Shown here: piece by piece, positions 1 through 64,000 of the stretch
How the letters are laid out: each line of letters starts with the position of its first letter
Position numbering within the stretch: position 1 is the stretch's first letter
Assembly (NCBI GenBank): GCA_965237635.1
Contig: CBDEFX010000002.1
Coordinates: 978,554 to 1,042,553 of the forward strand
DNA: 64,000 nucleotides
Direction of reading: 5' to 3'
DNA from: Dehalococcoidia bacterium
GTDB taxonomy: Bacteria > Chloroflexota > Dehalococcoidia > Lucifugimonadales > CAUZJF01
The notes under the pieces: model-generated
Told to the model about the DNA's origin: nothing
The model's database searches: none
The model's input: the letters and a program-made list of their open reading frames with translations, nothing else
Position numbers and translations under genes: made by a program

Positions 1-53
1 AATCAGGCGTGGCGGTTATTCGTCGCACCCTGTAGAAGAAAAACAAAAAGACG

Positions 54-235
54 CTGAAAAATCTGTTCCATTTTGTTCCATTGTGTCCTGCTCAGCTAGG
101 GACCCTGGTACACTGCGGAACAGCGGGGCAAAGAAATGGGACAGGCCGCTTGGGTCTGTCCCTCGGACCAAGTATAGCACCTATGTTCGCGATTGTCTAG
201 GGGCGGAACTTGGAAGCAACTTCTTGCGCAAAGCC
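54..235 (-). repeat. Dispersed promoter-hairpin-decamer module, copy 1
   Basis: Aligns by eye over about 182 bp with 41311-41493 and, more diverged, with 34871-35019. Shared core AAATGGGACAG...CTGTCCC...AGTATAGCAC-N4-GTTCG. Confidence 0.85.
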
Positions 236-257
236 CCTTCGGAAGGAGACGGGATAG

Positions 258-280
258 GTAGGGGCGCACGGCGTGCGCCC
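258..280 (+). repeat. GTAG-REP palindrome (GGGCGCA family)
   Basis: GTAG GGGCGCAC GGC GTGCGCCC; relatives at 3947-3969, 21516-21538 (-), 35161-35185 (-), 5450-5475. Confidence 0.75.
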
Positions 281-287
281 GCTCTGC

Positions 288-1694
288 TTACCGCCTGGCC
301 CTCGCTCTCGCCAGCGGACGTCCAGCCCTTTTCGGACTGCGCTGCTTATTGCGGTAGTCAGGCGCGTCTAGCCTGATCAACTCACCCACGGAGGGGTCCT
401 GGATTCTCGAACCTATCGGGCCCTGCTCCTCGGGCCGCGTAAAGTCGATCATGGTCGTAATTATCGTAGGCAGGCGCGTGTTGTGCCTGTGCACGATCAT
501 CTGGTGCAGCTTCTCGTCCGCCCACGGACTGCTTCGTTCCCGCCCAAGGTCGTCCAGGATGAGAAGAGGCGTGTTCTTTATCTCCTCGAACCGCTGGTCG
601 TAGGTGACACCACTGTGGGGCTCGAACGTGGCCCTAAGGTGGTCTAGAAGATCGGACACCATGATGAAGAACACGGAGTGCCCCAGCTTGAGCCGTTCGA
701 TCGCGATAGCGACTGCCAGATGCGTCTTGCCCACGCCGGTATCCCCGAAAATCGTAAGCCACCCGTCAGGGTCTGCCGCATAGGTACTGGCGAACTTGTG
801 CGCGTGCTCCAGACTGCGTCGCTGGTCGTTGGTGGGGCTGTTGCCTCGGACGTTGAAGCTCTCGAAGGCCATGGACTCGATCATCCGGTTCGGGATCTGT
901 CCCAGACGGTCGGAGCGGTCGGGCACCCGGCTCCTGAGCTCGATGGCGTGGCTGAGCCCAGGTGTCTGCACCCGGCTTCGTATGTAGGAGTCTAGCTCGT
1001 CCAGAGGGCCCGTCGTCGTGATCACCATCGGGCGTAGGGCATTGTAGCGGTGGTTGATGATCTGCCGTAGCTTCTCATCCGCCCACGCGGTCGTGCTGTG
1101 GGAGCCGAGGCTGTCGAGTATCAACAGCGGCGTGTTGCTCACCAGCTCGAACAGCTCGCTATATGCCGTATCGCTGGTCGGGCCGAAGGTGGCTCGCAGG
1201 TGATCGAGCAGGTCGGGCACGTGCGAGAAAAAGACTACGTGGCCGCGTTCGATGCACCTGTTGCCGATCGCAGCTGCAAGATGGGTCTTGCCTGAGCCGT
1301 GGGGGCCCGCCAGGACCAGCCAGCCGCTGGGACTCTCCGCATACTTCTCCGCGGCACTGTACGCATCTGTGAATTGCCTCTGGCTTTCAGGGTCGTCTGA
1401 CTGGCCGTGAGGCTCCAGGCTGTCGAACGTGAACCGGGTCAGTGCCCCAAGGTTGCTGTAGCGGAGCAGCCGGTCGGTCTGTTCCTGCTCGAGCCGCTCC
1501 TCTTGGCACCGGCACGTGATCGCCTTGCCGAATGCAGGGTCGCCCACAGGCACGTCGGCCGTGTACCAACCCGGGCCTCCGCAGATCTCGCAAGGTTCGG
1601 ACTCGTCGGCCGGACCCGGCGGCGCCGCACCGTCGCTATCGTCGTTGGTGCTGCTCGTATCCAGCCGTTCTAGGATATCGCCCAGTTCCTCCAT
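288..1694 (-). CDS. DnaC/IstB-like helicase loader with two tandem AAA+ domains and N-terminal Cys motif
   Basis: CEICGG...CRC Zn motif; two Walker A motifs (GPHGSGKT, GDTGVGKT); two LLILD Walker B motifs; repeated ITT(N/T/M) sensor; directly downstream of dnaB and dnaD. Confidence 0.85.
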   Translation of the reverse strand: MEELGDILERLDTSSTNDDSDGAAPPGPADESEPCEICGGPGWYTADVPVGDPAFGKAITCRCQEERLEQEQTDRLLRYSNLGALTRFTFDSLEPHGQSDDPESQRQFTDAYSAAEKYAESPSGWLVLAGPHGSGKTHLAAAIGNRCIERGHVVFFSHVPDLLDHLRATFGPTSDTAYSELFELVSNTPLLILDSLGSHSTTAWADEKLRQIINHRYNALRPMVITTTGPLDELDSYIRSRVQTPGLSHAIELRSRVPDRSDRLGQIPNRMIESMAFESFNVRGNSPTNDQRRSLEHAHKFASTYAADPDGWLTIFGDTGVGKTHLAVAIAIERLKLGHSVFFIMVSDLLDHLRATFEPHSGVTYDQRFEEIKNTPLLILDDLGRERSSPWADEKLHQMIVHRHNTRLPTIITTMIDFTRPEEQGPIGSRIQDPSVGELIRLDAPDYRNKQRSPKRAGRPLARARARR

Positions 1695-2316
1695 CGTTCC
1701 TGCCCTCTCGCTCCCATCGGTCCAGTATCGCGGCGATGTATCTCCAGCTACGTTTGTTATTTGTGACCGCCTCCCGGAAGGCGTCCTCTATCCAGCTCTG
1801 CGGGTAAAGCTCCTCTGCCTCTTTGAGCTCCTCGGAGACCATCGGGCTGAGCATTCCTACGTTGTCCTCATATAGAACGAATATGTTGGGACGCTCGGTC
1901 GCGCCCTCCCACGTCTCTGCCCTGGACGTCTCTCCGTTGGACCGCTCAACACGGGCCTCGGCCAACGCCCTTCTGTCTTTTTCTGTGTTCAGCACGTAAA
2001 CCTGCTGCGCCGGGTCGCCACCGCCTAGCGGCCCCGCGGCGAAGGAGCCGCGTTTTACAGCCAATTCTAGACCCCTCTCAATCTCTGAACGGGCGTCCCT
2101 GCTCCCGGCCCCGAGCGACCGCACTAAAACACCGTCGGCCAGGAGCTCGTCGAGTGTAACGTATCTGGGGACCCCTTTTTTCTGGTGCAGGAGCCATATC
2201 AGCCGAAGGGTGCATTTGAGCTCCCCCAGGTCGTCGATCTGCTCCAGCAGGGGGCCGAACAGAGGGTTGGGTACCGGCGTAAACCGCACCTTCGGGGGAA
2301 ACCCGGCGAAGGTCAT
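1636..2316 (-). CDS. DnaD domain protein
   Basis: C-terminal NIFVLYEDNVGMLSP...WIEDAFREAVTNNKRSWRYIAAILDRW is a DnaD/DnaB_2-type motif; sits between dnaB and the dnaC-like gene. Confidence 0.85.
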   Translation of the reverse strand: MTFAGFPPKVRFTPVPNPLFGPLLEQIDDLGELKCTLRLIWLLHQKKGVPRYVTLDELLADGVLVRSLGAGSRDARSEIERGLELAVKRGSFAAGPLGGGDPAQQVYVLNTEKDRRALAEARVERSNGETSRAETWEGATERPNIFVLYEDNVGMLSPMVSEELKEAEELYPQSWIEDAFREAVTNNKRSWRYIAAILDRWEREGRNDGGTGRYPRTAGYEQHQRR

Positions 2317-3696
2317 CTACGCGAACTCCCTGGAAGGAACAGGCCGGTCCAGACTCTCGAACCGGACCAGGTTGTTTCGGAAGTACAGCGGGATAGTGCC
2401 CGTCGGCCCATTCCTGTGTTTGGCTATGATGATCTCGGCCATGTTCTCGGGGTAGGGCTCGCTCGGGTTTCGCTTTTCCCACTCATCCCGCGTTGTGTAG
2501 GCGTCCTCCCGATATATGAACGCCACCACGTCCGCGTCCTGCTCTATGCTGCCGCTCTCCCGCAGGTCGGACAATATCGGGCGGTGGGAAGGTCGCTGCT
2601 CCGGAGCGCGACTGAGCTGAGAGCAGGCCAGTACCGGGATGTCGAGGTCTCGCGCGATGCCCTTGAACGTACGGGATATCTCGGCCATCTCTTGTACTCG
2701 GTTCTCGGTTCTGCGGCTCGGGTCACGTATCAGCTGAAGGTAATCGATGATCAAAAGATCGATCCCGCGTTCGGTCTGAAGGCGCCGCGCCTTGCCCAGC
2801 ATCTCTACAATCCACTGAATCGGGGTGTCGTCAATGTAGATGGGCAGCTCCGACAGCACCCCAATCGCGTTCATCTCCCGCCGGTGCTCCGCCTCGCTCA
2901 CCATCCCCAGCCGCATGCGATAGCTATCGACGCTGGCCTCGCTCGAAAGCAGCCGAATCGCTATCTGCTGAGCGCTCATCTCCAAGCTGAATATGCCTAC
3001 CGTGGCCCCTTGTTCTGCGGCGTATCGAGCTATGTTGAATGCCAGAGTGCTCTTTCCGAGACTGGGCCGGGCGGCGAGCACCGTAAGGTCCGACCGGTGC
3101 AGTCCTCCTCCGAGCAGCTTGTCCAGACTGGTGAAACCGGTAGGCACCGGTGCCATGTGCCGGTCCTGGGCTAGGTCGATCGTCGCCGTCTCCTCCATAT
3201 GGGCGTCGAGAACCTCTCTGATGTGCAGGAAGTCGCGGGTGCCTCGCCCGGTCCGCACGCGAAACAAGAGCTCCTCGGCCATGCTGAGCGCCGCGTCGAC
3301 GTCTGCACCTTCTTCGTAGCCTATGGATGCGATGTCACCCCCGGCTCCTATGAGCTGTCGCATAACGGAAGTGCGCTGTACGATCCGGGCGTAGTGCTCA
3401 ATGTGCACGGACGTCGGCATCGAGCGGACCAGGTGCCCCAGGTACGCGGCTCCTCCCGCCTCGTCCAGCTTGTCTTGTTGAGACAGCTCGTGGGCAACCG
3501 TCACCTGGTTTATCGCCTCTCCCCTGGTAGACAAGGCCTCGCACGCTTCGTAGCACCATCGAGTCTTCCCAATATAGAAGTCAGCCGCCTTCAGGATCGG
3601 CGTGGCCTTGGTCCAAGCGTCACTATCGATCAGCATCGACCCGATAACTGCTTCCTCGGCTTCGGGGTTATGAGGCAGTAGTCGTTCGGCGTACAA
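2317..3696 (-). CDS. dnaB: Replicative DNA helicase
   Basis: LLPHNPEAEEAVIG, AARPSLGKS, IIDYLQL, SDLRESGSIEQDAD, IIAKHRNGPTG. Confidence 0.98.
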   Translation of the reverse strand: MYAERLLPHNPEAEEAVIGSMLIDSDAWTKATPILKAADFYIGKTRWCYEACEALSTRGEAINQVTVAHELSQQDKLDEAGGAAYLGHLVRSMPTSVHIEHYARIVQRTSVMRQLIGAGGDIASIGYEEGADVDAALSMAEELLFRVRTGRGTRDFLHIREVLDAHMEETATIDLAQDRHMAPVPTGFTSLDKLLGGGLHRSDLTVLAARPSLGKSTLAFNIARYAAEQGATVGIFSLEMSAQQIAIRLLSSEASVDSYRMRLGMVSEAEHRREMNAIGVLSELPIYIDDTPIQWIVEMLGKARRLQTERGIDLLIIDYLQLIRDPSRRTENRVQEMAEISRTFKGIARDLDIPVLACSQLSRAPEQRPSHRPILSDLRESGSIEQDADVVAFIYREDAYTTRDEWEKRNPSEPYPENMAEIIIAKHRNGPTGTIPLYFRNNLVRFESLDRPVPSREFA

Positions 3697-3800
3697 TTCA
3701 GCTTATCCTTGTCTACGGTGCTCTACGCTCATAGCTTACAGAAGCTTGCACCAAGCCTGTCGAGTGTGGGCTTCCGAAGGTTCTACCCAGTTCCGTCATC

Positions 3801-3839
3801 CCCGAGTAGTTCCGATGCCCCATTGGGACTACTCGGGGG
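3801..3839 (+). repeat. REP palindrome family A (CCCGAGTAGTCCCGATG-loop-CATCGGGAC)
   Basis: About 11 related copies: 3801, 4029, 4267, 4391, 5369, 19360, 21942, 28199, 32193, 41238, 46304; all intergenic or at gene edges. Confidence 0.85.
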
Positions 3840-4028
3840 GCCAGTCCCTTGATAAACCCACGCGGCCCTGACCGAAAGGGCCTGCTTTCCCCATGAAACC
3901 TAGTATATGACTAGAAGACCTTCTCGCGAACATGGCATCGGCTTATGTAGGGGCGCAAGGCTTGCGCCCTGCTCTCGATCCCTTCACTTACGGGCGAGGG
4001 TGAGGATGACCACCCCAACCCCGTCCGT

Positions 4029-4430
4029 CCCGAGTGTCCCGGTGCCCTCATCGGGACCGTATCGAGGGAGCCATGCGAACGCCCCTCGATACGGCGCTAA
4101 GAAGCGCCTACTCGGGGTATGCGGAGGCTATGGCCACCACCCACCGAATATCCCGATACCCCATCCGGACGAATCGAGGGACAGGACAGACCATCCCTCT
4201 CGGAACCACGATCCTAGCACCCTACTCGCGGTGTGCGGGAGGCGACGGCCACCACCCACCGAATATCCCGAGTAGTCCCGATGCCCCCATCGGGACGTAT
4301 CGAGGGACAGGACAGACCATCCGTCTCGGAACCATGAAACTAGAACCTACTCGGCGTATGCGGGAGGCGACGGCCATCGCACACCGAATACCCCGAGTGT
4401 CCCGATGTCGCATCGGGACACTCGGGGGGC
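4029..4430. repeat. Tandem array of 114-125 bp units containing family A REP hairpins (BIME/REPIN-like)
   Basis: CTACTCG..GTxTGCGG unit starts at 4108, 4222 and 4347; GAGGGACAGGACAGACCATCC and CACCGAATA(T/C)CCCGA recur. Confidence 0.85.
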
Positions 4431-4446
4431 GCCCTGCTGCTAACGC

Positions 4447-5316
4447 CTAAGCGCCCTCGCGAGTCTCGCCATCCTCGTCCGCCTTCTCTTCTTCCGCAAC
4501 ACTCACATCTTCAGGCGGCGCCTCGGCGACGATCTCAGGGGCCTCTTGCTCTGCGACAGCCTCGTCAGGCTGCTCCTCGGCCTCGGGCGGAGTCTCCTTA
4601 GCGCCAGTGGCCTCTGGCGCCTCTTCCTCCGCAACACTGACATCTTGATGGGGCGCCTCGGCAACGGCTTTGGAGGCCTCCTGCTCTGCGACCGTGTCGT
4701 CAGGCTCCTCATCAACGGCGGCCGTGTCTTCGGCTGGCGTGTCCGTTTCGATTTCGGTGGCTTCTACCTGCGCGACGGCAACGTCCCCGTCGGACGACTC
4801 GCCGGCCTCCTTCTCGGCCTCCGCCTCCCGGGCCGCCTCGAAGCTCTCAAGGAATTCAACAGGGTCGGTGCCCGCCGGATGGACCAGAAGCTTGATGTCG
4901 GTCTCCACCTCTGCGTGAAGCCTTATCCGGAGATCAAAAAGTCCAACCTCGCGGATCGACTCGGGAATCGAGATCGTCCGTCGGTCGATCTCTCGCTCGG
5001 CAATCTTCGCCAGCCCCTCGGCAACGATGGCGTTTGTCACTGACCCGTACAGGCGGCCGCTCGCTCCGGCCCTCATCTCTACGTTTAGCTGGGCGCCGTC
5101 AAGCGCCTCGCGGAGATCCTTCATATCCGCTAGCGTCTTGGTCCGCGTCGCTTCGGCTTCCTTCTTCAGCCGTTCGACACGCTGTAACGCGTCTTTCGTG
5201 ATAGGCGTCGCCAGACGCTTTGGGATCAGGTAGTTACGCGCGAACCCGGCCTTGACCTCCTTGACGTCACCCCCTTGGGCGACACCGGTCACGTCCTCCA
5301 AAAAGACCACTCTCAT
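4447..5316 (-). CDS. rplI: 50S ribosomal protein L9 with about 140-aa acidic C-terminal extension
   Basis: MRVVFLEDV..GDVKEVKAGFARNYLIPK, GRLYGSVT; tail rich in E/A/D. Confidence 0.97.
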   Translation of the reverse strand: MRVVFLEDVTGVAQGGDVKEVKAGFARNYLIPKRLATPITKDALQRVERLKKEAEATRTKTLADMKDLREALDGAQLNVEMRAGASGRLYGSVTNAIVAEGLAKIAEREIDRRTISIPESIREVGLFDLRIRLHAEVETDIKLLVHPAGTDPVEFLESFEAAREAEAEKEAGESSDGDVAVAQVEATEIETDTPAEDTAAVDEEPDDTVAEQEASKAVAEAPHQDVSVAEEEAPEATGAKETPPEAEEQPDEAVAEQEAPEIVAEAPPEDVSVAEEEKADEDGETREGA

Positions 5317-5634
5317 ATCGTAGTACCTCGGATACTTCAGAAGTTCAGAATCGGGACAATCCGTCTATCCCGAGTAGTCACGATTCCCCGTGGGACGTAT
5401 CGAGGGACCTGTCCCGAGCTAAGTGGAAGTCTAGACTTCCAAGCTGGACGTAGGCGCGGATTTCAAACCCGCCCTCCCTCCTCCGCACTGAGTTTGCGGA
5501 AGTGGGAGGCCGTCGAAAGACAGGTCTCGATTGGCCGGATTATAACATGCCGCGCCCACAATCAGTAGGGTCAATGACGGGGAATTCGGGGTGCAATTTC
5601 CTTCTTGAAGCCCCGCCCTGACGTGCCCATCACA

Positions 5635-5664
5635 TTGACATTAACGGAATCAAGCGGCTAGAAT
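5635..5664 (+). promoter_or_regulatory. Sigma70-type promoter of rpsP operon
   Basis: TTGACA-18 bp-TAGAAT, 46 bp upstream of the rpsP GTG. Confidence 0.7.
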
Positions 5665-5710
5665 CTACCGGTAGGGTAAGAGAACGCCTGTTCAGGGAGA
5701 CATTTGCGAA

Positions 5711-5968
5711 GTGCTTCGAATTAGACTCAGAAGGGTAGGGGCTAAGAAACAGCCGAGTTACAGAGTTGTGGTAGCCGACTCAAGGGCGGCGCGAGATGGG
5801 GCCTTTGTGGAGAAGATCGGCCATCATGACCCGCTGACCGACCCGCCAACGACCGTAATCGACGAGGAAAAAGCGCTGAAGTGGCTGCGAGTCGGTGCTC
5901 AGCCTAGTGAGGCGGTCGGGCGGATATTCAAGCGAATGGGAATCTTCGAAAGAGTCAAGCAGGAATGA
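5711..5968 (+). CDS. rpsP: 30S ribosomal protein S16
   Basis: [30 protein letters not shown]. Confidence 0.98.
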
Positions 5969-6192
5969 AAGAGCTGGTCGAGTATATCGTCAAGTCCATC
6001 GCCTCACACCCCGACGACGTCAAGGTCACGGAGGAAGATGAAGATGGACGCATCATTTTGAGGCTTGAGGTGGCTCCCGAGGATAAGGGAAAGGTCATCG
6101 GCCGACAAGGCCGAGTGGCCCAGTCGATTAGAGTCCTCCTCAGGGTAGCCGCCGTGAAACAAGGCACCCGCGCAATGCTGGAGATAGTCTAG
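5965..6192 (+). CDS. khpA: KH-domain RNA-binding protein
   Basis: [21 protein letters not shown] GxxG loop; usual position after rpsP. Confidence 0.92.
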
Positions 6193-6202
6193 CCAGACTG
6201 CG

Positions 6203-6757
6203 TTGTCTCTACCCACGTCATTGCCCCAGTTGCCCCTTCCAGACCAAGTACCTAGCCCCAACTCCCAGGATGCAGTCGTCGTCGGCCGGGTCACTGGGCC
6301 GTGGGGCCTTCTCGGCGACGTCAAGGTAGAGCCATCCACCGACTTCCCCGAGCGCTTCTCTCCAGGAAGCGTCCTCTTGCTCGATGGCCGTCCAACACGC
6401 GTAGTCCGCTCCCGAAGCCACAAGGGCGCTTTCGTTGTCAAGCTCGACCAGGTCAACGATCGTACCCAGGCCGAGTCGCTCCGAGGAACGATCCTTTCCA
6501 TCCGAAGGGATGAGACAAGACCTCTCCCTGAGGGCACCTACTACTACTTTCAGATCATCGACATGGGCGTCTGGAGCGAAGACGGCGAGTATCTCGGAGC
6601 TGTAACCCAGGTGCTGTCCACCGGGGCCAACGACGTCTACGTGGTCCGGGATGCCGGTCAGAAAGAGGTCCTGATTCCTGCCCTAGAGGACGTGGTCCTA
6701 GAGGTCAACCCAGCCGAAGGCAGGATGGTGGTCCGTCTCCCCGAGGGACTCCGCTAA
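6203..6757 (+). CDS. rimM: 16S rRNA processing protein RimM
   Basis: VGRVTGPWGLLGDVKV, YYYFQIIDM, TGANDVYVV, EVLIPA; exact start uncertain. Confidence 0.95.
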   Translation: MSLPTSLPQLPLPDQVPSPNSQDAVVVGRVTGPWGLLGDVKVEPSTDFPERFSPGSVLLLDGRPTRVVRSRSHKGAFVVKLDQVNDRTQAESLRGTILSIRRDETRPLPEGTYYYFQIIDMGVWSEDGEYLGAVTQVLSTGANDVYVVRDAGQKEVLIPALEDVVLEVNPAEGRMVVRLPEGLR

Positions 6758-6770
6758 AAGGCTCGCGAGC

Positions 6771-7841
6771 TTAGGCGCCCTTCAGGACTTTGAAGGCGGC
6801 GGGGTCGACAAGGAGCGAAACTTGCTGGCCCGGCTCTAGTATGGCACCGGAGAGGTCCGGCAGCAAACGGCAGAAGAGAGCGCCCTCTCCGACGCTGACC
6901 TTGAGCTCGTACTCGCTGCCCCGGAACACCCTTTCCACGATGGTCCCCGTGAGCGTGTTCTTCTCCGGGGGTCCGTCGTCGACCGTCAGGCCCACGGCTA
7001 TCCCGCTCTCCTTGATTAGCAGCGTGTTCTCACCCTCAGGCGCCGATTGCTGGCTCAGGGTGAGAGTTCCGACAGCGCACTCGATCTCAGTGGTCTCGCC
7101 ATGGCGCCGCACGACCCCTCGCATAATGTTCTTGAACCCCAGGGACCGGGCAACGAACTCGTCGCCGGGGTCGTCGAAGACCTCCTTGGCGGTACCGGTC
7201 CGGACTATCTTGCCCTCGTTCATGAACATCAGCCTGTCGGCCATTGCGAAGGCCTCGTCCCTGTCGTGCGTGACGTAAATAGCTGTCGCACCCACCCTCT
7301 TAAGGATGGCGCGCATTTGGACCTGAAGCGAGTCCCTCAGGGCCCTGTCCAGTGCTCCCAGGGGCTCGTCGAGCATCAAAAGCCGGGGGGCCGGCGCCAG
7401 CGACCGCGCCAGCGCTACACGCTGCCGTTCGCCCCCGGAGAGCTCGTGGACCTTTCGCTCGGCGAAGCCGGCCATGTCGACCAGGGCCAGCAGTTCGTGG
7501 ACCCGCTCCCGGACGGCCGCCTTCGGCAGACGCTGCATACGCAGTCCGAACGCCACGTTTCCAAACACGTCCATATGAGGGAACAGCGCCAGGTCCTGGA
7601 ACATCAGGCCGAAACCCCGCTCTTGCGCGGGGACTCCACCAAGCGGCTCGCTGTCGATGGAGACAGTCCCTTCGTCCGGCTCGTCGATCCCGGCGATGAG
7701 TCGAAGGAGCGTGGTCTTACCCGAGCCGCTCGGTCCTAGCAGGCACAGGATCTCCCCCTTTTCGACCACGAAGGAGACCCCATCGACGGCCACGGCTATA
7801 TCGAAGGACTTAGAGAGGCCGGAGACCTCGAGGAGCGCCAT
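6771..7841 (-). CDS. ABC transporter ATP-binding subunit (ThiQ/PotA-like)
   Basis: GPSGSGKT, LSGGERQR, LLMLDEP; start placed at MALLEV (7841), overlapping the permease stop (ATGA). Confidence 0.92.
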   Translation of the reverse strand: MALLEVSGLSKSFDIAVAVDGVSFVVEKGEILCLLGPSGSGKTTLLRLIAGIDEPDEGTVSIDSEPLGGVPAQERGFGLMFQDLALFPHMDVFGNVAFGLRMQRLPKAAVRERVHELLALVDMAGFAERKVHELSGGERQRVALARSLAPAPRLLMLDEPLGALDRALRDSLQVQMRAILKRVGATAIYVTHDRDEAFAMADRLMFMNEGKIVRTGTAKEVFDDPGDEFVARSLGFKNIMRGVVRRHGETTEIECAVGTLTLSQQSAPEGENTLLIKESGIAVGLTVDDGPPEKNTLTGTIVERVFRGSEYELKVSVGEGALFCRLLPDLSGAILEPGQQVSLLVDPAAFKVLKGA

Positions 7842-9505
7842 CAGAAAGCGCCCGCGCCCCTGTAGCGAAACCTTTCGATAGCAACGAATCCCAGGGCGAC
7901 TACGACCATGAGCAGGCTGCTCATTGCCAGCGCTTTGCCCAGGTTCGCGGCGCCGGGCAGGCCGAGGAATCGGAAGATCGCGACCGGCATAGTCGTGAAC
8001 TCGGGCCGCACGAGCAGCAAAGAGGCCCCGAACTCGCCCATCGAGACAGCGAAGGCGAATGTGGCTCCGACCAGAAGCGCCGGGGCGATGATCGGCAGAT
8101 CGACAAACAAAAAAACCCGTGCCGGAGAGGCGCCCAGGACCCTGGCCGCCTCTCTGAGGTTCGGGTTCATGCCTCGCAGCACCGGCAGAAGGCTCCTGAT
8201 GACGAAGGGATACGCTATCAACGAGTAAGCGATGACCAGGATTAGCCACGAGCCTCGAAGGTCCAGCGGCGGGCGGTTCAGCGTTATCAGATAGCCGAAT
8301 CCCAGGGTCACCGCGGAGACGCCTAGCGGCAGCATGAAGAGGGCGTCGGCAACGCTCGTCCCGCGTCGGCCTGGCCGCGAGAGGAAGTATGCGACGGTCC
8401 CCCCAAGGACCAGGGAGATGGCAACAGTCGCCAATGCGAACCTGACCGAGTTCCACATGACGGTCACCGGCGAGAGGTAGAAGTAGGAACCCCGTTCGTC
8501 GGAGAACAGGTTGGCGACGTGGGCAGGAGTGTAGCCGTCGGCTGCCGAGACCGCCCGAACTACCAGCGCGATGAGCGGCGACAGAACGACAAGCAGGTAC
8601 AAGAGCATGGCGAATATGAACACCCTGTCGCCGACCCGCAGCTTGCGGCGAACGGTGGCCGTTCGGGCCGTCAGATTCATGGGAGCCGCGCTGGACTCCT
8701 GAAGCCTCGTGTACAGCAGCAGAAAGACGTACGTGAAGACGAGCTGGATGACCGCCAGAGCGCCCGCGAGCGGCAGCCGGAACAGCTTGGCCGTGAGCTC
8801 GTATATGGCGACCTCGAGCGTGGCGAGCTGCGCTCCGCCCAGGATGAGCACGACGCCGAAGCTGGTGAACGAGAAGGCGAACGCCAGCAGCGCGGAGGAC
8901 GCGATCGCGGGCAGCAGCAGGGGCAAAGTCACATGGTAGAAGGTCTGGACTCGTCCGGCGCCCAACACCTTGGCCGCCTCCTCAATAGAGGGGTCGAGAT
9001 TCGCCCACAGCGCCGAGACGATGCGTACCACGATGGCGTAGTTGTAGAAGGCGTGGGCCATGAAGATGATCGTCAGCGTGTTGGTGATCTTGATCGGGGG
9101 CTCACTGAGGTCGAAGGTGTCCATCAGGACGGAGTTCACGACGCCCTGTGATCCGAAGAGGGCCACGAACCCCATGGCCACGACGATCGTAGGCATCACG
9201 AAGGGGACCGTGGTCACGGCCTTCAGAAGGCCTTTGCCCGGGAACTCGTACTTGGCGAAGAGGTAGGCTACAGGCAGTCCGAGCGCCACAGAAAGAAGCG
9301 TTGAGACGAGGGCCTGCCAGGTGGTGAACCAGATACGGCCTAGGTAGTACGAGTCTCCCAATATGGAGCCGAACGGTCCGAGGTCGAGCCCCCCTTCACC
9401 GACGAGGCTTCGGCCAAGGATCGCTACGAGCGGGTACAGGAAGAAGAGGCCCAGATATCCAAGCGGCACGACCAACAGAAAGCGACCAAGCCTCAGCCGG
9501 CTCAT
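7841..9505 (-). CDS. thiP: Thiamine ABC transporter permease (ThiP-like, two permease domains)
   Basis: Two EAA loops (IEEAAKVLGA, LREAARVLGA); start at MSRLRLGRF (9505); between thiB and the ATPase. Confidence 0.88.
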   Translation of the reverse strand: MSRLRLGRFLLVVPLGYLGLFFLYPLVAILGRSLVGEGGLDLGPFGSILGDSYYLGRIWFTTWQALVSTLLSVALGLPVAYLFAKYEFPGKGLLKAVTTVPFVMPTIVVAMGFVALFGSQGVVNSVLMDTFDLSEPPIKITNTLTIIFMAHAFYNYAIVVRIVSALWANLDPSIEEAAKVLGAGRVQTFYHVTLPLLLPAIASSALLAFAFSFTSFGVVLILGGAQLATLEVAIYELTAKLFRLPLAGALAVIQLVFTYVFLLLYTRLQESSAAPMNLTARTATVRRKLRVGDRVFIFAMLLYLLVVLSPLIALVVRAVSAADGYTPAHVANLFSDERGSYFYLSPVTVMWNSVRFALATVAISLVLGGTVAYFLSRPGRRGTSVADALFMLPLGVSAVTLGFGYLITLNRPPLDLRGSWLILVIAYSLIAYPFVIRSLLPVLRGMNPNLREAARVLGASPARVFLFVDLPIIAPALLVGATFAFAVSMGEFGASLLLVRPEFTTMPVAIFRFLGLPGAANLGKALAMSSLLMVVVALGFVAIERFRYRGAGAF

Positions 9506-9510
9506 TCCGG

Positions 9511-10605
9511 TCAGCGGAGCACGACCTTCGTCCAGGCGTCTATCCACTCCTCCCGCTTCTCGTCGATGGTGGCGGGGTCGATGTCCGCCGGCAGGGTCGG
9601 CACCTGGGCGAAGCTGAAGAAGTCCGGGGTCTGGGCCTGGCTGTTGACCGGGTAGACGAACATCTTGCCCGGGATGTCCTCCTGGAAGCGCCTGTCCAGA
9701 GCGTAGTCGACGAAGCGCTGAGCGAGGTCCAAGACCTTGGTGCCTCTGAGGATGCCGATCCCTTCGATCTGAAGGAAAGTGCCCCGGTCGACCAGCAGGT
9801 TGCCCGTCGGAGGATCCGTGTATTTGCCCTCCGAAAAGAAGACCTCGGCGGCCGGGCTGGTGGCGTAGCTCACGACTAGCGGTCGGTCGCCACCGTACTT
9901 GGTAAAATCGGTGTAGTAGGCGTTGCTCCAGCCGTCCTTCACCACCACGTCGTTGGCCCGCAGGTCCGCCCAGAAGTCGAGGTAGTCGTAGTCGTCGTCT
10001 TCCCCGAAGTACGAGACCGTGGCGATTAGAAAGGCGAGGCCGGGCGACGATGTCGGCGGGCTCTGCACCACAAGCTTGCCCTTCCACTTTGGCTGGGTCA
10101 GTTCCTCCAACGTGGTGGGTGTCGTCAGGTTGTTCTCCGCCAGGTACTCCTTGTCGTAGTTGATGTTGACGTAGCCATAGTCCACGGGGTTCACGTGAAA
10201 GGTATCGTCCAGGATGAACTGCTCCTGTACGTTGGCCACCAGCGGTGACTCGTACACGACGAATATCTCTTCCCTCAGCGCCCTGGTCAGGTAGGTGTTG
10301 TCCACGCCGTAGAGCAGGTCTGCGGACGGGTTTCCCTTTTCAAGGATGGCGCGGTTCAGGACCTCCCCAGCGTCGCCGCCCTTGAGAATAACGACCTTGG
10401 CGTTGTTGGCCTGCTCGAACTCCCGGATCACCTCGTCGCCGATATCGAAGCTGTCGTGGCTCAGCACCTTCAGCTCACGTGGCTCGGACGGCGTGGGCGT
10501 CGCGGCCGGAGGCACGGCGGTTGAGGCCGTGTCCTCCTCGCCGCAGGCCATCGCCAGCAAGACGAGCACCGTCGCTACGGTCGTCATCGCTCGAAGCTTA
10601 ATCAT
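9511..10605 (-). CDS. thiB: Thiamine ABC transporter substrate-binding lipoprotein
   Basis: Lipobox AMAC; LKVLSHDSF, GDAGEVLNRAIL, DLLYGVDN, VVSYATSP; downstream of a TPP riboswitch. Confidence 0.93.
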   Translation of the reverse strand: MIKLRAMTTVATVLVLLAMACGEEDTASTAVPPAATPTPSEPRELKVLSHDSFDIGDEVIREFEQANNAKVVILKGGDAGEVLNRAILEKGNPSADLLYGVDNTYLTRALREEIFVVYESPLVANVQEQFILDDTFHVNPVDYGYVNINYDKEYLAENNLTTPTTLEELTQPKWKGKLVVQSPPTSSPGLAFLIATVSYFGEDDDYDYLDFWADLRANDVVVKDGWSNAYYTDFTKYGGDRPLVVSYATSPAAEVFFSEGKYTDPPTGNLLVDRGTFLQIEGIGILRGTKVLDLAQRFVDYALDRRFQEDIPGKMFVYPVNSQAQTPDFFSFAQVPTLPADIDPATIDEKREEWIDAWTKVVLR

Positions 10606-10643
10606 GACCTTGACCTCACCCCGGACTCGAATCCCGCAAACAC

Positions 10644-10673
10644 CAAAAAGGCCTTCCCTGATCCGGGAGGCCT
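10644..10673 (-). terminator. Intrinsic terminator in the riboswitch expression platform
   Basis: Minus strand GGCCTCCCGGATCAGGGAAGGCC followed by TTTTT, between aptamer and thiB start. Confidence 0.75.
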
Positions 10674-10689
10674 AATCTATACAGACGTT

Positions 10690-10790
10690 ACCTCATCCCT
10701 ACGCTGGCATTACCCAGATCAGGTCACGGGGTCGTCCCAACACGTTGGGACCTCTCAGCCTGGCTTCCCAAGCTCCCCCCGGGTATGTAT
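10690..10790 (-). ncRNA. TPP riboswitch
   Basis: Minus strand GGGGAGC..GGCTGAGAGG..GACCC..GACCTGATCTGGGTAATGCCAGCGTAGGGA matches the TPP aptamer core; upstream of thiamine ABC genes. Confidence 0.95.
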
Positions 10791-10877
10791 TCTCTTAGCA
10801 GGGAGTCTAGCGCAGGCAGGCCTTCGTGTCAATAGATCGCGGCGGCACAGAGGCGTTTCAAGGCCGATACGGACGTC

Positions 10878-10962
10878 CTTCGACACGCTCAGAGCCTGTG
10901 CTGAGCCTGCCGAAGCGACGAACGGATTTGTGAAGATTACCGTTCGTGGTGAGCTTGTCGAA
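10878..10962. repeat. CTTCGACA(A/C)GCTCAG...TGAGCTTGTCGAA inverted-repeat cassette
   Basis: Inverted arms around a short spacer; related motifs at 32133-32165 and 35095-35130. Confidence 0.6.
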
Positions 10963-11017
10963 TCACGTGTCAGCAGAGCGAGATATCGAAGGCTTACGAA
11001 AAGGTAAGGATGGGAAA

Positions 11018-11938
11018 ATGACTCATCAGCGAATCGGGTACGTTGGACTCGGGCAGATGGGCGCGCCAATGGCTGCCCGCCTCCTCGATAGCGGCTATAA
11101 ACTGGAGGTCTACGATCTGAGCCTAGAAGCGGTCGGCGCGCTTGTAGGAAAGGGCGCGTCTGCCGCAGAGTCCTGTAAGCAGCTAGCCGAGCGCTGTGAT
11201 GTCATCATCTCCTCCCTCCCGACCCCTGAGAGCGTCGAGCGGGCTGCGCTGGGCTCGAATGGCGTCGTGGAGGGCCTCAGTGAGGACAAGACGTTCATAG
11301 AGATGAGTACGGTAGACCCGGACACCACGCGCAGAGTGGGTACCGCGGTCGCCGCCAAGGGAGCGCACATGCTCGACGTACCCGTCGGCAAAGGGCCCGC
11401 AGCGGCTGCAGCTGGCGACCTGACCCTCATGATCGGGGGCGACGAGCGGGTTGTCGAGAGCTGCAAAGACGTACTCGATATTCTCGGGTCGGAGCAGTTC
11501 TACTGCGGGCCACTCGGGATGGGAGTGACTACCAAGCTAGTCAACAACCTCGTCTCTTGCTCAATATCTGCTCTTTTGGGCGAGGCTTTCACCCTCGGAG
11601 CCGCAGCAGGTCTGGAGGCCGGCCTTCTGCGCCAGGTGTTGATCAACACTGCGGCGGATACATGGCATGCGAGGAACACCTTCAAGGACCGTGTACTTGT
11701 TCGTAACTTCGAGGCGCGTTTCAAGCTCTCCCTGGCACACAAGGATCTTGGGGTCGCTGGACGGCTGGCCGACTCCCTAGGGTCCCCCAACACTATCGGG
11801 CAGGCCGCCCATGAGGTCCATACGCTGGCCATGCAAATGGGCCTGGGCGACGAAGACCAGAGCGCCACGGTGAAGGTCGCCGAGGAAGTGGCAGGGGTCG
11901 AGGTCAGGGCTTCCTCGTCGCGTGGGCGGGGCGAGTAG
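11018..11938 (+). CDS. NAD(P)-dependent oxidoreductase, 3-hydroxyisobutyrate/tartronate-semialdehyde dehydrogenase family
   Basis: IGYVGLGQMG, FIEMSTV, LDVPVGKG, LTLMIGG, KLVNN. Confidence 0.92.
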   Translation: MTHQRIGYVGLGQMGAPMAARLLDSGYKLEVYDLSLEAVGALVGKGASAAESCKQLAERCDVIISSLPTPESVERAALGSNGVVEGLSEDKTFIEMSTVDPDTTRRVGTAVAAKGAHMLDVPVGKGPAAAAAGDLTLMIGGDERVVESCKDVLDILGSEQFYCGPLGMGVTTKLVNNLVSCSISALLGEAFTLGAAAGLEAGLLRQVLINTAADTWHARNTFKDRVLVRNFEARFKLSLAHKDLGVAGRLADSLGSPNTIGQAAHEVHTLAMQMGLGDEDQSATVKVAEEVAGVEVRASSSRGRGE

Positions 11939-11951
11939 GAGGGCTGGCTGG

Positions 11952-12791
11952 TCAGCTCGTCAGGGCGCCGAAGGGCTGGTGCCTGCCGGGGTGCAAGTAG
12001 TGGGTCGCGATGAAGCTCAGCGGCTTGCGGGCCGACGTAAAGTGCTGGCGGAGGAGGCCAAAGACATCCGATAGATCGAGTGCTTGGGCTGTTGGGTGCT
12101 GCTGCGCGAGGCCGTAGAACCTCCGTCCCTCCGTCTCGTAGTCCTCCAGGCTGCGTTGTAATCGGCCGATCGTCCGCGGAACCGGCTGCCCGGAAGCCGG
12201 GAATCGGGACTCATAGGTAGCATGCTTTGGGAAGACTCCGGACACGAAGAGGCACACGTCTGCGATGCGTTTATAGAAACTGAGCCGGTCTCTCTCGTCG
12301 GCAGAAGCGCACAACCGCAGCAGGCTGTCGATATCCATGTCGTTGTGTCGCACCCGCCTGCGGACGCCTCGTCGGACCCGTACCGATGCCACATAGCTGT
12401 GGACCTTCGTGAAGGACGCGAGCATCTGGGCCAGGTACTCCAGCAGCTTGGGGCCGCTTAGCAGGTCGACTAAGTCTCTGACGTCAAAGACTGGGATACT
12501 CTGACTACCCGACCGCTCCGTCGTGTGGGTGGCCGTCACCAGCTCCTTGAGGGCGCGTCGAAGAAGGACCTCAAAGTAGAGGGATGGCGAGATCCTCAGG
12601 AAGACCTCTTCATCGTTCATGACCCCTTCGAAGACCTTCTCGTCTCCTACCAAGGCCTTGCGGAACTCCTCGTCCTCCCTTATGAGCCGTTTTAGGCGCT
12701 CCGTGTCCGTCGCGCCGGGAGCGGCCTCGTTGATCACGAAATCTAGATCGGCTTCTGTGTAGTCCGGTGTTCCCAAGGCGGGCGGTCTCAT
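11952..12791 (-). CDS. Hypothetical helical protein
   Basis: 279-aa ORF with natural composition (LYFEVLLRR, YKRIADVCLFVSGVFP, YETEGRRFY), divergent from lhr. Confidence 0.75.
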   Translation of the reverse strand: MRPPALGTPDYTEADLDFVINEAAPGATDTERLKRLIREDEEFRKALVGDEKVFEGVMNDEEVFLRISPSLYFEVLLRRALKELVTATHTTERSGSQSIPVFDVRDLVDLLSGPKLLEYLAQMLASFTKVHSYVASVRVRRGVRRRVRHNDMDIDSLLRLCASADERDRLSFYKRIADVCLFVSGVFPKHATYESRFPASGQPVPRTIGRLQRSLEDYETEGRRFYGLAQQHPTAQALDLSDVFGLLRQHFTSARKPLSFIATHYLHPGRHQPFGALTS

Positions 12792-12947
12792 GTTTGTGCT
12801 CTTTCCCTAACTTCGGCTTACATATTGTTTAACGTTATTGTACCCCTGTGAGTTGCATATGTTCACAATGTAGCCGGGAAACGTCCGTTCTGATATGATA
12901 CTGCGTGCGGACACGAAAAGCCTTATAATAGGGCAGCGCGCTCCCGC

Positions 12948-12973
12948 ATAGAGACGCCCCGCTGGGGCGTCTC
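12948..12973 (+). repeat. REP palindrome family B (GTAG-AGACGCCCC-GCT-GGGGCGTCT)
   Basis: Five copies: 12948 (ATAG variant), 31158 (-), 48561, 54621, 58048. Confidence 0.88.
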
Positions 12974-13020
12974 AACCTAACCGACGGCTGACTATTTCAT
13001 TTGTGACAGGTCTGGTCTCG

Positions 13021-16000
13021 ATGCCCCTTTCTCAGTTTCATCCGCTGGTGCAGGAATGGTTCCAAGGGCGGTTCGATGCGCCTACAGAGGCCCAGGCTCA
13101 AGGCTGGCCGGCGATCGCCGAGGGTCGCCACACCCTGATCGCGGCCCCCACCGGGTCAGGCAAGACCCTGGCCGCGTTCCTGACGTGCCTGGATAGCCTC
13201 GTACGTGCCGGACTGGACGGTGGTCTGCCTGAGCGGACCGAGGTCGTCTACGTATCTCCGCTCAAGGCCTTGTCAAACGACATCGAACGAAATCTCTCCG
13301 ACCCGCTGTCCGGTATCAACCGGTTGGCGGAGGCCGCCGGCGCGTCGCTTCCCGAGATCCGGGCTGCGGTGCGCACGGGCGACACCCCGGCCAGTCAGCG
13401 TCAGGCCATGGCGAAGCGGCCGCCTCACATACTGATCACGACGCCCGAGTCCCTGTATATCCTGCTGACCTCCGAGAGCGGCCGCCGGGGCCTGCAGGGC
13501 GTCCGCACCCTCATTCTGGACGAGCTGCACGCGGTCGCCGGCAACAAGCGCGGCTCGCACCTCAGCCTGTCCGTCGAAAGGCTCTGCGCTCTGGCCGATC
13601 AACGGGTGACGCGCATCGGCCTATCGGCCACCCAGCGCCCGATCGAAGAGGTCGCCCGGTTCCTGGTTGGAAACCGGTCGATAGGCGCGGACGGCGCCGC
13701 CGACTGCCTGGTCGTGGACACCGGCCACGTGCGTGAGATGGACCTCGCCCTGGAGCTTCCTGAGGACGAGCTTGGGCCCATAGCCACCCACGAGCAGTGG
13801 GCCAGGACTCTAGACCGAATGGCCGAGCTGGTCAAGGCGCATCGTACCACTCTGGTCTTCGTGAACACACGTAGGCTCGTGGAGCGCGTCGCCCACCAAA
13901 TGTCGCAGCGGCTGGGCGAGGACGCCGTTGTGGCGCACCACGGCAGCCTGTCGCAGAAGACGCGCCACGAGGCCGAGCAGCGCCTTAAAGAGGGTCTGGT
14001 CAGGCTTTGTGTGGCGACCTCGTCTCTAGAGCTTGGCATAGACATCGGCGCCGTGGACCTGGTCTGCCAGGTGGGCTCGCCACGGTCCATTGGGCTGATG
14101 CTCCAGCGGGTCGGCCGCTCGGGCCATTCGCTGACGCGTACGCCCAAAGGCCGTCTGTTCCCATTTACACGCGACGAGTTGATCGAGTGCATGGCGATGA
14201 TCCGCGGGTTCAAGCGGGGCAACCTCGACCGGCTGGCGATACCGCCGTGGCCAGTCGACGTTCTCGCGCAGCAGATCGTCGCCGAGTGCGCTGCAAAAGA
14301 GTGGGACGAGGACGACCTTTACGACCTGTGTTTGCGCGCCTATCCGTACCGGGACCTTCCCCGGGAGCGCTACGACCAGGTCGTCGAGATGCTCGGCCGT
14401 GGGGTCGCCCCTCGTGTCGGACGGCGCTCAGCGTACATTCACCACGACGCCGTGAACCGCAGGCTGCGAGGCCGCCGGGGCGCCCGTCTGGCCGCGCTGA
14501 CCAGCGGCGGGGCTATCCCGGACAACGCCGATTACGATGTAGTGGCCGAGCCGGAGAACACCTTCGTCGGCACGGTGAACGAGGACTTCGCCATCGAGAG
14601 CATGCGTGGCGACGTGTTCCTGCTCGGTAACACACCCTGGCGCATCCTGCGCGTCGAGAGCGGCCGCGTGCGAGTCGAGGACGCCCAGGGATCAGCCCCG
14701 ACCATACCGTTCTGGCTCGGCGAGGCCCCCGGACGCACGAACGAGCTCTCCGACGAGGTGTCGGACCTGAGAGACGAGATCCACAAGCGTATGGACGGAG
14801 GCGACGGCGCCAAGTGGCTTGTCGATGACGTGGGGTTCTCCGCCGAGGCAGCAGAGCAGGCCGTCGCCTATATCGAGGAAGGGGTCCGCATACTGGGCAC
14901 CGTGCCGACCAAGGGTCGTGTCGTGGCCGAGCGCTTTTTCGACGAGGCGGGCGGCATGCAGCTCATAATCCACTCCCCGTTCGGCTCGCACATAAACCGC
15001 GCCTGGGGAATGGCGCTCCGCAAGGATATCTGTCGGGCCTTCGACTTCGAGCTACAGGCGGCCGCCACCGAGGACGGCATCAACCTGTCCCTAGGGCCGT
15101 CGCTGTCGTTCCCCATTTCCGACACCTTCAAATACATCTCCGCTGAGAAGGCCGAGAAAGTGCTGACCCAGGCCATCCTTCAGGCCCCCATCTTCGGCGT
15201 CCGGTGGCGCTGGGACGCGTCTCGGGCCCTGGCGCTGCTGCGGTTCTCAGGTGGACGCAAAGTCCCGCCTCCTTTGCAGCGAATGCGGTCCGACGACCTG
15301 CTCGCGGCTGTGTTCCCCGAGCAGGTCGCCTGCCAGGACAACGCCCCTCCCGGCGATATTGAGGTCCCGGACCACCCGCTGGTCTTCGAGACCATGCGCG
15401 ACTGCCTTACCGAGGCGATGGACGTGGAAGGGTTGGCGAGCGTTCTCGAGGGGATAGAGAAGGGCGAGATCGAGGTATTCGCGCGCGACACGACCCAGCC
15501 CTCGGTGTTCAGCCACCAGATCCTCAACGCGATGCCCTATGCCTTTCTGGACGACGCTCCTCTGGAGGAGCGCCGCTCAAGGGCGGTCGCGTTGCGCCGT
15601 GCTTTACCCGAAGACGCCAGCGATCTGTCCGCGCTCGACGTGACGGCGATCGAGAACGCGGCGCGTGACGCCTGGCCGCTGGTGCGGGACGCCGATGAGC
15701 TCCACGATGCCCTGCTGACCCTGGGGATGCTCCCTGAGCAGGATGTCGCTCGGGCCGGGACAGTCGAGGCCGGGCGCTTTCCCGCCTGGTTCGAGTCCCT
15801 CGCCAAAGACGGGCGTGCCGTGCGGGCGGAGTACGGCGACGGCCGCGTTGCGTGGGTGGCGACGGAATCCGTTCCTATGGTGCTCGCAGCGTTTCCCGAC
15901 GCGCGCTTTGATCGCATGCCTCAGACTCTATCTGACGAGGGCGAGGCCCCGACTCAAGACGACGCCGAGGTTGCGCTTGTCCGCGGGCGGGTGGAGTGCA

Positions 16001-17472
16001 TGGGCCCGTTCACGCCGTCCGATCTGGCCGAGGCCATAGGCATGAGGCAGGCGGCCGTCGACATCGCACTCGCATATCTCGAAGGCGTCGGGAACGTCTT
16101 GCGTGGGCGCTTCACACCGGGAGAAGACCGGGAGGAGTTCTGTGACCGGCGGATCCTGGCGAGGATTCACAGGGACACCATCGGGCGGCTGCGAAAAGAG
16201 ATAGAGCCGGTACCAGCCGCCACCTTCATCCGGTTCCTGTTCCGCTGGCAGCATGTGGCGCCTGCGGGCCAGGCGCAGGCCGAAAGTGGCCTGCTCGAAG
16301 TCATCGAGCAGCTACAGGGGTTCGAGGCGGCGTCCGGCGCCTGGGAGTCCGAAATACTGCCCGCCCGAGTCGCTGGGTACAAGCCACCGATGCTCGATGA
16401 CGTTTGTCTGGCCGGGGAGGTGGTGTGGGGACGGTTCAGCCGCCGCCCGACCAACGGCGACACTCCCGTAAGCCGGGCCACATTTACCCGCACTGTGCCA
16501 ATCTCGTTGGGGCTCCGCGAGGCCTTGCTCTGGCTGCTGGAGGCGCTTGAATCACGCCAGCACGAGCCGCTGAGCGCGTCGGGCGAGGTCCTCGAATTCC
16601 TGTCACGCCATGGCGCATCGTTCCTGCCGGACATCGCGTCGGGGACCCGTCGCCTTACGTCCGACGTGCAGAGCACCCTGTGGCAGCTCGCCGCCGCCGG
16701 GCTGGTAACGTCGGACGGCTTCGGCGCCCTGCGTGGACTGGTGGATGGGACCACAAGGAGGGCGGAGCGATCGTCGCGCTACCGCAGGAGTCCCAGGAGG
16801 CGGCGGCCGACCAGCCGGTGGTCGCTGCTTGAGGCGAACACTGCGCACTCATGGGACCGTGAAGACGGCCACGGGCCACACAACGGGGCCGGCAACGGCA
16901 AGCCGAACGGGTCTGGTCGGGCCCTCGAAAAACCGACGAACGGCGATTCCCATGGCGTTCTAGTCGAAGGTCCCGGTGCCGAGGACCCGATCGAGGCCCG
17001 AGCCGTCCAGATACTGCACCGGTACGGCGTCGTCTTCCCCGAGCTCCTGGCCCGGGAGCCGACGGCCCCGCGCTGGCGCGACCTCCTCAAGGTCTACCGC
17101 CGCGCGGAGGCTAGAGGCGAGATCCGGGGTGGGCGCTTCGTAGCGCGTTTCGTGGGCGAGCAGTTCGCCTTGCCGGAGGCGGTTCAGACACTACGAGCCG
17201 TCCGCAAAGCTGAGCCGGACTCACGGCCGGTAGTCGTCTCGGCCTGTGACCCTCTCAACGTGACCGGGATCCTGACCTCCGGCCCGCGGGTACCCGCCAT
17301 GCTGGGTAACCGGGTCGTGTTCCGGGATGGCCTGCCGCTCGCTTCTTTTCAAGGCGGCGAGCTCCATTTCGAGACCGACGTCGACGAAGCTACCCGGTCC
17401 GACGTCGCCCGGCTGCTCGGCCCTCGCAGAGCCGCGGCCCGCTCAGCCGGGGCTGCCAGTCTCGACCGCTAG
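13021..17472 (+). CDS. lhr: Lhr-family DEAD/DEAH helicase (long form)
   Basis: APTGSGKT, YVSPLKAL, LDELH, GLSAT, HHGSL, LQRVGRSGH; C-terminal RGGRFV winged-helix region. Confidence 0.95.
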   Translation: MPLSQFHPLVQEWFQGRFDAPTEAQAQGWPAIAEGRHTLIAAPTGSGKTLAAFLTCLDSLVRAGLDGGLPERTEVVYVSPLKALSNDIERNLSDPLSGINRLAEAAGASLPEIRAAVRTGDTPASQRQAMAKRPPHILITTPESLYILLTSESGRRGLQGVRTLILDELHAVAGNKRGSHLSLSVERLCALADQRVTRIGLSATQRPIEEVARFLVGNRSIGADGAADCLVVDTGHVREMDLALELPEDELGPIATHEQWARTLDRMAELVKAHRTTLVFVNTRRLVERVAHQMSQRLGEDAVVAHHGSLSQKTRHEAEQRLKEGLVRLCVATSSLELGIDIGAVDLVCQVGSPRSIGLMLQRVGRSGHSLTRTPKGRLFPFTRDELIECMAMIRGFKRGNLDRLAIPPWPVDVLAQQIVAECAAKEWDEDDLYDLCLRAYPYRDLPRERYDQVVEMLGRGVAPRVGRRSAYIHHDAVNRRLRGRRGARLAALTSGGAIPDNADYDVVAEPENTFVGTVNEDFAIESMRGDVFLLGNTPWRILRVESGRVRVEDAQGSAPTIPFWLGEAPGRTNELSDEVSDLRDEIHKRMDGGDGAKWLVDDVGFSAEAAEQAVAYIEEGVRILGTVPTKGRVVAERFFDEAGGMQLIIHSPFGSHINRAWGMALRKDICRAFDFELQAAATEDGINLSLGPSLSFPISDTFKYISAEKAEKVLTQAILQAPIFGVRWRWDASRALALLRFSGGRKVPPPLQRMRSDDLLAAVFPEQVACQDNAPPGDIEVPDHPLVFETMRDCLTEAMDVEGLASVLEGIEKGEIEVFARDTTQPSVFSHQILNAMPYAFLDDAPLEERRSRAVALRRALPEDASDLSALDVTAIENAARDAWPLVRDADELHDALLTLGMLPEQDVARAGTVEAGRFPAWFESLAKDGRAVRAEYGDGRVAWVATESVPMVLAAFPDARFDRMPQTLSDEGEAPTQDDAEVALVRGRVECMGPFTPSDLAEAIGMRQAAVDIALAYLEGVGNVLRGRFTPGEDREEFCDRRILARIHRDTIGRLRKEIEPVPAATFIRFLFRWQHVAPAGQAQAESGLLEVIEQLQGFEAASGAWESEILPARVAGYKPPMLDDVCLAGEVVWGRFSRRPTNGDTPVSRATFTRTVPISLGLREALLWLLEALESRQHEPLSASGEVLEFLSRHGASFLPDIASGTRRLTSDVQSTLWQLAAAGLVTSDGFGALRGLVDGTTRRAERSSRYRRSPRRRRPTSRWSLLEANTAHSWDREDGHGPHNGAGNGKPNGSGRALEKPTNGDSHGVLVEGPGAEDPIEARAVQILHRYGVVFPELLAREPTAPRWRDLLKVYRRAEARGEIRGGRFVARFVGEQFALPEAVQTLRAVRKAEPDSRPVVVSACDPLNVTGILTSGPRVPAMLGNRVVFRDGLPLASFQGGELHFETDVDEATRSDVARLLGPRRAAARSAGAASLDR

Positions 17473-17531
17473 AGCCTTCAGGGGGGGCTTCGGGTCCAGG
17501 TGTTGCCGTCCGTGGACTGAAGGAGTTCAAC

Positions 17532-19337
17532 GTGCCCAATGACGCAGCCGCCACCTTCTGGAACACGCCTCGACGGGAAGGTGTCCTCATATCGGACCTC
17601 TCCCGCTTCAATCCCAGTTCGGCCGTCAGCTCCAAACGCAGGGAGGACTGCTGGTTCACCGTTCCCTACGAGACGAAGGACGGCATCAATGGAGTGTTGA
17701 TCGGAAAAGGGGAGCTCTCGAGCCCCCCAGATGTCAGTCTGCCGCTGGAATCTAACGGATGGCACGCTATCTATCTGGGGCTGTTCAGAGGAGGCGCGTC
17801 GGTCGGCCAGCCGTTCGCCGACCCTTGTCTGCTCAAGGTAAAGCTGAGCGATGACGGGCTGTTCGACACCGTGCGCCCGACCGTGCTGGATACCCCTCGA
17901 CTGAACTCGTCGGTACCTGGCAGTGAAAACGGCGTCGAGGAGCTCTTCTGGAGGGCGTCCGACCTCGATGGGCAGGACATGGTCTTGTCGTACCCGAGGG
18001 CCGGAGTTCGGAACGCGGCACAGCTGGCTTTCATTCGGCTGGTACCGATGACGGAAGAGGAGGTGGAGGACTATCGCAACGCCTCCGGGAGTTCTCTAAC
18101 GAAGGTCCTGGCCGCTCAGTACGATGGAGGTAGTGGGTACGATTACGTCGGGATGCAGACGGTCGACGACCTTCTAGAGCTACACGAACCCATGCGGGAT
18201 ACCGACGTCGGGAAGTTGTTTCTGGGCACGGGAAGCGGCGGAACGACGTGGTATCCGACCAATGTGAGCGAGATGCACGGTGAGGGTGAGGAGGCCCTCC
18301 TCACGGAGCAGGGCCGTCGCCGTGCCGAGATTCTTCGTAGCTACGTCTCAAGGGGCATCGATCCTGTGAGGGCGCAGGTCGAGCACGTACAGTCTATGGG
18401 GATAGGTGTATACCTGGGCTTTCGTATGGGCGGTCCCATGGCAAGTGTTCCTCCGCGCGGCGTGCCGGTGCCTTTCTGGAGAGACCATCCGGAGTGGCGC
18501 TGTCGCGACCGACAAGGCAACGCGATACCTCGCCTCAGCATGGCATACCCTGAGGTCAGGCGGTTCTACGTGGACCTGTTCCTGGAGCTGGCGGACTACG
18601 GGGTGGAAGGGGTGCAGCTGATCTACACCCGCCGCGCCCCGGTCGTGCTCTTCGAGCAGCCGGTGATAGAGGACTTCAAGAAGGAGTACGGCGTCGACCC
18701 TCGTGAGCTGCCGGAGGACCCGGATGGGCTGGGCCCGCTGTACGGCAGAGAGGCGGGGAGCACACGTCGCCATCCCGGCGCCGCGGCTCTCGGCTACACC
18801 CAGGACGAGCGGCTTCAGACACAGTGGGCGATGTACGTGACGACCTTCATGAGAGAGTTACGTGAGGGGTTGGATAGCCGGCGGCGGCGTGATGGCGGCC
18901 GGCTTGGCGTCGTGGCCAACGTGCTGCATAACGCTGTTTACAACCGGGCGGCGGCCTTCGACCTGGAGACCTGGGCCCGGGAAGGGCTGGTCGACATTCT
19001 GGTGCCGGCCACGAGTGACGACGGGTCGCACTCACTGGAGTACGATTATTTCAAGGGAGTAACCGAAAGGACTGGCTGTGTATTCTACGAAGACATACTG
19101 CCACGCCATACGTCTGGCTCCGAATACGTGCGGCGCGCGCGGCAGGCGTTCGACGGCGGTGCCGCGGGGTTGGCATTCTGGGACTGCGACAGAAGGACCA
19201 TAACCAAGAGCCAGTGGAACACGATAAAGCGGCTGGGACACCGCGACGACCTGGACCGTATGGCGCTGACCCCGGCTGACTACAAGATGCACCCGCTCAA
19301 GCTCATCGATGGCTGGAACCCGATCGGATATAACTAA
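17532..19337 (+). CDS. Glycoside hydrolase-like (GHL10/TIM-barrel) protein
   Basis: FWRDHPEWRCRD, LSMAYPEVRRFY, DYGVEGVQLIYTR, FDLETWAREGLVDILVP; RBS AAGGAG before GTG. Substrate unknown. Confidence 0.7.
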   Translation: MPNDAAATFWNTPRREGVLISDLSRFNPSSAVSSKRREDCWFTVPYETKDGINGVLIGKGELSSPPDVSLPLESNGWHAIYLGLFRGGASVGQPFADPCLLKVKLSDDGLFDTVRPTVLDTPRLNSSVPGSENGVEELFWRASDLDGQDMVLSYPRAGVRNAAQLAFIRLVPMTEEEVEDYRNASGSSLTKVLAAQYDGGSGYDYVGMQTVDDLLELHEPMRDTDVGKLFLGTGSGGTTWYPTNVSEMHGEGEEALLTEQGRRRAEILRSYVSRGIDPVRAQVEHVQSMGIGVYLGFRMGGPMASVPPRGVPVPFWRDHPEWRCRDRQGNAIPRLSMAYPEVRRFYVDLFLELADYGVEGVQLIYTRRAPVVLFEQPVIEDFKKEYGVDPRELPEDPDGLGPLYGREAGSTRRHPGAAALGYTQDERLQTQWAMYVTTFMRELREGLDSRRRRDGGRLGVVANVLHNAVYNRAAAFDLETWAREGLVDILVPATSDDGSHSLEYDYFKGVTERTGCVFYEDILPRHTSGSEYVRRARQAFDGGAAGLAFWDCDRRTITKSQWNTIKRLGHRDDLDRMALTPADYKMHPLKLIDGWNPIGYN

Positions 19338-19413
19338 ACCAGCTCTCGTGCGCCGTTGACTCGAGTAGTCCCGATTGGGCATCGGAGCGGAAGGTGCGAT
19401 AAGGGGGTCTAAG

Positions 19414-20304
19414 TTGCCGTTCACCCGCCTCCTCGTCCCGTTGGACGGATCACACCAGGCTGAACAGGCGCTACCGTACGTTCGGTGGCTGGCGAAGGGG
19501 CTGCGGTGTCGAGTTGAGCTGCTCAGTGTCACTGAGCCGGTCGATTCAGCGTCCGAGGCTCCGGCATCGGAATCTGAGGAAGACCGGGCGGAGACTGGCC
19601 TGCACGGCAGGGTCCACAGCTACCTCGACGGCATTGCGGCCGACCTCACGGAGGGTGGCCTCGATGTGACCGTCCAAATCATCGACTCCAACCCCGTCTT
19701 TCAGATCATTGCCATTGGCGAGCAGAGCCCGGGGACCCTGATCGTCATGCCCACTCGTGGCCACTACAGTCCGGAACGTTGGCCGGTCGACAGTGTGACG
19801 GCCAAGGTGCTCCACGGGACCATTGCCCCGGTGCTTGTGATTCCGACAAGTAGCGACGGGACCTCGAGAGGAGAGGCGAAGCTCAGTACCATGATCGTCC
19901 CGCTGGACGGGTCGCAGCATACAGAGCGAGTAGTTATACCTGCGGTTTCGTTGGCCGGTGTCATATCGATGAGCCTGACCTTGGTCACCGTTCACGCCAC
20001 AAGCGAGGTTGACGCTTCTTCGGAAGGGGTCCATCCAGTCCATACGGGCCAGGGCTCCGCTGACTATCTCCGCGAGGCCGGCGAAAGACTGGACAAGGAA
20101 GGAGTCACGTCGATAGAGCGGCGAGTCCTGGACGGCGACCCTGTTGACGCGATCCTGCGGGTGGCGAATGAGGCTCCCGACAGCCTGGTGGCGATGGCGA
20201 CGCACGGACACTCCGAGGTGACGCGTCTCATCATTGGGAGTGTCACAGACGAGGTCGTGCGAAGGGCGATCGGCCCTGTCATGGTCGTTCGCAGTCCGGA
20301 GTAG
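19414..20304 (+). CDS. Tandem-domain universal stress protein
   Basis: Two LVPLDGS motifs; MPTRG and MATHGHS..IGSVTDEVVR. Confidence 0.92.
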   Translation: MPFTRLLVPLDGSHQAEQALPYVRWLAKGLRCRVELLSVTEPVDSASEAPASESEEDRAETGLHGRVHSYLDGIAADLTEGGLDVTVQIIDSNPVFQIIAIGEQSPGTLIVMPTRGHYSPERWPVDSVTAKVLHGTIAPVLVIPTSSDGTSRGEAKLSTMIVPLDGSQHTERVVIPAVSLAGVISMSLTLVTVHATSEVDASSEGVHPVHTGQGSADYLREAGERLDKEGVTSIERRVLDGDPVDAILRVANEAPDSLVAMATHGHSEVTRLIIGSVTDEVVRRAIGPVMVVRSPE

Positions 20305-20350
20305 CGCGGTCGGGAGCCCTTGTGGCGCCAAGGCTACCGATGGTAGGAAA

Positions 20351-20385
20351 CAAAAAGGCAGACCGCTTTAGCAGTCTGCCTTTAT
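20351..20385. terminator. Bidirectional intrinsic terminator
   Basis: AAAAAGGCAGAC-loop-GTCTGCCTTTATT between convergent USP and RRM genes. Confidence 0.75.
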
Positions 20386-20473
20386 TAGCTCCTCATTTGT
20401 CGAGGCCCCGGCCCAATCCCGCTTCCAAGAGCGGCCGAAGCTTCGGCTACAGAATGCTGGTAAGCCCTTGGGC

Positions 20474-20776
20474 TTACCAGCGCCGTTCGAAGTCTCCGCC
20501 GCCGCCGCCGCCGCGACGGCCGCCGCCGGAGTCCTCTCTGGGTCGGGCCTCGTTGACGGTAAGCGTTCGGCCATTGAAGTCCTGGCCGCTCAGTGCTTTT
20601 ATCGCGGCCTCCGCCTGCGCGTTGTCCGGCATCTCCACGAAGCCAAACCCTCTCGAGCGGCCGGAGTAGCGGTCGGTGATCACCCTTGCGGTGGCTACTT
20701 CTCCATGCTCGGAGAACGCGACCTGCAAGGACTCCTCTGTCGTCTCAAACGGTAGATTGCCTACATAAATGTTCAT
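20474..20776 (-). CDS. RRM RNA-binding protein with Gly-rich tail
   Basis: NIYVGNL (RNP2), RSRGFGFVEM (RNP1), VNEARPRE. Confidence 0.96.
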   Translation of the reverse strand: MNIYVGNLPFETTEESLQVAFSEHGEVATARVITDRYSGRSRGFGFVEMPDNAQAEAAIKALSGQDFNGRTLTVNEARPREDSGGGRRGGGGGGDFERRW

Positions 20777-21302
20777 GCGGCGCTCCTTATTAGATTCTCC
20801 TCAGCCCGTAGCAAGCACCGCGTGCGAGTCATGTGTCAATAACAGGAAACGCAGGAAGCGGAACGAGTGCAACTTGGTCTCGGAGTCGACGATATTGTAC
20901 CACGGACGGTCTTGTTTTGGGAATCCCTCGTCCGCCGCATGCGGGAGAGATTATGGACCATCAACCGGGGGACAGCCTCTCTGTCTGCCGGTGTTTGGTT
21001 GTCTGCACGCCTCTGACACTTGTTGGCGCGTTGTCTTCTGCATGGGTCCGGAGCTGGCGCGTTTTCCGGCAGAACGCTTTGAGCTGCTGTTCTTTGACGG
21101 TCGAACAGCGATGGAACCGGCGAGCCGTTTTACGGTCGCTCGCAACCGTTGGGTGGCCGCTCCTCTACGGTCGAAACGGCCAACTGAACCGGTGGGCTTT
21201 ATTCACGGTCTCCCGCTACCGTGACCGAAGCCAAAGGACATGTGACAGCCTCGGCCAACTCAACGATCACGCCGGACGTTTGCCAGCTCAGGACTCCGGA
21301 CC

Positions 21303-21403
21303 CCAGGGTAAAAAGAAACGGACGCCTCGACAAGCTCGTTGCTGACTTGCCGACGGGCCTGTCCCTCACAAACCAGGATAGCACACGTGTTCGGTTTTGT
21401 TAA
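21303..21403 (-). repeat. Dispersed promoter-hairpin module, copy 4 (partial)
   Basis: Minus strand TTAACA-17 bp-TATCCT with CGAAC-ACGT-GTGC in the spacer, then GAGGGACAG...GTCCGTTTCTTTTTACCC. Confidence 0.7.
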
Positions 21404-21694
21404 AGGCCCGCATGACCTCAATATTATGGTTGCTGAAGATGGGAACAATCCCACCACTTTGGCAAAGGGTTCAGGGAACGGGCGTGATTAGGAGTGGCGG
21501 TCGTATGTGGGCAGAGGGCGCACGCTTTGCGCCCCTACGAATCGCACCCTGGGAATAGGGTCCGGCGCACGATATAGGGCTTGTCGGCTGACGTACCCAG
21601 GTTGACTGGCCGCCGAGGTGCGCATAGAATGCTGGCGTCGGCGCTGGTGGGACGGAGCGAGGGCCTCCACATCACGCGTTCCAGGAGGAGAGCG

Positions 21695-21934
21695 ATGGAA
21701 ACCAAGGCCTTTATCTTGATTGAGACTGTGGTGGGCAAGACGCAGGATGTGACCGGAGAGTTGCATGGAATATCGGAAGTGAAGACCGTGGACACCGTGA
21801 CCGGCCCGTACGATATCATCGCAGTCGTGAGCGGCCCGGACTTGAACGCGGTCGGCGACCTGGTCACAGTTCGGATTCACGGCATCAGCGGGATCGTCCG
21901 CACCGTAACCTGTCTGTCGATGGGCAGCTCGTAA
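21695..21934 (+). CDS. Stand-alone Lrp/AsnC ligand-binding domain protein
   Basis: KAFILIE..VTGPYDIIAVV..IHGISGIVRTVT; RBS AGGAGGAG. Confidence 0.9.
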   Translation: METKAFILIETVVGKTQDVTGELHGISEVKTVDTVTGPYDIIAVVSGPDLNAVGDLVTVRIHGISGIVRTVTCLSMGSS

Positions 21935-22059
21935 TCGCATGCCCCTCGATACGTCCCGATGGGGCGTCGGGACTACTCCCCTCGATACCGTGCCTGCGGC
22001 ACGTACTCGGGACGGACGGACGGATGGATGGCTGCCTGATGACCATCCGTCCTTAGCTG

Positions 22060-22368
22060 CTATGGGCCCGCGGGCCGCACCACGACACCGACCTCGTACA
22101 CATTTCTGACCGGTTCTCCGTCCAAGAGGCCCTCGAACCGGGCTACCATCTCCTGGAACTTGCCGCTGGTCACAGGGGCCTCGGCGTCGGCCTCCGTGTC
22201 ATATGTGACTATCACAACGACCTCGCTGGCTTTCGGGTCTGCGAGCACGTACGCCTCCCTTGACCCCTGCAGACCAGGAATCTCGGGAGCTACCGATTCC
22301 CGCCACAGTGCGATTGCCTCGTCTACTTTGCCAGGTTGGACCTTAGCCGTGGTCACGCTCGCGTGCAT
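22060..22368 (-). CDS. Small ABM-like (dimeric alpha/beta barrel) protein
   Basis: MHASVTTAKVQPGKVDEAIALWRESV..VVIVTYDTEADA; RBS GGAGGAGG. Confidence 0.75.
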   Translation of the reverse strand: MHASVTTAKVQPGKVDEAIALWRESVAPEIPGLQGSREAYVLADPKASEVVVIVTYDTEADAEAPVTSGKFQEMVARFEGLLDGEPVRNVYEVGVVVRPAGP

Positions 22369-22414
22369 GGTTTCCTCCTCCGGGGGTATCTAGTATCCTG
22401 ACAGTTGGAGGCCG

Positions 22415-22582
22415 CTACTTCCATATTCTTCGCCACGCCTCGAATGTTGCATAGAACGTGTACGCGATCAGTATCACCCGCCACCATGCGAGATCGTATA
22501 GGCCCGCATACCTCAGCACCAGTATGGTGACGAGAAAGACAACGACTGCAAACGCGACGCGAACGCGCCTATCTATGATCAC
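22415..22582 (-). CDS. Small two-helix membrane protein (55 aa; below the ORF-track cutoff)
   Basis: Translated by hand: MIIDRRVRVAFAVVVFLVTILVLRYAGLYDLAWWRVILIAYTFYATFEAWRRIWK; fills the gap between co-oriented genes. Confidence 0.55.
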   Translation of the reverse strand: MIIDRRVRVAFAVVVFLVTILVLRYAGLYDLAWWRVILIAYTFYATFEAWRRIWK

Positions 22583-22628
22583 CTGAGGTCCGACCTGACA
22601 ACACGACTGCCGGTTGTTGCGTCAGGCA

Positions 22629-23345
22629 TCAGTCTGATGGCTCGGGCCGCTTGTCGTCGGACTTGAGGAATACGGTAAGTGGGGAGTCGCTGCTTTCAGG
22701 GCTGAGGTCGCGTCCGCTGGTCGGGCTGATGTCGACTACACCCTGGACGGCTTCGAGCATACTTTTGAGTGAAAGGGGCTCGCGAAGCGCCAGCCAGACG
22801 TCCACTCCCCCCTTGGAGTTGTTGGACAGCCTCAGAACTCGGAACTCAGGCTTTTCGCTGAGCCGCTGCGTGAATTGGACCACCAGCGCCTTGTCACCTT
22901 CGGCTCGCAGGTTCAATCTCACGGTCCCTTTATAGAGGTCCTCGGTCTCCTGAGGCGCGACGACGACTTGAGTCATTGGGGCCACGCCTACTGTCTCCAC
23001 GAGTGAGTGGGCCAGGGTTATCTGCAGTGTGTTTGCCATTGGTGAGCGGAAGACGAAGGAGACCTTGCTGCGCGCCAAACGTATGCCGTCGCCGTCTTGC
23101 AGCCGATGGCCTTCCGCGGGGATTTTCTTATCGTTTACGAAGGTGCCATTCGTCGTCGACAGGTCTTCAATGTGAAATTCGAGGTCCTTGGCGACGATCT
23201 CGGCATGCTTTCGGGAGACTCCCTGTTCGGCGACGACGACATCGTTATCCGGATGGCGGCCCATGGTGGTTAAAGGTCCGCGGACCGGTATCGGATCGCC
23301 AGCGTCCGGGCTACCTTCTATCTCGAGTACCGCCTCATCAGGCAT
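22629..23345 (-). CDS. FHA-domain protein with uncharacterised C-terminal domain
   Basis: MGRHPDNDVVV..VSRKHA..DLSTTNGTFVN; start at MPDEAVL. Confidence 0.88.
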   Translation of the reverse strand: MPDEAVLEIEGSPDAGDPIPVRGPLTTMGRHPDNDVVVAEQGVSRKHAEIVAKDLEFHIEDLSTTNGTFVNDKKIPAEGHRLQDGDGIRLARSKVSFVFRSPMANTLQITLAHSLVETVGVAPMTQVVVAPQETEDLYKGTVRLNLRAEGDKALVVQFTQRLSEKPEFRVLRLSNNSKGGVDVWLALREPLSLKSMLEAVQGVVDISPTSGRDLSPESSDSPLTVFLKSDDKRPEPSD

Positions 23346-23548
23346 GTCCAAAGCCTCGCTTCGGCAATCTGGCCCAGGTGCCCAGGCTCGTGATGGGCCA
23401 GGCTCCCAATTATACCGCCGATCGGATGCTTGTGGGAATGTACGAGGGTCTCTGTTGGCCCGGTCCCTCGATACGCCCCGACGGGCTACTCGGGATACTC
23501 GGTCCATGTCAACTTGCAGAAGTCGACTATGTCTGGCACGATTGGCAC

Positions 23549-24445
23549 ATGAGAGTTGGCGCGTTTGAGATATCGGAGCCGGCGCCGGAGTTGCACGATA
23601 CCCTCGCTTTCGCCTTGTTGCGGTCCTGGGTCGATGTGGGTAGGGTCGGTACGCTGGTGCTTTCCAAGCTGGAGCAGCACTTCGGCGCCAATGAGGTAGC
23701 CAGGCTGGCACGGCCCGGCGTTTTCTTTGATTTCACTAGGGACCGACCGCGCGTACACGTGATCGAGGGCCGCCGCGTGCTCGATATCCCGAACAGCATC
23801 GTGCGCTACGCTCACGATAGTGAGACCGGCAGGGACCATTTGTTCCTGCATCTGCGTGAGCCGCATGCGATGAGCGAAGACTACACGGACTCCGTTGTCA
23901 CCCTGCTGAAACATTTCGAGGTGACTGAGTATTGCCGCGTCGGCGGCATGTACGACTCCGTGCCGCACACTCGTCCCTTGTTGGTGACCGGGTCTCTTAG
24001 CACCGCCCAGGCAGAGCAGGCAGAAGGCCTGTTCTCCCCGCGCAAGAGCACCTACCAGGGCCCGACAAGCATCGTAAACCTAGTAAACGATCAACTCGAA
24101 GACTCAGGAATCAGGACCACCTCTCTGATGGTGCATCTGCCGAGCTACGCTCAGCTGAACGAGGACCACCTTGGGGCTCATCGGCTGTCGCAGGTGTTGA
24201 GCGCGGCGTACGGGTTTCCCGACTCTCTGGTGGATTCCGAACGAGGACAGGAGCAGTACACCGGCATCAGCCGTATGGTGGAGAATAACCCTGAGGTCAA
24301 GGGCGTTATTCAAAGGCTAGAGGTCGAATACGACCGCTTGCAGGTCAGTCTAGAGCCGGAGGAGAAGGTGTCGCTCCCCCCTGAGTTGGAGAAGTTCTTG
24401 AGGGAGGTTGGCGGGCGGCTGGAGAACCAACAGGAAGACGAATAA
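23549..24445 (+). CDS. PAC2-family (proteasome assembly chaperone-like) protein
   Basis: SWVDVGRVG, FFDFTRDRP, LHLREPH, VGGMYDSVPHTRP, LMVHLPSY; start at MRVGAFEI. Confidence 0.85.
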   Translation: MRVGAFEISEPAPELHDTLAFALLRSWVDVGRVGTLVLSKLEQHFGANEVARLARPGVFFDFTRDRPRVHVIEGRRVLDIPNSIVRYAHDSETGRDHLFLHLREPHAMSEDYTDSVVTLLKHFEVTEYCRVGGMYDSVPHTRPLLVTGSLSTAQAEQAEGLFSPRKSTYQGPTSIVNLVNDQLEDSGIRTTSLMVHLPSYAQLNEDHLGAHRLSQVLSAAYGFPDSLVDSERGQEQYTGISRMVENNPEVKGVIQRLEVEYDRLQVSLEPEEKVSLPPELEKFLREVGGRLENQQEDE

Positions 24446-24608
24446 AGACGTAGCCTCCGATGCTCAGCAACACCGGGGGCCGACTCAAGGAGGAACCAGT
24501 GCTTGGATAGATAGAATCTATCTATGCGGGGAAGATGTTCATCAATTTCAGCACTAACGATAGGACTCTACCATATGGTGTGAAAAAAGTCAAGGGGTAT
24601 GTGATATG

Positions 24609-26065
24609 GTAACTGTTCAGACTTAAAGGGATGAACCTAAGACCCCCTAGCGTTGCGAGTGGCAGTGATGTCATAAGGGAGAGGTGGAAGCTGAAGTAGA
24701 CCTGCAGAGTGCGAGCCGTGAGACGCTGCTGGCGGTGATAGCCGAGTTGCGGCAGCGTGTAGAGGAGTTGGATGCTCAGCTGAGCATCCGCGGCCCGACC
24801 GCAGGGATGCCGGGCAACAAGCGGTTCGTCAAGCGGCATCAGCCTGAGAGGAACGGACCCCGTAAGCGTCGTCTCCACGGCTTTGCCCGACGGCGGATGG
24901 AACCCACGCAGCGGGTGATACATGCTCCTGAGTCGTGCCCGGAGTGCGGGACGGGCCTGTCAGGCGGCTGGGTTCAGCGGACACGAGAAGTCATCGAGCT
25001 TCCGATGGTGCCAGCAGAGGTGAACGAGCACGTCTTTGTGGCCCGGATATGTCCGCTGTGCGACAAGCGGCGGTTGCCTCAAGAGTCGTTGGAGGGCTTA
25101 GCAATGGGGCGGCGGCGCTTGGGGGTCAACCTGGTGAGCCTTATTGTTACGCTGCGAGAAGAGGGGCGGCTGCCGGTGAGGAGCATCCAGTGGTACCTGC
25201 AAACGGTACATCAGTTGGTACATCAGTTGGGGCTGAGCGTGGGCGCCATCATTGACGTAGTACACGCCACGGCCCAACGGGCCCAACCGGTAGTGGCTGA
25301 GATGCTGGAGCGCATACGTGGCTCTCCGGTAGTGCATGCGGATGAGACCGGCTGGCGGCAGGATGGGGCCAACGGCTATGTCTGGACCTTCAGCACTCCC
25401 ACGGAGCGATACTTCCTACGCCGTGGCCGCGGCAAGGGTGTGGTGGACGAGGTGTTGGGCGAGTCCCCCGGTCAGGGCGAGAGCAGACTCTTCAGCGGAG
25501 TGCTGGTGAGTGACTTCTACGCTGCATACAGTCACTACCCCGGCCTCAAGCAGCGCTGCTGGGTACACCTGTTGCGGGACATCAATGAGCTTGAGGCGTT
25601 GTACCCTCAAGACATGGGCCTCGCCCTATGGGCTACAGCGGTGCGCCAACTCTATGACCGGGCAAAGGCGTGCACTGACGCCCGCAGCCGACCGGCGTCT
25701 GGCTCACACCCGTCAGCGTCTCCCAACCAGTTGATGCTGGAGAAACTTCTGCTGTCGCTGTGCCAGCCCTTCTCCAACGACGATACTGCGCCTCAAGCCA
25801 AGCTCTGCCGGCGCATAGAACGGTTCATCAAGGAACTGTTCGTCTTCGTTTCCCACCCGGGTGTGCCACCCGAGAACAATGCGGCTGAACGGAGCTTACG
25901 GCACCTGGTGGTCAGCCGTAAGATCAGCGGCGGCACTCGCTCTGAACGGGGCACCAACACCAAAATGGCTCTCGCATCCCTCTTTGGCACCTGGAGGGCC
26001 AACGACCTTAACCCACTCCTCCACTGCCGCAACCTGCTCGTTTCCCCTCAACCCTGAACAGTTAC
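24609..26065 (+). mobile_element. IS66-family element, single-ORF (ISBst12-like) type
   Basis: Terminal inverted repeats GTAACTGTTCAG (24609-24620) and CTGAACAGTTAC (26054-26065); flanks GTGATATG and ACGATATG match 6 of 8. Confidence 0.9.
24684..26057 (+). CDS. IS66-family transposase
   Basis: CPECG Zn finger, HADETGW, LVSDFYAAY, QRCWVHLLRD, NNAAERSLR. Confidence 0.95.
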   Translation: MEAEVDLQSASRETLLAVIAELRQRVEELDAQLSIRGPTAGMPGNKRFVKRHQPERNGPRKRRLHGFARRRMEPTQRVIHAPESCPECGTGLSGGWVQRTREVIELPMVPAEVNEHVFVARICPLCDKRRLPQESLEGLAMGRRRLGVNLVSLIVTLREEGRLPVRSIQWYLQTVHQLVHQLGLSVGAIIDVVHATAQRAQPVVAEMLERIRGSPVVHADETGWRQDGANGYVWTFSTPTERYFLRRGRGKGVVDEVLGESPGQGESRLFSGVLVSDFYAAYSHYPGLKQRCWVHLLRDINELEALYPQDMGLALWATAVRQLYDRAKACTDARSRPASGSHPSASPNQLMLEKLLLSLCQPFSNDDTAPQAKLCRRIERFIKELFVFVSHPGVPPENNAAERSLRHLVVSRKISGGTRSERGTNTKMALASLFGTWRANDLNPLLHCRNLLVSPQP

Positions 26066-26217
26066 ACGATATGTTGTACATATTTCGCTTCGGCCTCTTT
26101 TCCGCATCTATGCACGACCCTAAGATTCCGGCCCGACAACCTTGCCGGTCACAACCCCTCGCCGAGGCTTAAGCCCTGACCAGTAGAAGCTACGATTTCG
26201 TCATCCGACCGGCGTCT

Positions 26218-26292
26218 GTGGCGCTTGCCGCGGTGGCGCTTTTCGCGGTGGCGCTTGCCGCAGTGGCGCTTATCGCGGTGGCTCTCGTCGCC
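26218..26292 (+). repeat. Five 15-bp tandem repeats in the signal peptide
   Basis: GTGGCGCTT-NNN-GCN units encoding VAL(A/F/I/V)A. Confidence 0.85.
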
Positions 26293-27135
26293 TGCTCCAC
26301 GACGGCGGAGCCCACTCCTACGTCCACATCCGTTCCCGAGGCTGCGCCCGCAGATGTAAGGGTGGTCGTTGCGGCGTCGGACCTGGCGGTCGGTCCCAAC
26401 CGGTTCACGTTCGGCATCCTGGACAGCGCGTCGTCCCCGATCAGGGTGCCCGAGGCCACGACTACGTTCGTATATCTCGACTCCACGCCGCAACAGGTCA
26501 GTGCCAACGCGAAGGCGCGGTTCGTCAGGTGGCCCTCGGGGAGGGCTGGAGTATATGTCGCGAGCGTTTCTTTCGATCAGGCAGGGCGTTGGGGGCTTGT
26601 GGTCGAGTTCGCTGGAGAAGACGGCACTGCTCAGGAGGGCCGGGCGGGCTTTGTCGTAGAGCAGGAAAGCTCTTCCCCGGGGATAGGACGGCCGGCGCCA
26701 CTCAGCAAGAACAAGACCGCCCGGGATGTTTCGGACCTCGAGGAGATCACCACCGCTCTGGTGCCCGACCCTGACCTCTACCGGGTGACCGTCTCAGAGG
26801 CGGTCTCCAGTGGTAAGCCGACAGTGGTCACGTTCGCCACTCCTGCGTTCTGCCAGACCGCGACCTGTGGGCCCCAGCTGACAGTGTTGTCTTCTTTGGA
26901 AGAAAAGCATAGCGGGGAGACCAACTTCATCCACATCGAGGTCTACGACAACCCCGATGAGATCGAGGGAGACTTATCGAGAGGGCGGCTCTCGCCGCTC
27001 CTGGGAGAGTGGGGGCTGCGCTCCGAGCCTTTCACGTTTTTGCTGGACGGGGACGGGCTCGTCGCTGCCAAGTTCGAAGGGTTCGTGACCGAGGATGAGC
27101 TGGAGGCGGCGCTGGCCGAGGTCCTCGGCTCATAG
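26218..27135 (+). CDS. Lipoprotein with C-terminal thioredoxin-like domain (CxxxxC)
   Basis: Lipobox LVAC; VTFATPAFCQTATCGP, FIHIEVY, WGLRSEPFTFLLD. Start may be a few codons upstream. Confidence 0.8.
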   Translation: MALAAVALFAVALAAVALIAVALVACSTTAEPTPTSTSVPEAAPADVRVVVAASDLAVGPNRFTFGILDSASSPIRVPEATTTFVYLDSTPQQVSANAKARFVRWPSGRAGVYVASVSFDQAGRWGLVVEFAGEDGTAQEGRAGFVVEQESSSPGIGRPAPLSKNKTARDVSDLEEITTALVPDPDLYRVTVSEAVSSGKPTVVTFATPAFCQTATCGPQLTVLSSLEEKHSGETNFIHIEVYDNPDEIEGDLSRGRLSPLLGEWGLRSEPFTFLLDGDGLVAAKFEGFVTEDELEAALAEVLGS

Positions 27136-27179
27136 CCTGCCGATTCGATGCTCAAGGGCGGCTCTGGCATAGAGGCCCA

Positions 27180-27779
27180 GTGCGCAAACAGGAGTCAATT
27201 TTGGGAAAGGTGCTGTCGGCTGGCGCAGGGGCCCGCGATGCGGCATCGGGGCTCCTACTATCTGCGGTGATCGCCCTAGTGGCGTCCTTCATGGCGCCAC
27301 TAGGGCAGCAAGCTCTGGCGAACGGCGACGGGGTAGAGATATACCGGGGCCGGGAGGGTGCGTACGAGGTGATCGTTAGTGTACAGCCGGACAGGCCGAC
27401 GGTCGGCACCATACATTTCACCGTCACGCCTTTGAACGCTGAGACATTGGTGCCGGTGGTCGATGCCGACATCGAGATAGTAGCGCACGACCCCCTGAAC
27501 AACCCTAGATTCAGAGTCCTAGCTCTGAATCCCCCTCTAGACCTCAACTACTATGATGCCAATGTCACAGTCGACTCGCCGGGCACATGGACGCTGATGG
27601 TGAGCGTCACAAGCGAGTTACTTGGGGAGGCGACGTTTATCGTGCCGGTGGATGTGGTCGAGCGGCCGCTTGCCCAAACCACGGCGGGCACCATTGTCTG
27701 GCTGGCCGTCCTGTCAACACTGGCGGCGGGGTCCGGATACGTGTGGCACCGGAGCCGCCGCTCTAGGAGTCTCGGTTAG
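27180..27779 (+). CDS. Secreted, C-terminally anchored YtkA/FixH-like protein
   Basis: N-terminal hydrophobic segment; YYDANVTVDSPGTWTLMVSV beta-sandwich pattern; C-terminal TM helix followed by RSRRSR. Confidence 0.65.
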   Translation: MRKQESILGKVLSAGAGARDAASGLLLSAVIALVASFMAPLGQQALANGDGVEIYRGREGAYEVIVSVQPDRPTVGTIHFTVTPLNAETLVPVVDADIEIVAHDPLNNPRFRVLALNPPLDLNYYDANVTVDSPGTWTLMVSVTSELLGEATFIVPVDVVERPLAQTTAGTIVWLAVLSTLAAGSGYVWHRSRRSRSLG

Positions 27780-27816
27780 TCGGGCCAACGACGGGGAAGC
27801 TCCACCACCCCAGACG

Positions 27817-27865
27817 CTTCGCCCCGAAGCGGGACTCAGGGAGACATCTCGAAAACCCGCACACG
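27817..27865 (+). repeat. Repeat family C (CTTCG..CCGA.GCGGGACTCAGGGAGACATCTCGAAAACCCGCACACG)
   Basis: Near-identical reverse-complement copy at 62457-62505; partial copy at about 32320-32355. Confidence 0.8.
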
Positions 27866-27939
27866 GGGTTAAGCAGGCAGCTATCCCATGGACCCCCCTA
27901 GCGTGCGACAAGTCGAAACACTCTGCCGGCAGGGGTGGG

Positions 27940-28182
27940 GCTTCGGTGGTATCCGGGAGGTCGTCCGCCTCGATCCTGAGCCCGGCCGAAGAGATAGTGG
28001 CGGGACCGGAGATGCTCTACTGGTGGCTGTTGCTGGAGACGTGGAACACGAAGGTTTACGCCGACAATCCGGCAGACCTCGACGCCCACGCTGCCATTCT
28101 TTGGTTCCACCGCGTGGATACGTGGCTGGCGGACAATGGCCAGCGGTTGGGCAAGGACCTCGCGCGCCAGGTGACGGGCTAG
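27940..28182 (+). pseudogene. Possible gene fragment (..MLYWWLLLETWNTKVYADNPADLDAHAAILWFHRV..)
   Basis: GC3-rich, coding-like stretch between REP elements; no clear start and no family recognised. Confidence 0.3.
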
Positions 28183-28282
28183 CTAATCAAAGGGGGGTCC
28201 CTCGATACGTCCCGATGGGGCATCGGGACTACTCGGGATAGGCGGGGTAGGGTAGGGTAGGGGTCAGGATCTCCCGCACTTG

Positions 28283-28639
28283 CTAGTCGGCGATCTCCTC
28301 GATCACAAGGGTGCCGTTCTCTTTGTGGTATGTCACCGATACGGGGAGCCCCTGCACCATGTGGTCTCTCAGGTGAGAGGGTGTAAGCCCTTTGAAGCCC
28401 CTGGCTACGAAATGCCAGACGACTCCCTCGGCGTCCTCCACTTCTAGGGAGTCTAGCTCCACGATCGACCCTGCCTCGACGTCGGTGACGAACCCCGTGA
28501 CGGTTTCGGCGGCCGAGGCCTGGGAGGTCGGCCCTCGATCATCCCCGCAGGCCGCAAGTGCCAGCACACTGAGGACGACGAGTGCACCCACCGCCGCGCG
28601 GCCGCAGTCATGCCTGTATGACAACCTGTAATGGCCCAT
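28283..28639 (-). CDS. Small lipoprotein with SHLRDHM motif (OB-fold-like)
   Basis: Lipobox LAAC; VTGFVTDV..TPSHLRDHMVQGLPVSVTY; start uncertain. Confidence 0.75.
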   Translation of the reverse strand: MGHYRLSYRHDCGRAAVGALVVLSVLALAACGDDRGPTSQASAAETVTGFVTDVEAGSIVELDSLEVEDAEGVVWHFVARGFKGLTPSHLRDHMVQGLPVSVTYHKENGTLVIEEIAD

Positions 28640-28897
28640 CAGAACGATGAGTCTACCATAGGCTCCGCTGCGCTGGGAGGCCTTGTGCACATGGGACCAT
28701 TCCTCCCCAGACCCTTCGCTCCGCTTAGGGAGACAAAGGGGGCGCTTCGTGCGCAAAGCTGCGGTCGCAGTAGCACTTGCCACGGGGTCTCAACTGTTGG
28801 AAAAGTCTTAGACAAATATTAATAACTGCCAAAAACCTGAACCGACTTCTGATTGACTGCGCTTTTGGCGGGTGGTTAAGGTAAAGGCCACGGGAGG

Positions 28898-31057
28898 TTG
28901 ACGATGTACAAACGGGGAATTCTCTCAGCATTGACCATCGGGATTTTCGCAGTCGCCGTGACGCAGCTGGCTTTGGCCCAGGGCGTATCGGCGGACTCAC
29001 AGGACTCGCGTCAGATGACTATCTTTCTGGTCGACGGTGCCGCCGTCAGGCATTCAGACCAGGGCGCCGACCGGACGAAGTCTCTCATTAGTCTTATTGC
29101 GACCCTTCAGAATGACCTGCCTATTATGTTCATCAGCACGGAAGAGCCGTGGCTTAAGCTGGGACCGTTTGTAGCGGAGGAGCCCGACTTCGAGAAGATG
29201 CGAGACGAGCTGGCTGCCAAGCTAGCAACTCCGCCTCCAGGGCAGGGCTGGGGAGTTCCGGAGGCCCTCGCCGAAGCGCACACCTTCATGAACCGAAGGC
29301 GGGCCGGTGTAGGCTCCAAGGTCTATCTTGTAACTGGAAGCTCTCCGGAGGCTGATTTCGATGGACTGTCGGAACTCCTCTCTGGATTAGTAAACCGTTT
29401 CGGCGAGATGGGTTGGCCGATCAATGGCGTCAGCCTGCCTGGCGGCTCCAGTGAGGTCATGGACTTCCTCGCACATGTGTCCGAGACGTCCGGCGGTCAG
29501 GCGTTTGAGCTTACCGTGTCCGACGGGTTCCGGGAGTTGGCCGATGCCTTGCTCTCTCAGGATGCGAGAGGCTCGTTGGCACCGGTAGGCCAACGCGTCT
29601 TGTCATCAAACGAGGTGTTTACCTCGGTGGTCCCCGTTGCACCAGGCACGGGCGAAACCACAGTGTTGATCTTCCGAGAGAGCCCTTACGGCTCGTTGAG
29701 GCTGAGCAACCCATCGGGCTTTGAGGCGTCAGCAGGCGACCGGACCGCATCGTCCGTGATAGAGACCCCCAATATGGTGATATGGACGCTGATAGACCCT
29801 GTGCCGGGAGGCTGGAGGGTCGACGCACGGGGCGCGGAGGGGCTTGTCTCTGCGTGGCAGTATTCCTCCAACAAGTACAACCTCGTCCTCAGGTCGGCTT
29901 CGCCGCTGCCTCTTGAAAAGCCGGCCATTCTTACGGGTTACGTGGAGGAAGGCGGCCAGCCGATCGCGCTGGAAGGGGTCCGACTATTCGCTAACGTCAC
30001 GACTCCAGAGGGCGTTATGTTAGCGCTCGAGATGAAAGACGACGGGACTCAGGGGGATGCGACGGCCGGCGACGGCCACTTCTCTCTGATATTGTCGCCA
30101 CTGCGGGTCCAGGGGGAGTACGGTGTTGAGCTTGAGGCGTCCTGGTCGGATCACGACCATAGAATCTCTGCTCCGGCCTCATTCGAGGCACGTGCCTATC
30201 CGGCGGTCGAGGTCCTGCCGGTCCAACTCAAGGACATCGAGCCGGGCGAGAGGACTCAGGTCGCGAAGGTCCTCGTGCACGTGCAAGGTGAGCCGTATCC
30301 CGTAACTGTCGGCCAGCTGACTGCCTCGCTCAGGTCCCCGGGGGATGAGGAAGGCACACTTGAGCTCGTGCCTCAGCGATTGTTTGACGACGGTCCGGCT
30401 TCGGAGTACGAGGTGTTCTTCACGGCCCCCGCTTACGGACACTACACCCAGGTATTCAATCTCAGCCTGGAGTATGCTGGCCGGCCGTTCAACTTTACGT
30501 CTGACTCATTCATACTCTCGTCGGTGGCACCACCTGCTCTGGTCCAGCCGGTGGTCGAGCCGGTCCCCGTCGCTCCGGCGGCACCCGCACCGGCGCCGCA
30601 GTCGCAACTCGTACCTTTGCCGCCGCCGCTTGAGCCGGAAGCGTCGGGATTCCCCTGGTTGGTGGCGTTCTCTGTCCTGATGGTGGGTGGCGTACTAGCC
30701 GTGGCCGGCTACGTCGCCACCGGCACTCGTCCTCATGGGTATATCTACGATGACGGCGCCGAGCCGCTGGTCGACTTCGGGAAACTGAAGCGGCATCCAG
30801 TCCTGGCCCTGCTGTTCAGGGGCTCAGTGCGCGGCAAGGAGCTGAGGATCCCGGGGTTCGAAGGAGTGGTGTTCAGTTTTTCAAGGGGCAAGATAAAGCT
30901 GCGCAGCCTTGGAAAGCAGCCGACCGTTCGTGTCAACAATCACCCGCTGATCGGGGACGCTACGCTGGAGGACCGGACCTGGATCGGCGCGCGGGGCAAG
31001 CTATTCACGTTCATGCTTTCGCCCGCGCCTGCTGAGGGGGGCGCCGGGGCGGATTAG
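28898..31057 (+). CDS. Membrane-anchored VWA-like / choice-of-anchor-X protein with cytoplasmic FHA-like tail
   Basis: Signal peptide; IFLVDG and VYLVTG VWA-like strands; MKDDGTQGDATAGDGHFS motif; Pro-rich linker; TM helix; terminal beta domain VRVNNHPL..LEDRTWIG. Confidence 0.75.
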   Translation: MTMYKRGILSALTIGIFAVAVTQLALAQGVSADSQDSRQMTIFLVDGAAVRHSDQGADRTKSLISLIATLQNDLPIMFISTEEPWLKLGPFVAEEPDFEKMRDELAAKLATPPPGQGWGVPEALAEAHTFMNRRRAGVGSKVYLVTGSSPEADFDGLSELLSGLVNRFGEMGWPINGVSLPGGSSEVMDFLAHVSETSGGQAFELTVSDGFRELADALLSQDARGSLAPVGQRVLSSNEVFTSVVPVAPGTGETTVLIFRESPYGSLRLSNPSGFEASAGDRTASSVIETPNMVIWTLIDPVPGGWRVDARGAEGLVSAWQYSSNKYNLVLRSASPLPLEKPAILTGYVEEGGQPIALEGVRLFANVTTPEGVMLALEMKDDGTQGDATAGDGHFSLILSPLRVQGEYGVELEASWSDHDHRISAPASFEARAYPAVEVLPVQLKDIEPGERTQVAKVLVHVQGEPYPVTVGQLTASLRSPGDEEGTLELVPQRLFDDGPASEYEVFFTAPAYGHYTQVFNLSLEYAGRPFNFTSDSFILSSVAPPALVQPVVEPVPVAPAAPAPAPQSQLVPLPPPLEPEASGFPWLVAFSVLMVGGVLAVAGYVATGTRPHGYIYDDGAEPLVDFGKLKRHPVLALLFRGSVRGKELRIPGFEGVVFSFSRGKIKLRSLGKQPTVRVNNHPLIGDATLEDRTWIGARGKLFTFMLSPAPAEGGAGAD

Positions 31058-31219
31058 CTCGCTTCGAAACAGGCTGCGGCCGGGCGTATCACCCTCACCT
31101 TAATCCTCTCCCATCAAGGGAGAGGAGGGAGGCGACCCGGTCGCGCGATGACAGTCTGAGAGACGCCCAGCGGGGCGTCTCTACACGGGCGGGGGCATCG
31201 TGTTTGGTGAAGACCGCGC

Positions 31220-32029
31220 CTACTCGCCTTCCTCGATCGTGATCGTTCTCATTGCGTCTCCAGGCTCGGTGGACGTGTCCGGGTTTCTGAGCGAGATGCT
31301 GGTGACGACGTCCATGCCGTCGATCACTCTTCCGAACACCGTGTGACAGGACGTCCCGGGCCGGGAGCAGTCTTTCAGAGAGCCGTCGGAGTTGACGCCG
31401 TCGAGACCGGCGGCTGGCACGAAGGTTATGAAGAACTGGCTCCCGTTGGTGCCGCGGCCGTTCCTTAACCCCGCGTTTGCCATCGACAGCACTCCAGGCC
31501 CGTCGTGCCGCCTCTTCGGGCTCGGCTCGTTGTCGAAGGTGTAGCCCGGCCCGCCGGTACCGGTGCCCGTGGGATCGCCGCCCTGGGCCATGAAGCCCTC
31601 GAGTACGCGGTGGAAGGTCACCCCGTCGTAGTATCCATCCCTCGCGAGGAAGACGAAGCTGTTTACCGTCGTCGGCGCCTCCTGTGGGAACAGCTGGATG
31701 ACGATCTCGCTGCCCTTCTCCAGATGGATCGTTGCCTTGTAGTCTTTTCGGGGGTTGATCGTCAGAGGCGGCGGAGCGGAGTACTGTTTAGGCTTCACTG
31801 AGGCCTCCGGTAGTTGGGGTAGGGTTGCCGACCCAAGCTCCCGGGCCGGAGCCGGCGCGGGTGGGGCGGCCGGTGCCTGCGGAACAGGCCGCTGGCGTTC
31901 GGTGGGAGTCGGTGGAAGGCTCGAGGTCGGGACTGGCGTGGGCTCCTCTTCGGAGCCGCACGCGAGTGCAGAGAGCACTATGGCGGCGGACATGAAAGTC
32001 AGCAGATTGCGGAAGTGTCTGGCGAGCAT
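31220..32029 (-). CDS. Cyclophilin-type peptidyl-prolyl isomerase lipoprotein
   Basis: YYDGVTFHRVLEGFMAQGGDPTGTGTGGPGY, LSMANAG, NGSQFFIT, HTVFGRV; lipobox ALAC. Confidence 0.95.
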   Translation of the reverse strand: MLARHFRNLLTFMSAAIVLSALACGSEEEPTPVPTSSLPPTPTERQRPVPQAPAAPPAPAPARELGSATLPQLPEASVKPKQYSAPPPLTINPRKDYKATIHLEKGSEIVIQLFPQEAPTTVNSFVFLARDGYYDGVTFHRVLEGFMAQGGDPTGTGTGGPGYTFDNEPSPKRRHDGPGVLSMANAGLRNGRGTNGSQFFITFVPAAGLDGVNSDGSLKDCSRPGTSCHTVFGRVIDGMDVVTSISLRNPDTSTEPGDAMRTITIEEGE

Positions 32030-32390
32030 GGCCGTGTCGGACCTACCTTTCTAGAGGGTGGTCGGCGTGTGCTTGGATCTTAGGGGCGACCCACATTCTA
32101 CATACAAATCGCTGCTCGTGCCATAGGCAGGCTTTCGACAAGCTCCGACTTCGGCAAGCTCAGTGCAGGCTTCGACCATACTCTAGGACAGGCCCCTCGA
32201 TACGTCCCGATGCCGAATCGGGACTACTCGGGGTGGACGGAGAGTGTGGTCTCTGCCGGTTCGTGGTAAGCCCTTTGGGTGGTGAAGGTGGAACAAGGGA
32301 CCACACCTCTCCAGGCTCTTCGTTCCGATGCCGAATCGGGGACTCAGGGAGACAAATTGGAGGCGACTCGTGCAAAGCCGACGCAACCTC

Positions 32391-34769
32391 CTAGATCCCC
32401 AGGGCGCCGAAGCAGGCCGCCATTATGCTGCCGGAGTCGATCTCGTACTCACGGTAGAGCTCGTCGGGGTTGCCTGACTGGCCGAACCTAGTCACGCCCA
32501 GCGGGTAGGTTGCTGTGTTGAGCGCGCCGCCGATCCAGGCCAACGAGTGTGGGTGCCCATCGATGACCGTGACGACGGGGGCGTTGCGCTCGGCGACGGG
32601 TATGACGTCGTCCATGAAGGGCGACGCTCTGGACTGCCCTCTAAGGTTGGCCTGCACGGTCTCCTGGAATCTTCTGTAGAGCGGACCTGGGCCTGTGGCG
32701 TTCACCACGTTCGCGAAGACGCCCTCCTCCATCAGGAGCCGGCTGGCCTCGATGGCCTCGGGGACGACCACCCCGCTGGCAACGATGTGGACCACGTTCG
32801 AGCCGGGACGGTAGCCGGGCTCGCGGCTGCGGTCGACCTGCTTGTACGCGCCGTCGATCACCTGCCGGCGCAGACGCTCGAGGGCCGCCGGGTCTGTGGG
32901 AGGCTTGAACAGGTCCTGGTTGACCCGCATCGTGGTCAGTCTCAGGTACGCGCTCTCCTCGCGAAGGCGGACCTTGTCCAGGGCCGACAGGATGATCCAC
33001 TCGAGCTCCTGGCCGAAGCAGGGCTGGTAGAAGGAGATGTCCGGCAGCTCCACGCCGATAGAGGGCGTCACCAGGGACTGGTGTGAGCCGCCTTCCGGGC
33101 CGAGGGTGACCCCTGATGGGGTCCCGACCACTATGAACCGCGCCCCGGCGTTGACGCTGTAGACGTACGCGTCCAGGCCCCGACGCACGAATGGGTCGTA
33201 GAGCGTGCCGATCGGGAACAGCAGCTCGCCGTTCATCTCATGGGAGAGCCCCAGCTGGCCCAGGCACAGGAACAGGTTGTTCTCCGATATCCCTAGCTCG
33301 ATGTGTTGGCCGCGGTCGGACTCGGTCCATTGCAGGGCCCTGATGCCGTCCTCTTCGGGCATCGACTCGTTCTCTCTTTTACCCCATACGCCGGCCTTGT
33401 TGATCCAACCTCCCAGATTGGTCGAGCTGGCGACGTCCGGGCTCACGGTCACCAGTCTCTCAGCGACGTCGGGAGCGTTGCGCGAGATGTCGGTGAGGAC
33501 GAGGCCGAAGATCTGCTGGGTCGACATCTTGCCCTGGTAGGTGCGGCCGAACCCATGGGGGATGTCCATCTCAGGCGGCGGGACTCGCTGGTCTTTGCTG
33601 AGCTGCAGCCGGTAGCCGGCATCCAGGCATAGCCTTCCAGCCGCGGAGTCGGACGGCAACCTGGACGACATCTCTTCGGTCGAGATGCCAAGGTCGGCCC
33701 TAAACTCCTCCATCTGCTCGCTATTCATGTTTACCGAATGGTTCTGCGCGTCCCCGACCGAGGGCAGCATCCAGCCCTTCAGGGTGTAGGCGAACATTAC
33801 GTTTGGCCCGGTCGTGTCCACCTGGTCGAACGCCTCGGCGAGCACCTCGAAATCGTGTCCACCCAGGTTGTGGAACAAGGCCCTGAGCTCGCTATCGTCC
33901 CATTGGGAGATGAACTGGGCCATGTCGTCCGGCAAGCGGCTGGCGCGCGGGAGCCATTCTCTTAAGGTGGGCCCGTCCACCCGGACCAACCGCTGGTACA
34001 GGTCGTTGGACATCTCGTCGATGCACTCGCGCAGCAGGTCGCCCTTCGGCTCCGCGTAGGCGGCCTGAAGCTTCTTTCCGTACTTGGCGTCGATGACCTT
34101 CCAGCCGTTTGCGCGGAACATCTGTCGCCAGACCTCCACACGGATGCCTGGAATTATTCGGTCGAGGCTCTGGCGGTTCAGGTCGATTATCCACAGGACG
34201 TTCTTGATGTCGGTAAGGGCAGGCTCGGCGATCGCCTCCCAGACGACACCCTCGTCCAGCTCCGCGTCACCGAGGAGGCTGATGTAGCGACGGTCGATCC
34301 CGCTGTCCGGCTGCGTATGGCTGCGGACGTACTCTTCCGTCAGCCATGCGAAGTTGGGGGCCACCGCGCCCAGCCCGACCGAACCGGTCGAAAAGTCGAC
34401 GCCGTCCGGGTCTTTGGTCCGGCTCGGATACGCTTGCAGGCCGTGGAAGCCCCTGAGCGCCTTCAGATACTCGGCGTCGAGGTTCCCGAGGAGGTACTGA
34501 ATGGCATGGAACACAGGCGAGGAGTGAGGCTTGATCGATATCCGGTCTCCGGCCTTCATGAACTCGAAATACAGGTAGGTCAGGATCGTGACGACGGAAG
34601 CACTGGAGGCCTGGTGGCCTCCGACCTTAAGGCCAGTGGGATTGGGGCGGCCGTGGTTGGCGTAGTCCACCATGTAGACGGACAGCCATAGCACGCGCTT
34701 TTGGACCTCGTCGAGTATCTTGTACCGCTCGGTGGCGGCGTCGACGCCAGCTACAACGTCGGTTGCCAT
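32391..34769 (-). CDS. TPP-dependent pyruvate dehydrogenase E1-like (AceE/transketolase-type) enzyme
   Basis: KVGGHQASSAS, YPSRTKDPDGVDFSTGSVGLG, GDAELDEG TPP motif, LGISENN, EGGSHQS. Confidence 0.9.
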   Translation of the reverse strand: MATDVVAGVDAATERYKILDEVQKRVLWLSVYMVDYANHGRPNPTGLKVGGHQASSASVVTILTYLYFEFMKAGDRISIKPHSSPVFHAIQYLLGNLDAEYLKALRGFHGLQAYPSRTKDPDGVDFSTGSVGLGAVAPNFAWLTEEYVRSHTQPDSGIDRRYISLLGDAELDEGVVWEAIAEPALTDIKNVLWIIDLNRQSLDRIIPGIRVEVWRQMFRANGWKVIDAKYGKKLQAAYAEPKGDLLRECIDEMSNDLYQRLVRVDGPTLREWLPRASRLPDDMAQFISQWDDSELRALFHNLGGHDFEVLAEAFDQVDTTGPNVMFAYTLKGWMLPSVGDAQNHSVNMNSEQMEEFRADLGISTEEMSSRLPSDSAAGRLCLDAGYRLQLSKDQRVPPPEMDIPHGFGRTYQGKMSTQQIFGLVLTDISRNAPDVAERLVTVSPDVASSTNLGGWINKAGVWGKRENESMPEEDGIRALQWTESDRGQHIELGISENNLFLCLGQLGLSHEMNGELLFPIGTLYDPFVRRGLDAYVYSVNAGARFIVVGTPSGVTLGPEGGSHQSLVTPSIGVELPDISFYQPCFGQELEWIILSALDKVRLREESAYLRLTTMRVNQDLFKPPTDPAALERLRRQVIDGAYKQVDRSREPGYRPGSNVVHIVASGVVVPEAIEASRLLMEEGVFANVVNATGPGPLYRRFQETVQANLRGQSRASPFMDDVIPVAERNAPVVTVIDGHPHSLAWIGGALNTATYPLGVTRFGQSGNPDELYREYEIDSGSIMAACFGALGI

Positions 34770-34870
34770 ACAGTCCTCCGGAATCGCAGGGCTTCTTAGG
34801 CCGAGAAACGGGGCCCGGCGGGCGCTTCGGAATAGTATAGCACCGGCGCTCGATCAGGTGAGTCGCGACA

Positions 34871-35019
34871 TTTGAAAAAGTGTCTCATTCTGTCTCATTG
34901 TGTCCCATTTAGCTAGGGGGAGGTGGGACACCTCGGGACACTCTGGGCAAAAAAATGGGACAGACTCGGGGGGTCCGTCCCTCATGACAAAGTATAGCAC
35001 ACTTGTTCGGGGACTTCCA
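34871..35019 (-). repeat. Dispersed promoter-hairpin-decamer module, copy 2
   Basis: Decamers GTGTCTCATT/CTGTCTCATT/GTGTCCCATT, AAATGGGACAG hairpin, AGTATAGCAC-ACTT-GTTCG. Confidence 0.8.
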
Positions 35020-35181
35020 GGGTCTACTTGGTCCACTCACGGTCATTCTAAAAGGTCCTGTTTGACATCCCTCAGGGTAATCGGATGTGTGAAGTCCGTT
35101 CGCGGTGAGCGGACTTCGACCTCGCTCAGGACTGGCCGTCGGAGCGCGGGCGAACGAAAAGGGGCACGGCATGCCGTGCCC

Positions 35182-35288
35182 CTACGGGGCCTCGGCGCCC
35201 AGGTAGGGAGCCGCCTAGCCGAGGCCGTCGACGGTGGTGGTAAGCGGTTGTACTTGCAGCCCACCCAGCCGTCGTAGCCCATCTTGTC
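35182..35288 (-). pseudogene. 3' fragment of a hydroxypyruvate isomerase (Hyi)-like gene
   Basis: DKMGYDGWVGCKY, then after a frameshift PLTTTVDGLG*AAPYLG; resembles the Hyi C-terminus GWVGCEYKP..T..GL.W with TGG changed to TAG. Confidence 0.65.
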
Positions 35289-35289
35289 G

Positions 35290-35577
35290 CTAATGCGGCG
35301 TAGAATGGACTCGACGAAGGTTATTCCAGACGAGCAAGAGAGAGCGCAAATCATCTGAGTTATGGTCTAGGATTTCTCGCTTCGCGGTCACATCCCTTTT
35401 GAAGAGGTACTGGCGGTATCTGTGGGGGATCTCAATGCTGCCCATGTCGGGGTGGGTTCTGGCAAATCCGGAGAACATGGCCACATCTTTCAGGCCGAGG
35501 CCCGCTATCGGCAAGCGGAAGTTGTCCCTGGCGAATGCGAGCAGGTCAACATGTCGGGAGCGCAGTTTATCAGGAGG
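35290..35577 (-). pseudogene. C-terminal fragment of an RNase H-like (RNase_H_2/YprB-type) protein, truncated at IS256
   Basis: HVDLLAFARDNFRLPIAGLGLKDVA..EILDHNSDDLRSL; the frame stops at the IS boundary. Confidence 0.7.
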
Positions 35578-35588
35578 TTACGTTAATA

Positions 35589-36926
35589 GGTGTGTAAACG
35601 ACATCAGGCGGCGACCTTCTCAGCCGTTGATTCAATGGCGATTCCATCCGCATACTGTGCACCGAGATAGACGTCTTCGATCAACTCAGGGGCCTTCAGA
35701 CGCCTGAAGCGCTGTTCGGCGACCATCAACCTTTTCCAGATCACCGCTATCGCCCGATCGACCCTCTTGTAGCGCTTGGCGGCATCGGTCCGAAGCCTGA
35801 GGGCCGCGAAGGGTGATTCTACCGGGTTCGTCGTGCGAAGGTGCCCCCAGTGTTCCTTTGGGAAGTCATAGAAGGTGACCATGCGGTCCCAGTCCCGCTC
35901 CAAGGCCTCTGAGGCCGCCTCGTAGGAATGGTCGCCGCACCACCTGGTGAACACCGTCCTGAGCCGCTCAGCCTCTGTCCGAGTCGGCGCGTAGGGGATA
36001 GTACGCAGCATGAGCTTGGCCTGGTCCTGTTGTCGCTTTGGAAGCTTGGCGAGCACGTTTAGGATCTTGTGGTTCCAGCAGCGTTGCTCGGCCGCCTGCG
36101 GATAGACGTTGCGCAGAGCTCCCCAGATGCCCAGGTGTCCATCTCCAACCACCAGCCTCGGGCAGCTCAAGCCCCGGCGCTTGATGTCCCTGAGCACATC
36201 GGACCAGCTCTCTATGGACTCCCTGTATCCGGGAATCGCGCTCACCACCACCTTCCTTCCGTCGCTCAGGGCCGCCATCACCACCAGGATCGCCGCCTTC
36301 TCCCGCTCAAGACCGGCCTTGACGTAGACTCCATCCACCCACATGTACACCACTTCCAGGTCATCCAGGGGCCTAGCGCGCCATTGGGCAAGCTCATCGT
36401 TCCACTTATCCTTCAACCGGGCTACCGTGCTCGCCGATATCGGTGCCTCTTCTCCCAGCAGTCCCCGCACCGCCAGGTCGAAGTCACCTTCGGAAAGGCC
36501 ATGTAGGTACAACTGGGGGATCAGCTCAGCAACCTTCCTGGTCCTGTTGACGAACAGCGGCAGCAGCCGGCTCTCGAACTCCTCTTCGGTGTTGCGGACT
36601 CGTGGCCTCCTCAGCTGTACCGTTCCCGAACTCAGCGTAAGCCTTCGGGGTTTGCCGTATCCGTTCCTATAGCCTCTCTCGTTGTCCGACTCAGACCTGC
36701 GGGCCGACTTCGCCCTTCCTAGAAACTCCGTCACCTCTTCCTCCAGCAACTCCTGGATCAGCCGCTGGACATGGCCTCGCACCCAATCCTCCAACTGCTC
36801 CCACTCCGGCCTTGACTCCGACCTGCTCTCAGTACTTTCCTTCCTCATGGGCGGTGTATCTCCTCTCTTGGGCCTCGAGCCCGTGTTGTTCAGAGAGAGG
36901 GTACACCGCCTGACCGTTTACACACT
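35589..36926 (-). mobile_element. IS256-family element
   Basis: Inverted ends (G/A)GTGTGTAAACG..TCAGGCGG at 35589 and 36926; no clear target duplication. Confidence 0.85.
35604..36848 (-). CDS. IS256-family transposase
   Basis: YRNGYGKPR, YMWVDGVY, VVGDGHLG, QRCWNHK, LRTTNPVES. Confidence 0.95.
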   Translation of the reverse strand: MRKESTESRSESRPEWEQLEDWVRGHVQRLIQELLEEEVTEFLGRAKSARRSESDNERGYRNGYGKPRRLTLSSGTVQLRRPRVRNTEEEFESRLLPLFVNRTRKVAELIPQLYLHGLSEGDFDLAVRGLLGEEAPISASTVARLKDKWNDELAQWRARPLDDLEVVYMWVDGVYVKAGLEREKAAILVVMAALSDGRKVVVSAIPGYRESIESWSDVLRDIKRRGLSCPRLVVGDGHLGIWGALRNVYPQAAEQRCWNHKILNVLAKLPKRQQDQAKLMLRTIPYAPTRTEAERLRTVFTRWCGDHSYEAASEALERDWDRMVTFYDFPKEHWGHLRTTNPVESPFAALRLRTDAAKRYKRVDRAIAVIWKRLMVAEQRFRRLKAPELIEDVYLGAQYADGIAIESTAEKVAA

Positions 36927-36993
36927 TTTTGAGGATACCTCGTCATGCGATGCATTGATCATAGGTTGATCCCTCTCATTTAGGGCTTCCTAA

Positions 36994-38714
36994 GCCCGAA
37001 TCCACCGAAGGACACCGATGGACGGCGTGAGGAAAGCGGAAGGGGGGTGAGGGAGCTACAGGGGAAATAGCCTGGGTTCCATTTGGGGTAGGGAGGTCGG
37101 CGGACGGTCTTCATCGCCGCACAGGGGCCCCTATGGCCGTCTGCGGGAGCTGCGATGCGCGGGATGGCGAGAGAATACGCAGCAGGGAACTCTCTCGGAC
37201 CGGGCTGGCACGAGTCTGCGGGGATCTTCGGTTGTCCGGTGGGTGGGTCGGTCGCCGACGGTGCCGTCAGGCCGGGAGTGGAATGGCTCGCAGCCGGGCC
37301 AAGGCGCGGCTGAACTTCTCAGCCCAAGGCCAGCGATCCGGAAGATGCAGGGTCAACCGGCGTGCCGAGCGGGTGAGCCGTCCGGCCAGGGAGAAGAACC
37401 GCCGCCGGAGGGTTTTGGTGGTGGCTATCCGCTCTCCCAGACCGATCCGCGCCGTCCAGCGGGCCAGGTTGTGGGCCATCGTCTGGACGGCCAGCCAGGC
37501 GCCGTTGGCGGCGAAGCGGCCCGAGGGGAGATGGTTCAGCCCGACGCCGTACTTGAGGTCGCGTATGGTATTCTCGATCTCGGCGTGGCGGCGATGGTCA
37601 GCCTCCAGTTCGAGCAACTCCCCGTCTCGGTCGGTGATGAAGCCATGATAGCTGTATTTGGCGAAGAGGGCCAGTTGGGAACCGGGCGTCGGCTTCACCC
37701 GCCGGACGATGAGCCGTACCGGCGCGGCGTCCGCCTCGGCCTGGAAGGGGGTGCAGGTGGTCTCGGCCACATCGGCGGCACCGTCCATCCAGTAAGGAAT
37801 CGGCGTCCAGGCATCTTCGGGTATCGCCTCGATGAGATTGTGCAGGCTTTTGTGCTGGCGGATGGTGATGGAGAAGCGGACATCCATCTTGCGGCAGACG
37901 GATACCACGCCATGAGTGTAGAACCCGCTGTCGGCCCGTAGCGTGAGTCGTCCGTCGGCCCCGGCGTAGCGCACCCGTCCCACCGTCTCCCGCAGGAAGT
38001 GGGCGGCGCCGCGGGCGGTGTTGGCCCGGCCCTCGCGCAGCCGGGACATCAGCACGTCTCCGGTGCCGGCGGCGATGGCCAGCAGCGGGTGGTAGCCCCG
38101 CTTGCCGGTATAGCCGTGGTGGCGGGCGCCCTCCTTGGCCAGTCCGTAGGTCTCGCAGATGGTGGAGTCCAGGTCAATGGTCAGGGGCCCGTCGCCGGGT
38201 CCCGCCCCGGCCTGCCAAGCCCGGGCCAGCAACTCGCGGCTCACCCGGTCGAGTTGACGGACGTGGCCCCACCGGAAGCTGCGCAGGAAGGTGCCCAGGG
38301 TGGATGGCGCCTTGACCGTGCCGCCCAGGGTGCAGGCCGTCCCCCCGGTGCGCAACACATCGGCGTCGTCAATGCAGTCGCCCCCAGCCAGCGCAGACGC
38401 CACCAGCGTCATCATCTTGTCGCTCGTGTTCGCCCGCCCCGGGGCATCGCCCAGGTCGAGGCGCTGCCGGACGAGTTCGGGCAGGCCGAGGTGCCGCGCC
38501 AGGGTGGCCGGAAGGAGCAGCCCGGCATTGGCCACCAAGCGGCGGTCGTCGAAGGTGATTTGGATCCGGTCGGGGTGGTTGCGTGGCAGCATCTACTGGG
38601 TGCTCCTTTTCCGGGGTCGTTTTTTTGCTACAAAACCATTATCCCAGAAGCACAGGAGCGCCTTCTTGCCGCCTCAGGACGCTAACCCGACGCCCTCCTT
38701 CGGTGGATTCGGGC
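36994..38714 (-). mobile_element. IS1380-family element, copy 1 (1721 bp)
   Basis: Terminal inverted repeats GCCCGAATCCACCGAAGGA; flanked by TAA/TAA on the plus strand. Confidence 0.93.
37267..38592 (-). CDS. IS1380-family transposase (intact)
   Basis: LVANAGLL, GGDCIDD, TIDLDST, LRADSGFY, HRRHAEIEN..IRDLK, FAANGAW. Confidence 0.95.
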   Translation of the reverse strand: MLPRNHPDRIQITFDDRRLVANAGLLLPATLARHLGLPELVRQRLDLGDAPGRANTSDKMMTLVASALAGGDCIDDADVLRTGGTACTLGGTVKAPSTLGTFLRSFRWGHVRQLDRVSRELLARAWQAGAGPGDGPLTIDLDSTICETYGLAKEGARHHGYTGKRGYHPLLAIAAGTGDVLMSRLREGRANTARGAAHFLRETVGRVRYAGADGRLTLRADSGFYTHGVVSVCRKMDVRFSITIRQHKSLHNLIEAIPEDAWTPIPYWMDGAADVAETTCTPFQAEADAAPVRLIVRRVKPTPGSQLALFAKYSYHGFITDRDGELLELEADHRRHAEIENTIRDLKYGVGLNHLPSGRFAANGAWLAVQTMAHNLARWTARIGLGERIATTKTLRRRFFSLAGRLTRSARRLTLHLPDRWPWAEKFSRALARLRAIPLPA

Positions 38715-38799
38715 TAAGCAGGTTGTACAGGAATAGGGCCGCCAAGCTACCGAGTACCCCTGACCTGCCCCAGTAATTGTACCAGATTAAACCTCGCAT

Positions 38800-38989
38800 T
38801 CACGATCTGTGGCTGCGCGACAACAGTCTGAGCGGCGGGATACCACAGGAGCTTGAAGACCTCAATCTGACGGCTCTGCACCTGTCCGGCAACTCGTTCT
38901 CAGGCTGCATCCCGTCGGGATTGCGGGATGTCGAGACCAACGACCTGAACCTCTTGGGGCTTGACTACTGCACATCACCTGAGTCATAG
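38800..38989 (+). pseudogene. C-terminal fragment of a leucine-rich-repeat protein
   Basis: LWLRDNSLSGGIPQELEDL-NLTALHLSGNSFSGCIP (plant-type LRR consensus LxLxxNxLSGxIP); no N-terminus. Confidence 0.8.
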
Positions 38990-39152
38990 TCGTCCCCGGG
39001 GCGGGCGACGTTCACATCCAGGGATAAGGTCCCCTGGAGGCTGGCGGTCGGGGCGTTGTTAGCGAGAAGCCTCGGCGATGTCACCTTCAGGAGCATCCAA
39101 GCCCACCGCCCACGAGTACCGCAGTTTTTTGTGTCTATTAAAAACCGCGGAA

Positions 39153-39935
39153 GCTGGTCTGGGGGGCCAACGCCAAAGACGGAGCGCCGCCCGTGCGCGT
39201 CGAGGACGCACACCCCGCCATCGTCTCCAAGCGGGACTTCCAGAAGGCCAGGAGGTTGCTCGGGTCCCGCGCCCCGAAGAAGGTGAACCCCCGCCGCGCC
39301 TCCAGCCCCTACCTCCTCAGCGGCATCGCCAAGTGCGAGACCTGCGGCAAGGCCATGACCGCAGCCGAGGCCAAGAGCGGCAAGTACACCTACTACATCT
39401 GCCACTCCCTGCTCAAGCGCGGCAAGGGGGCCTGCAAGACCCCCAGGCTCAACGCCAAGAGCTTCGAGAAGCTCATCGTCAACGAGATCAGGGAGAACGT
39501 CCTCACCGAGTCCAACATCAGAGACCTGGTGAAGCTGCTGGAAGAGGAGATGGACGGGGTGGCCCGCGACCAGCGGGAGAGGCTTCAGACCATCGAGGAG
39601 GAGCTTGAGGACGTGAAGAAGCGGCTGGCCCGCATCTGGAACCACATCGAGACGACCGACACCGAGATGGCCGACGCCTCAAACCGCATCAGGGAGCACC
39701 GGGAGCGCAAGGAGAAGCTGGAGGTCGCTGCAGAGGAGGCGAGGGCGCTGCTGAAAGAGAGGCGGCAGTTCCTCGACAGCGCCGACACCATCGCCACCTT
39801 CGCCGCCGAGATGAGCGAGTTCCTCAAGACCAGCGAGCTGACCGAGACCAAAGCCTTCGTCGGCTCCTTCGTCAAGGAGGTCGTGGTCAAGCCCGGCAGG
39901 GCCGCCATCGTCTACTCGATACGCCTGCCGGATTC
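39153..39935 (+). pseudogene. Large serine recombinase, C-terminal half only
   Basis: LVWG..VRVEDAHPAIVS, YLLSGIAKCETCG..YYIC..C Zn ribbon, long coiled coil, FVKEVVV; catalytic N-terminus absent. Confidence 0.85.
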
Positions 39936-40092
39936 CGAGTCTCGAACAATGAAATATAGCCCTCCGGCAAAGGCGGCGATAATCGCGACTACGAGGACTA
40001 CCTGCGAGATGAGCCTCACGGACGCACCGGTTGGGCAGGCGGGATAGCGGCAATATATTCGTGGCTTGCGATGCTGTCAACATCACTTTTCC

Positions 40093-40122
40093 TTGACCGG
40101 CCTCTGAGGCCAAACCTATAAT
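40093..40122 (+). promoter_or_regulatory. Sigma70-type promoter of pheS
   Basis: TTGACC-18 bp-TATAAT, about 40 bp before the ATG at 40163. Confidence 0.7.
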
Positions 40123-40162
40123 GGGCGTGGGGTGGCTAGGCCGCCGCCCCGCGAGGGGGGAC

Positions 40163-41218
40163 ATGACTCAGACTGCGGGTGTTGGCCAGGTCGAGGGGGT
40201 GAAGGCGAAGGCTCTACAGGAGTTGGAATCGGCGACCAACTCAGAGCAGCTTGAGCAGTGGCGGATCAGCTACCTTGGTCGCAGCGGCGTTCTTACGCAG
40301 ATACTGCGAGGTCTGGGCTCCCTGCCCTCTGACGATCGGCGGCTCGTTGGTGCGGCCGCGAATCAGGCCAAGAGCCTTCTCGAAGACCGGCTGGCGGCTC
40401 GAGAAAAAGACCTCAAGGACACTTATCTCTCCGACCAGGTCGAGGCCGAGGCCATCGACGTAACCCTCCCAGGCCGGCCCGCGCCCCGTGGAGGGCTCCA
40501 CCCGACCACCCGCACCGTACGTGAGATCTGCAGCGTGTTTACGTCCATGGGGTTCGATATTGCCGAGGGACCGGAGGTCGAGTGGGACCGCTACAATTTC
40601 GAGATGCTCAACATCCCAAAGCACCACCCCGCTCGCGACATGTGGAGCACCATGTGGATCGACTACACGGACGAGCACGGCGATCGGCCGATGCTGCTGC
40701 GCACCCACACGTCGCCGATGCAGGCCCGCATCATGGAGGGCACCAGGCCTCCGGTCCGAGTCGTGGTGCCGGGCAAGTGCTACCGGTACGAGGCTACGGA
40801 CGCCACCCACGAGTGGCACCTGTTCCAGGTAGAGGGTCTGGCGGTGGACAAGGGGATCACCTTCTCGGACCTCAAGGGGACCGTGTACGAGTTCGCCAGA
40901 CGTATGTTCGGCGAGGAGCGCCGCCTGCGCTTCCGCTGCGACTTCTTTCCGTTCGTGGAGCCGGGAGTCGACATTTCAATGGACTGCTTCAACTGCAACG
41001 GCGAAGGCTGTTCAGTCTGCAGCGGCACCGGGTGGATAGAGATCGCAGGAGCGGGGATGGTGCATCCACGAGTACTGGAAAGCGTAGGCTACGACCCCCA
41101 GACCTACACCGGATTCGCCTTCGGCTTCGGGGTGGAGCGGATAGCCATGCTCAAATACGACATCGAGGACATACGCCTTTTCTACGCGAACGACCTGCGG
41201 TTCCTGAGGCAATTGTAA
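40163..41218 (+). CDS. pheS: Phenylalanine--tRNA ligase alpha subunit
   Basis: GGLHPT, NFEMLNIPKHHPARDM, LLRTHTSPMQ, FPFVEPG, GAGMVHP, FAFGFGVERIAM. Confidence 0.98.
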   Translation: MTQTAGVGQVEGVKAKALQELESATNSEQLEQWRISYLGRSGVLTQILRGLGSLPSDDRRLVGAAANQAKSLLEDRLAAREKDLKDTYLSDQVEAEAIDVTLPGRPAPRGGLHPTTRTVREICSVFTSMGFDIAEGPEVEWDRYNFEMLNIPKHHPARDMWSTMWIDYTDEHGDRPMLLRTHTSPMQARIMEGTRPPVRVVVPGKCYRYEATDATHEWHLFQVEGLAVDKGITFSDLKGTVYEFARRMFGEERRLRFRCDFFPFVEPGVDISMDCFNCNGEGCSVCSGTGWIEIAGAGMVHPRVLESVGYDPQTYTGFAFGFGVERIAMLKYDIEDIRLFYANDLRFLRQL

Positions 41219-41310
41219 CTGTCAGTCGGGCTAGCCTCCCTCGATACGTCCCCCCGATGCGGCATCGGGGTCGCATCGGGACTACTCGGGATGAACGGGT
41301 TGGTAAAGCT

Positions 41311-41493
41311 CTGAAAAATGTGTTTCATTTTGTTGCATTGTGTACCACTCAGCTATGGGATTCCGGTACACCGCGGAACATCCGGGCAAAGAAATGGGAC
41401 AGGCCGCTTGGGTCTGTCCCTAACAGCTAGTATAGCACCTATGTTCGCCATTGTCGAGGGCTGAGGACTTGAAGCGACTTCTTGTGCAGAGCC
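41311..41493 (-). repeat. Dispersed promoter-hairpin-decamer module, copy 3 (between pheS and pheT)
   Basis: Colinear with 54-235; GGGCAAAGAAATGGGACAGGCCGCTTGGGTCTGTCCCT and AGTATAGCACCTATGTTCGC are identical. Confidence 0.88.
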
Positions 41494-41545
41494 GCATCAG
41501 GGCGTATCGACGGAGATGATCGATTCACGATTATTTGAGGCCTAA

Positions 41546-44002
41546 ATGCTAGTCCCTCTATCCTGGCTGAAAAAGTATGTACCCGTATCCCTTCCTGCCA
41601 AAGAGCTGGCCCACCGCTTGACGATGGCCGGCACCGAGGTCGGCTCCATCAACGAGACCGGTGCGACCTGGGACCGGGACAAGGTTCTCGTTGGGCGCGT
41701 CCTGAGGGTGGACAAGCACCCGAACGCCGACCGCTTGACCCTACCTGCCGTCGATCTGGGAGACGGCGAGACTGTGTCCGTGGTTTGCGGTGCCCCCAAC
41801 GTCGCTGCAGGTCAGAAGATAGCCTTCGCCCGGGAGGGTGCGCGGCTCTTCAGCACCCGCTCCGGCAAGGTGGAGAAGTTGAAGGCGGCCAAGATCAGGG
41901 GCGTGTTGTCGGCGGGCATGGTCTGCTCGGAGCTCGAGCTGGGCTTAGGCGAGGGTCACGAGGGGATACTGGTGCTCGACGAGAGCGCGCCTGTCGGGGC
42001 GCCTCTGGCTGACTACCTGGGGGACGCCATTCTAGATATCGAGGTCACTCCCAATAGGCCCGACTGTCTGTCCATCCTGGGCGTCGCCCGCGAGGTCGCC
42101 GCGCTCACGGGCGAGAAGGTCACAGAGCCCGACTTCGGCTATGTCGAGGATGGAGCTCCCATAGACGAGCAGGCGCAGGTCGAGATTGCCGACCCGAACC
42201 TATGCTACCGCTACTCCGCGAGCCTTGTGACGGACGTGACGGTAGGGCCGTCGCTAGGCTGGCTCCAGGACGCGCTAAACAAGGCGGGGCAGCGGCCGAT
42301 CAACAACATAGTGGACGTGACCAACTACGCGATGTTGGAGTACGGCCAGCCTCTTCACGCCTTCGACCTGGACACCGTTGGTGACCGGACCATCGTCGTG
42401 AGGGCGGCCCGCCCCGGCGAGAAGCTGGCGATGCTCGACGACGAGACGCGTAGGCTCGATCCTCCGATGCTGACAATCGCCGACGCCACCCGCCCGGTCG
42501 CGCTGGCGGGCGTAATGGGTGGCTTAGACACCGGGGTGCGCGAAGGTACGACGTCCATCCTGCTGGAGTCGGCCAACTTCGATGCCGTGAACACGCGGCG
42601 CACAGCGGCCGCGCTTAGGCTGAGCACCGAGGCATCGTACAGGTTTGAACGCGGGATCAGGGCGGAGCTCGCACCTCGTGCCCTCAGACGCGCGACGAAG
42701 CTCATTCTCGAAGTTGCGGGCGGGTCGGCGGCCCAGGGGATCATCGACGTATATCCTGGGGAAGAAGAGCCGCCCTCGGTCAAGATTTCCGGCAGCCGGC
42801 TCAAGCAAGTCCTCGGTGTCGAATTCCCTATGGAGCAAGTGAGGAACACGCTTGAGTCTCTTGGTTTCGAGACTTCCGACTCGCCTGACGGGAGTGTGCC
42901 CGAAAAGGCGCAAGGTGACCCGTTCCTGTGGGCGAAAACACCCTACTGGCGCTCTGACATCGCAATAGAGGACGACCTCGTGGAGGAGGTGGCGCGAATC
43001 GTCGGCTATGACGAGATTCCCACATCTGCGCTGGCCACGCCGATTCCCCACCATCAGCCTCGGCCTGAACGAGAGCTGAGGGAGAGGATCAGGGACATCC
43101 TTGCCACCTCGGGCATGCAGGACGTCATATCCTACCCCTTGACTGATCGCCAGACTCTCGACATGGTCGGTGCCTTGCCCGACGCTCGTGAGCCCCTTAA
43201 GGTCGCCAACCCGATGAGCAGCGAGATGCAAGTCCTCAGGACCAGCCTGCGTGGAAGCCTGCTCAAGACTCTCGCCTCCAATCGTCGGGTCTCTCAGGGC
43301 GAGGGCATCAGAATCTTCGAGGTTGGACGTATATACCTGCCAAAGGAGGAGGCCAAGGAGCGAGACCTCCCTGACGAAAAGGAAGTCGTGGTCGGCGTGT
43401 TGTCCGGACCACGAACGACGACATCATGGCTGGGCGTCCAGGGCAACATGGACTTCTTTGACGCCAAGGGCCACCTGGAGCTGTTGTTCCCCCAGCTGGG
43501 CATAGACGTCACATTCGAGCCCTACAGCGACCCTGCGATGCATCCTGGCAAGACGGCCCGGTTGGTATGTGAAGGGCGCGCGATTGGAGTAGTCGGCGAG
43601 CTACACCCTAGGGTGCTCGAAAGATTCGACCTCGAAGGAAGCCCGGCCGCCATGTTCGAGATCGATCTGGAGTCGCTGTATGATGCGGCGCCGGAATATG
43701 CTGCCCGATACGCAACCACCAGTCGGTTCCCGGAGTCTGAGCGGGACCTCGCGCTTATCGTTGACGTGACGGTCTCATCTGCCGCTATCCAGTCGATTAT
43801 CGATCGCCACGACCTGGTGGTGCGCAGTACTCCATTCGATGTATATCAGGGGCAGGAGATACCGGCCGGCAAAAAGTCGATCGCCTACAGGACGGTGTTC
43901 CAGTCGTCGGTGGCTACACTCACCACCGAGGAGATTGACCGTGCCCAGGGCGATATCCTACGGCAGCTTCAACGAGAGGTTGGGGCGGAGCTTCGGGGAT
44001 GA
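41546..44002 (+). CDS. pheT: Phenylalanine--tRNA ligase beta subunit
   Basis: HPNADRL, VVCGAPN, EVTPNRPDCLS, INNIVDVTNY, SYRFERG, IEDDLVEEVARIVGY, ERDLA. Confidence 0.98.
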   Translation: MLVPLSWLKKYVPVSLPAKELAHRLTMAGTEVGSINETGATWDRDKVLVGRVLRVDKHPNADRLTLPAVDLGDGETVSVVCGAPNVAAGQKIAFAREGARLFSTRSGKVEKLKAAKIRGVLSAGMVCSELELGLGEGHEGILVLDESAPVGAPLADYLGDAILDIEVTPNRPDCLSILGVAREVAALTGEKVTEPDFGYVEDGAPIDEQAQVEIADPNLCYRYSASLVTDVTVGPSLGWLQDALNKAGQRPINNIVDVTNYAMLEYGQPLHAFDLDTVGDRTIVVRAARPGEKLAMLDDETRRLDPPMLTIADATRPVALAGVMGGLDTGVREGTTSILLESANFDAVNTRRTAAALRLSTEASYRFERGIRAELAPRALRRATKLILEVAGGSAAQGIIDVYPGEEEPPSVKISGSRLKQVLGVEFPMEQVRNTLESLGFETSDSPDGSVPEKAQGDPFLWAKTPYWRSDIAIEDDLVEEVARIVGYDEIPTSALATPIPHHQPRPERELRERIRDILATSGMQDVISYPLTDRQTLDMVGALPDAREPLKVANPMSSEMQVLRTSLRGSLLKTLASNRRVSQGEGIRIFEVGRIYLPKEEAKERDLPDEKEVVVGVLSGPRTTTSWLGVQGNMDFFDAKGHLELLFPQLGIDVTFEPYSDPAMHPGKTARLVCEGRAIGVVGELHPRVLERFDLEGSPAAMFEIDLESLYDAAPEYAARYATTSRFPESERDLALIVDVTVSSAAIQSIIDRHDLVVRSTPFDVYQGQEIPAGKKSIAYRTVFQSSVATLTTEEIDRAQGDILRQLQREVGAELRG

Positions 44003-44006
44003 GGCA

Positions 44007-45302
44007 GTGAGTACTTCCGGACATCGGCACCACAACGAGTCCATGCTCAGCGTAGAAGAGGCGTTGGAACGCATACTCGGCTTCTTCGACGTGCTTGAGG
44101 CCGAGGACAAGCCTATCCTTGAGGCACAGGGGCAGGTCCTGGCCGAGGATGTGGTAGGTGGATTCGACATCCCGCCTATGGACAATTCCGCGATGGACGG
44201 ATACGCTATCCGGGCTGGCAATGTCCGAGGAGCTTCCAGGACGTCGCCGGTGGTGTTGCAGGTGGTCGGGGCTGTCGCGGCCGGGCAGCCACCGCAACAC
44301 GACGTTAAGCCCGGCACCGCCATGCGCATAATGACCGGCGCTACGGTCCCGGCGGGAGCAGACGCAGTTGTTCCTTTTGAAGAGACAGACGAGACAGAAC
44401 GCGACTCGTCAAGCACATCGTTGTCAGAGATCGCCATCTACGCGGAGGTGGACGAGGGCTCCAGCGTTCGGCCTGCCGGCCAGGACATCCGCGCCGGCCA
44501 ACTGGTCCTTAAGCAGGGAGTAGTCCTCCGGCCGGCTGAGATTGGCATTCTGGCTTCGCTGGGCCTGTCCGAGGTGAGGGTGATACGCAGGCCTGTAGTG
44601 GCTATTTTAGCTACAGGGGACGAGCTCAGCAGTCCAACCGATGGGTACCGGTCAGGCAAGATTTACGATAGCAACAGCTATGGTGTCGCCGCTGCGGTCA
44701 TGCGCGCGGGAGGCACGCCCAATATGCTGGGGATCGCCAGGGACGACCGGGACTCGATACGTGCCAAACTCAAGCGCGGACTGGAGTCGGACATACTGAT
44801 CACCTCTGCCGGCGTCTCCAAGGGCGACTACGACGTGGTCAAAGACGTTCTCGCACAATACGGCAAGATAGAGTTCTGGTCCGTGCGAATGCGTCCGGCA
44901 AAACCGCTGGCCTTCGGTGTGCTGAATCGACCGGACGGTCGAGCAGTTCCTCATCTAGGACTTCCGGGCAATCCCGTAAGTGCGCTGGTGGCCTTCGAGC
45001 AATTCGGACGCGCCGCCATCAGCAAGATGCTAGGAATGGGAGACGTTCCGAGGCCGGCTATTGAAGCTGTTTTGGAAGAGCCTATCTATAATCCCGACGG
45101 ACGCAGGGTGTACGCCAGGGCCGTAGTATCAAAGCGAAGCGGGACGTATTATGCGAGGCTCACCGGCGACCAGAGCTCGAACCTGCTGACCTCATTGGCG
45201 CTCGCCAACGGCCTCGCGATTTGCCCGGAGGACCTACCCAAGAAGGAGACCGGCGAGACCGTTCAGGTCCAGATGCTAGACTGGCCGGAGGTCGTCTTTT
45301 AG
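44007..45302 (+). CDS. moeA: Molybdopterin molybdenumtransferase
   Basis: SAMDGYA, RIMTGA, ATGDEL, SAGVSKGDYD, MRPAKPL, GLPGNPVS. Confidence 0.95.
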   Translation: MSTSGHRHHNESMLSVEEALERILGFFDVLEAEDKPILEAQGQVLAEDVVGGFDIPPMDNSAMDGYAIRAGNVRGASRTSPVVLQVVGAVAAGQPPQHDVKPGTAMRIMTGATVPAGADAVVPFEETDETERDSSSTSLSEIAIYAEVDEGSSVRPAGQDIRAGQLVLKQGVVLRPAEIGILASLGLSEVRVIRRPVVAILATGDELSSPTDGYRSGKIYDSNSYGVAAAVMRAGGTPNMLGIARDDRDSIRAKLKRGLESDILITSAGVSKGDYDVVKDVLAQYGKIEFWSVRMRPAKPLAFGVLNRPDGRAVPHLGLPGNPVSALVAFEQFGRAAISKMLGMGDVPRPAIEAVLEEPIYNPDGRRVYARAVVSKRSGTYYARLTGDQSSNLLTSLALANGLAICPEDLPKKETGETVQVQMLDWPEVVF

Positions 45303-45356
45303 CCACCGGCCGGAACCTCGTACGCTCGGTTAGACCACGAAAGGGGAGCAGATTTC

Positions 45357-45902
45357 ATGGAAGAGCCTGTCAACGAGACCCGCTATTTCATCGACCTCGA
45401 CGAAGCTACCGATAGCAGCCGCTCCATGTCCGTAATCATCGCGGGCAGGAAATGTTATCAAGACCGGCAGGCGGACACCGCGGAGTCGTTAGCAAGCTCG
45501 ACCGCCAAACAGCACATCAAGCGAATCGCCAAACACTGCGCGGACACTCCCGATTACGCCGCGCAGGACACACCGCTCAAGGAGGCCATCTTCAGGGAGA
45601 TTCTTGCAGGTGGAAACGAACCCAAGAGCGCTCAAGAAATCAGCGAGGCGCTATCGACCAGGTGGGCGGTCAGTCCCTATCCTCGTGATCTGTCTCCGAC
45701 CGTAATCGGTAGGCTTCTAGACCATAGCCAGGCCTATCGCATAACGGCAGTGCCAGAGCCTGAGCCCGAACCCGAGCCCGAATCGAAACCAGAGCCGGTG
45801 ACCGAAGAAATGAGTGAAGAAGGTGAGGTTGGGGCGGAACAGGGCAGCGCCACGTTGGAGCAGGTAAAGGAGCAGCCAAGCGAGGACGCCGCCAAAGAGT
45901 AG
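45357..45902 (+). CDS. Hypothetical protein with acidic PE-rich tail
   Basis: RBS AGGGGAG; globular N-terminus (RYFIDL..PLKEAIFREILAGGNEP); co-oriented after moeA. Confidence 0.75.
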   Translation: MEEPVNETRYFIDLDEATDSSRSMSVIIAGRKCYQDRQADTAESLASSTAKQHIKRIAKHCADTPDYAAQDTPLKEAIFREILAGGNEPKSAQEISEALSTRWAVSPYPRDLSPTVIGRLLDHSQAYRITAVPEPEPEPEPESKPEPVTEEMSEEGEVGAEQGSATLEQVKEQPSEDAAKE

Positions 45903-45955
45903 ACCGCCAAGCCGGCGCCGCTCCGGCGACGATGCTCAACGATAAATAGGCTCAG

Positions 45956-46108
45956 TCATTCCTTGTCTTCTTCTTCTCTTGGCTTCCTGCGCTTCTTTAT
46001 CACTTCGACCTCTCCGGAAGCGAACACCGCTGACGACAAATTCGGCTGCTTTATCTCTTTCTTCTTGGCCTTCTTAGGCTCGCGTTTGGCGGCATGTCCT
46101 CTCGGCAT
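45956..46108 (-). CDS. Small Lys-rich protein (50 aa)
   Basis: MPRGHAAKREPKKAKKK..EVEVIKKRRKPREE; strong RBS GGAGGT. Confidence 0.7.
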   Translation of the reverse strand: MPRGHAAKREPKKAKKKEIKQPNLSSAVFASGEVEVIKKRRKPREEEDKE

Positions 46109-46404
46109 GACCCACCTCCCATCGGGCTCCGTGCTTGACACCCATTTTTCAAAGTGTAGAGCAGGTCTGAGTCCGTGTAAAGGTCCGCCGGGTGGACAGT
46201 AGCGCCGTTCTCACTCTCAGTCCGGCTCGGCTGACTCGTCGTTGGGAGCCGGTCCTGAGCCCACCGAGGGCTCGCCACCCGCTGAAACGCACCCACCGTT
46301 TATCCCGAGTAGTCCCGATGCCCCATCGGGACGTATCGAGGGACGCGATGCCGCTCGCGCCCGCGTTTCTGGCCGTGAGTAGGGTCTTTCGGTTGTGGAT
46401 TCTT

Positions 46405-46504
46405 GTCATTCCGAGAAGTCCTCGACGAGGAATCTAAATGGTTGCGGTGAGTTAACGTTGGTTAATGATGACCGTCTAGATTCCTCGCGGAGCCTCGGAA
46501 CGAC
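46405..46504. repeat. GTCATTCCGAG..CGAGGAATC / GATTCCTCG..CTCGGAACGAC inverted cassette (REPIN-like)
   Basis: Inverted arms around a 40-bp spacer; an analogous cassette with different arms lies at 54731-54855. Confidence 0.65.
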
Positions 46505-46620
46505 ACCGCCTCCAAGTACTTCAGGGAAAACCGAAAGGCCCTGGGCCGTGAGGCGCTGCATTGGCTTTGCCAGAGCGGTTTGATTATAATGTCCGTCAGC
46601 CCTTTGATGGAGCCCACGAG

Positions 46621-47550
46621 ATGCCCGAGGCCCTAGCCTTCTTCCGCGGCCGGGTAGTTCCGGTCTCGGAGGCGAAGGTCAGCATACTGACTCACGCCCT
46701 CCATTACGGAACCACCGTGTTCGAGGGCGTTCGTGGCAATTGGAACGAAGAGAAGGGCCAGATATTCGTCTTCCGACTCAGGGAGCACTACGAGCGTCTG
46801 CTCCGGGGATGCCGGATCTTGATGGTCGACATACCTTATGACGTCGACGAGCTTTGCAGGATCACCGTCGACCTTGTCCAGAGCTGTGGTTACACGGAGG
46901 ACATCTATATCCGGCCCATTGCATACAAGAGTGAAGAGAAGGTTGCCAACCTCAAATTGCACGAGTTGGCCAGCGACTTTTCGCTCATGATCGTGCCGTT
47001 GGACTCCTACATCGAGACCGAGGGCGCCATCAGCTGCTGCACCTCTTCCTGGCGCCGGCCGGACGACACAATGATGCCAACCGGCGTCAAGCTAAGCGGC
47101 CTTTACACTACGAGCATCCTGGCCAAGACCGAGGCGGTCACCACCGGCTATGACGAGGCCATCCTTCTCAACCACGACGGGACCGTATCCGAAGGCAGCG
47201 GCGAGAACCTGTTTCTCATCCAGAACGGACGCATCTCCACGCCAAGCGAGACCGACAACTGTCTGCTCGGCATCACCCGCGACTCGGTCATGACGCTGGC
47301 ACGGGAAGAGCTGGGCGCCGATATCGTGGAACGCAGGATACACAGAAGCGAGCTGTACTTGGCGGACGAGATCTTCCTGACCGGGACTGCCGCACACGTT
47401 CACCCGGTAGGTCAAATCGACAAGCGACCGATAGGAGACGGCGACGTAGGGCCCACCACCAGAGCGATAAGCGACATGTATGCCTCAGTGATCAAGGGCA
47501 AAAACCCGAAGTACCTGGACTGGTGCATGGCCGTCTCATTGAAAGGCTAA
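46621..47550 (+). CDS. ilvE: Branched-chain amino acid aminotransferase
   Basis: THALHYGTTVFEGVR, YIRPIAY, AKTEA..GYDEAI, EGSGENLF, GITRDS, EIFLTGTAA; TATAAT at 46585 supports the 46621 start. Confidence 0.95.
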   Translation: MPEALAFFRGRVVPVSEAKVSILTHALHYGTTVFEGVRGNWNEEKGQIFVFRLREHYERLLRGCRILMVDIPYDVDELCRITVDLVQSCGYTEDIYIRPIAYKSEEKVANLKLHELASDFSLMIVPLDSYIETEGAISCCTSSWRRPDDTMMPTGVKLSGLYTTSILAKTEAVTTGYDEAILLNHDGTVSEGSGENLFLIQNGRISTPSETDNCLLGITRDSVMTLAREELGADIVERRIHRSELYLADEIFLTGTAAHVHPVGQIDKRPIGDGDVGPTTRAISDMYASVIKGKNPKYLDWCMAVSLKG

Positions 47551-47568
47551 GAGACCGCCAGACACGCA

Positions 47569-48009
47569 ATGCCTGCATTCGCCATCGACTACTTCTTGTT
47601 CATCTTCGTTGCCAGTCTGGGCGTCATACAGATTGCAGCGTCGATCGGCCAGCTGAACGGTATGCTGATACTCAAATCGCCTATCGTCGCACGGCTACTT
47701 GGCGCCGCTCTAGCTGTAGCTGCGTTCGTCTGGTTCTTCGCCACGGAGGACCGCAACCTGAACGACAACGAGGGGGGACTGGACGCCAACATCCAGGCCG
47801 TCTTGTTCGTCCTGAGTGCATCGGCTGCCGTCTTGGTCACCCTTGGGATATCCTCGGTCTTCAACGCACGCATGAACGGCAGCAAGAGGGCCCCGGGCGA
47901 TGGCCTGGATGCCCTGAAAGACGGCAATTACATCACGGCGTTGTTGCATAGTATTCGGTACTGGCGCAAAGAATGGCGGACGCGGACGAAGCCGTATTTC
48001 TTTGGATAA
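47569..48009 (+). CDS. Hypothetical membrane protein (3 TM)
   Basis: Three hydrophobic segments; conserved-looking NLNDNEGGLDAN loop. Confidence 0.7.
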   Translation: MPAFAIDYFLFIFVASLGVIQIAASIGQLNGMLILKSPIVARLLGAALAVAAFVWFFATEDRNLNDNEGGLDANIQAVLFVLSASAAVLVTLGISSVFNARMNGSKRAPGDGLDALKDGNYITALLHSIRYWRKEWRTRTKPYFFG

Positions 48010-48554
48010 ATGGCTGGGTCGGCAAATTCCCTCTGTTCGACAAGGGCGTGGAGTGGGTCGTCAGCGACTATCTGGTCCCGGTGAGCCTGGCGCTGACTCT
48101 ACTAGGGCTCTGGTTCGTGGGACAGGCCAAAGAGGTCCGCCAGAGGCACCAGATAGGGGTTTTTGTCGCACTCGCCGCTATGGCTATGGCCAGCTGGGCC
48201 GTCATGATCATTAACTCAGTCTATGCGAGGGTAAGGCCTTTCGACGAGCTAGACGTCTCCCTCCTGTTCTACAGGCCGACCGACCCGTCATTCCCGTCCA
48301 ACGGAGCAGCCGTCTCTTTCGCCATTGCCGCCGTGGTGTGGGGCGTCAACCCACGCGTGGGGTTCGCCCTCCTTGTTGTGGCCGGACTCTATGGCTTCGC
48401 CAGAGTCTACGCGGGTGTCCACTACCCATTGGATATTCTGGGAGGGGCTCTGATCGGCTTTGTCGCGGCTATACTTGTATCCCAGATCAGGAAACTGATT
48501 GAGCCCATACCTACCATGGTAATCAAAGCGGCGCGGATCGTCCGTCTGGCATAA
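47973..48554 (+). CDS. PAP2-family phosphatase (undecaprenyl-diphosphatase BcrC-like)
   Basis: RVRPF, DPSFPSNG (usual SxH His appears as Asn), ARVYAGVHYPLDILGG. Confidence 0.88.
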   Translation: MADADEAVFLWINGWVGKFPLFDKGVEWVVSDYLVPVSLALTLLGLWFVGQAKEVRQRHQIGVFVALAAMAMASWAVMIINSVYARVRPFDELDVSLLFYRPTDPSFPSNGAAVSFAIAAVVWGVNPRVGFALLVVAGLYGFARVYAGVHYPLDILGGALIGFVAAILVSQIRKLIEPIPTMVIKAARIVRLA

Positions 48555-48642
48555 CGCAGCGTAGAGACGCCCCGCTGGGGCGTCTCTTTGTGACGAAGGC
48601 GCGCCATCTCATAGTAGCAGTGGCTCGTAGGAGGATGACGAA

Positions 48643-49378
48643 ATGGATGATCTGATGGTCGCAGCAGGAGATATCCACAAGACGTACGACACCGGAACGG
48701 TCCAGGTCCAAGCGCTCAGGGGCGTCGAGCTAAACGTCTCCCGCGGCGAGATGGTCTCTATCATGGGGCCAAGCGGCTGCGGCAAGACAACTCTCCTCAA
48801 CTGCCTTTCCGGCCTCGACGAGATCGACTCAGGCCAGGGTGCTGATCGACGGCGTCGTACTACACGATATGCCGGACGACGAGCGCAGCGACTACCGCGC
48901 CCGCAGAATGGGGTTCGTGTTCCAGCTATACAACCTCCTCCCGGTGCTCACTGCGGTCGAGAACGTGGAGATGCCGCTTCTGGTGTCCGGCGTGGGCGCC
49001 GCAGAATCCCGCAAGAGAGCGATAGAGATGCTCGACCAGGTCGGGCTCGCCGACCGGGCCCACCATGTTCCGGGAGAGCTGTCAGGTGGACAGCGGCAGC
49101 GCGTCACAATCGCCCGGGCCCTGGTGAACGATCCAGCGATCATCTGGGCAGACGAACCTACCGGCGACCTGGATAGCGAGACCGCGGGCGGAATCGTAGA
49201 CCTCATGGTGGAGTTGAACCGCGCCAATGACCAGACGTTCATCCTTGTGACCCACTCTCTGGAAGTAGGGGAGCGTGCCCACCGGATAGTGAATATGCGG
49301 GACGGTCTGATACCCGACGATGGGCTCCAACCGGATACGGTCGAGGAGTCGGCGTCGCCCGGAGAGGCGGCCGAGTAA
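48643..49378 (+). pseudogene. LolD/MacB-type ABC ATPase with a +1 frameshift at 48837-48839
   Basis: GPSGCGKT in the first frame, [16 protein letters not shown] in the second; deleting one G of CAGGGTG restores DSGQVLIDG. Confidence 0.85.
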
Positions 49379-49640
49379 TGGAAAAGCTATTCGGACTGTC
49401 CATGGACATAGTCATGATCGCCTTACTGGCTGTCTTCGCGGCGGCAATGGCCGTGGTCCTGGTGCTCGCGCTCCGAAACCGTGTCATGCTCAAACTCGGC
49501 CTACGACCCATTCCGCGCAGGAAAAGCCAGACGGTGCTGATCATCCTCGGAGTAATGCTCAGCACCGTGATAATGGCGGCCGGGTTCGGCACCGGCGTCA
49601 CGATCACCTACTCCATACGCAACGAAGCGATCGGTAGTGT
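49378..49640 (+). pseudogene. 5' fragment of an FtsX-like ABC permease
   Basis: LRPIPRRKSQTVLIILGVMLSTVIMAAGFGTG is a MacB/FtsX N-terminal TM pattern; ends abruptly after about 87 aa. Confidence 0.75.
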
Positions 49641-49646
49641 CTCAGT

Positions 49647-52600
49647 TTGGTAGTGGTCGCGGCCGTAGCGCCCGTGCTCATATTCGCCTTCATGGCCATT
49701 CTCGACCTCCAGATCGCTCTGATCTTTCTTGGATTCGCTCTCTTTACACTTTTCGTGCCGTCCCTTTTCCATAGGTGGAACTACAGGAGCAACCTCGCGA
49801 GGAGAAATGCCTACGGGGCTCTAGGTGCCGACTTCCTGGATAGCGTTCAGGGCCTGCTTACCCCGAATCCACCGAAGGAGGGCGTCGGATTAGCGTCCTG
49901 AGGCGGCAAGAAGGTGCTCCTGTGCTTCTGGGATAATGGTTTTGTAGCAAAAAAACGGCCCCGGAAAAGGAGCATCCAGTAGATGCTGCCGCGCAACCAC
50001 CCCGACCGGATCCAAATCACCTTCGACGACCGCCGCTTGGTGGCCAATGCCGGGCTGCTCCTTCCGGCCACCCTGGCGCGGCACCTCGGCCTGCCCGAAC
50101 TCGTCCGGCAGCGCCTCGACCTGGGCGATGCCCCGGGGCGGGCGAACACGAGCGACAAGATGATGACGCTGGTGGCGTCTGCGCTGGCTGGGGGGCGACT
50201 GCATTGACGACGCCGATGTGTTGCGCACCGGGGGGACGGCCTGCACCCTGGGCGGCACGGTCAAGGCGCCATCCACCCTGGGCACCTTCCTGCGCAGCTA
50301 AAAGGTGGGGCCACGTCCGTCAACTCGACCGGGTGAGCCGCGAGTTGCTGGCCCGGGCTTGGCAGGCCGGGGCGGGACCCGGCGACGGGCCCCTGACCAT
50401 TGACCTGGACTCCACCATCTGCGAGACCTACGGACTGGCCAAGGAGGGCGCCCGCCACCACGGCTATACCGGCAAGCGGGGCTACCACCCGCTGCCGGCC
50501 ATCGCCGCCGGCACCGGAGACGTGCTGATGTCCCGGCTGCGCGAGGGCCGGGCCAACACCGCCCGCGGCGCCGCCCACTTCCTGCGGGAGACGGTGGGAC
50601 GGGTGCGCTACGCCGGGGCCGACGGACGACTCACGCTACGGGCCGACAGCGGGTTCTACACTCATGGCGTGGTATCCGTCTGCCGCAAGATGGATGTCCG
50701 CTTCTCCATCACCATCCGCCAGCACAAAAGCCTGCACAATCTCATCGAGGCGATACCCGAAGATGCCTGGACGCCGATTCCTTACTGGATGGACGGTGCC
50801 GCCGATGTGGCCGAGACCACCTGCACCCCCTTCCAGGCCGAGGCGGACGCCGCGCCGGTACGGCTCATCGTCCGGCGGGTGAAGCCGACGCCCGGTTCCC
50901 AACTGGCCCTCTTCGCCAAATACAGCTATCATGGCTTCATCACCGACCGGGACGGGGAGTTGCTCGAACTGGAGGCTGACCATCGCCGCCACGCCGAGAT
51001 CGAGAATGCCATACGCGACCTCAAGTACGGCGTCGGGCTGAACCATCTCCCCTCGGGCCGCTTCGCCGCCAACGGCGCCTGGCTGGCCGTCCAGACGATG
51101 GCCCACAACCTGGCCCGCTGGACGGCGCGGATCGGTCTGGGAGAGCGGATAGCCACCACCAAGACCCTCCGGCGGCGGTTCTTCTCCCTGGCCGGACGGC
51201 TCACCCGCTCGGCACGCCGGTTGACCCTGCATCTTCCGGATCGCTGGCCTTGGGCTGAGAAGTTCAGCCGTGCCTTGGCCCGGCTGCGAGCCATTCCACT
51301 CCCGGCCTGACGGCACCGTCGGCGACCGACCCACCCACCGGACAACCGAAGATCCCCGCAGACTCGTGCCAGCCCGGTCCGAGAGAGTTCCCTGCTGCGT
51401 ATTCTCTCGCCATCCCGCGCATCGCAGCTCCCGCAGACGGCCATAGGGGCCCCTGTGCGGCGATGAAGACCGTCCGCCGACCTCCCTACCCCAAATGGAA
51501 CCCAGACTATTTCCCCTGTAGCTCCCTCACCCCCCTTCCGCTTTCCTCACGCCGTCCATCGGTGTCCTTCGGTGGATTCGGGCTTACACTGAAGGCTTTC
51601 GGGCAGAGCAAGCAGAGGGGTGAGCTTCTAGCCAAAAGTGCGAGGCGACTGTATCGAAGCACGATGGGCGTGCTGGCCGTCAACGAGACCAACGGCGCCC
51701 TGACTGTCTTGGGGATCGCCGCAGGCGCTGCCGTCGCGCTGGGCTGGGGGGCCATTCGGGTCAGCGATGGCGACCTCGAGCTGCGCCCACTGCTGATCGT
51801 GTTGATGTTGGGCGTCGAGGTCTTCCGGCCGTTGCGCGAGCTTACGCTCCTCTACCACCAAGGGATGATCGCCATGTCAGCCGCTGAAGGCATCTTCGCG
51901 TTGCTCGACAGCCCCGTAACCATACGGGAGTCCTTCAGACCATCTGGTGATGGCGTCGAGCCGCCAGATTCTGAGAAACCCCTTACACCCGAGATAAGCT
52001 TCCAAGGGGTCAGCTTCGGCTACGACGACGGGCGCCGGCCCGCGCTGCAGGACCTCTCGTTCACGCTTCATGCCGGCGAGACCTTCGGGCTGGTCGGCCA
52101 CAGTGGAGCAGGGAAGTCTACCGTGCTTTGGCTCATGCTCCGTTTCTACGACCCCCGAAACGGACGCATATCCCTCGGTGGTCACGACATCCGGGACCTA
52201 CCTCTGGACATCTTACGCGGGCAGATCGCTGTCGTGACACAGGATACCTACGTTTTCGATGGGACGGTCGCCGAGAACCTGCGGTTCGGCAAGCCCGATG
52301 CGACCCGGCAAGAGCTGGAGGACACGGCCCGGGCGTCTAACGCCCACGCCTTCATCACCGAGCTGCCACAGGGCTATGACACACCAATCGGCGAGCGCGG
52401 TGTCCGTCTGTCCACAGGCCAGCGCCAGCGCATCGCCATAGCGCGCGCTCTGCTGAAGTCTGCCCCGATACTCGTGCTCGACGAGGCGCTGTCCAGCGTC
52501 GATGCCGAGAACGAGGCCGTCATTGAACAGGCTCTTGACCGCTTGATGGCAGGCAGAACGACCTTAATCATCGCGCACCGGCTGTCCAGCGTTGTTAGCG

Positions 52601-54591
52601 CCGACCGGATCATCGTCCTGGAGTCGGGACGCCTCGTCGAGTCCGGCGCACATGCGGAGCTGGTGGCTGCCGGTGGGGCGTACGCGACGCTGATGGCAAA
52701 CCAGCAGACTACGCCGGGCCAGGACCTGATAGTTGCCGCCGGGGAATCGGGTCGGCCCGATCGTCCCTCGCCGCCGGATGAACAAGAGGAGACCGTCGCG
52801 CACCCCCGGGCCGGCATAGACGCGTCCCCGCCGGAAGCGGACCGTTATGGGGGATTCGAGGTTTGGGTCAGGTTGCTGGGGCTCGTGCGGCAGTGGCGCG
52901 GACAACTCGTCCTGTTTTTCGCCCTCGGCATCGCGCAGCACGGGTCCACGATCGGTGTCGGTGCGATAAGCGCCCTGCTCGTCGGTCGGGTCTTCACGGG
53001 TGGGGATATCGGCCCGCTGCTGGCCCTGCTCGCGGTCTTCGTGCCCCTTACGGCCCTGTTTACCTGGGCCGGTTCGTGGCTGTCACACGACCTCGCCTAC
53101 AGGCTGCTGGCCGAGATGCGGGTCGACCTGTATGAAAAGCTCGATCCTCTGGCGCCCGCCTATCTGGTGCGCCGCCGCTCCGGCGACCTGGTAGGCGTCG
53201 TGGGCGGGGACACTGAGACTGTGGAATTCTTCTTCGCCCACACGATCACACCCGCCTTCGTGGCGGTCCTGATGCCCACCGTTGTCCTCGCCGTTCTCGC
53301 ATTCGTCGCATGGCCGTTGGCTCTGGTTCTTGCTCCCTTCCTCGTAGCGGTCGCGGTTAGCCCGTTCTACGGGCAGAGGCGCTCGGTACGTCTCGAGGAG
53401 GAGGTCCGCCGCAGGTTGGGCGACCTGAACGCACACATGGTCGATACCGTCCAGGGGATGCGGGAGGTGCTGTCCTTTGGACAGGGTGCCCCGCGGGCCG
53501 AAGAGGTCGTCGCCCGCGGCTGGAGCTCTGCAGGCTACCACCTGCGGTTCTTGAAAATCCAGGCCGCTCAGGCATCGTTTATCGAGGCGGTGACGGCGTT
53601 TGGAGGCCTAGCTGTTCTGGCGACGGGCGTCTGGCTGGTGCTGGATGGCCGGATGGGAACGACGCAGCTTCCTCTAGCGACGCTGCTGGCCCTCTCCGCC
53701 TTCATCCCTGTCACGGAACTGGCCAGGACCTTGAGGCAGCTGATGGAGACACTCGCCGCAACTAGGCGAATCTTCGTGGTCCACGATGAGCCGGTGACCG
53801 TACGGGATGGCCCAGGCGTGCCTACCAATGACCGGCCTGGTACTTCGAAGGCTGCGCCCTCGCTATCTTTCGAGCACGTGCGCTTCTCCTACGGCCTGGG
53901 GCGACAGCCGGCTCTCCAGGACGTGACGTTCGCGGTCGAAGCCGGCCAGACGGCCGCCCTGGTGGGACGCTCGGGAGCGGGCAAGACGACGACCGCCAAC
54001 CTGCTCATGAGGTTCTGGGACCCGGATGCCGGCAGCATAGCACTCGGGCCGCACGACCTGCGGGATTTCAAGCTGGACGACCTACGAGGCGAGATTGCGC
54101 TCGTGTCGCAGGACACCTTCCTGTTCAACAACAGCATCCGCGAGAACCTGCGCCTGGCCAATCAGGACGCCACGGACGCCGAGATCGAGGAGGCGGCCCG
54201 GCTGGCCAACGCGCACGAGTTCGTCGAGGCGATGCCGGACGGCTACGATACTTTGGTAGGCGAGCGAGGCATACGGCTCTCGGGTGGACAGCGGCAGCGC
54301 ATCTCAATCGCCCGCGCGATGCTCAAGGACGCGCCGGTCTTGATATTGGACGAGGCCACCTCGCACCTGGATGCCGTCAACGAGCAGCAGGTGCGCGAGG
54401 TCTTACGACGCCTCCAGAGAGGACGGACGACGCTGGTGATCGCCCACAGACTCTCGACCGTCCGGGATGCCGACCACATTCTCGTGCTTGACGCCGGCCG
54501 GTTGGCGGAAGAGGGCACGCACCACGAGCTAATCGCACGTGCCGGCCTCTACGCACAACTGGTGCAGACTCAGCTCGTAAGTGCGACCTGA
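49647..54591 (+). pseudogene. Fused TMD-NBD-TMD-NBD ABC exporter (CydDC/MdlAB-like), N-terminally truncated and interrupted by IS1380
   Basis: Removing the IS plus one TTA joins DSVQGLL to TLKAFGQ in frame; two NBDs (GHSGAGKS/LSTGQ and GRSGAGKT/LSGGQ). Confidence 0.88.
49861..51583 (+). mobile_element. IS1380-family element, copy 2 (1723 bp, transposase frameshifted)
   Basis: Near-identical to copy 1; TTA duplicated; G6 run at 50190-50195 and AAAA at 50300-50303 each add one base and split the transposase (49983-51310). Confidence 0.93.
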
Positions 54592-54937
54592 CGACCGGCC
54601 ATGCGGGGCCCCCTGATTTCGTAGAGACGCCCCGCTGGGGCGTCTCCACCGGACACGACAACGAAGGAATTCCCATTACTCTCCCCCCTTGATGGTCGTC
54701 AACCAATTAAGTTGCGACCCACGGCATACTGTCTCCCTGAGTGAAGCGAAGGGTCTGGGGAGATTGGGCGGTCCCCGCCACGCGGTCAACGTGGCGGCGC
54801 CTACGTGCAACGGAACCGCCCCCCAGATCCTTCGTCGCGGACTCCTCAGGATGACATGGCGGGGACCTCACACCGGCGACCAACTATTTTTTTGATGACC
54901 ATTGAAGCGGGAGAGCTTAGGAGATGGGCTCCTCGGG

Positions 54938-56023
54938 CTACAGCGTCTCCAACCTCGGGACCGAGAACTCCGCGGCGATGTCCTGGAACCACTGGACCAC
55001 GTCCTTGTGCAGCGGGACCCCGTTGGCCCGCCGCTCCTGTTCCTCCTCATGCTCGGCAAGACCTGGGTAGAGCACGCGGTCGTGCCCGGGCGCCGGCTTG
55101 GTCGTCCTCAGAGTCTTCAGCGTCCGGTCCATGTTGTCCTTGAAAGCCTCGAGGTCGGTGAACGCGGCGATGTTGTATGCGCAGAAATGGTGTGCCTCGT
55201 TGGGCTCGCCGGTAAGCATGTTGGGCAGCGCGCCCGAGAGAAGCGTAGCCAGTATCTCTGGCATCATTCCGAGTCCGTATCCCTTGTGGGAGCCCTGCTC
55301 TCTGGTCCCGCCCAGCGGTAGTAGCAAGATATTTCCGCGCTCGGGCGCATGAGTTTCCTCGGAGATCGGGCTGCCGTCCTCGTTGGCGGTCCAGTTGGGC
55401 AGCAGTGTCGTGCCGACTCTGGCGGCGAGGGTGCGCTTCTGGCCCGCGATCACGGACGTGGCGGCGTCGAAAAGAAAGGGGGCCTCATTCCGAGCTGGCG
55501 CCGCGATCGCCATCGGGTTTGTCCCGAGCCGGGGCTCCGCACCGAAGGTCGGAAGCACTAATAGCGCGCACGAGGTCATGCAAACCCCGATCATGTCCTC
55601 GCTGGCGGCAAGCATAGCGTGGTGCCCGATCGGACCCGAGTGGCTTGCGTTGCGCATGGTCACCACCGCGACTCCTCCATCCCTGGCCTTATCTATCGCT
55701 ATCCGCATCGCCTTCAACCCTAGGAACGTGACCAGGCCCTTGTCTGCGTCGATAGTAGCCGTGTTCTGGGTCTCCCTCTCGATTCGCCATTCTGGCCGGG
55801 GTTTCATCGAGCCCTTGTTGTAGTTCTCGACATATCGGCTCATCATTGAGACGCCATGGGTCTCAACGCCTCGGAGGTCGGCCGTCACTAGGGTCTCCGC
55901 CGCAACGCCGGCGTCCTCGGGCGCCTCGCCCATCTTCTCGAAGATCGCGGCCACCGTACGACGAAGCGACTGCTCCGGCACGCGAACCTGGTCCTCCAAC
56001 GGCACCTTGAACCTCTCCAGCAT
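54938..56023 (-). CDS. Ldh_2 family oxidoreductase (malate/sulfolactate/ureidoglycolate dehydrogenase-like)
   Basis: ADLRGVETHG, RNASHSG, FGAEPRLGTNP, FDAATS, SHKGYGL, RVLYPG; start at MLERFKVP. Confidence 0.92.
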   Translation of the reverse strand: MLERFKVPLEDQVRVPEQSLRRTVAAIFEKMGEAPEDAGVAAETLVTADLRGVETHGVSMMSRYVENYNKGSMKPRPEWRIERETQNTATIDADKGLVTFLGLKAMRIAIDKARDGGVAVVTMRNASHSGPIGHHAMLAASEDMIGVCMTSCALLVLPTFGAEPRLGTNPMAIAAPARNEAPFLFDAATSVIAGQKRTLAARVGTTLLPNWTANEDGSPISEETHAPERGNILLLPLGGTREQGSHKGYGLGMMPEILATLLSGALPNMLTGEPNEAHHFCAYNIAAFTDLEAFKDNMDRTLKTLRTTKPAPGHDRVLYPGLAEHEEEQERRANGVPLHKDVVQWFQDIAAEFSVPRLETL

Positions 56024-56251
56024 TTCCTTTCTCCTTGAATGCAAATAGCGGTCCACCAGCTCAATAAACCCGTCCACGCTGAGTAGTCCTTCCACCGTGG
56101 ACGGACCTACCGAGGGGCCTGTCGAGCCAGGGCGGGTGAGACCGCGCGGGATAAGGCGAAGGGAATTGTATCACCCTCCCCACGCACGGGCAGCAAACGA
56201 GGTGGGGATGCACAGGGGTTAGCTCGATGAAGGACGGACGCGGTCCCCGGT

Positions 56252-57940
56252 TCAGGGAGTATCGGGGGAATACACCAGAGTGTCGGGGTGGAAGGAGTAC
56301 CAGCCGAACCAGAAAGACATGTGAGTGGGCAGCCGCGCTAGTTTCTGAGAAAGGTCGGCGGTGCTGAGCAGGTAGTCCTCGGTCATCTGCCACGAGACGC
56401 CGTCAGAGTCCACCAGGGTGGTCAGCAGACCACCCCCAGTCGACTCCTCGGCGCTCAGGACAAAGAAACGTCCACGCCGTTCGTAGACCCGCGCAGCCTG
56501 GGATATGGGTGAGGCCACCACAACAACGTCGGTGCCGCCAAGAGAGTCGTTGACAACCCTCTGCTCCTGGAGCGCCTCGACCGGATAGGCCTTGAAGGCA
56601 TCTCCGATATTCAACCCGAGCACCACGTCCTTCGTGTCGAGCGCCGGACTGCGATCGGGGACGGGGAACATAGTGCCGGGGCTGTTGAAGTATTCGTAGT
56701 AGATCGATGTCGGGTTCGACTCCGGCCTATATGAGGTGCTCGGATAGACGCCGGTTTCGATTGACAGTACGGTCGTGTCGGGGTGCTCCTCAGCCCACTC
56801 CCCCCACGTGGTCAGAAGGACAGGGAAAAAGGGGAGCTTGATGCCGCTATCAGACAACGGACCCACCACCGGTTCGCCCGTGAACTGGCGCCATAGGGAG
56901 TTGGTGGTGCGGTCGTACATGACCTTGTTGCTTCGGTACAGCAGGCCTGACGTCCCAAAGGTGGTGGGCTCGTCGTTGATTTTGGCGGAATACACGATTC
57001 CGGTACCGCAGAGCGTTCAATACGCAAGGGCGATGGGCTCGCCTCCGAGAACGTCGTTGGCCATCTCATGAGGGTTCACGATCCGCAGCGGGTATGCTCT
57101 GTGCTCCCCGTTGATCGACACGCCGAACACCCGCTCGTCGGGGCCCAGATAGCCGGCCTCGTCGGCGGGGATGACCGGCGCATTCTGAAGGTCGGGAATG
57201 CCGTCCGGTCGCACCCCACCCCAGGCGATCTCTGTCAGGTCAATGCGTGCCGTCTCTTCGCCCGACTCGAGGAACTCCTCGAAGCGCGGGTCGATAATGT
57301 TAAGCAGATTGATCTTCCACCTCAGATAGCCTTCGGGCGGCCGGAATTCGTCGGGCCGCTGTCCCAGCCACTCCATCCATCTGCTCCATTCGTTGGAGGC
57401 TCCCCGAAAGTCCTGGCCCGTGAGCTCCGTCAACGTCCTCGATGCATTCCTGCGCAACGTTACTCCCCAGAACCGCATGATCTCGACAATCACTCGGACT
57501 TGAGAGGTGTCGTTGTTCGCTCGGACCAGGTCTAACGTCTGTCCTGAGACCTCGATGGGGTGATTTACGCCGGAGAACAGCTCGAACATGACCGCCGAAG
57601 GGTCATATCCTGGAGGGAAGGCCGCTGCTGAGGGGACGGAGCTCGGGGTCGGGCGTATCGCGGTCGGGCCGGGCGCATTGGCGTCCGGTGTAGACGCTGT
57701 AGGCGACGGCGCGCCCGACGTGGGTGGATCAGCCGGCGCAGGAGCCGTCGGCGATGCCGAGGGCGACCCGCCCGCCTCTGTGGTAGGCAGAGGAGCTGCC
57801 GGGGCGCCAACGGCCCGATTCCCGGCAAACGGGGTCGGAGACGTGGCCTCTTCGGAAGCCGGGCTCGCCGGAGCGCCGCACGCGACAAACAGCGCCACTG
57901 CAACCGCGAGGACTCTGCTAGCTTTAAGAACAGCGATCAT
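56252..57940 (-). CDS. DUF3179-domain lipoprotein, predicted selenoprotein (UGA at 57017-57019 read as Sec, U-T-L-C)
   Basis: Two ORFs are in frame across one TGA: EPIALAY-TGA-TLCGTGIVY..FGTSGLLYRSNKVMYDR, aligning to the DUF3179 Y-C-x-L-C-x-T-G motif; lipobox FVAC. Confidence 0.88.
56985..57009 (-). promoter_or_regulatory. Candidate bacterial SECIS element
   Basis: Stem GCGG-TAC-CG-(GAAT)-CG-T-GTA-TT-CCGC begins 8 nt after the UGA; loop G at +17. Folded by eye only. Confidence 0.5.
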
Positions 57941-58212
57941 CTGCAATTCCCCTCTACCAATACTACGCTGCCTGAACGTAGCGCAGTTTCCGATCAATGG
58001 GCAGCCCATCCGGCGTTCACCTCGGATGAAAATGGGCGCTCCGCCTCGTAGAGAGGCCCCGCTGGGGCGTCTCACAGCCCATCGACCGCCGGCGTCCTCA
58101 CACAAATGGCATTCGACAGAGAGACAGTTGAAGCAACCCCGGACCGGCGGCCGACACGGGACACAATCCTGCCAGGGTAGGTGATGGGGCGGTTCGGTTA
58201 AGCGGAAAACCC

Positions 58213-59355
58213 TCAGCGCGTCGGGCCCAATAGCTCCTCGCGCAGCCGGCGTATCACGGTCTGAAGCTCTGCCTCATCCAGGTTGAACGGGTCGACCGCC
58301 AGCTCATCGGGGGCGCCGAGATTGTGGAGGAATATCGGAGGGTCGCCGTCGGCCATCGCCGAATACACCTGGTCCCTGCTGGGCCCGTTCCACTCTCGGG
58401 TATACGTCATTAGCGCCGTCGGAATCAGGTAGCTGTGATCGTCATGCTCGATAGTCACCCTGAGCCCGGGAAACTCGACTAGGGCATCGACGACCTGCTG
58501 GCACATCTCACGATAGCGCCGCGTCTCCGCTTCCTCGTCTTCCTCGAGGAAGAGCTGCAACGCGATAAGAAGCCCTACGATCTCCTCTTTGGCGACCTTC
58601 ATGCCTCGCCCGATGAACTGACGCGGACTGGCGTTGGCCGATGCGGCCTCGATTAAGTCGGCCCGCCCGCATAGGATTCCGGTCCCTTGGGGGCCGCGGA
58701 CTCCCTTGCCTCCGCTGTAGATGACCATGTCCGCGCCCTCAGATATGTACTTGCGGAGGTTGGCCCTGGGAGGAATCGCACCGGCGGCGTCTATTATAAC
58801 CGGCACATCTCGCGCATGCGCCATCTCGCAGACCTGCTCGAGCGTGAGGGCGCGACGTGATATGAACGGGGCTAGGACGTAAGCGACCGCTGCCGTACGG
58901 TCTGTAAAGGCCCCCTCGAGCTGCCACGGATGGCAGCGACGGCCATCGCCGAACCCGACCAGCTCGGCCCCCGTGGCTCGGTAGAGCTGGTCGTAGGGGA
59001 ACCGATGGCTGTTGTGGATAAGGACCTCGTTCTTGAGGCCGGTGGTATCGGGTAGCTGCGCCATCTTGACCGGATCGGAGCCGGCCGTGCAGGCGGCCGC
59101 CTGTAGTATGAGCCCCCCCGCCGAGCCACTGGTCACCAGGCCCGCCTCTGCGCCCGTAACTTTGGCTATGGTCTCGCTAGCCTTCCTGTTGAGCTCTTCG
59201 ATGCTGACCATCACGGCGGCGGCCTGGTTCATGGACTCCATGACTTCGGGGCGGAGCTTGCTGCCTCCATACTGGGTGACGGCGCCCGACGCGCAGATTA
59301 TCGGACTGATGCCTATGGCGCGATAAACGGCTGCAGGGTCATCGTCGCGTGTCAT
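58213..59355 (-). CDS. SelA-like/DgaE-family PLP-dependent enzyme
   Basis: PIICASGAVTQYGGS, VTSGSAGGL, VIIDAAG, IYSGGKGVRGPQGTG, IGRGMKVAKEEIVGL; lacks the longer N-terminus of true SelA. Confidence 0.88.
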   Translation of the reverse strand: MTRDDDPAAVYRAIGISPIICASGAVTQYGGSKLRPEVMESMNQAAAVMVSIEELNRKASETIAKVTGAEAGLVTSGSAGGLILQAAACTAGSDPVKMAQLPDTTGLKNEVLIHNSHRFPYDQLYRATGAELVGFGDGRRCHPWQLEGAFTDRTAAVAYVLAPFISRRALTLEQVCEMAHARDVPVIIDAAGAIPPRANLRKYISEGADMVIYSGGKGVRGPQGTGILCGRADLIEAASANASPRQFIGRGMKVAKEEIVGLLIALQLFLEEDEEAETRRYREMCQQVVDALVEFPGLRVTIEHDDHSYLIPTALMTYTREWNGPSRDQVYSAMADGDPPIFLHNLGAPDELAVDPFNLDEAELQTVIRRLREELLGPTR

Positions 59356-59432
59356 GAGGTACCTCTGTCAGGTTTTCGGCGGCCCCTCTCACAGGGTAGC
59401 CTGGCAGATTATACCACCCGCGCCCGCTCGGT

Positions 59433-61650
59433 TTACTCGACAACCAGAGTCCCAGTTGTCTCGCTCTCCGCGTAGCGGATTGTGAACTCTCCGGCGGCAT
59501 TTGGGACGAAATCGAACGTGGTAATGATTCCGCTCATAACGTTCTGCCCGTCCGCCGAGGGAGTGTAGAAGGGCTCGATAGACACCGTGTCTCCTCCCCT
59601 TAAGGCAGTGTTGTAGAACCTGACCCGTATGTCCTTCTGGACGACGATCCTGTCGGGTATGATTCGACCGCGTCGGAGGTCGTGAATCAGTGAGAACTGC
59701 TGAAGACCTAGCTCCGGCGTTACTTCCCTGGCCTCTTCCAGGCTATCTACGACTATGAAATCGCCCTCATAGCCGTGTCCCACATTGTGCATCTTGAATT
59801 CTCCGGACTCGTCCGACGTGAACTCCTCTACACCCGAGGTCCCAGGAGGGAAAAAGTTCGTGCTTTGCAGAAAGGGCTCGATCCTAAACTGATTAACGTG
59901 CTCGCTATGCAGCCTCGTCATGAAGAGCTTCAACGGCACGTCCTTGAGAACCACGACTCTGGGTGGGAAGAATCCTCTCGCGGAGTAGTCCTCTATTGTC
60001 GCGATCTGCTGTTCCTTGGGAAGCGGGCCGGGGGCAGTTGCAGGAGTAGGGGTTGGGGGAACCGGAGACGGAGTCGGAGCAGGAGTTCGAGTCGGTGTCG
60101 GGAGCGCGGCAGTCTGAGTCGGCGTTGGGGGTGCAGGAGTTTGCGTCGGCGGCGTCGGAGCGGGAGTCTGGCCCGGGATTGTGACAGTAGTCGGAGCCGG
60201 CGCGACTGTTGGAATGGTCGTCGGAGTCGGAGTTGGTTGCTCAGCTACAACGGTAGGAGTTGGCGTAGGCTCGGGCGTCGCAGTCGTGGTGGGCGTTGCC
60301 ACAGGTGTCGATTGCGCTGCGGCTACGACCGCTGGCGTCGTCGTCGGCACATGCTCCATCTCCTCCATGTCTTCCATGGTAGGCGGCGGAGGCACGACTG
60401 CGGTCACCGCCTCTCCGCCTTCGGAGACCACGAACCAGGTCTCGCCTACGTTCTGCCCCAGGGCGTCGCCTGGTATTGGGTCAGCGGCAAAGTAGTACAG
60501 CGGCCAGCCGTTGAAAGTGACCTGGGTATACCCGTCCTCGCGGGTGACACTCCCCAGTGAGGCGCTATCCACACCCTCCTCGGCAACCGGATCGCCAACC
60601 GTCAGAAAAGAAGGCCAGGCCAGCGCGCACCCGCGCGTACATGTGGGCTCGGCTCTTTCGTCGTCGGTAAACAGGTACAAGGTGCGCCCGATCAGATCGG
60701 TAAGGATAGTCCCATAGTCCGGGTGCCGGGAGGTCGACGCCTTGGCGTTGCGCTGGATAGCCGCGCCGTGTGTAGAGAGGACGTACCAGATCTCGCCCGA
60801 GTTCTGACCCTTGGCGTCCCCCGGTTTCACATCCGGCGCAAAATAGTACAGCGGCCAGCCATTGTAGGTAACCTGAGTGCCGCCGTCCTCTCGGTCAATG
60901 CTGCCCAGCCGGCCAGCCGATACGCCGGCGTCCGCGACGGGTTCGCCCACTGTGAGTAGCGGGGGCCAGGCCCTGGCACACCCGGTGAAGCAGTTGGATA
61001 CATTCCGCTCATCGACGGTGAACAGGTACAAAGTACGTCCGCTGGCATCGACGAGAATGGTCCCCAGCTCAGGGTGTTCGGAGGTAGTCACCAGGGCGTT
61101 GTCCTGGATGGGGCCGCCGTGGACGGAAACCGCGAACCATATATCACCCACGTCCTGGCCCATTGCGCTGCCGAGCTGGGCGTCGGCGGCAAAGTAGTAG
61201 GGCGGCCAGCCGTTATACGTGACCTGCATGGCACCATCTTGTCGGTCTAAGGTGCCCAACGCACCTTCTGTCACTCCCTCCTCGGCCAGCGGGTCTCCAA
61301 ACGTCAACAGTGGGGGAAACGCCTCGGCGCAGCCTCCCGAGCATTTGGAAACCTTACGCTCGTCGTTGGTAGAAAGGTACAAGGTGCGGCCGGTAGGATC
61401 AGTGAGAATCGCCCCCAACTCAGGGTGATCCGTCAGCTTGATCGTGGCCGGCTCACTCGGCAGGATTAGGAGTCGGCTGGGTCGTCGGAATCGCTGTCGC
61501 CGCGACAGGTGACGGTACAGCAGGAGAAACGACAACCGCGGCCGGGCTCGGCTCGCGAACGGCCGGCGTCCGGGTAGGCTCGGTGGTCCCGCCACCACAG
61601 GCGGCTAAGAAGACAACGAATATGGCAGCGAGCGAGCCAATCCGCAACAT
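59433..61650 (-). pseudogene. Lipoprotein with three Lipoprotein_15 (COG4315)-type units, P/T linker and two cupredoxin-like domains; +1 frameshift near 61466
   Basis: RBS GGAGG and MLRIG..FLAAC lipobox in one frame; three GRTLYL..D and three (Y/F)NGWP.YYFA.D motifs in the next frame; deleting one A of CCTAATC joins them. Confidence 0.8.
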
Positions 61651-61721
61651 CCGTCCTCCATCCAGGGCTCGCATCTTACTACGCTCGAAGAGTCAGCGCC
61701 CGATGCCATGGGAATTCATCT

Positions 61722-62105
61722 TCACAGCGACAAGGACCGGAAAACGGCTGCCATCCCCATCTTGTCTATAGCGCCTGAGGCGATATCCACCATAGCTTGG
61801 TACAAACGCTGTTCCGGGTCTTTGATCGGCACGCCGTTGATCTCCAGAAAGACGAGGGCGCATGCGAGAGCCGTGCGCTTGTTGCCGTCGAAAAGGGGGT
61901 GGTTTCTCGATAAATGGAAGGCGTATGCGGCCGCCATCTCATAGAGGTCTCGATGCAGCCATTCTCCGCCGAACGAGGCGCCCGGCATGTCCAGGGCAGA
62001 CCGGAGAAGACCCATGTCCCGAATCCCAGGCCGGCCGCCATAGCGCTCAACCTGGTCGACATGGACCCTGACCACGTCCGCCAAGCGCAGGAATATCGGC
62101 GCCAT
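61722..62105 (-). CDS. doc: Death-on-curing (Fic/Doc) toxin
   Basis: YGGRPGIRDMGLLRSAL, NHPLFDGNKRTA. Confidence 0.92.
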   Translation of the reverse strand: MAPIFLRLADVVRVHVDQVERYGGRPGIRDMGLLRSALDMPGASFGGEWLHRDLYEMAAAYAFHLSRNHPLFDGNKRTALACALVFLEINGVPIKDPEQRLYQAMVDIASGAIDKMGMAAVFRSLSL

Positions 62106-62118
62106 GAGCCTGGGACCG

Positions 62119-62346
62119 CTAGTCGGCCAGCTTGCTCAGAGTGTCGCCGTGACGAGCGTTGACCCGGCCCAGGGCCTCGGTAACGCGTTCGTGTCGTTCG
62201 CCGTCCCGAGCAGGTGAGATTATCAGACTCTCGCCGTCGGTAACGATCTCCAATGGCGTGGTCATGTCGATATGCAGGACTTCCAAGAGCGCCTTGTCGA
62301 TGATCAGAGCGGCACTATTCCCATGCTGAGTAAGGGTCTTGATCAT
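62119..62346 (-). CDS. AbrB/MazE-fold antitoxin
   Basis: MIKTLTQHGNSAALIIDKALL..LEIVTDGESLIISP; directly upstream of doc. Confidence 0.9.
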   Translation of the reverse strand: MIKTLTQHGNSAALIIDKALLEVLHIDMTTPLEIVTDGESLIISPARDGERHERVTEALGRVNARHGDTLSKLAD

Positions 62347-62381
62347 TGTCCATCACCAAGATTTAGTGTGAGGTGCATCAT

Positions 62382-62396
62382 TGTATATACATTATA
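62382..62396 (-). promoter_or_regulatory. Extended -10 (TGcTATAAT) with adjacent palindromic operator TGTATATACA
   Basis: ATTATA at 62391-62396 on the plus strand; perfect 10-bp palindrome at 62382-62391 over the predicted +1 of the TA operon. Confidence 0.6.
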
Positions 62397-62654
62397 GCAC
62401 CACACGGGCCCACGACATTTCAGGCAGAATCTAGCAGCACGGTGACCGTCTAACTTCGTGTGCGGGTTTTCGAGATGTCTCCCTGAGTCCCGCATCGGGA
62501 CGAAGGGCCTGGGGTGGTTGGGCTCCCTCGTCCCACCAGCCTGCCAAGTACATTCAATCGGGTACTGCCTGCCTGTATGACCAAGTCCCCACCCCAGATT
62601 CTTCCCCCGACGCGGCGTCGGGGTCAGAAAACATTACGTTCCGTCCTCGTTTAG

Positions 62655-62897
62655 CTAGGATTCCAGCAGGCCCGCCACAGAGAGGTCCTCGTCGAGTTCA
62701 TCCCAGTGAATCCCTACGCCGTTTCCGATCAGTCGCCAGTTTTCTCTCTGGGCTTCGTTAGCCTGTCTCAATCGGGGGAACCACTCGATAGGCACACCTA
62801 ACTCCCGCCCGTCCACGAGGCGAACGTGCATCATGTCGCTATCGAACCACACCTGTGAGGCCTTGGCGTCAAGTGGCCTGGCTACCGAAGAACTCAT
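62655..62897 (-). CDS. DUF2442-domain protein
   Basis: MHVRLVDGRELGVPIEWFPRL..WRLIGNGVGIHWDELDEDLSVAGLL. Confidence 0.9.
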   Translation of the reverse strand: MSSSVARPLDAKASQVWFDSDMMHVRLVDGRELGVPIEWFPRLRQANEAQRENWRLIGNGVGIHWDELDEDLSVAGLLES

Positions 62898-63114
62898 CCC
62901 ACTTCTCCTTCAAGAAATCCGACTGTTCAAGAACTATCCGTCTCAATTCAGTTAGCTCGTGGCTCCTGAAGTTGGCTGAAGCAGCGAGACTGACTGGCGC
63001 AACCCAGAACTTTGCGTACCTGCCCGCCGCCTCGACATGGATGTGAGGAGGTTCATCCCGCTCGTTGCTGAAGAAGAAAAAACGAAACCCTCCTATCCTC
63101 ATGACAGTTGGCAT
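62869..63114 (-). CDS. DUF4160-domain protein
   Basis: MPTVMRIGGFRFFFFSNERDEPPHIHV..AKFW; overlaps the DUF2442 gene, the usual pairing. Confidence 0.9.
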   Translation of the reverse strand: MPTVMRIGGFRFFFFSNERDEPPHIHVEAAGRYAKFWVAPVSLAASANFRSHELTELRRIVLEQSDFLKEKWDEFFGSQAT

Positions 63115-63250
63115 GGTGGGTAACTCCCCGCGGAGAATAACATCGTCTATCTTTGCTGACAGCTAGTCAAGGTGCTCGTGTGTGAGGTCGGGGCTAGTCG
63201 TCTTGGTGATATCAACCAACCTACGACCGTTGTCAAAGGCGCACTGCGAA

Positions 63251-63429
63251 GCCAACGTTGATTCTCTCGCAAAAAGTCTGTGTAGGTCGAATTAGAACAA
63301 ACGTACCCACGTCTGGGTACAATATACAGTCTCTGTTCCGTATACTACCCCAACATACGGTATCGCTCAGATGTGCTAAATCTCTGGAACTTCCTCAAAA
63401 CGGATTTTTACGAGGGAATCAACGTTGCC
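63251..63429. mobile_element. 179-bp MITE-like element
   Basis: 24-bp inverted ends GCCAACGTTGATTCTCTCGCAAAA and (reverse complement) GGCAACGTTGATTCCCTCGTAAAA, 21/24 identical; AT-richer interior with no convincing ORF. Confidence 0.65.
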
Positions 63430-63435
63430 TAATTG

Positions 63436-63861
63436 TCAATCCAGCCTGTCGGCTTGGCCCCGGAACGTACGCACGTGCAAACCGCGTTTGGCGGCTTCTG
63501 CTTCCTCTAGGGCCTCGACCTGATCAACGCCCATACGCCACAGGCCGGCTGTGTTGAAGTTGTCATCTAGCTCAATATACATGGCAACATCAAACAGGTA
63601 TCCCTTATTGCGTCCGAAACGGCCTAGGCGCCCAGCGGGATTCACTTCAGGCGTCGTCCACGACTTCCTCGCCTTGATCTGGACGCGAAGCTCTCCCGAT
63701 CTAGCATCGTAGCCGTCTGACGGCTCCCACATCAGGTCCATCTTCTGGCACGCTGTAAGCTCTCCTATCAGCGGAGGCAGTTCTCGTCCCCCAAGCTCTA
63801 ACTCCTTCGCCGCTCTCCTCGCTGCTTGTAGGAGTCGTTCCTGCGCTTGAGTTAGCGCTAT
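63436..63861 (-). CDS. Small PD-(D/E)xK-like nuclease-fold hypothetical protein; start codon reads ATA
   Basis: Frame open back to AAGGAGG-caac-ATA; LIGELTAC..GYDA..VQIKAR pattern. Confidence 0.6.
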   Translation of the reverse strand: MALTQAQERLLQAARRAAKELELGGRELPPLIGELTACQKMDLMWEPSDGYDARSGELRVQIKARKSWTTPEVNPAGRLGRFGRNKGYLFDVAMYIELDDNFNTAGLWRMGVDQVEALEEAEAAKRGLHVRTFRGQADRLD

Positions 63862-63870
63862 GTTGCCTCC

Positions 63871-64000
63871 TTACATAACCACCATAGCGTCGCCGAAGCT
63901 GTAGAACCGATAGCGACGCTCGGCCGCCTCACGATAGGCCCTGAGTACCAGCTCCCTGCCGGCAAACGCGCTGGTGAGCATCAAAAGCGTAGAGCGCGGC
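63871..64000 (-). CDS. queA: S-adenosylmethionine:tRNA ribosyltransferase-isomerase, 3' end (runs off window)
   Basis: [35 protein letters not shown]. Confidence 0.95.

What the first reader, a model, noticed from the sequence alone, without database searches (positions are those of the whole stretch)
138..199. Four-copy non-coding module: LexA-like boxed promoter firing straight into a terminator-like hairpin (candidate DNA-damage-induced tiny RNA or attenuator family)
Seen, on the minus strand at four unrelated loci (138-199, 21303-21403, 34957-35019, 41396-41457): a -35 hexamer (TAGACA, TTAACA, TGGAAG, TCGACA), an exact 17-bp spacer, and an extended -10 (TGcTATACT in three, TGcTATCCT in one). 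Every spacer holds CGAAC-N4-GTGC. A (G)AGGGAC motif starts 6-7 nt after the -10, at the expected +1, and opens a hairpin whose loop varies while the stem is kept. A U-rich run follows (AUUUCUUU, AUUUUUUU, GUUUCUUUUU). Established: the LexA box of Firmicutes, Actinobacteria and Chloroflexi is GAAC-N4-GTTC, one base from this motif, and boxes between -35 and -10 repress. Inference: a dispersed family of about 35-70 nt SOS-regulated RNAs, or terminated leaders needing antitermination, possibly spread as a small mobile unit. None of the annotated genes explains it.
Basis: partly seen in the sequence, partly recalled or inferred. Interest (0 to 1): 0.8.

Follow-up and report, generated by a model that had tools for sequence, protein, structure and literature searches.

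The report
Dispersed promoter-plus-terminator repeat in a Chloroflexota genome
The four look-alike sites are real, but three are copies of one ~190-bp repeat that looks like a tiny self-contained transcription unit copied into new intergenic spots in this lineage only, and the proposed DNA-damage (LexA) control has little support.

Summary
Four minus-strand sites share a -35, an exact 17-bp spacer, GTGCTATMCT, a CGAAC in the spacer, (G)AGGGAC opening a GC-rich hairpin, and a U-run (4 exact matches vs 0.08 expected).

Sites 1, 3 and 4 are not independent. They are copies of one ~190-bp dispersed repeat (85% and 73% identity) that continues ~90 nt past the hairpin. It runs through a second hairpin with a conserved loop and 10-nt phased repeats, and ends in all three copies at ...TTTTTCA. 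Site 2 shares only the promoter, the hairpin base and the U-run.

The pheS-pheT copy sits in a 328-bp gap that is 37-81 bp in three relatives. About 135 kb from related genomes holds no copy. Rfam, plasmid, phage, viral, GTDB-genome and metagenome collections give nothing.

The 'GTGC' half of the LexA-like box is this organism's general extended -10 (GTGnTAYAMT, also at ordinary genes). Only CGAACA is specific to the module. No SOS gene could be reached, and one sister strain reads CGGAC.

Best reading: a new, lineage-specific family of promoter-bearing intergenic repeats, or sibling small-RNA-like units. Each would give a short ~35-40-nt RNA and probably a ~125-nt read-through RNA. Expression, function and the copying mechanism are untested. 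Interest is moderate to low.

The parts
54..243 (-). Repeat copy 1 (site 1), full ~190-bp unit. It lies downstream of the rplI-dnaB-dnaD-like-dnaC/I-like operon.
   Evidence: Self-BLAST 54-235 vs 41311-41493 at 85%; alignments; CM R1 128.7 bits; neighbouring genes.
171..199 (-). Site 1 promoter-like site: TAGACA, 17 bp, TATACT with GTGC extended -10; CGAAC at 185-189.
138..162 (-). Site 1 hairpin 1, GGGACAGACC-caagc-GGCCTGTCCC (-15.1 kcal/mol), followed by the U-tract ATTTCTTT at 130-137.
63..123 (-). Site 1 extended hairpin 2. Inverted units TGTTCCG and GTGTACC pair with the phased direct units GGACAC, GGAACA and GGAACA. The conserved loop CCCTAGCTGA is at 92-101.
54..62 (-). Site 1 terminal U-run ATTTTTCAG. 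Similarity between the copies ends here.
41311..41502 (-). Repeat copy (site 4), lying antisense in the pheS-pheT intergenic gap (41219-41545, 328 bp).
   Evidence: The gap is 81, 52 and 37 bp in three relatives.
41429..41457 (-). Site 4 promoter-like site: TCGACA, 17 bp, TATACT with GTGC; CGAAC at 41443-41447.
41388..41420 (-). Site 4 hairpin 1 (41396-41420, identical to site 1) plus the U-tract ATTTCTTT.
41311..41380 (-). Site 4 hairpin 2 (GGTGTACC / GGTACAC, loop CCCATAGCTGA), direct units GGTACA, GCAACA and GAAACA at an exact 10-nt period, and the terminal ATTTTTCAG.
34872..35076 (-). Repeat copy (site 3). It lies ~100 nt upstream of the start of the E1/transketolase-like gene (32391-34769, -) and downstream of an IS256/Mutator copy.
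34991..35019 (-). Site 3 promoter-like site: poor -35 TGGAAG, 17 bp, TATACT with GTGC; CGAAC at 35005-35009.
34949..34981 (-). Site 3 hairpin 1, GGGACGGAC-ccccccga-GTCTGTCCC (-15.8 kcal/mol), plus ATTTTTTT. The scanner flags it as terminator-like.
34872..34941 (-). Site 3 hairpin 2 (GGTGTCCCA / TGGGACAC, loop ...CCCTAGCTAA), direct units GGGACA, GAGACA and GAGACA at a 10-nt period, and the terminal CTTTTTCAA.
21310..21403 (-). Site 2, a partial relative. It has the promoter TTAACA-17-TATCCT with CGAAC (21375-21403), a long hairpin at 21320-21365 (-22.6 kcal/mol) and GTTTCTTTTT. It lacks the downstream repeat part and keeps only a loop-like CCTGAGCTGG at 21283-21292.
   Evidence: The CM does not detect it.
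34834..34852 (-). Ordinary promoter of the E1-like gene (CGAGCGCCGGTGCTATACT). It is not a family member but shows that GTGCTATACT is a generic promoter core.
41225..41290 (-). REP-type element (GTAG plus palindrome family A) directly beside site 4. It is a second repeat that enlarges the pheS-pheT gap.

Best explanation
This is a lineage-specific family of ~190-bp intergenic repeats. Each copy is a small self-contained transcription unit, and the unit has been copied to new intergenic places. Each copy carries a housekeeping-sigma promoter, with a -35-like hexamer, a 17-bp spacer and the organism's usual GTG-n-TAYAAT-type extended -10. Transcription is inferred to start at the purine just before GGGAC. 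The first ~30 nt fold into a GC-rich hairpin followed by a U-tract. Most transcripts should therefore stop there as a ~35-40-nt RNA, and that stop should also end transcription coming in from upstream genes. Polymerases that read through would make a ~125-nt RNA. This longer RNA contains a second hairpin with a conserved C-rich loop (YCCCUAGCUGAG), nested in a longer imperfect stem, and it ends at a second U-run that coincides with the end of the repeat. Copies persist only where their one-directional stops do no harm: after an operon, upstream of genes that keep their own promoter, or antisense between pheS and pheT. Shown: the repeat family, its anatomy, its absence from relatives and the enlarged pheS-pheT gap. 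Inferred: transcription, the two RNA sizes, any RNA function and the way it is copied.
For: The repeat family and its exact shared 3' boundary come. The same extended -10 serves ordinary genes. Hairpin 1 is -15 to -23 kcal/mol, is followed by a U-tract, and has no T-run on the opposite strand. RNAalifold keeps hairpin 1 and an extended hairpin 2 with 93% of cells paired, two compensatory pairs (C-G in site 3 against A-U or U-A) and G-U pairs that work only on this strand. Site 2 has a different stem but a similar loop motif. Substitutions between copies fall in the discriminator, the loops and the linkers, while the promoter elements and stems stay intact. Folding z-scores are -2.0, -4.0 and -1.2. 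The pheS-pheT gap is 328 bp against 37-81 bp in syntenic relatives. No copy occurs in ~135 kb of related genomes.
Against: There are no expression data. With three sequences covariation is not significant (186 of 500 shuffles do as well). The patchy identity between copies could come from gene conversion instead of selection. Sister-strain contigs show clustered changes inside the core, not extra conservation, though these contigs have only 3-5x coverage. The family is absent from relatives, which is unusual for a functional small RNA. A strong terminator at +35 makes the downstream RNA hard to produce from this promoter. The 10-nt phasing of the direct repeats fits DNA-binding sites as well as it fits RNA pairing. 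No copying mechanism is evident, because there are no inverted ends and no target duplication. No complementary targets for the loop are enriched in the window.
Confidence: 0.45

Rival explanations
1. It is a selfish or neutral DNA repeat, a non-autonomous mobile element like a MITE or REPIN. On this reading the hairpins and phased 10-bp units are recognition sites for a transposase or recombinase acting on DNA, and the promoter and terminator are incidental cargo or by-products.
For: The copies are dispersed, intergenic and lineage-specific, and one sits in the enlarged pheS-pheT gap. The genome is rich in IS and REP elements. Three direct units at an exact 10-nt period lie beside an end that finishes in CA, with two inverted units upstream. 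All four copies are on one strand. Sister strains show no extra conservation of the core.
Against: There are no terminal inverted repeats, no target-site duplication and no similarity to the ends of any IS in reach. The copies are old (73-85% identity), while the IS copies are 99% identical. The variable position of the inverted and direct units co-varies as base pairs would, with G-U pairs, which a DNA-binding array does not predict. The promoter elements are the best-conserved parts.
Confidence: 0.27
2. This is the first reader's version: a LexA-repressed (SOS) family of tiny RNAs, or attenuated leaders, with the operator CGAAC-N4-GTGC lying between the -35 and the -10.
For: CGAACA is present in the spacer of all four sites, including the otherwise diverged site 2, and is absent from five ordinary promoters that share the same -10. 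GAAC-N4-GTTC is the Gram-positive-type LexA motif (PMC3323433). From my own memory, Dehalococcoides LexA binds the same motif. The box position would give repression.
Against: The second half-site is GTGC, not GTTC, in every copy, and that GTG is the generic -16/extended -10 element (8 vs 0.43 expected), so only one half-site is left. The relaxed motif GAAC-N4-GTKC is not enriched in the window (6 vs 4.25 expected), and the single canonical box sits upstream of rpsP. The window has no SOS genes to compare with. Three of the four boxes are copies by descent. The sister-strain copy reads CGGAC.
Confidence: 0.08
3. The promoter is real, but the unit works mainly as a DNA or RNA-level regulatory cassette for neighbouring genes. 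Options are a mobile terminator or insulator, or a promoter whose read-through is set by a factor acting at the 5' hairpin (processive antitermination, as at lambda PR'-tR').
For: Sites 2 and 3 point towards downstream genes (RRM protein, E1-like). Site 1 follows an operon that has no other U-tract terminator. The arrangement of a promoter, a conserved spacer motif and an immediate terminator resembles late-promoter antitermination units (my own knowledge).
Against: Both downstream genes have their own promoters after the module. In relatives the RRM promoter and leader are conserved but site 2 is not. Site 4 points into the 3' end of pheS. No antiterminator gene or phage context is nearby.
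Confidence: 0.12
4. The modules are decayed 5' ends (promoter, leader and first codons) of a once multi-copy gene such as a transposase or a toxin.
For: An ATG preceded by a GGA/GGG-type Shine-Dalgarno sequence lies in the conserved part, and the first ~9 codons are similar between copies (M-x-Q-N-G/E-T-x-F).
Against: All three copies lose similarity at the same nucleotide (...TTTTTCA). The ORFs run only 14-21 codons into unrelated flanks. The codon changes show no coding pattern. Two protein-database probes with translated frames found nothing.
Confidence: 0.05

Closest known systems
Putative mobile promoters and promoter-bearing intergenic repeats (Correia elements, ERIC, REPIN), as reviewed in PMC3575422
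   Same: Near-identical non-coding sequences containing a promoter lie next to unrelated genes within one genome. They are intergenic and dispersed, they carry transcription signals, and most have no Rfam match or known function.
   Different: There are no terminal inverted repeats, no target duplication and no GTAG-plus-palindrome signature. Copy number is low and the copies are old (73-85% identical). The promoter fires into its own terminator-like hairpin rather than outward.
Sibling small-RNA gene families (for example Qrr, LhrC and the csRNAs; named from my own knowledge)
   Same: There are several dispersed copies of a ~100-150-nt unit. Each has its own conserved promoter, stem-loops, a conserved C-rich loop and a terminal U-run.
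   Different: Expression is not shown. The family is absent from related genomes. A strong terminator-like hairpin sits at the very 5' end. No regulator or target is known.
LexA-controlled small RNAs and type I toxin-antitoxin loci (istR/tisB, symR/symE, dinQ/agrB; from my own knowledge)
   Same: These too are small, often multi-copy non-coding transcription units.
   Different: The box is not a full LexA palindrome. There is no conserved small hydrophobic ORF, no antisense partner and no SOS context.
REP / BIME elements bound by RAYT transposases
   Same: Hairpin-forming intergenic repeats occur in the same genome, and several GTAG-plus-palindrome families lie beside the modules.
   Different: The module is five times longer, has no GTAG, and carries a promoter and U-tracts.
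Lambda-type late promoter PR' with the immediate terminator tR' (Q antitermination; from my own knowledge)
   Same: A strong promoter is followed closely by an intrinsic terminator, and a conserved motif lies between the -35 and the -10.
   Different: There is no phage context, no Q-like gene and no downstream operon to switch on, and the unit occurs as multiple short copies.

Membership tests
Gram-positive-type LexA (SOS) operator | Palindrome GAAC-N4-GTTC (CGAACRNRYGTTCG) | tested here: not met
   All four sites read CGAAC-N4-GTGC. The deviating GTG belongs to the generic extended -10, GTGnTAYAMT.
Gram-positive-type LexA (SOS) operator | The same motif upstream of the organism's recA, lexA and uvr genes | not testable with these tools
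   No SOS gene lies in the window or in the fetched loci. The rest of the genome could not be reached.
Gram-positive-type LexA (SOS) operator | Motif kept under selection in close strains | tested here: inconclusive
   L001 and L002 are identical to the window. L018 reads CGGAC, but it is a 3x-coverage contig.
Sigma-70/SigA-type promoter | -35 and -10 hexamers 16-18 bp apart, TG-extended -10 | tested here: met
   Sites 1, 2 and 4 score 9-10 of 12 with TG. Site 3 has a weak -35 but the same extended -10. Activity was not tested.
Intrinsic (Rho-independent) terminator | GC-rich stem-loop directly followed by a U-rich tract | tested here: met
   The stems are -15.1, -15.1, -15.8 and -22.6 kcal/mol, followed by AUUUCUUU, AUUUUUUU or GUUUCUUUUU. 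Termination efficiency was not tested.
MITE (non-autonomous DDE-transposon derivative) | Terminal inverted repeats and target-site duplication | tested here: not met
   The best self-versus-reverse-complement match is only the internal hairpin, and the flanks share no duplication.
MITE (non-autonomous DDE-transposon derivative) | Ends similar to a resident IS | tested here: not met
   There is no similarity to the ends of the IS256, DDE_Tnp_1_4 or IS66 copies, or to the IS110 region in L007.
REP / REPIN | GTAG tetranucleotide next to a short imperfect palindrome, often in inverted doublets | tested here: not met
   The REP families of this genome have that signature. The module hairpin is preceded by CGAG, TTAG or TGAG, and the module is a 190-bp unit.
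IS110/IS1111 bridge or seek RNA | Non-coding RNA gene inside the element, on the same strand as and beside the DEDD recombinase gene | tested here: not met
   IS110 genes lie near site 1 only. They are on the opposite strand, ~170 nt away, and show no sequence similarity. Sites 3 and 4 have no recombinase nearby.
Any Rfam family | Covariance-model match | tested here: not met
   The gathering-threshold scan of the window found only a TPP riboswitch. E-value scans of sites 1 and 2 gave noise only.
Type I toxin-antitoxin locus | Conserved small hydrophobic ORF with an antisense RNA | tested here: not met
   The ORFs that start in the module run 14-21 codons, are not hydrophobic, and diverge beyond the repeat boundary.
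Sibling small-RNA gene family | Own promoter, conserved fold supported by covariation, 3' terminator | tested here: inconclusive
   A promoter and two U-run stops are predicted. The fold is 93% paired with 2 compensatory pairs, but that is not significant with n=3.
Sibling small-RNA gene family | Detectable transcript | not testable with these tools
   No transcriptome data were available.
Putative mobile promoter (PMP; PMC3575422) | At least 80% identity over at least 50 nt upstream of non-paralogous genes in one genome | tested here: met
   Sites 1 and 4 are 85% identical over 184 nt next to unrelated genes. The PMP definition does not require that the mobility mechanism be known.

The most novel reading that the evidence does not exclude
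This could be a new kind of self-propagating small transcription unit in Chloroflexota. It would spread without inverted ends or target duplications. Its ~35-nt 5' hairpin RNA, or its ~125-nt read-through RNA, would be a regulated product, possibly damage- or stress-controlled through the module-specific CGAACA site in the promoter spacer.
Probability: 0.1. Interest if true: 0.7.

Novelty: new member of a known kind. Interest (0 to 1): 0.35.

Why it matters
If the units are transcribed, they would be the first described multi-copy small-RNA or mobile-promoter family in this uncultured Chloroflexota lineage. They would show how ready-made promoter and terminator signals get scattered between genes, even between pheS and pheT, and can rewire or insulate transcription. 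The work also gives a general caution: a 'LexA-like box' that overlaps a -10 region can be produced by the organism's ordinary extended -10 motif. Without expression data it remains an ordinary-looking, though neat, intergenic repeat family.

Tried and rejected
**IS21 end.** The IstB-type hit next to site 1 is a DnaC/DnaI-like loader in an rplI-dnaB-dnaD operon, not an IS.

**IS110 bridge or seek RNA.** IS110 genes lie just beyond the window start, but on the other strand, and they are unrelated in sequence.

**MITE.** There are no inverted ends, no target duplication and no IS-end similarity.

**More copies.**
- The GTDB species genomes gave 3 chance hits.
- The JGI metagenomes gave 1 chance hit.
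- Three viral-contig patterns gave chance hits only.
- Plasmid and phage BLAST gave none.

**Sampling more of this genome through its transposases.** This returned only the window's own locus.

**Translated-frame probes of the protein databases, to catch mis-called ORFs over other copies.** These found nothing.

**Viral contig with 10-bp CATTGTGTCY arrays.** The arrays sit next to terminase genes. The resemblance is a short unit at about chance frequency, so I dropped it.

**Site 2 as a conserved leader of the RRM-protein gene.** In relatives, homology starts only at that gene's own promoter (20908), so this is rejected.

**Targets complementary to the hairpin 2 loop.** These are not enriched.

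**CsrA-type GGA motifs, parS, DnaA boxes and integrase arm sites.** I considered these by eye for the phased units. None fits across the copies.

Full report
**Observation**

Reading the four sites on the minus strand confirms the description.
- Each site has a -35-like hexamer, an exact 17-bp spacer and GTGCTATACT (GTGCTATCCT at site 2).
- CGAAC-N4-GTGC lies in every spacer.
- (G/T)AGGGAC starts 6-7 nt after the -10 and opens a GC-rich hairpin, which is followed by a U-rich run.

The 19-nt pattern CGAACNNNNGTGCTATMCT has four exact matches and one one-mismatch match (34834-34852), against 0.08 expected. A simple consensus scanner independently calls the promoters at sites 1, 2 and 4, all with a TG extension, and calls the site 3 hairpin a terminator.

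**True extent**

The sites are not four independent inventions. A self-comparison of the window shows that 54-235 matches 41311-41493 at 85% and 34873-35009 at 73%. So sites 1, 4 and 3 are copies of one dispersed repeat of about 190 bp.
- The repeat starts roughly 45-100 nt upstream of the -35.
- It continues ~90 nt beyond the first hairpin.
- It ends in all three copies at the same nucleotides...(A/C)TTTTTCA.

Site 2 shares only the promoter, the base of the hairpin (GGGAC...GTCC), the U-run and a short loop-like motif. A covariance model built from the three full copies does not detect it. The fifth, one-mismatch match is the ordinary promoter of the E1/transketolase-like gene.

**Anatomy of a full copy (minus strand)**
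- The promoter comes first.
- A 7-8-nt discriminator follows, and it is almost completely different in every copy.
- Hairpin 1 is GGGACRGACC...GGYCTGTCCC, at -15 to -16 kcal/mol. At site 2 it is a longer hairpin of -22.6 kcal/mol.
- The tract AUUUYUUUGCCC follows hairpin 1.
- Two inverted units follow (UGUYCCG and GUGUMCC).
- Next is a 16-18-nt loop with the conserved sequence YCCCUAGCURAG.
- Three direct units G-N-N-ACA then follow at an exact 10-nt period.
- The copy ends in a terminal U-run.

RNAalifold keeps hairpin 1. It pairs the inverted units with the first two direct units into an extended hairpin 2.
- 93% of cells are paired.
- Two pairs are compensatory: site 3 has C-G where sites 1 and 4 have A-U or U-A.
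- Several G-U pairs work only on this strand.

With three sequences the covariation is not significant, because 186 of 500 shuffles do as well. None of the hairpins is followed by a T-run on the plus strand, so the stops are one-directional.

**Context and distribution**

The organism is an uncultured Chloroflexota with 62% GC. Its nearest named relatives are SAR202 and Chloroflexota MAG proteins at ~71-76% identity.

| Site | Position |
|---|---|
| 1 | Follows the rplI-dnaB-dnaD-like-dnaC/I-like operon |
| 4 | Antisense in the pheS-pheT gap |
| 3 | Upstream of the E1-like gene, which keeps its own promoter after the module |
| 2 | In a ~650-bp non-coding stretch between a small AsnC/Lrp-type gene and an RRM RNA-binding-protein gene that also has its own promoter |

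In three relatives with conserved pheS-pheT-moeA synteny the pheS-pheT gap is 81, 52 and 37 bp. In the window it is 328 bp. The extra DNA is the module plus a REP-type element.

In relatives, homology around the RRM gene starts only at that gene's own promoter (window 20908), so site 2 is not a conserved leader. About 135 kb from related genomes (L008-L010, L014-L016) contains no copy and not even the GTGCTATMCT-GGGAC combination.

Nothing similar exists in Rfam, in plasmids or phages, in the viral contigs, in the GTDB species genomes or in the JGI metagenomes.

**The LexA idea**

GTGnTAYAMT occurs 8 times in the window against 0.43 expected. Four of those sites precede ordinary genes (RRM, E1-like, Ldh_2, SelA-like), and another lies upstream of a Fic/Doc locus. 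A relative also uses GTGCTATACT before RNase PH.

So the 'GTGC' half of the proposed operator is simply the organism's -16/extended -10 element. What is specific to the module is CGAACA in the spacer, which the ordinary promoters lack. That is a single half-site.
- The accepted Gram-positive-type motif is the palindrome GAAC-N4-GTTC (PMC3323433), and no copy meets it.
- GAAC-N4-GTKC is not enriched in the window (6 vs 4.25 expected). The only canonical box lies upstream of rpsP.
- The window has no recA, lexA or uvr gene for comparison.
- Three of the four boxes are identical by descent.
- A 99%-identical sister-strain contig reads CGGAC (low coverage).

LexA control cannot be excluded, but it has no positive support.

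**Selection or not**

Between sites 1 and 4 there is perfect identity over the spacer and -10 (20 nt) and over 45 nt from AGGGAC to TTTGCCC. The discriminator differs at 5 of 7 positions, and the loop and linker segments are similarly scrambled. Site 3 shows the same pattern. This fits purifying selection on the promoter and stems, but patchy gene conversion between copies would look the same.

At strain level the core is not extra-conserved.
- L018 has four changes clustered in the box and in the 5' arm of the hairpin.
- L017 has one change in the -10 and one in the stem base of site 2.
- L001 and L002 are identical to the window.

I leave this open.

**What it is not**
- It is not an IS21 end. 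The IstB-type hit is a DnaC-like loader.
- It is not an IS110 bridge or seek RNA. The neighbouring IS110 genes are on the other strand and unrelated.
- It is not a MITE. It has no inverted ends, no target duplication and no IS-end similarity.
- It is not a REP. The genome has several GTAG-plus-palindrome families, which are different.
- It is not a coding remnant. The ORFs that start in the module run 14-21 codons into unrelated flanks, and all copies lose similarity at one and the same nucleotide. Two protein-database probes found nothing.

**Most likely mechanism**

The repeat boundaries coincide with a promoter-upstream region on one side and a U-run on the other, so the simplest reading is a copied small transcription unit.
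- A strong housekeeping-type promoter starts at the purine before GGGAC.
- Hairpin 1 plus its U-tract stops most transcripts at about +37, and it also stops incoming transcription.
- Read-through gives a ~125-nt RNA with hairpin 2 that ends at the second U-run.

Because the stops are one-directional, copies survive after operons, upstream of genes that retain their own promoter, or antisense inside the pheST operon. I put about 0.45 on this 'sibling small-RNA-like or mobile-promoter unit'. I put about 0.27 on a selfish DNA repeat whose hairpins and phased units are protein sites, about 0.12 on a regulatory cassette for neighbouring genes, 0.08 on LexA control and 0.05 on decayed gene starts.

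**Limits**

Only three full copies and one partial copy could be studied. The organism's genome is not in the searchable collections, and all attempts to sample more of it failed. Transcription, termination efficiency, regulator binding and the copying mechanism are all inferred.

Noticed in passing
window 10679-10789 (-): A TPP riboswitch (68.5 bits, above the gathering score) lies upstream of a solute-binding protein, permease and ABC ATPase operon (9511-10605, 7841-10087, 6771-8456, all minus). This is probably a thiamine or precursor transporter.
   Followed up: partly
window 4264-4308, 5361-5408, 21943-21978, 28197-28240, 32194-32240, ~41225-41290, 46301-46344: REP-type repeat family A has the consensus ...CCCGAGTAG-TCCCGATG-cccc-CATCGGGA-CGTATCGAGGGAC (GTAG plus an imperfect palindrome). 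It ends in GAGGGAC, the same heptamer that opens the module hairpin. One copy abuts site 4.
   Followed up: partly
window 12946-12973, 48559-48586, 54622-54650, 58046-58073; also 262-280, 3951-3969, 21516-21534, 35160-35183: Two further GTAG-plus-GC-palindrome families are present (CGTAGAGACGCCCCGCTGGGGCGTCTC and GGGCGCA-N5-TGCGCCC). Copies of the second kind lie 60-140 nt upstream of sites 1, 2 and 3. This suggests a RAYT-type REP system in this genome.
   Followed up: partly
window 36991-38722 and 49853-51586: Two 99%-identical copies of an IS encode a 441-aa DDE_Tnp_1_4 transposase. The second copy appears to split a large ABC-transporter gene (48643-49176 and 51463-54591), which is a single ~1200-aa gene in relatives L008 and L010.
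   Followed up: partly
L018 6436-7650 against window ~46442-46458: A sister strain (99.1% identical) carries a Mutator/IS256 insertion that the window lacks. The site is about 100 bp downstream of the REP family A copy at 46301-46344. This points to recent IS activity.
   Followed up: no
L007 9376-10449 and 11350-12312 (just beyond window position 1): Two different IS110-family (DEDD) transposase genes in tandem, plus another DDE_Tnp_1_4 IS, lie directly downstream of site 1. Their ends and any bridge-RNA regions were not defined.
   Followed up: partly
window 20474-20776 (-) with 20777-20923: A glycine-rich RRM-type RNA-binding protein gene has its promoter (GTGGTACAAT) and ~110-nt 5' UTR conserved at ~77% DNA identity in three relatives. 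That is unusually well kept for a leader, so it may be regulatory.
   Followed up: partly
window 288-1694 (-): A 468-aa helicase-loader-like protein has two IstB/DnaC-type AAA+ modules. It is the last gene of an rplI-dnaB-dnaD-like operon and is about twice the usual DnaC/DnaI length.
   Followed up: no
window 4107-4419 and 4486-4713: Tandem DNA repeats lie in and next to the rplI gene. The predicted L9 protein is 289 aa, far longer than usual, which suggests a repetitive C-terminal extension.
   Followed up: no
window 61722-62105 (-) and 62391-62400: A Fic/Doc-family gene has a GTGCTATAAT promoter ~290 nt upstream. There is room for a small antitoxin ORF, so this may be a toxin-antitoxin pair.
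   Followed up: no
L030 6140-6460 and L034 7560-7800 (one IMG/VR contig): An unrelated AT-rich virus has arrays of 10-bp CATTGTGTCY iterons beside its terminase genes, duplicated at two places on the contig. It is probably a packaging-site region within a terminal repeat.
   Followed up: partly

Follow-up and report, generated by a model that had tools for sequence, protein, structure and literature searches.

Several described systems place arrays of short binding sites at or near the gene of the protein that binds them. In the lambda cosB site, which is recognised by gpNu1, inverted and direct sites are mixed just upstream of Nu1. The 11-bp parC repeats bound by ParR in plasmid R1 and the heptads bound by omega in pSM19035 are occupied cooperatively, and both proteins autoregulate at their own promoter. 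Ends carrying multiple binding sites are known for the mobile elements Tn7, Mu and IS21. In the pac region of phage SPP1, three sets of direct repeats span the promoters and the start of the small-terminase gene (PMC4737164). Small terminases form rings in which the helix-turn-helix (HTH) motifs lie about one DNA turn apart (PMC4737164). Greive et al. reported that the HTH domain of the SF6 protein binds pac DNA with little sequence specificity (PMC4737164), so that docking at specific sequences cannot be taken for granted with this fold. The protein 2AO9 is counted among the small terminases and forms rings of 8-12 subunits with the HTH domains outside (PMC11331095). DNA recognition by small terminases is still debated, both as to wrapping versus threading and as to specific versus non-specific binding (PMC11331095).

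The locus described here lies in the window, i.e., the whole stretch of 64,000 nucleotides that was analysed. It carries phased decamers within a dispersed module, and the gene from which this module derives has now been identified. The anatomy of the module, its copy census, the arrays across the protein family and the carriage of a subset of copies by miniature elements (MITEs) are described below. The decamers are probably a DNA-binding array of a small-terminase-like HTH protein, placed across the beginning of the gene that encodes it.

The module is a repeat of about 155 nt, for which an iterated nhmmer search returned 57 matches in the 4.43-Mb genome of two contigs (C1 and C2), 43 of them full length. 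Four copies fall in the window, at 34870-35023 (copy 1), 49-205 (copy 2), 41305-41463 (copy 3) and, in degenerate form, 21291-21406. The minus strand of the window copies is the promoter, leader and first codons of a gene. In gene orientation, a sigma-70-like promoter (TCGACA-17-TGcTATACT) is followed by a leader hairpin with a U-run after it, two inverted GGNACA sites set 10 bp apart downstream of the hairpin, an AGCTA centre and the decamers. The hairpin (GGGACAGaCC...GGcCTGTCCC, then ATTTCTTTG) is terminator-like in copy 1 by a terminator scan, and RNAalifold keeps seven of its pairs in 41-43 of the 43 copies. The AGCTA centre is the remnant of a conserved (C)AGCTAGGAG ribosome-binding region, which precedes the start codon at the homologue loci L024, L028, L032, L045, L048 and L050. 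The middle decamer of the three holds the ATG, and the open reading frame begins MEQNGT.

Among the best-kept parts of the module are a GAACA box in the promoter spacer and a GTGCTA that follows 3-4 bases on. The box is present in all copies (window 35004-35008, 185-189 and 41443-41447). It also occurs upstream of homologues with quite different repeat words, and it resembles a half-site of the Cheo-box (LexA), the second half of which overlaps the TG-extended -10. In 13 of the 43 full copies (e.g., C1:1459450, C1:1432080 and C2:706257), the loop of the leader hairpin holds an insert of about 21 nt, CTCGGCAGCTCAGCGCAGGCGG. A like insert in the hairpin loop is seen in the intact cassette of a relative (L064:4880-4960). 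The inserts leave the stem untouched.

Copy 1 is a solo copy on the minus strand (34870..35023; nhmmer match C2:1013423-1013576, supported by the copy alignment). It contains a promoter remnant, the leader hairpin, the site array and a truncated reading frame, and it is directed at an AceE-like gene starting at 34769. Its direct (F) sites are three tandem decamers, AATGGGACAC, AATGAGACAG and AATGAGACAC, at 34880..34909 on the minus strand; they were found by reading and by Tandem Repeats Finder, which reports period 10 and 2.9 copies at 34881-34909. By homology to the MEQNGT start of the intact gene, the ATG at 34898..34896 matches the true start codon, and it opens the truncated frame MRQNETLFQMSRLT followed by a stop. 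The centre occupies 34910..34919 on the minus strand, with AGCTA itself at 34911-34915. The inverted sites, which are R sites in gene orientation, lie on the plus strand at 34925..34949 and comprise two GGGACA words (34925, 34935) and one degenerate GGGCA (34945) in 10-bp spacing; a further GGGACA at 34957 brings the steps to 10, 10 and 12. The leader hairpin GGGACGGAC-loop-GTCTGTCCC, then ATTTTTTTGC, spans 34947..34981 on the minus strand and appears terminator-like by terminator scan, RNA folding and RNAalifold; its arms likewise match the GGGACA word. The promoter remnant at 34991..35019 on the minus strand comprises a -10 TATACT at 34996..34991 preceded by TGc, the GAACA box and a degenerate -35 TGGAAG at 35019..35014. 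The promoter scan found no full promoter in copy 1.

The other copies in the window are also on the minus strand. Copy 2 (49..205) lies within an IS256-type MITE and has its decamers at 63-92, its hairpin at 138-162 and a predicted promoter with a -10 at 176..171 and a -35 TAGACA at 199..194. The MITE is 248 bp long; its promoter-side inverted repeat, GGCTTTGCGCAAGAA, is at 221..235 on the minus strand, the partner repeat begins 13 bp before the window, and the target duplication matches at only 4 of 9 positions. Copy 3 (41305..41463) sits between pheS (stop at 41218) and pheT (start at 41546), with decamers at 41320-41349. Its predicted promoter, TCGACA-17-TATACT with TG at 41457..41429, scores 10/12 with TG in the promoter scan and is antisense into pheS. 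A single MITE-type inverted repeat, GGCTCTGCACAAGAA, lies at 41479..41493 on the minus strand. It is upstream of copy 3, 30 bp from its promoter end, and no partner was found for it. The degenerate fourth copy (21291..21406; nhmmer match C2:999844-999959, model positions 62-156) has the promoter end and one hairpin arm left and is without a decamer array.

The earlier note had placed phased decamer sets with inverted sites in copies 1-3, and direct reading of the letters agrees with it in all three. On the plus strand the sets are gtgtctcatt ctgtctcatt gtgtcccatt at 34880-34909, ctgttccatt ttgttccatt gtgtcctgct at 63-92 and gtgtttcatt ttgttgcatt gtgtaccact at 41320-41349, and copies 2 and 3 share the overall layout of copy 1. 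The word in gene orientation is AATGGAACAG, with the general form AATGGNACA(G/C) at 10-bp steps. When up to one mismatch is allowed, AAATGGGACAG occurs five times in the window against 0.76 expected, and none of 100 shuffles attains five. Loss of phasing in further copies had been named as a point against the array; the phasing is fixed in 43/43 full-length copies. Counted from the -10 region in gene orientation, the positions F16, R35, R56, R66, F89, F99 and F109 are practically invariant, and sites shift only where the hairpin loop holds an insert.

An alternative is that the repeats act as RNA, either by long-range pairing of a decamer with the AAUGGGACA arm or as an antiterminator against the leader hairpin. 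On the plus (antisense) strand, RNAalifold pairs the first decamer with AAUGGGACA over 9 bp, with pair types CG:26, UA:11 and UG:5 that are canonical in 42/43 copies; the fold of copy 1 has a z-score of -3.7, and the leader hairpin is well conserved. However, only the hairpin is predicted in the sense orientation, in which the long-range helix would contain A-C mismatches in 18 copies, and all three decamers vary along with the partner, a pattern that pairing to a single partner leaves unexplained. Because the GAGACA copies have further derived characters in common, the covariation traces back to a single clade. The hairpin arm lacks complementarity to the local repeat word in other genomes, and the predicted folds vary between copies. 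A function of the repeats as RNA is thus judged very unlikely. No Rfam family matched the module, either in a scan of the window at gathering thresholds or in a permissive scan of copy 3. A structured non-coding RNA family in the repeat region was rejected as well: support extends to the sense-strand leader hairpin only, and other genomes do not preserve the antisense helix. Elsewhere in the window, a TPP riboswitch was detected at 10679-10789 on the minus strand (68.5 bits versus a gathering score of 54.3).

The decamers also carry coding information. The earlier note took the short MEQNGT/MRQNET frames for a by-product of the 10-bp period and held that conserved coding would speak against an array. 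Such frames do exist and stop early in the solo copies, but the decamers encode the first six residues, M-E-Q-N-G-T, of a real protein. A pair of decamers set 10 bp apart falls into two reading frames, and residue 5 should therefore be the amino acid encoded by G together with the first two bases of codon 2. The pairs of residues 2 and 5 predicted in this way are E/G, R/E, K/E, Q/A, H/A, L/V and T/D. This frame-shift rule is satisfied in 60/86 N-termini; among unique N-termini it holds in 24/44 against 12.8 expected, and 0/5000 shuffles attain 24. Since codon 2 determines residue 5 through the 10-bp shift, the DNA repeat dictates the peptide and not the reverse, so that the coding objection stands only in the part that the decamers code. 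The decamer word also recurs, inverted, in non-coding DNA.

Genome-wide, a single copy of the module runs on into a whole gene, C1:319156..318746, which encodes 137 aa. This gene was first indicated by weak matches in other genomes of the family, in which the opposite-strand reading enters a real open reading frame directly. The remaining copies break off at codons 7-9 (...ACACATTTTTCAG), a few of them only around codon 22-24, and the point at which they leave the gene is often the site of other inserted repeats. The best PHROG matches of the 137-aa protein are terminase-small-subunit families (E 3e-7 and 6e-7), and its score against Pfam PF13022 is 24.8 bits, under the cut-off of 27.9. An AlphaFold2 model built from a 30-sequence alignment (pLDDT 85) predicts a three-helix HTH at residues 17-51 and then two long helices. 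The top Foldseek match of the model is 2ao9, the phBC6A51 phage protein (probability 1.0, E 0.02), and next come the Sf6 and NV1 small terminases (E about 1-2, probability 0.35-0.47), with E-values similar to those of TetR- and LysR-family regulators. Among viral proteins, many Foldseek matches are labelled terminase small subunit or homeodomain phBC6A51-type. A sequence search of the PDB gave no relevant match, and PADLOC gave a sub-threshold mad1 match only (E 0.026). Judged by its predicted structure, the protein resembles an HTH protein with a small-terminase-like fold. The linked HTH or terminase-like gene that the earlier note proposed to look for is thus present, as the module is the 5' region of that gene.

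In relatives, a partner gene for an all-helical protein of 94-123 aa lies just downstream, usually with a 4-nt overlap. The partner protein has no family in PADLOC, PHROGs or Pfam (weakest E 0.0025, to an unknown-function family); its model is predicted to be all-helical (pLDDT 80), and the structural search was without a match. In the present genome only the first ~12 codons of the partner gene survive (..LRTLERGLARE..), within the stretch C1:318150-318745 downstream of the intact HTH gene. It is broken by a REP between the two genes and by a MITE with GGCTTGCAC-type ends after the remnant.

Homologues of the HTH protein occur in 32/151 genomes of the order, often several per genome. The databases hold about 80, mostly of 125-160 aa and all unnamed or called "hypothetical protein". 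Arrays at 46 non-redundant homologue loci were scored as chains of one 6-mer at 10-11-bp steps. At least three chained sites were found at 37 loci, at least four at 16 and at least five at 12, with a maximum of nine, whereas shuffled sequences gave chains of 3-4 at most. The longest chains are the nine tandem 11-mers of L023, followed by eight sites in L046 and L047 and seven in L024 and L036; at about one fifth of the loci the array is not above chance. The repeat word varies by locus (GGAACA, GAGACA, GCGACA, GTGACA, TGGACA, GGCACA), and the layout is constant, with direct copies at -8/+2/+12 around the ATG and inverted ones upstream. Arrays are also kept upstream of single-copy HTH genes in genomes without amplification. 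The comparison of own-word with other-word counts upstream of homologues is only weakly significant (p = 0.02). The residue preceding the recognition helix tends to vary with the word, with IGRTT at every GGAACA locus, a trend that may reflect relatedness, by which it is confounded.

Because homologues nearly always carry arrays at their start, with a word that differs between homologues, the array is taken to be the protein's own site. This link between protein and site is drawn from association and from the change of word with homologue, which are confounded by phylogeny. A phased array of the same type with different words at homologues in other genera likewise favours the cooperative protein landing pad that the earlier note had suggested. 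By analogy, the array is best read as an autoregulatory, SPP1-pac-like nucleoprotein site; we infer ring formation, DNA wrapping, autoregulation and the binding of protein to site. The HTH protein would assemble into a ring, as phage small terminases do, in which the HTH domains are spaced by about one DNA turn. With such spacing, several subunits could dock on one DNA face and bend or wrap the DNA. The bound ring would cover the stretch from the leader terminator to the start codon and thereby set the expression of its own gene.

The likeness to phage small terminases also suggests a true packaging signal (pac/cos-like) for the terminase of a helper phage or gene-transfer agent, with the dispersed copies as packaging starts. 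This has only a slight chance of being correct. The fold and the PHROG matches agree with it, as does a layout like that of SPP1 pac, with repeats spanning the promoters and the start of the terS gene. A weak match to a protein of a Streptococcus satellite phage, with an overlapping small gene after it, points the same way. However, the neighbours of the HTH-gene cassettes in the contexts examined are housekeeping or IS genes; no large terminase, portal, capsid or phage-type integrase gene was found beside these cassettes, which sit stably next to housekeeping genes, and the solo copies drift neutrally. The sole TerL of the genome is a 359-aa Terminase_6N frame between IS copies, elsewhere on C1 in a decayed prophage. 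That prophage remnant (C1:1341094-1351126) holds a tyrosine-integrase-like gene, the Terminase_6N frame and a VRR-NUC-like gene. The satellite-phage match is L072 (MK448497.1 11297-11903), a hypothetical protein of Streptococcus satellite phage Javan437, with E 0.01 and 27% identity to the HTH protein. It is the only match of the HTH protein in the phage collection, and an overlapping small ORF follows it. This match is a weak lead toward satellite packaging modules.

A broader proposal is that the HTH protein and its helical partner form an undescribed chromosomal system of SAR202/Dehalococcoidia, derived from a phage packaging-recognition module, in which the ring protein would wrap the array that overlies its start codon, with the arrays, including the 56 dispersed ones, as genome-wide landing pads. 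This too is improbable. If it were true, the arrays might serve as starts for packaging into, or transfer by, helper particles, as satellite pac sites do; alternatively, they might be organising or decoy sites that set the protein level.

The genome now has one intact gene (C1:319156..318746) with a broken partner gene, and the other 56 matches (42 full-length modules) retain only the 5' region of the gene. Full-length modules span the promoter to codons 7-24, and partial ones contain less. Under the preferred reading, that of a self-binding array over the gene start, the dispersed modules would have arisen from pseudogene fragments, at least some of them carried inside IS256-derived MITEs, and would now drift as relics with a promoter and possible decoy sites.

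The carrier is visible in the genome. A 1.5-kb IS256-family element is abundant, with about 50 related copies, and the window holds an IS256-family (Transposase_mut) transposase gene at 35604-36848 on the minus strand (E 8e-58). Many MITEs of 130-170 bp carry the inverted repeat of this element, GGCTTTGCACAAGAA, and 9-bp target duplications, which the 1.5-kb IS itself also shows. Ten module copies lie between two MITE repeats, and in 5/10 of these the duplication matches at 7-9 of 9 positions; it is complete (9/9), for example, at C1:602629-602874 (GATTGACAC) and at the C2:622896 copy (CTCGAAGGG). One MITE repeat accompanies 16/57 copies, and 31/57 have none within 900 bp; in the window, copy 2 is inside a MITE, copy 3 has one repeat and copy 1 has none. 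The distance from the module to the GGCTTTGCACAAGAA repeats in the mobile copies is 29-31 bp on the promoter side and 62-370 bp on the opposite side. Carriage by an IS256-derived MITE is thus established for a subset of module copies only. One IS copy splits a module at C2:1374805/1376282.

These observations bear on the claim of the earlier note that the module is a mobile-element end, i.e., that the array is an accessory site for a transposase or recombinase. The 57 dispersed copies, some with flanking target duplications, would fit such a role. However, the real ends are the GGCTTTGCACAAGAA IS256-type repeats, and the 9-bp duplications flank these repeats, outside the module. The IS256-family MITEs and IS copies are without decamers, and the array is internal and confined to one side; it is also kept in front of single-copy HTH genes in genomes without any amplification. 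It is extremely unlikely that the array marks a mobile-element end, and no recombinase, transposase or replication initiator is linked to it. A transposon end of the Tn7, Mu or IS21 type was rejected, since the repeats are not at both termini and the linked gene encodes the 137-aa HTH protein and no transposase.

The dispersed copies might alternatively be working parts of the host: the one HTH protein would bind all 57 arrays, which would form a regulon of portable, repressible promoters or serve to organise the chromosome. Within the repeat family, the columns of the promoter, the hairpin and the site cores are the best conserved. In addition, 24 copies lie at most 400 bp upstream of a co-directional gene, as copy 1 does before the AceE-like gene. 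However, the modules show no preferred orientation towards the genes downstream (27 co-directional, 23 opposed), several copies, including copy 1, have degenerate -35 boxes, and private mutations strike motif columns equally (37 in 74 motif columns versus 41 in 73 others, p = 0.34). The amplification is also specific to this genus, as five genomes of the same family have 0-2 module matches each. A host function of the dispersed copies is therefore considered unlikely. Two narrower proposals are unsupported by the same counts: a promoter role of solo copies for their neighbours, given the 27 versus 23 orientations, and selection on solo copies, given that private mutations are not depleted in motif columns. 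Differences shared among copies are depleted in the promoter, hairpin and site columns (1.4-5.7 non-consensus letters per column versus 8.7 elsewhere). This depletion is read as constraint on the source gene, with the dispersed copies apparently drifting neutrally, and most solo copies look like inert relics.

Other short repeat families crowd the genome (GGGCGCACGCCATGCGCCCCTAC; GGGCGGGTTTGAAACCCGCCCCTAC; CCTCGATACGTCCCGATGCGGCATCGGG...GGGATGAACGGGGTTGG), for example at 41238-41290 and in many module flanks. The CCTCGATACGTCCCGATGCGGCATCGGG...GGGATGAACGGGGTTGG family has been inserted repeatedly straight after the ...TTTTTCAG of the module, in the former coding region. In related metagenome contigs of at least 85% likeness that cover window 41211-41603, pheS is joined to pheT and 388-407 bases are skipped, which hints that the REP and the module in the pheS-pheT gap are an insertion in this lineage. 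None of the sequencing runs that contain the locus is labelled as RNA; they resemble metagenome assemblies that break at the repeats, and they gave no transcript ends.

Several points give the locus wider interest. An array that spells the first six residues of a protein makes two of those residues co-vary through a frame shift. Short MEQNGT-type reading frames can be flagged as gene fragments for annotation, and a conspicuous repeat family of SAR202 is explained. An IS256-type MITE can take up the promoter and operator of a gene and scatter them, which leaves about 50 orphan promoters and potential decoy sites dispersed through the genome. If the assignment of the array to the HTH protein holds, this would be a clean natural case of a small-terminase-fold protein that reads sharp words at one-turn spacing, and the family supplies many protein-site pairs with different words.

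The locus can be compared with each of the known types of array and dispersed repeat. Correia elements, ERIC sequences and IS256-derived MITEs are likewise intergenic repeats of ~150-250 bp with an outward promoter, whereas the cargo here is the recognisable front of a gene with its operator array. As in IS256-derived MITEs, a subset of copies has inverted repeats identical to those of the resident IS and 9-bp target duplications, although more than half of the copies are without MITE ends. The iterons of P1 RepA and pPS10 are direct repeats that also overlap the promoter of the gene of the binding protein; they are, however, 17-22 bp long, spaced at about 22 bp, located at an origin and bound by Rep, none of which applies here. 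An iteron array of a replicon was rejected on the unit of 10-11 bp and on a linked protein without a Rep-like match. The ParR-parC and omega systems share 5-10 short, helically phased repeats in direct and inverted orientation. Their proteins are of the ribbon-helix-helix type and work with a partition ATPase, whereas the protein here is HTH and terminase-like with no linked ATPase, and its array lies downstream of the promoter, over the start codon. Relative to SPP1 pac, there are no large-terminase or virion genes near the cassettes examined; the gene is chromosomal, paired with a gene for a small helical protein and multi-copy in SAR202 genomes, and the repeats are sharply defined words with an overlap onto the start codon. 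As in the pac sites of SPP1 and SF6 with their G1P proteins, an N-terminal HTH is combined with putative helical oligomerisation, and the one-turn spacing of the HTH motifs fits the 10-bp phasing (PMC4737164; PMC11331095). The pac/cos pattern of repeats that span the promoter and start of terS is likewise found at this locus, where the array runs from the leader to codon 6.
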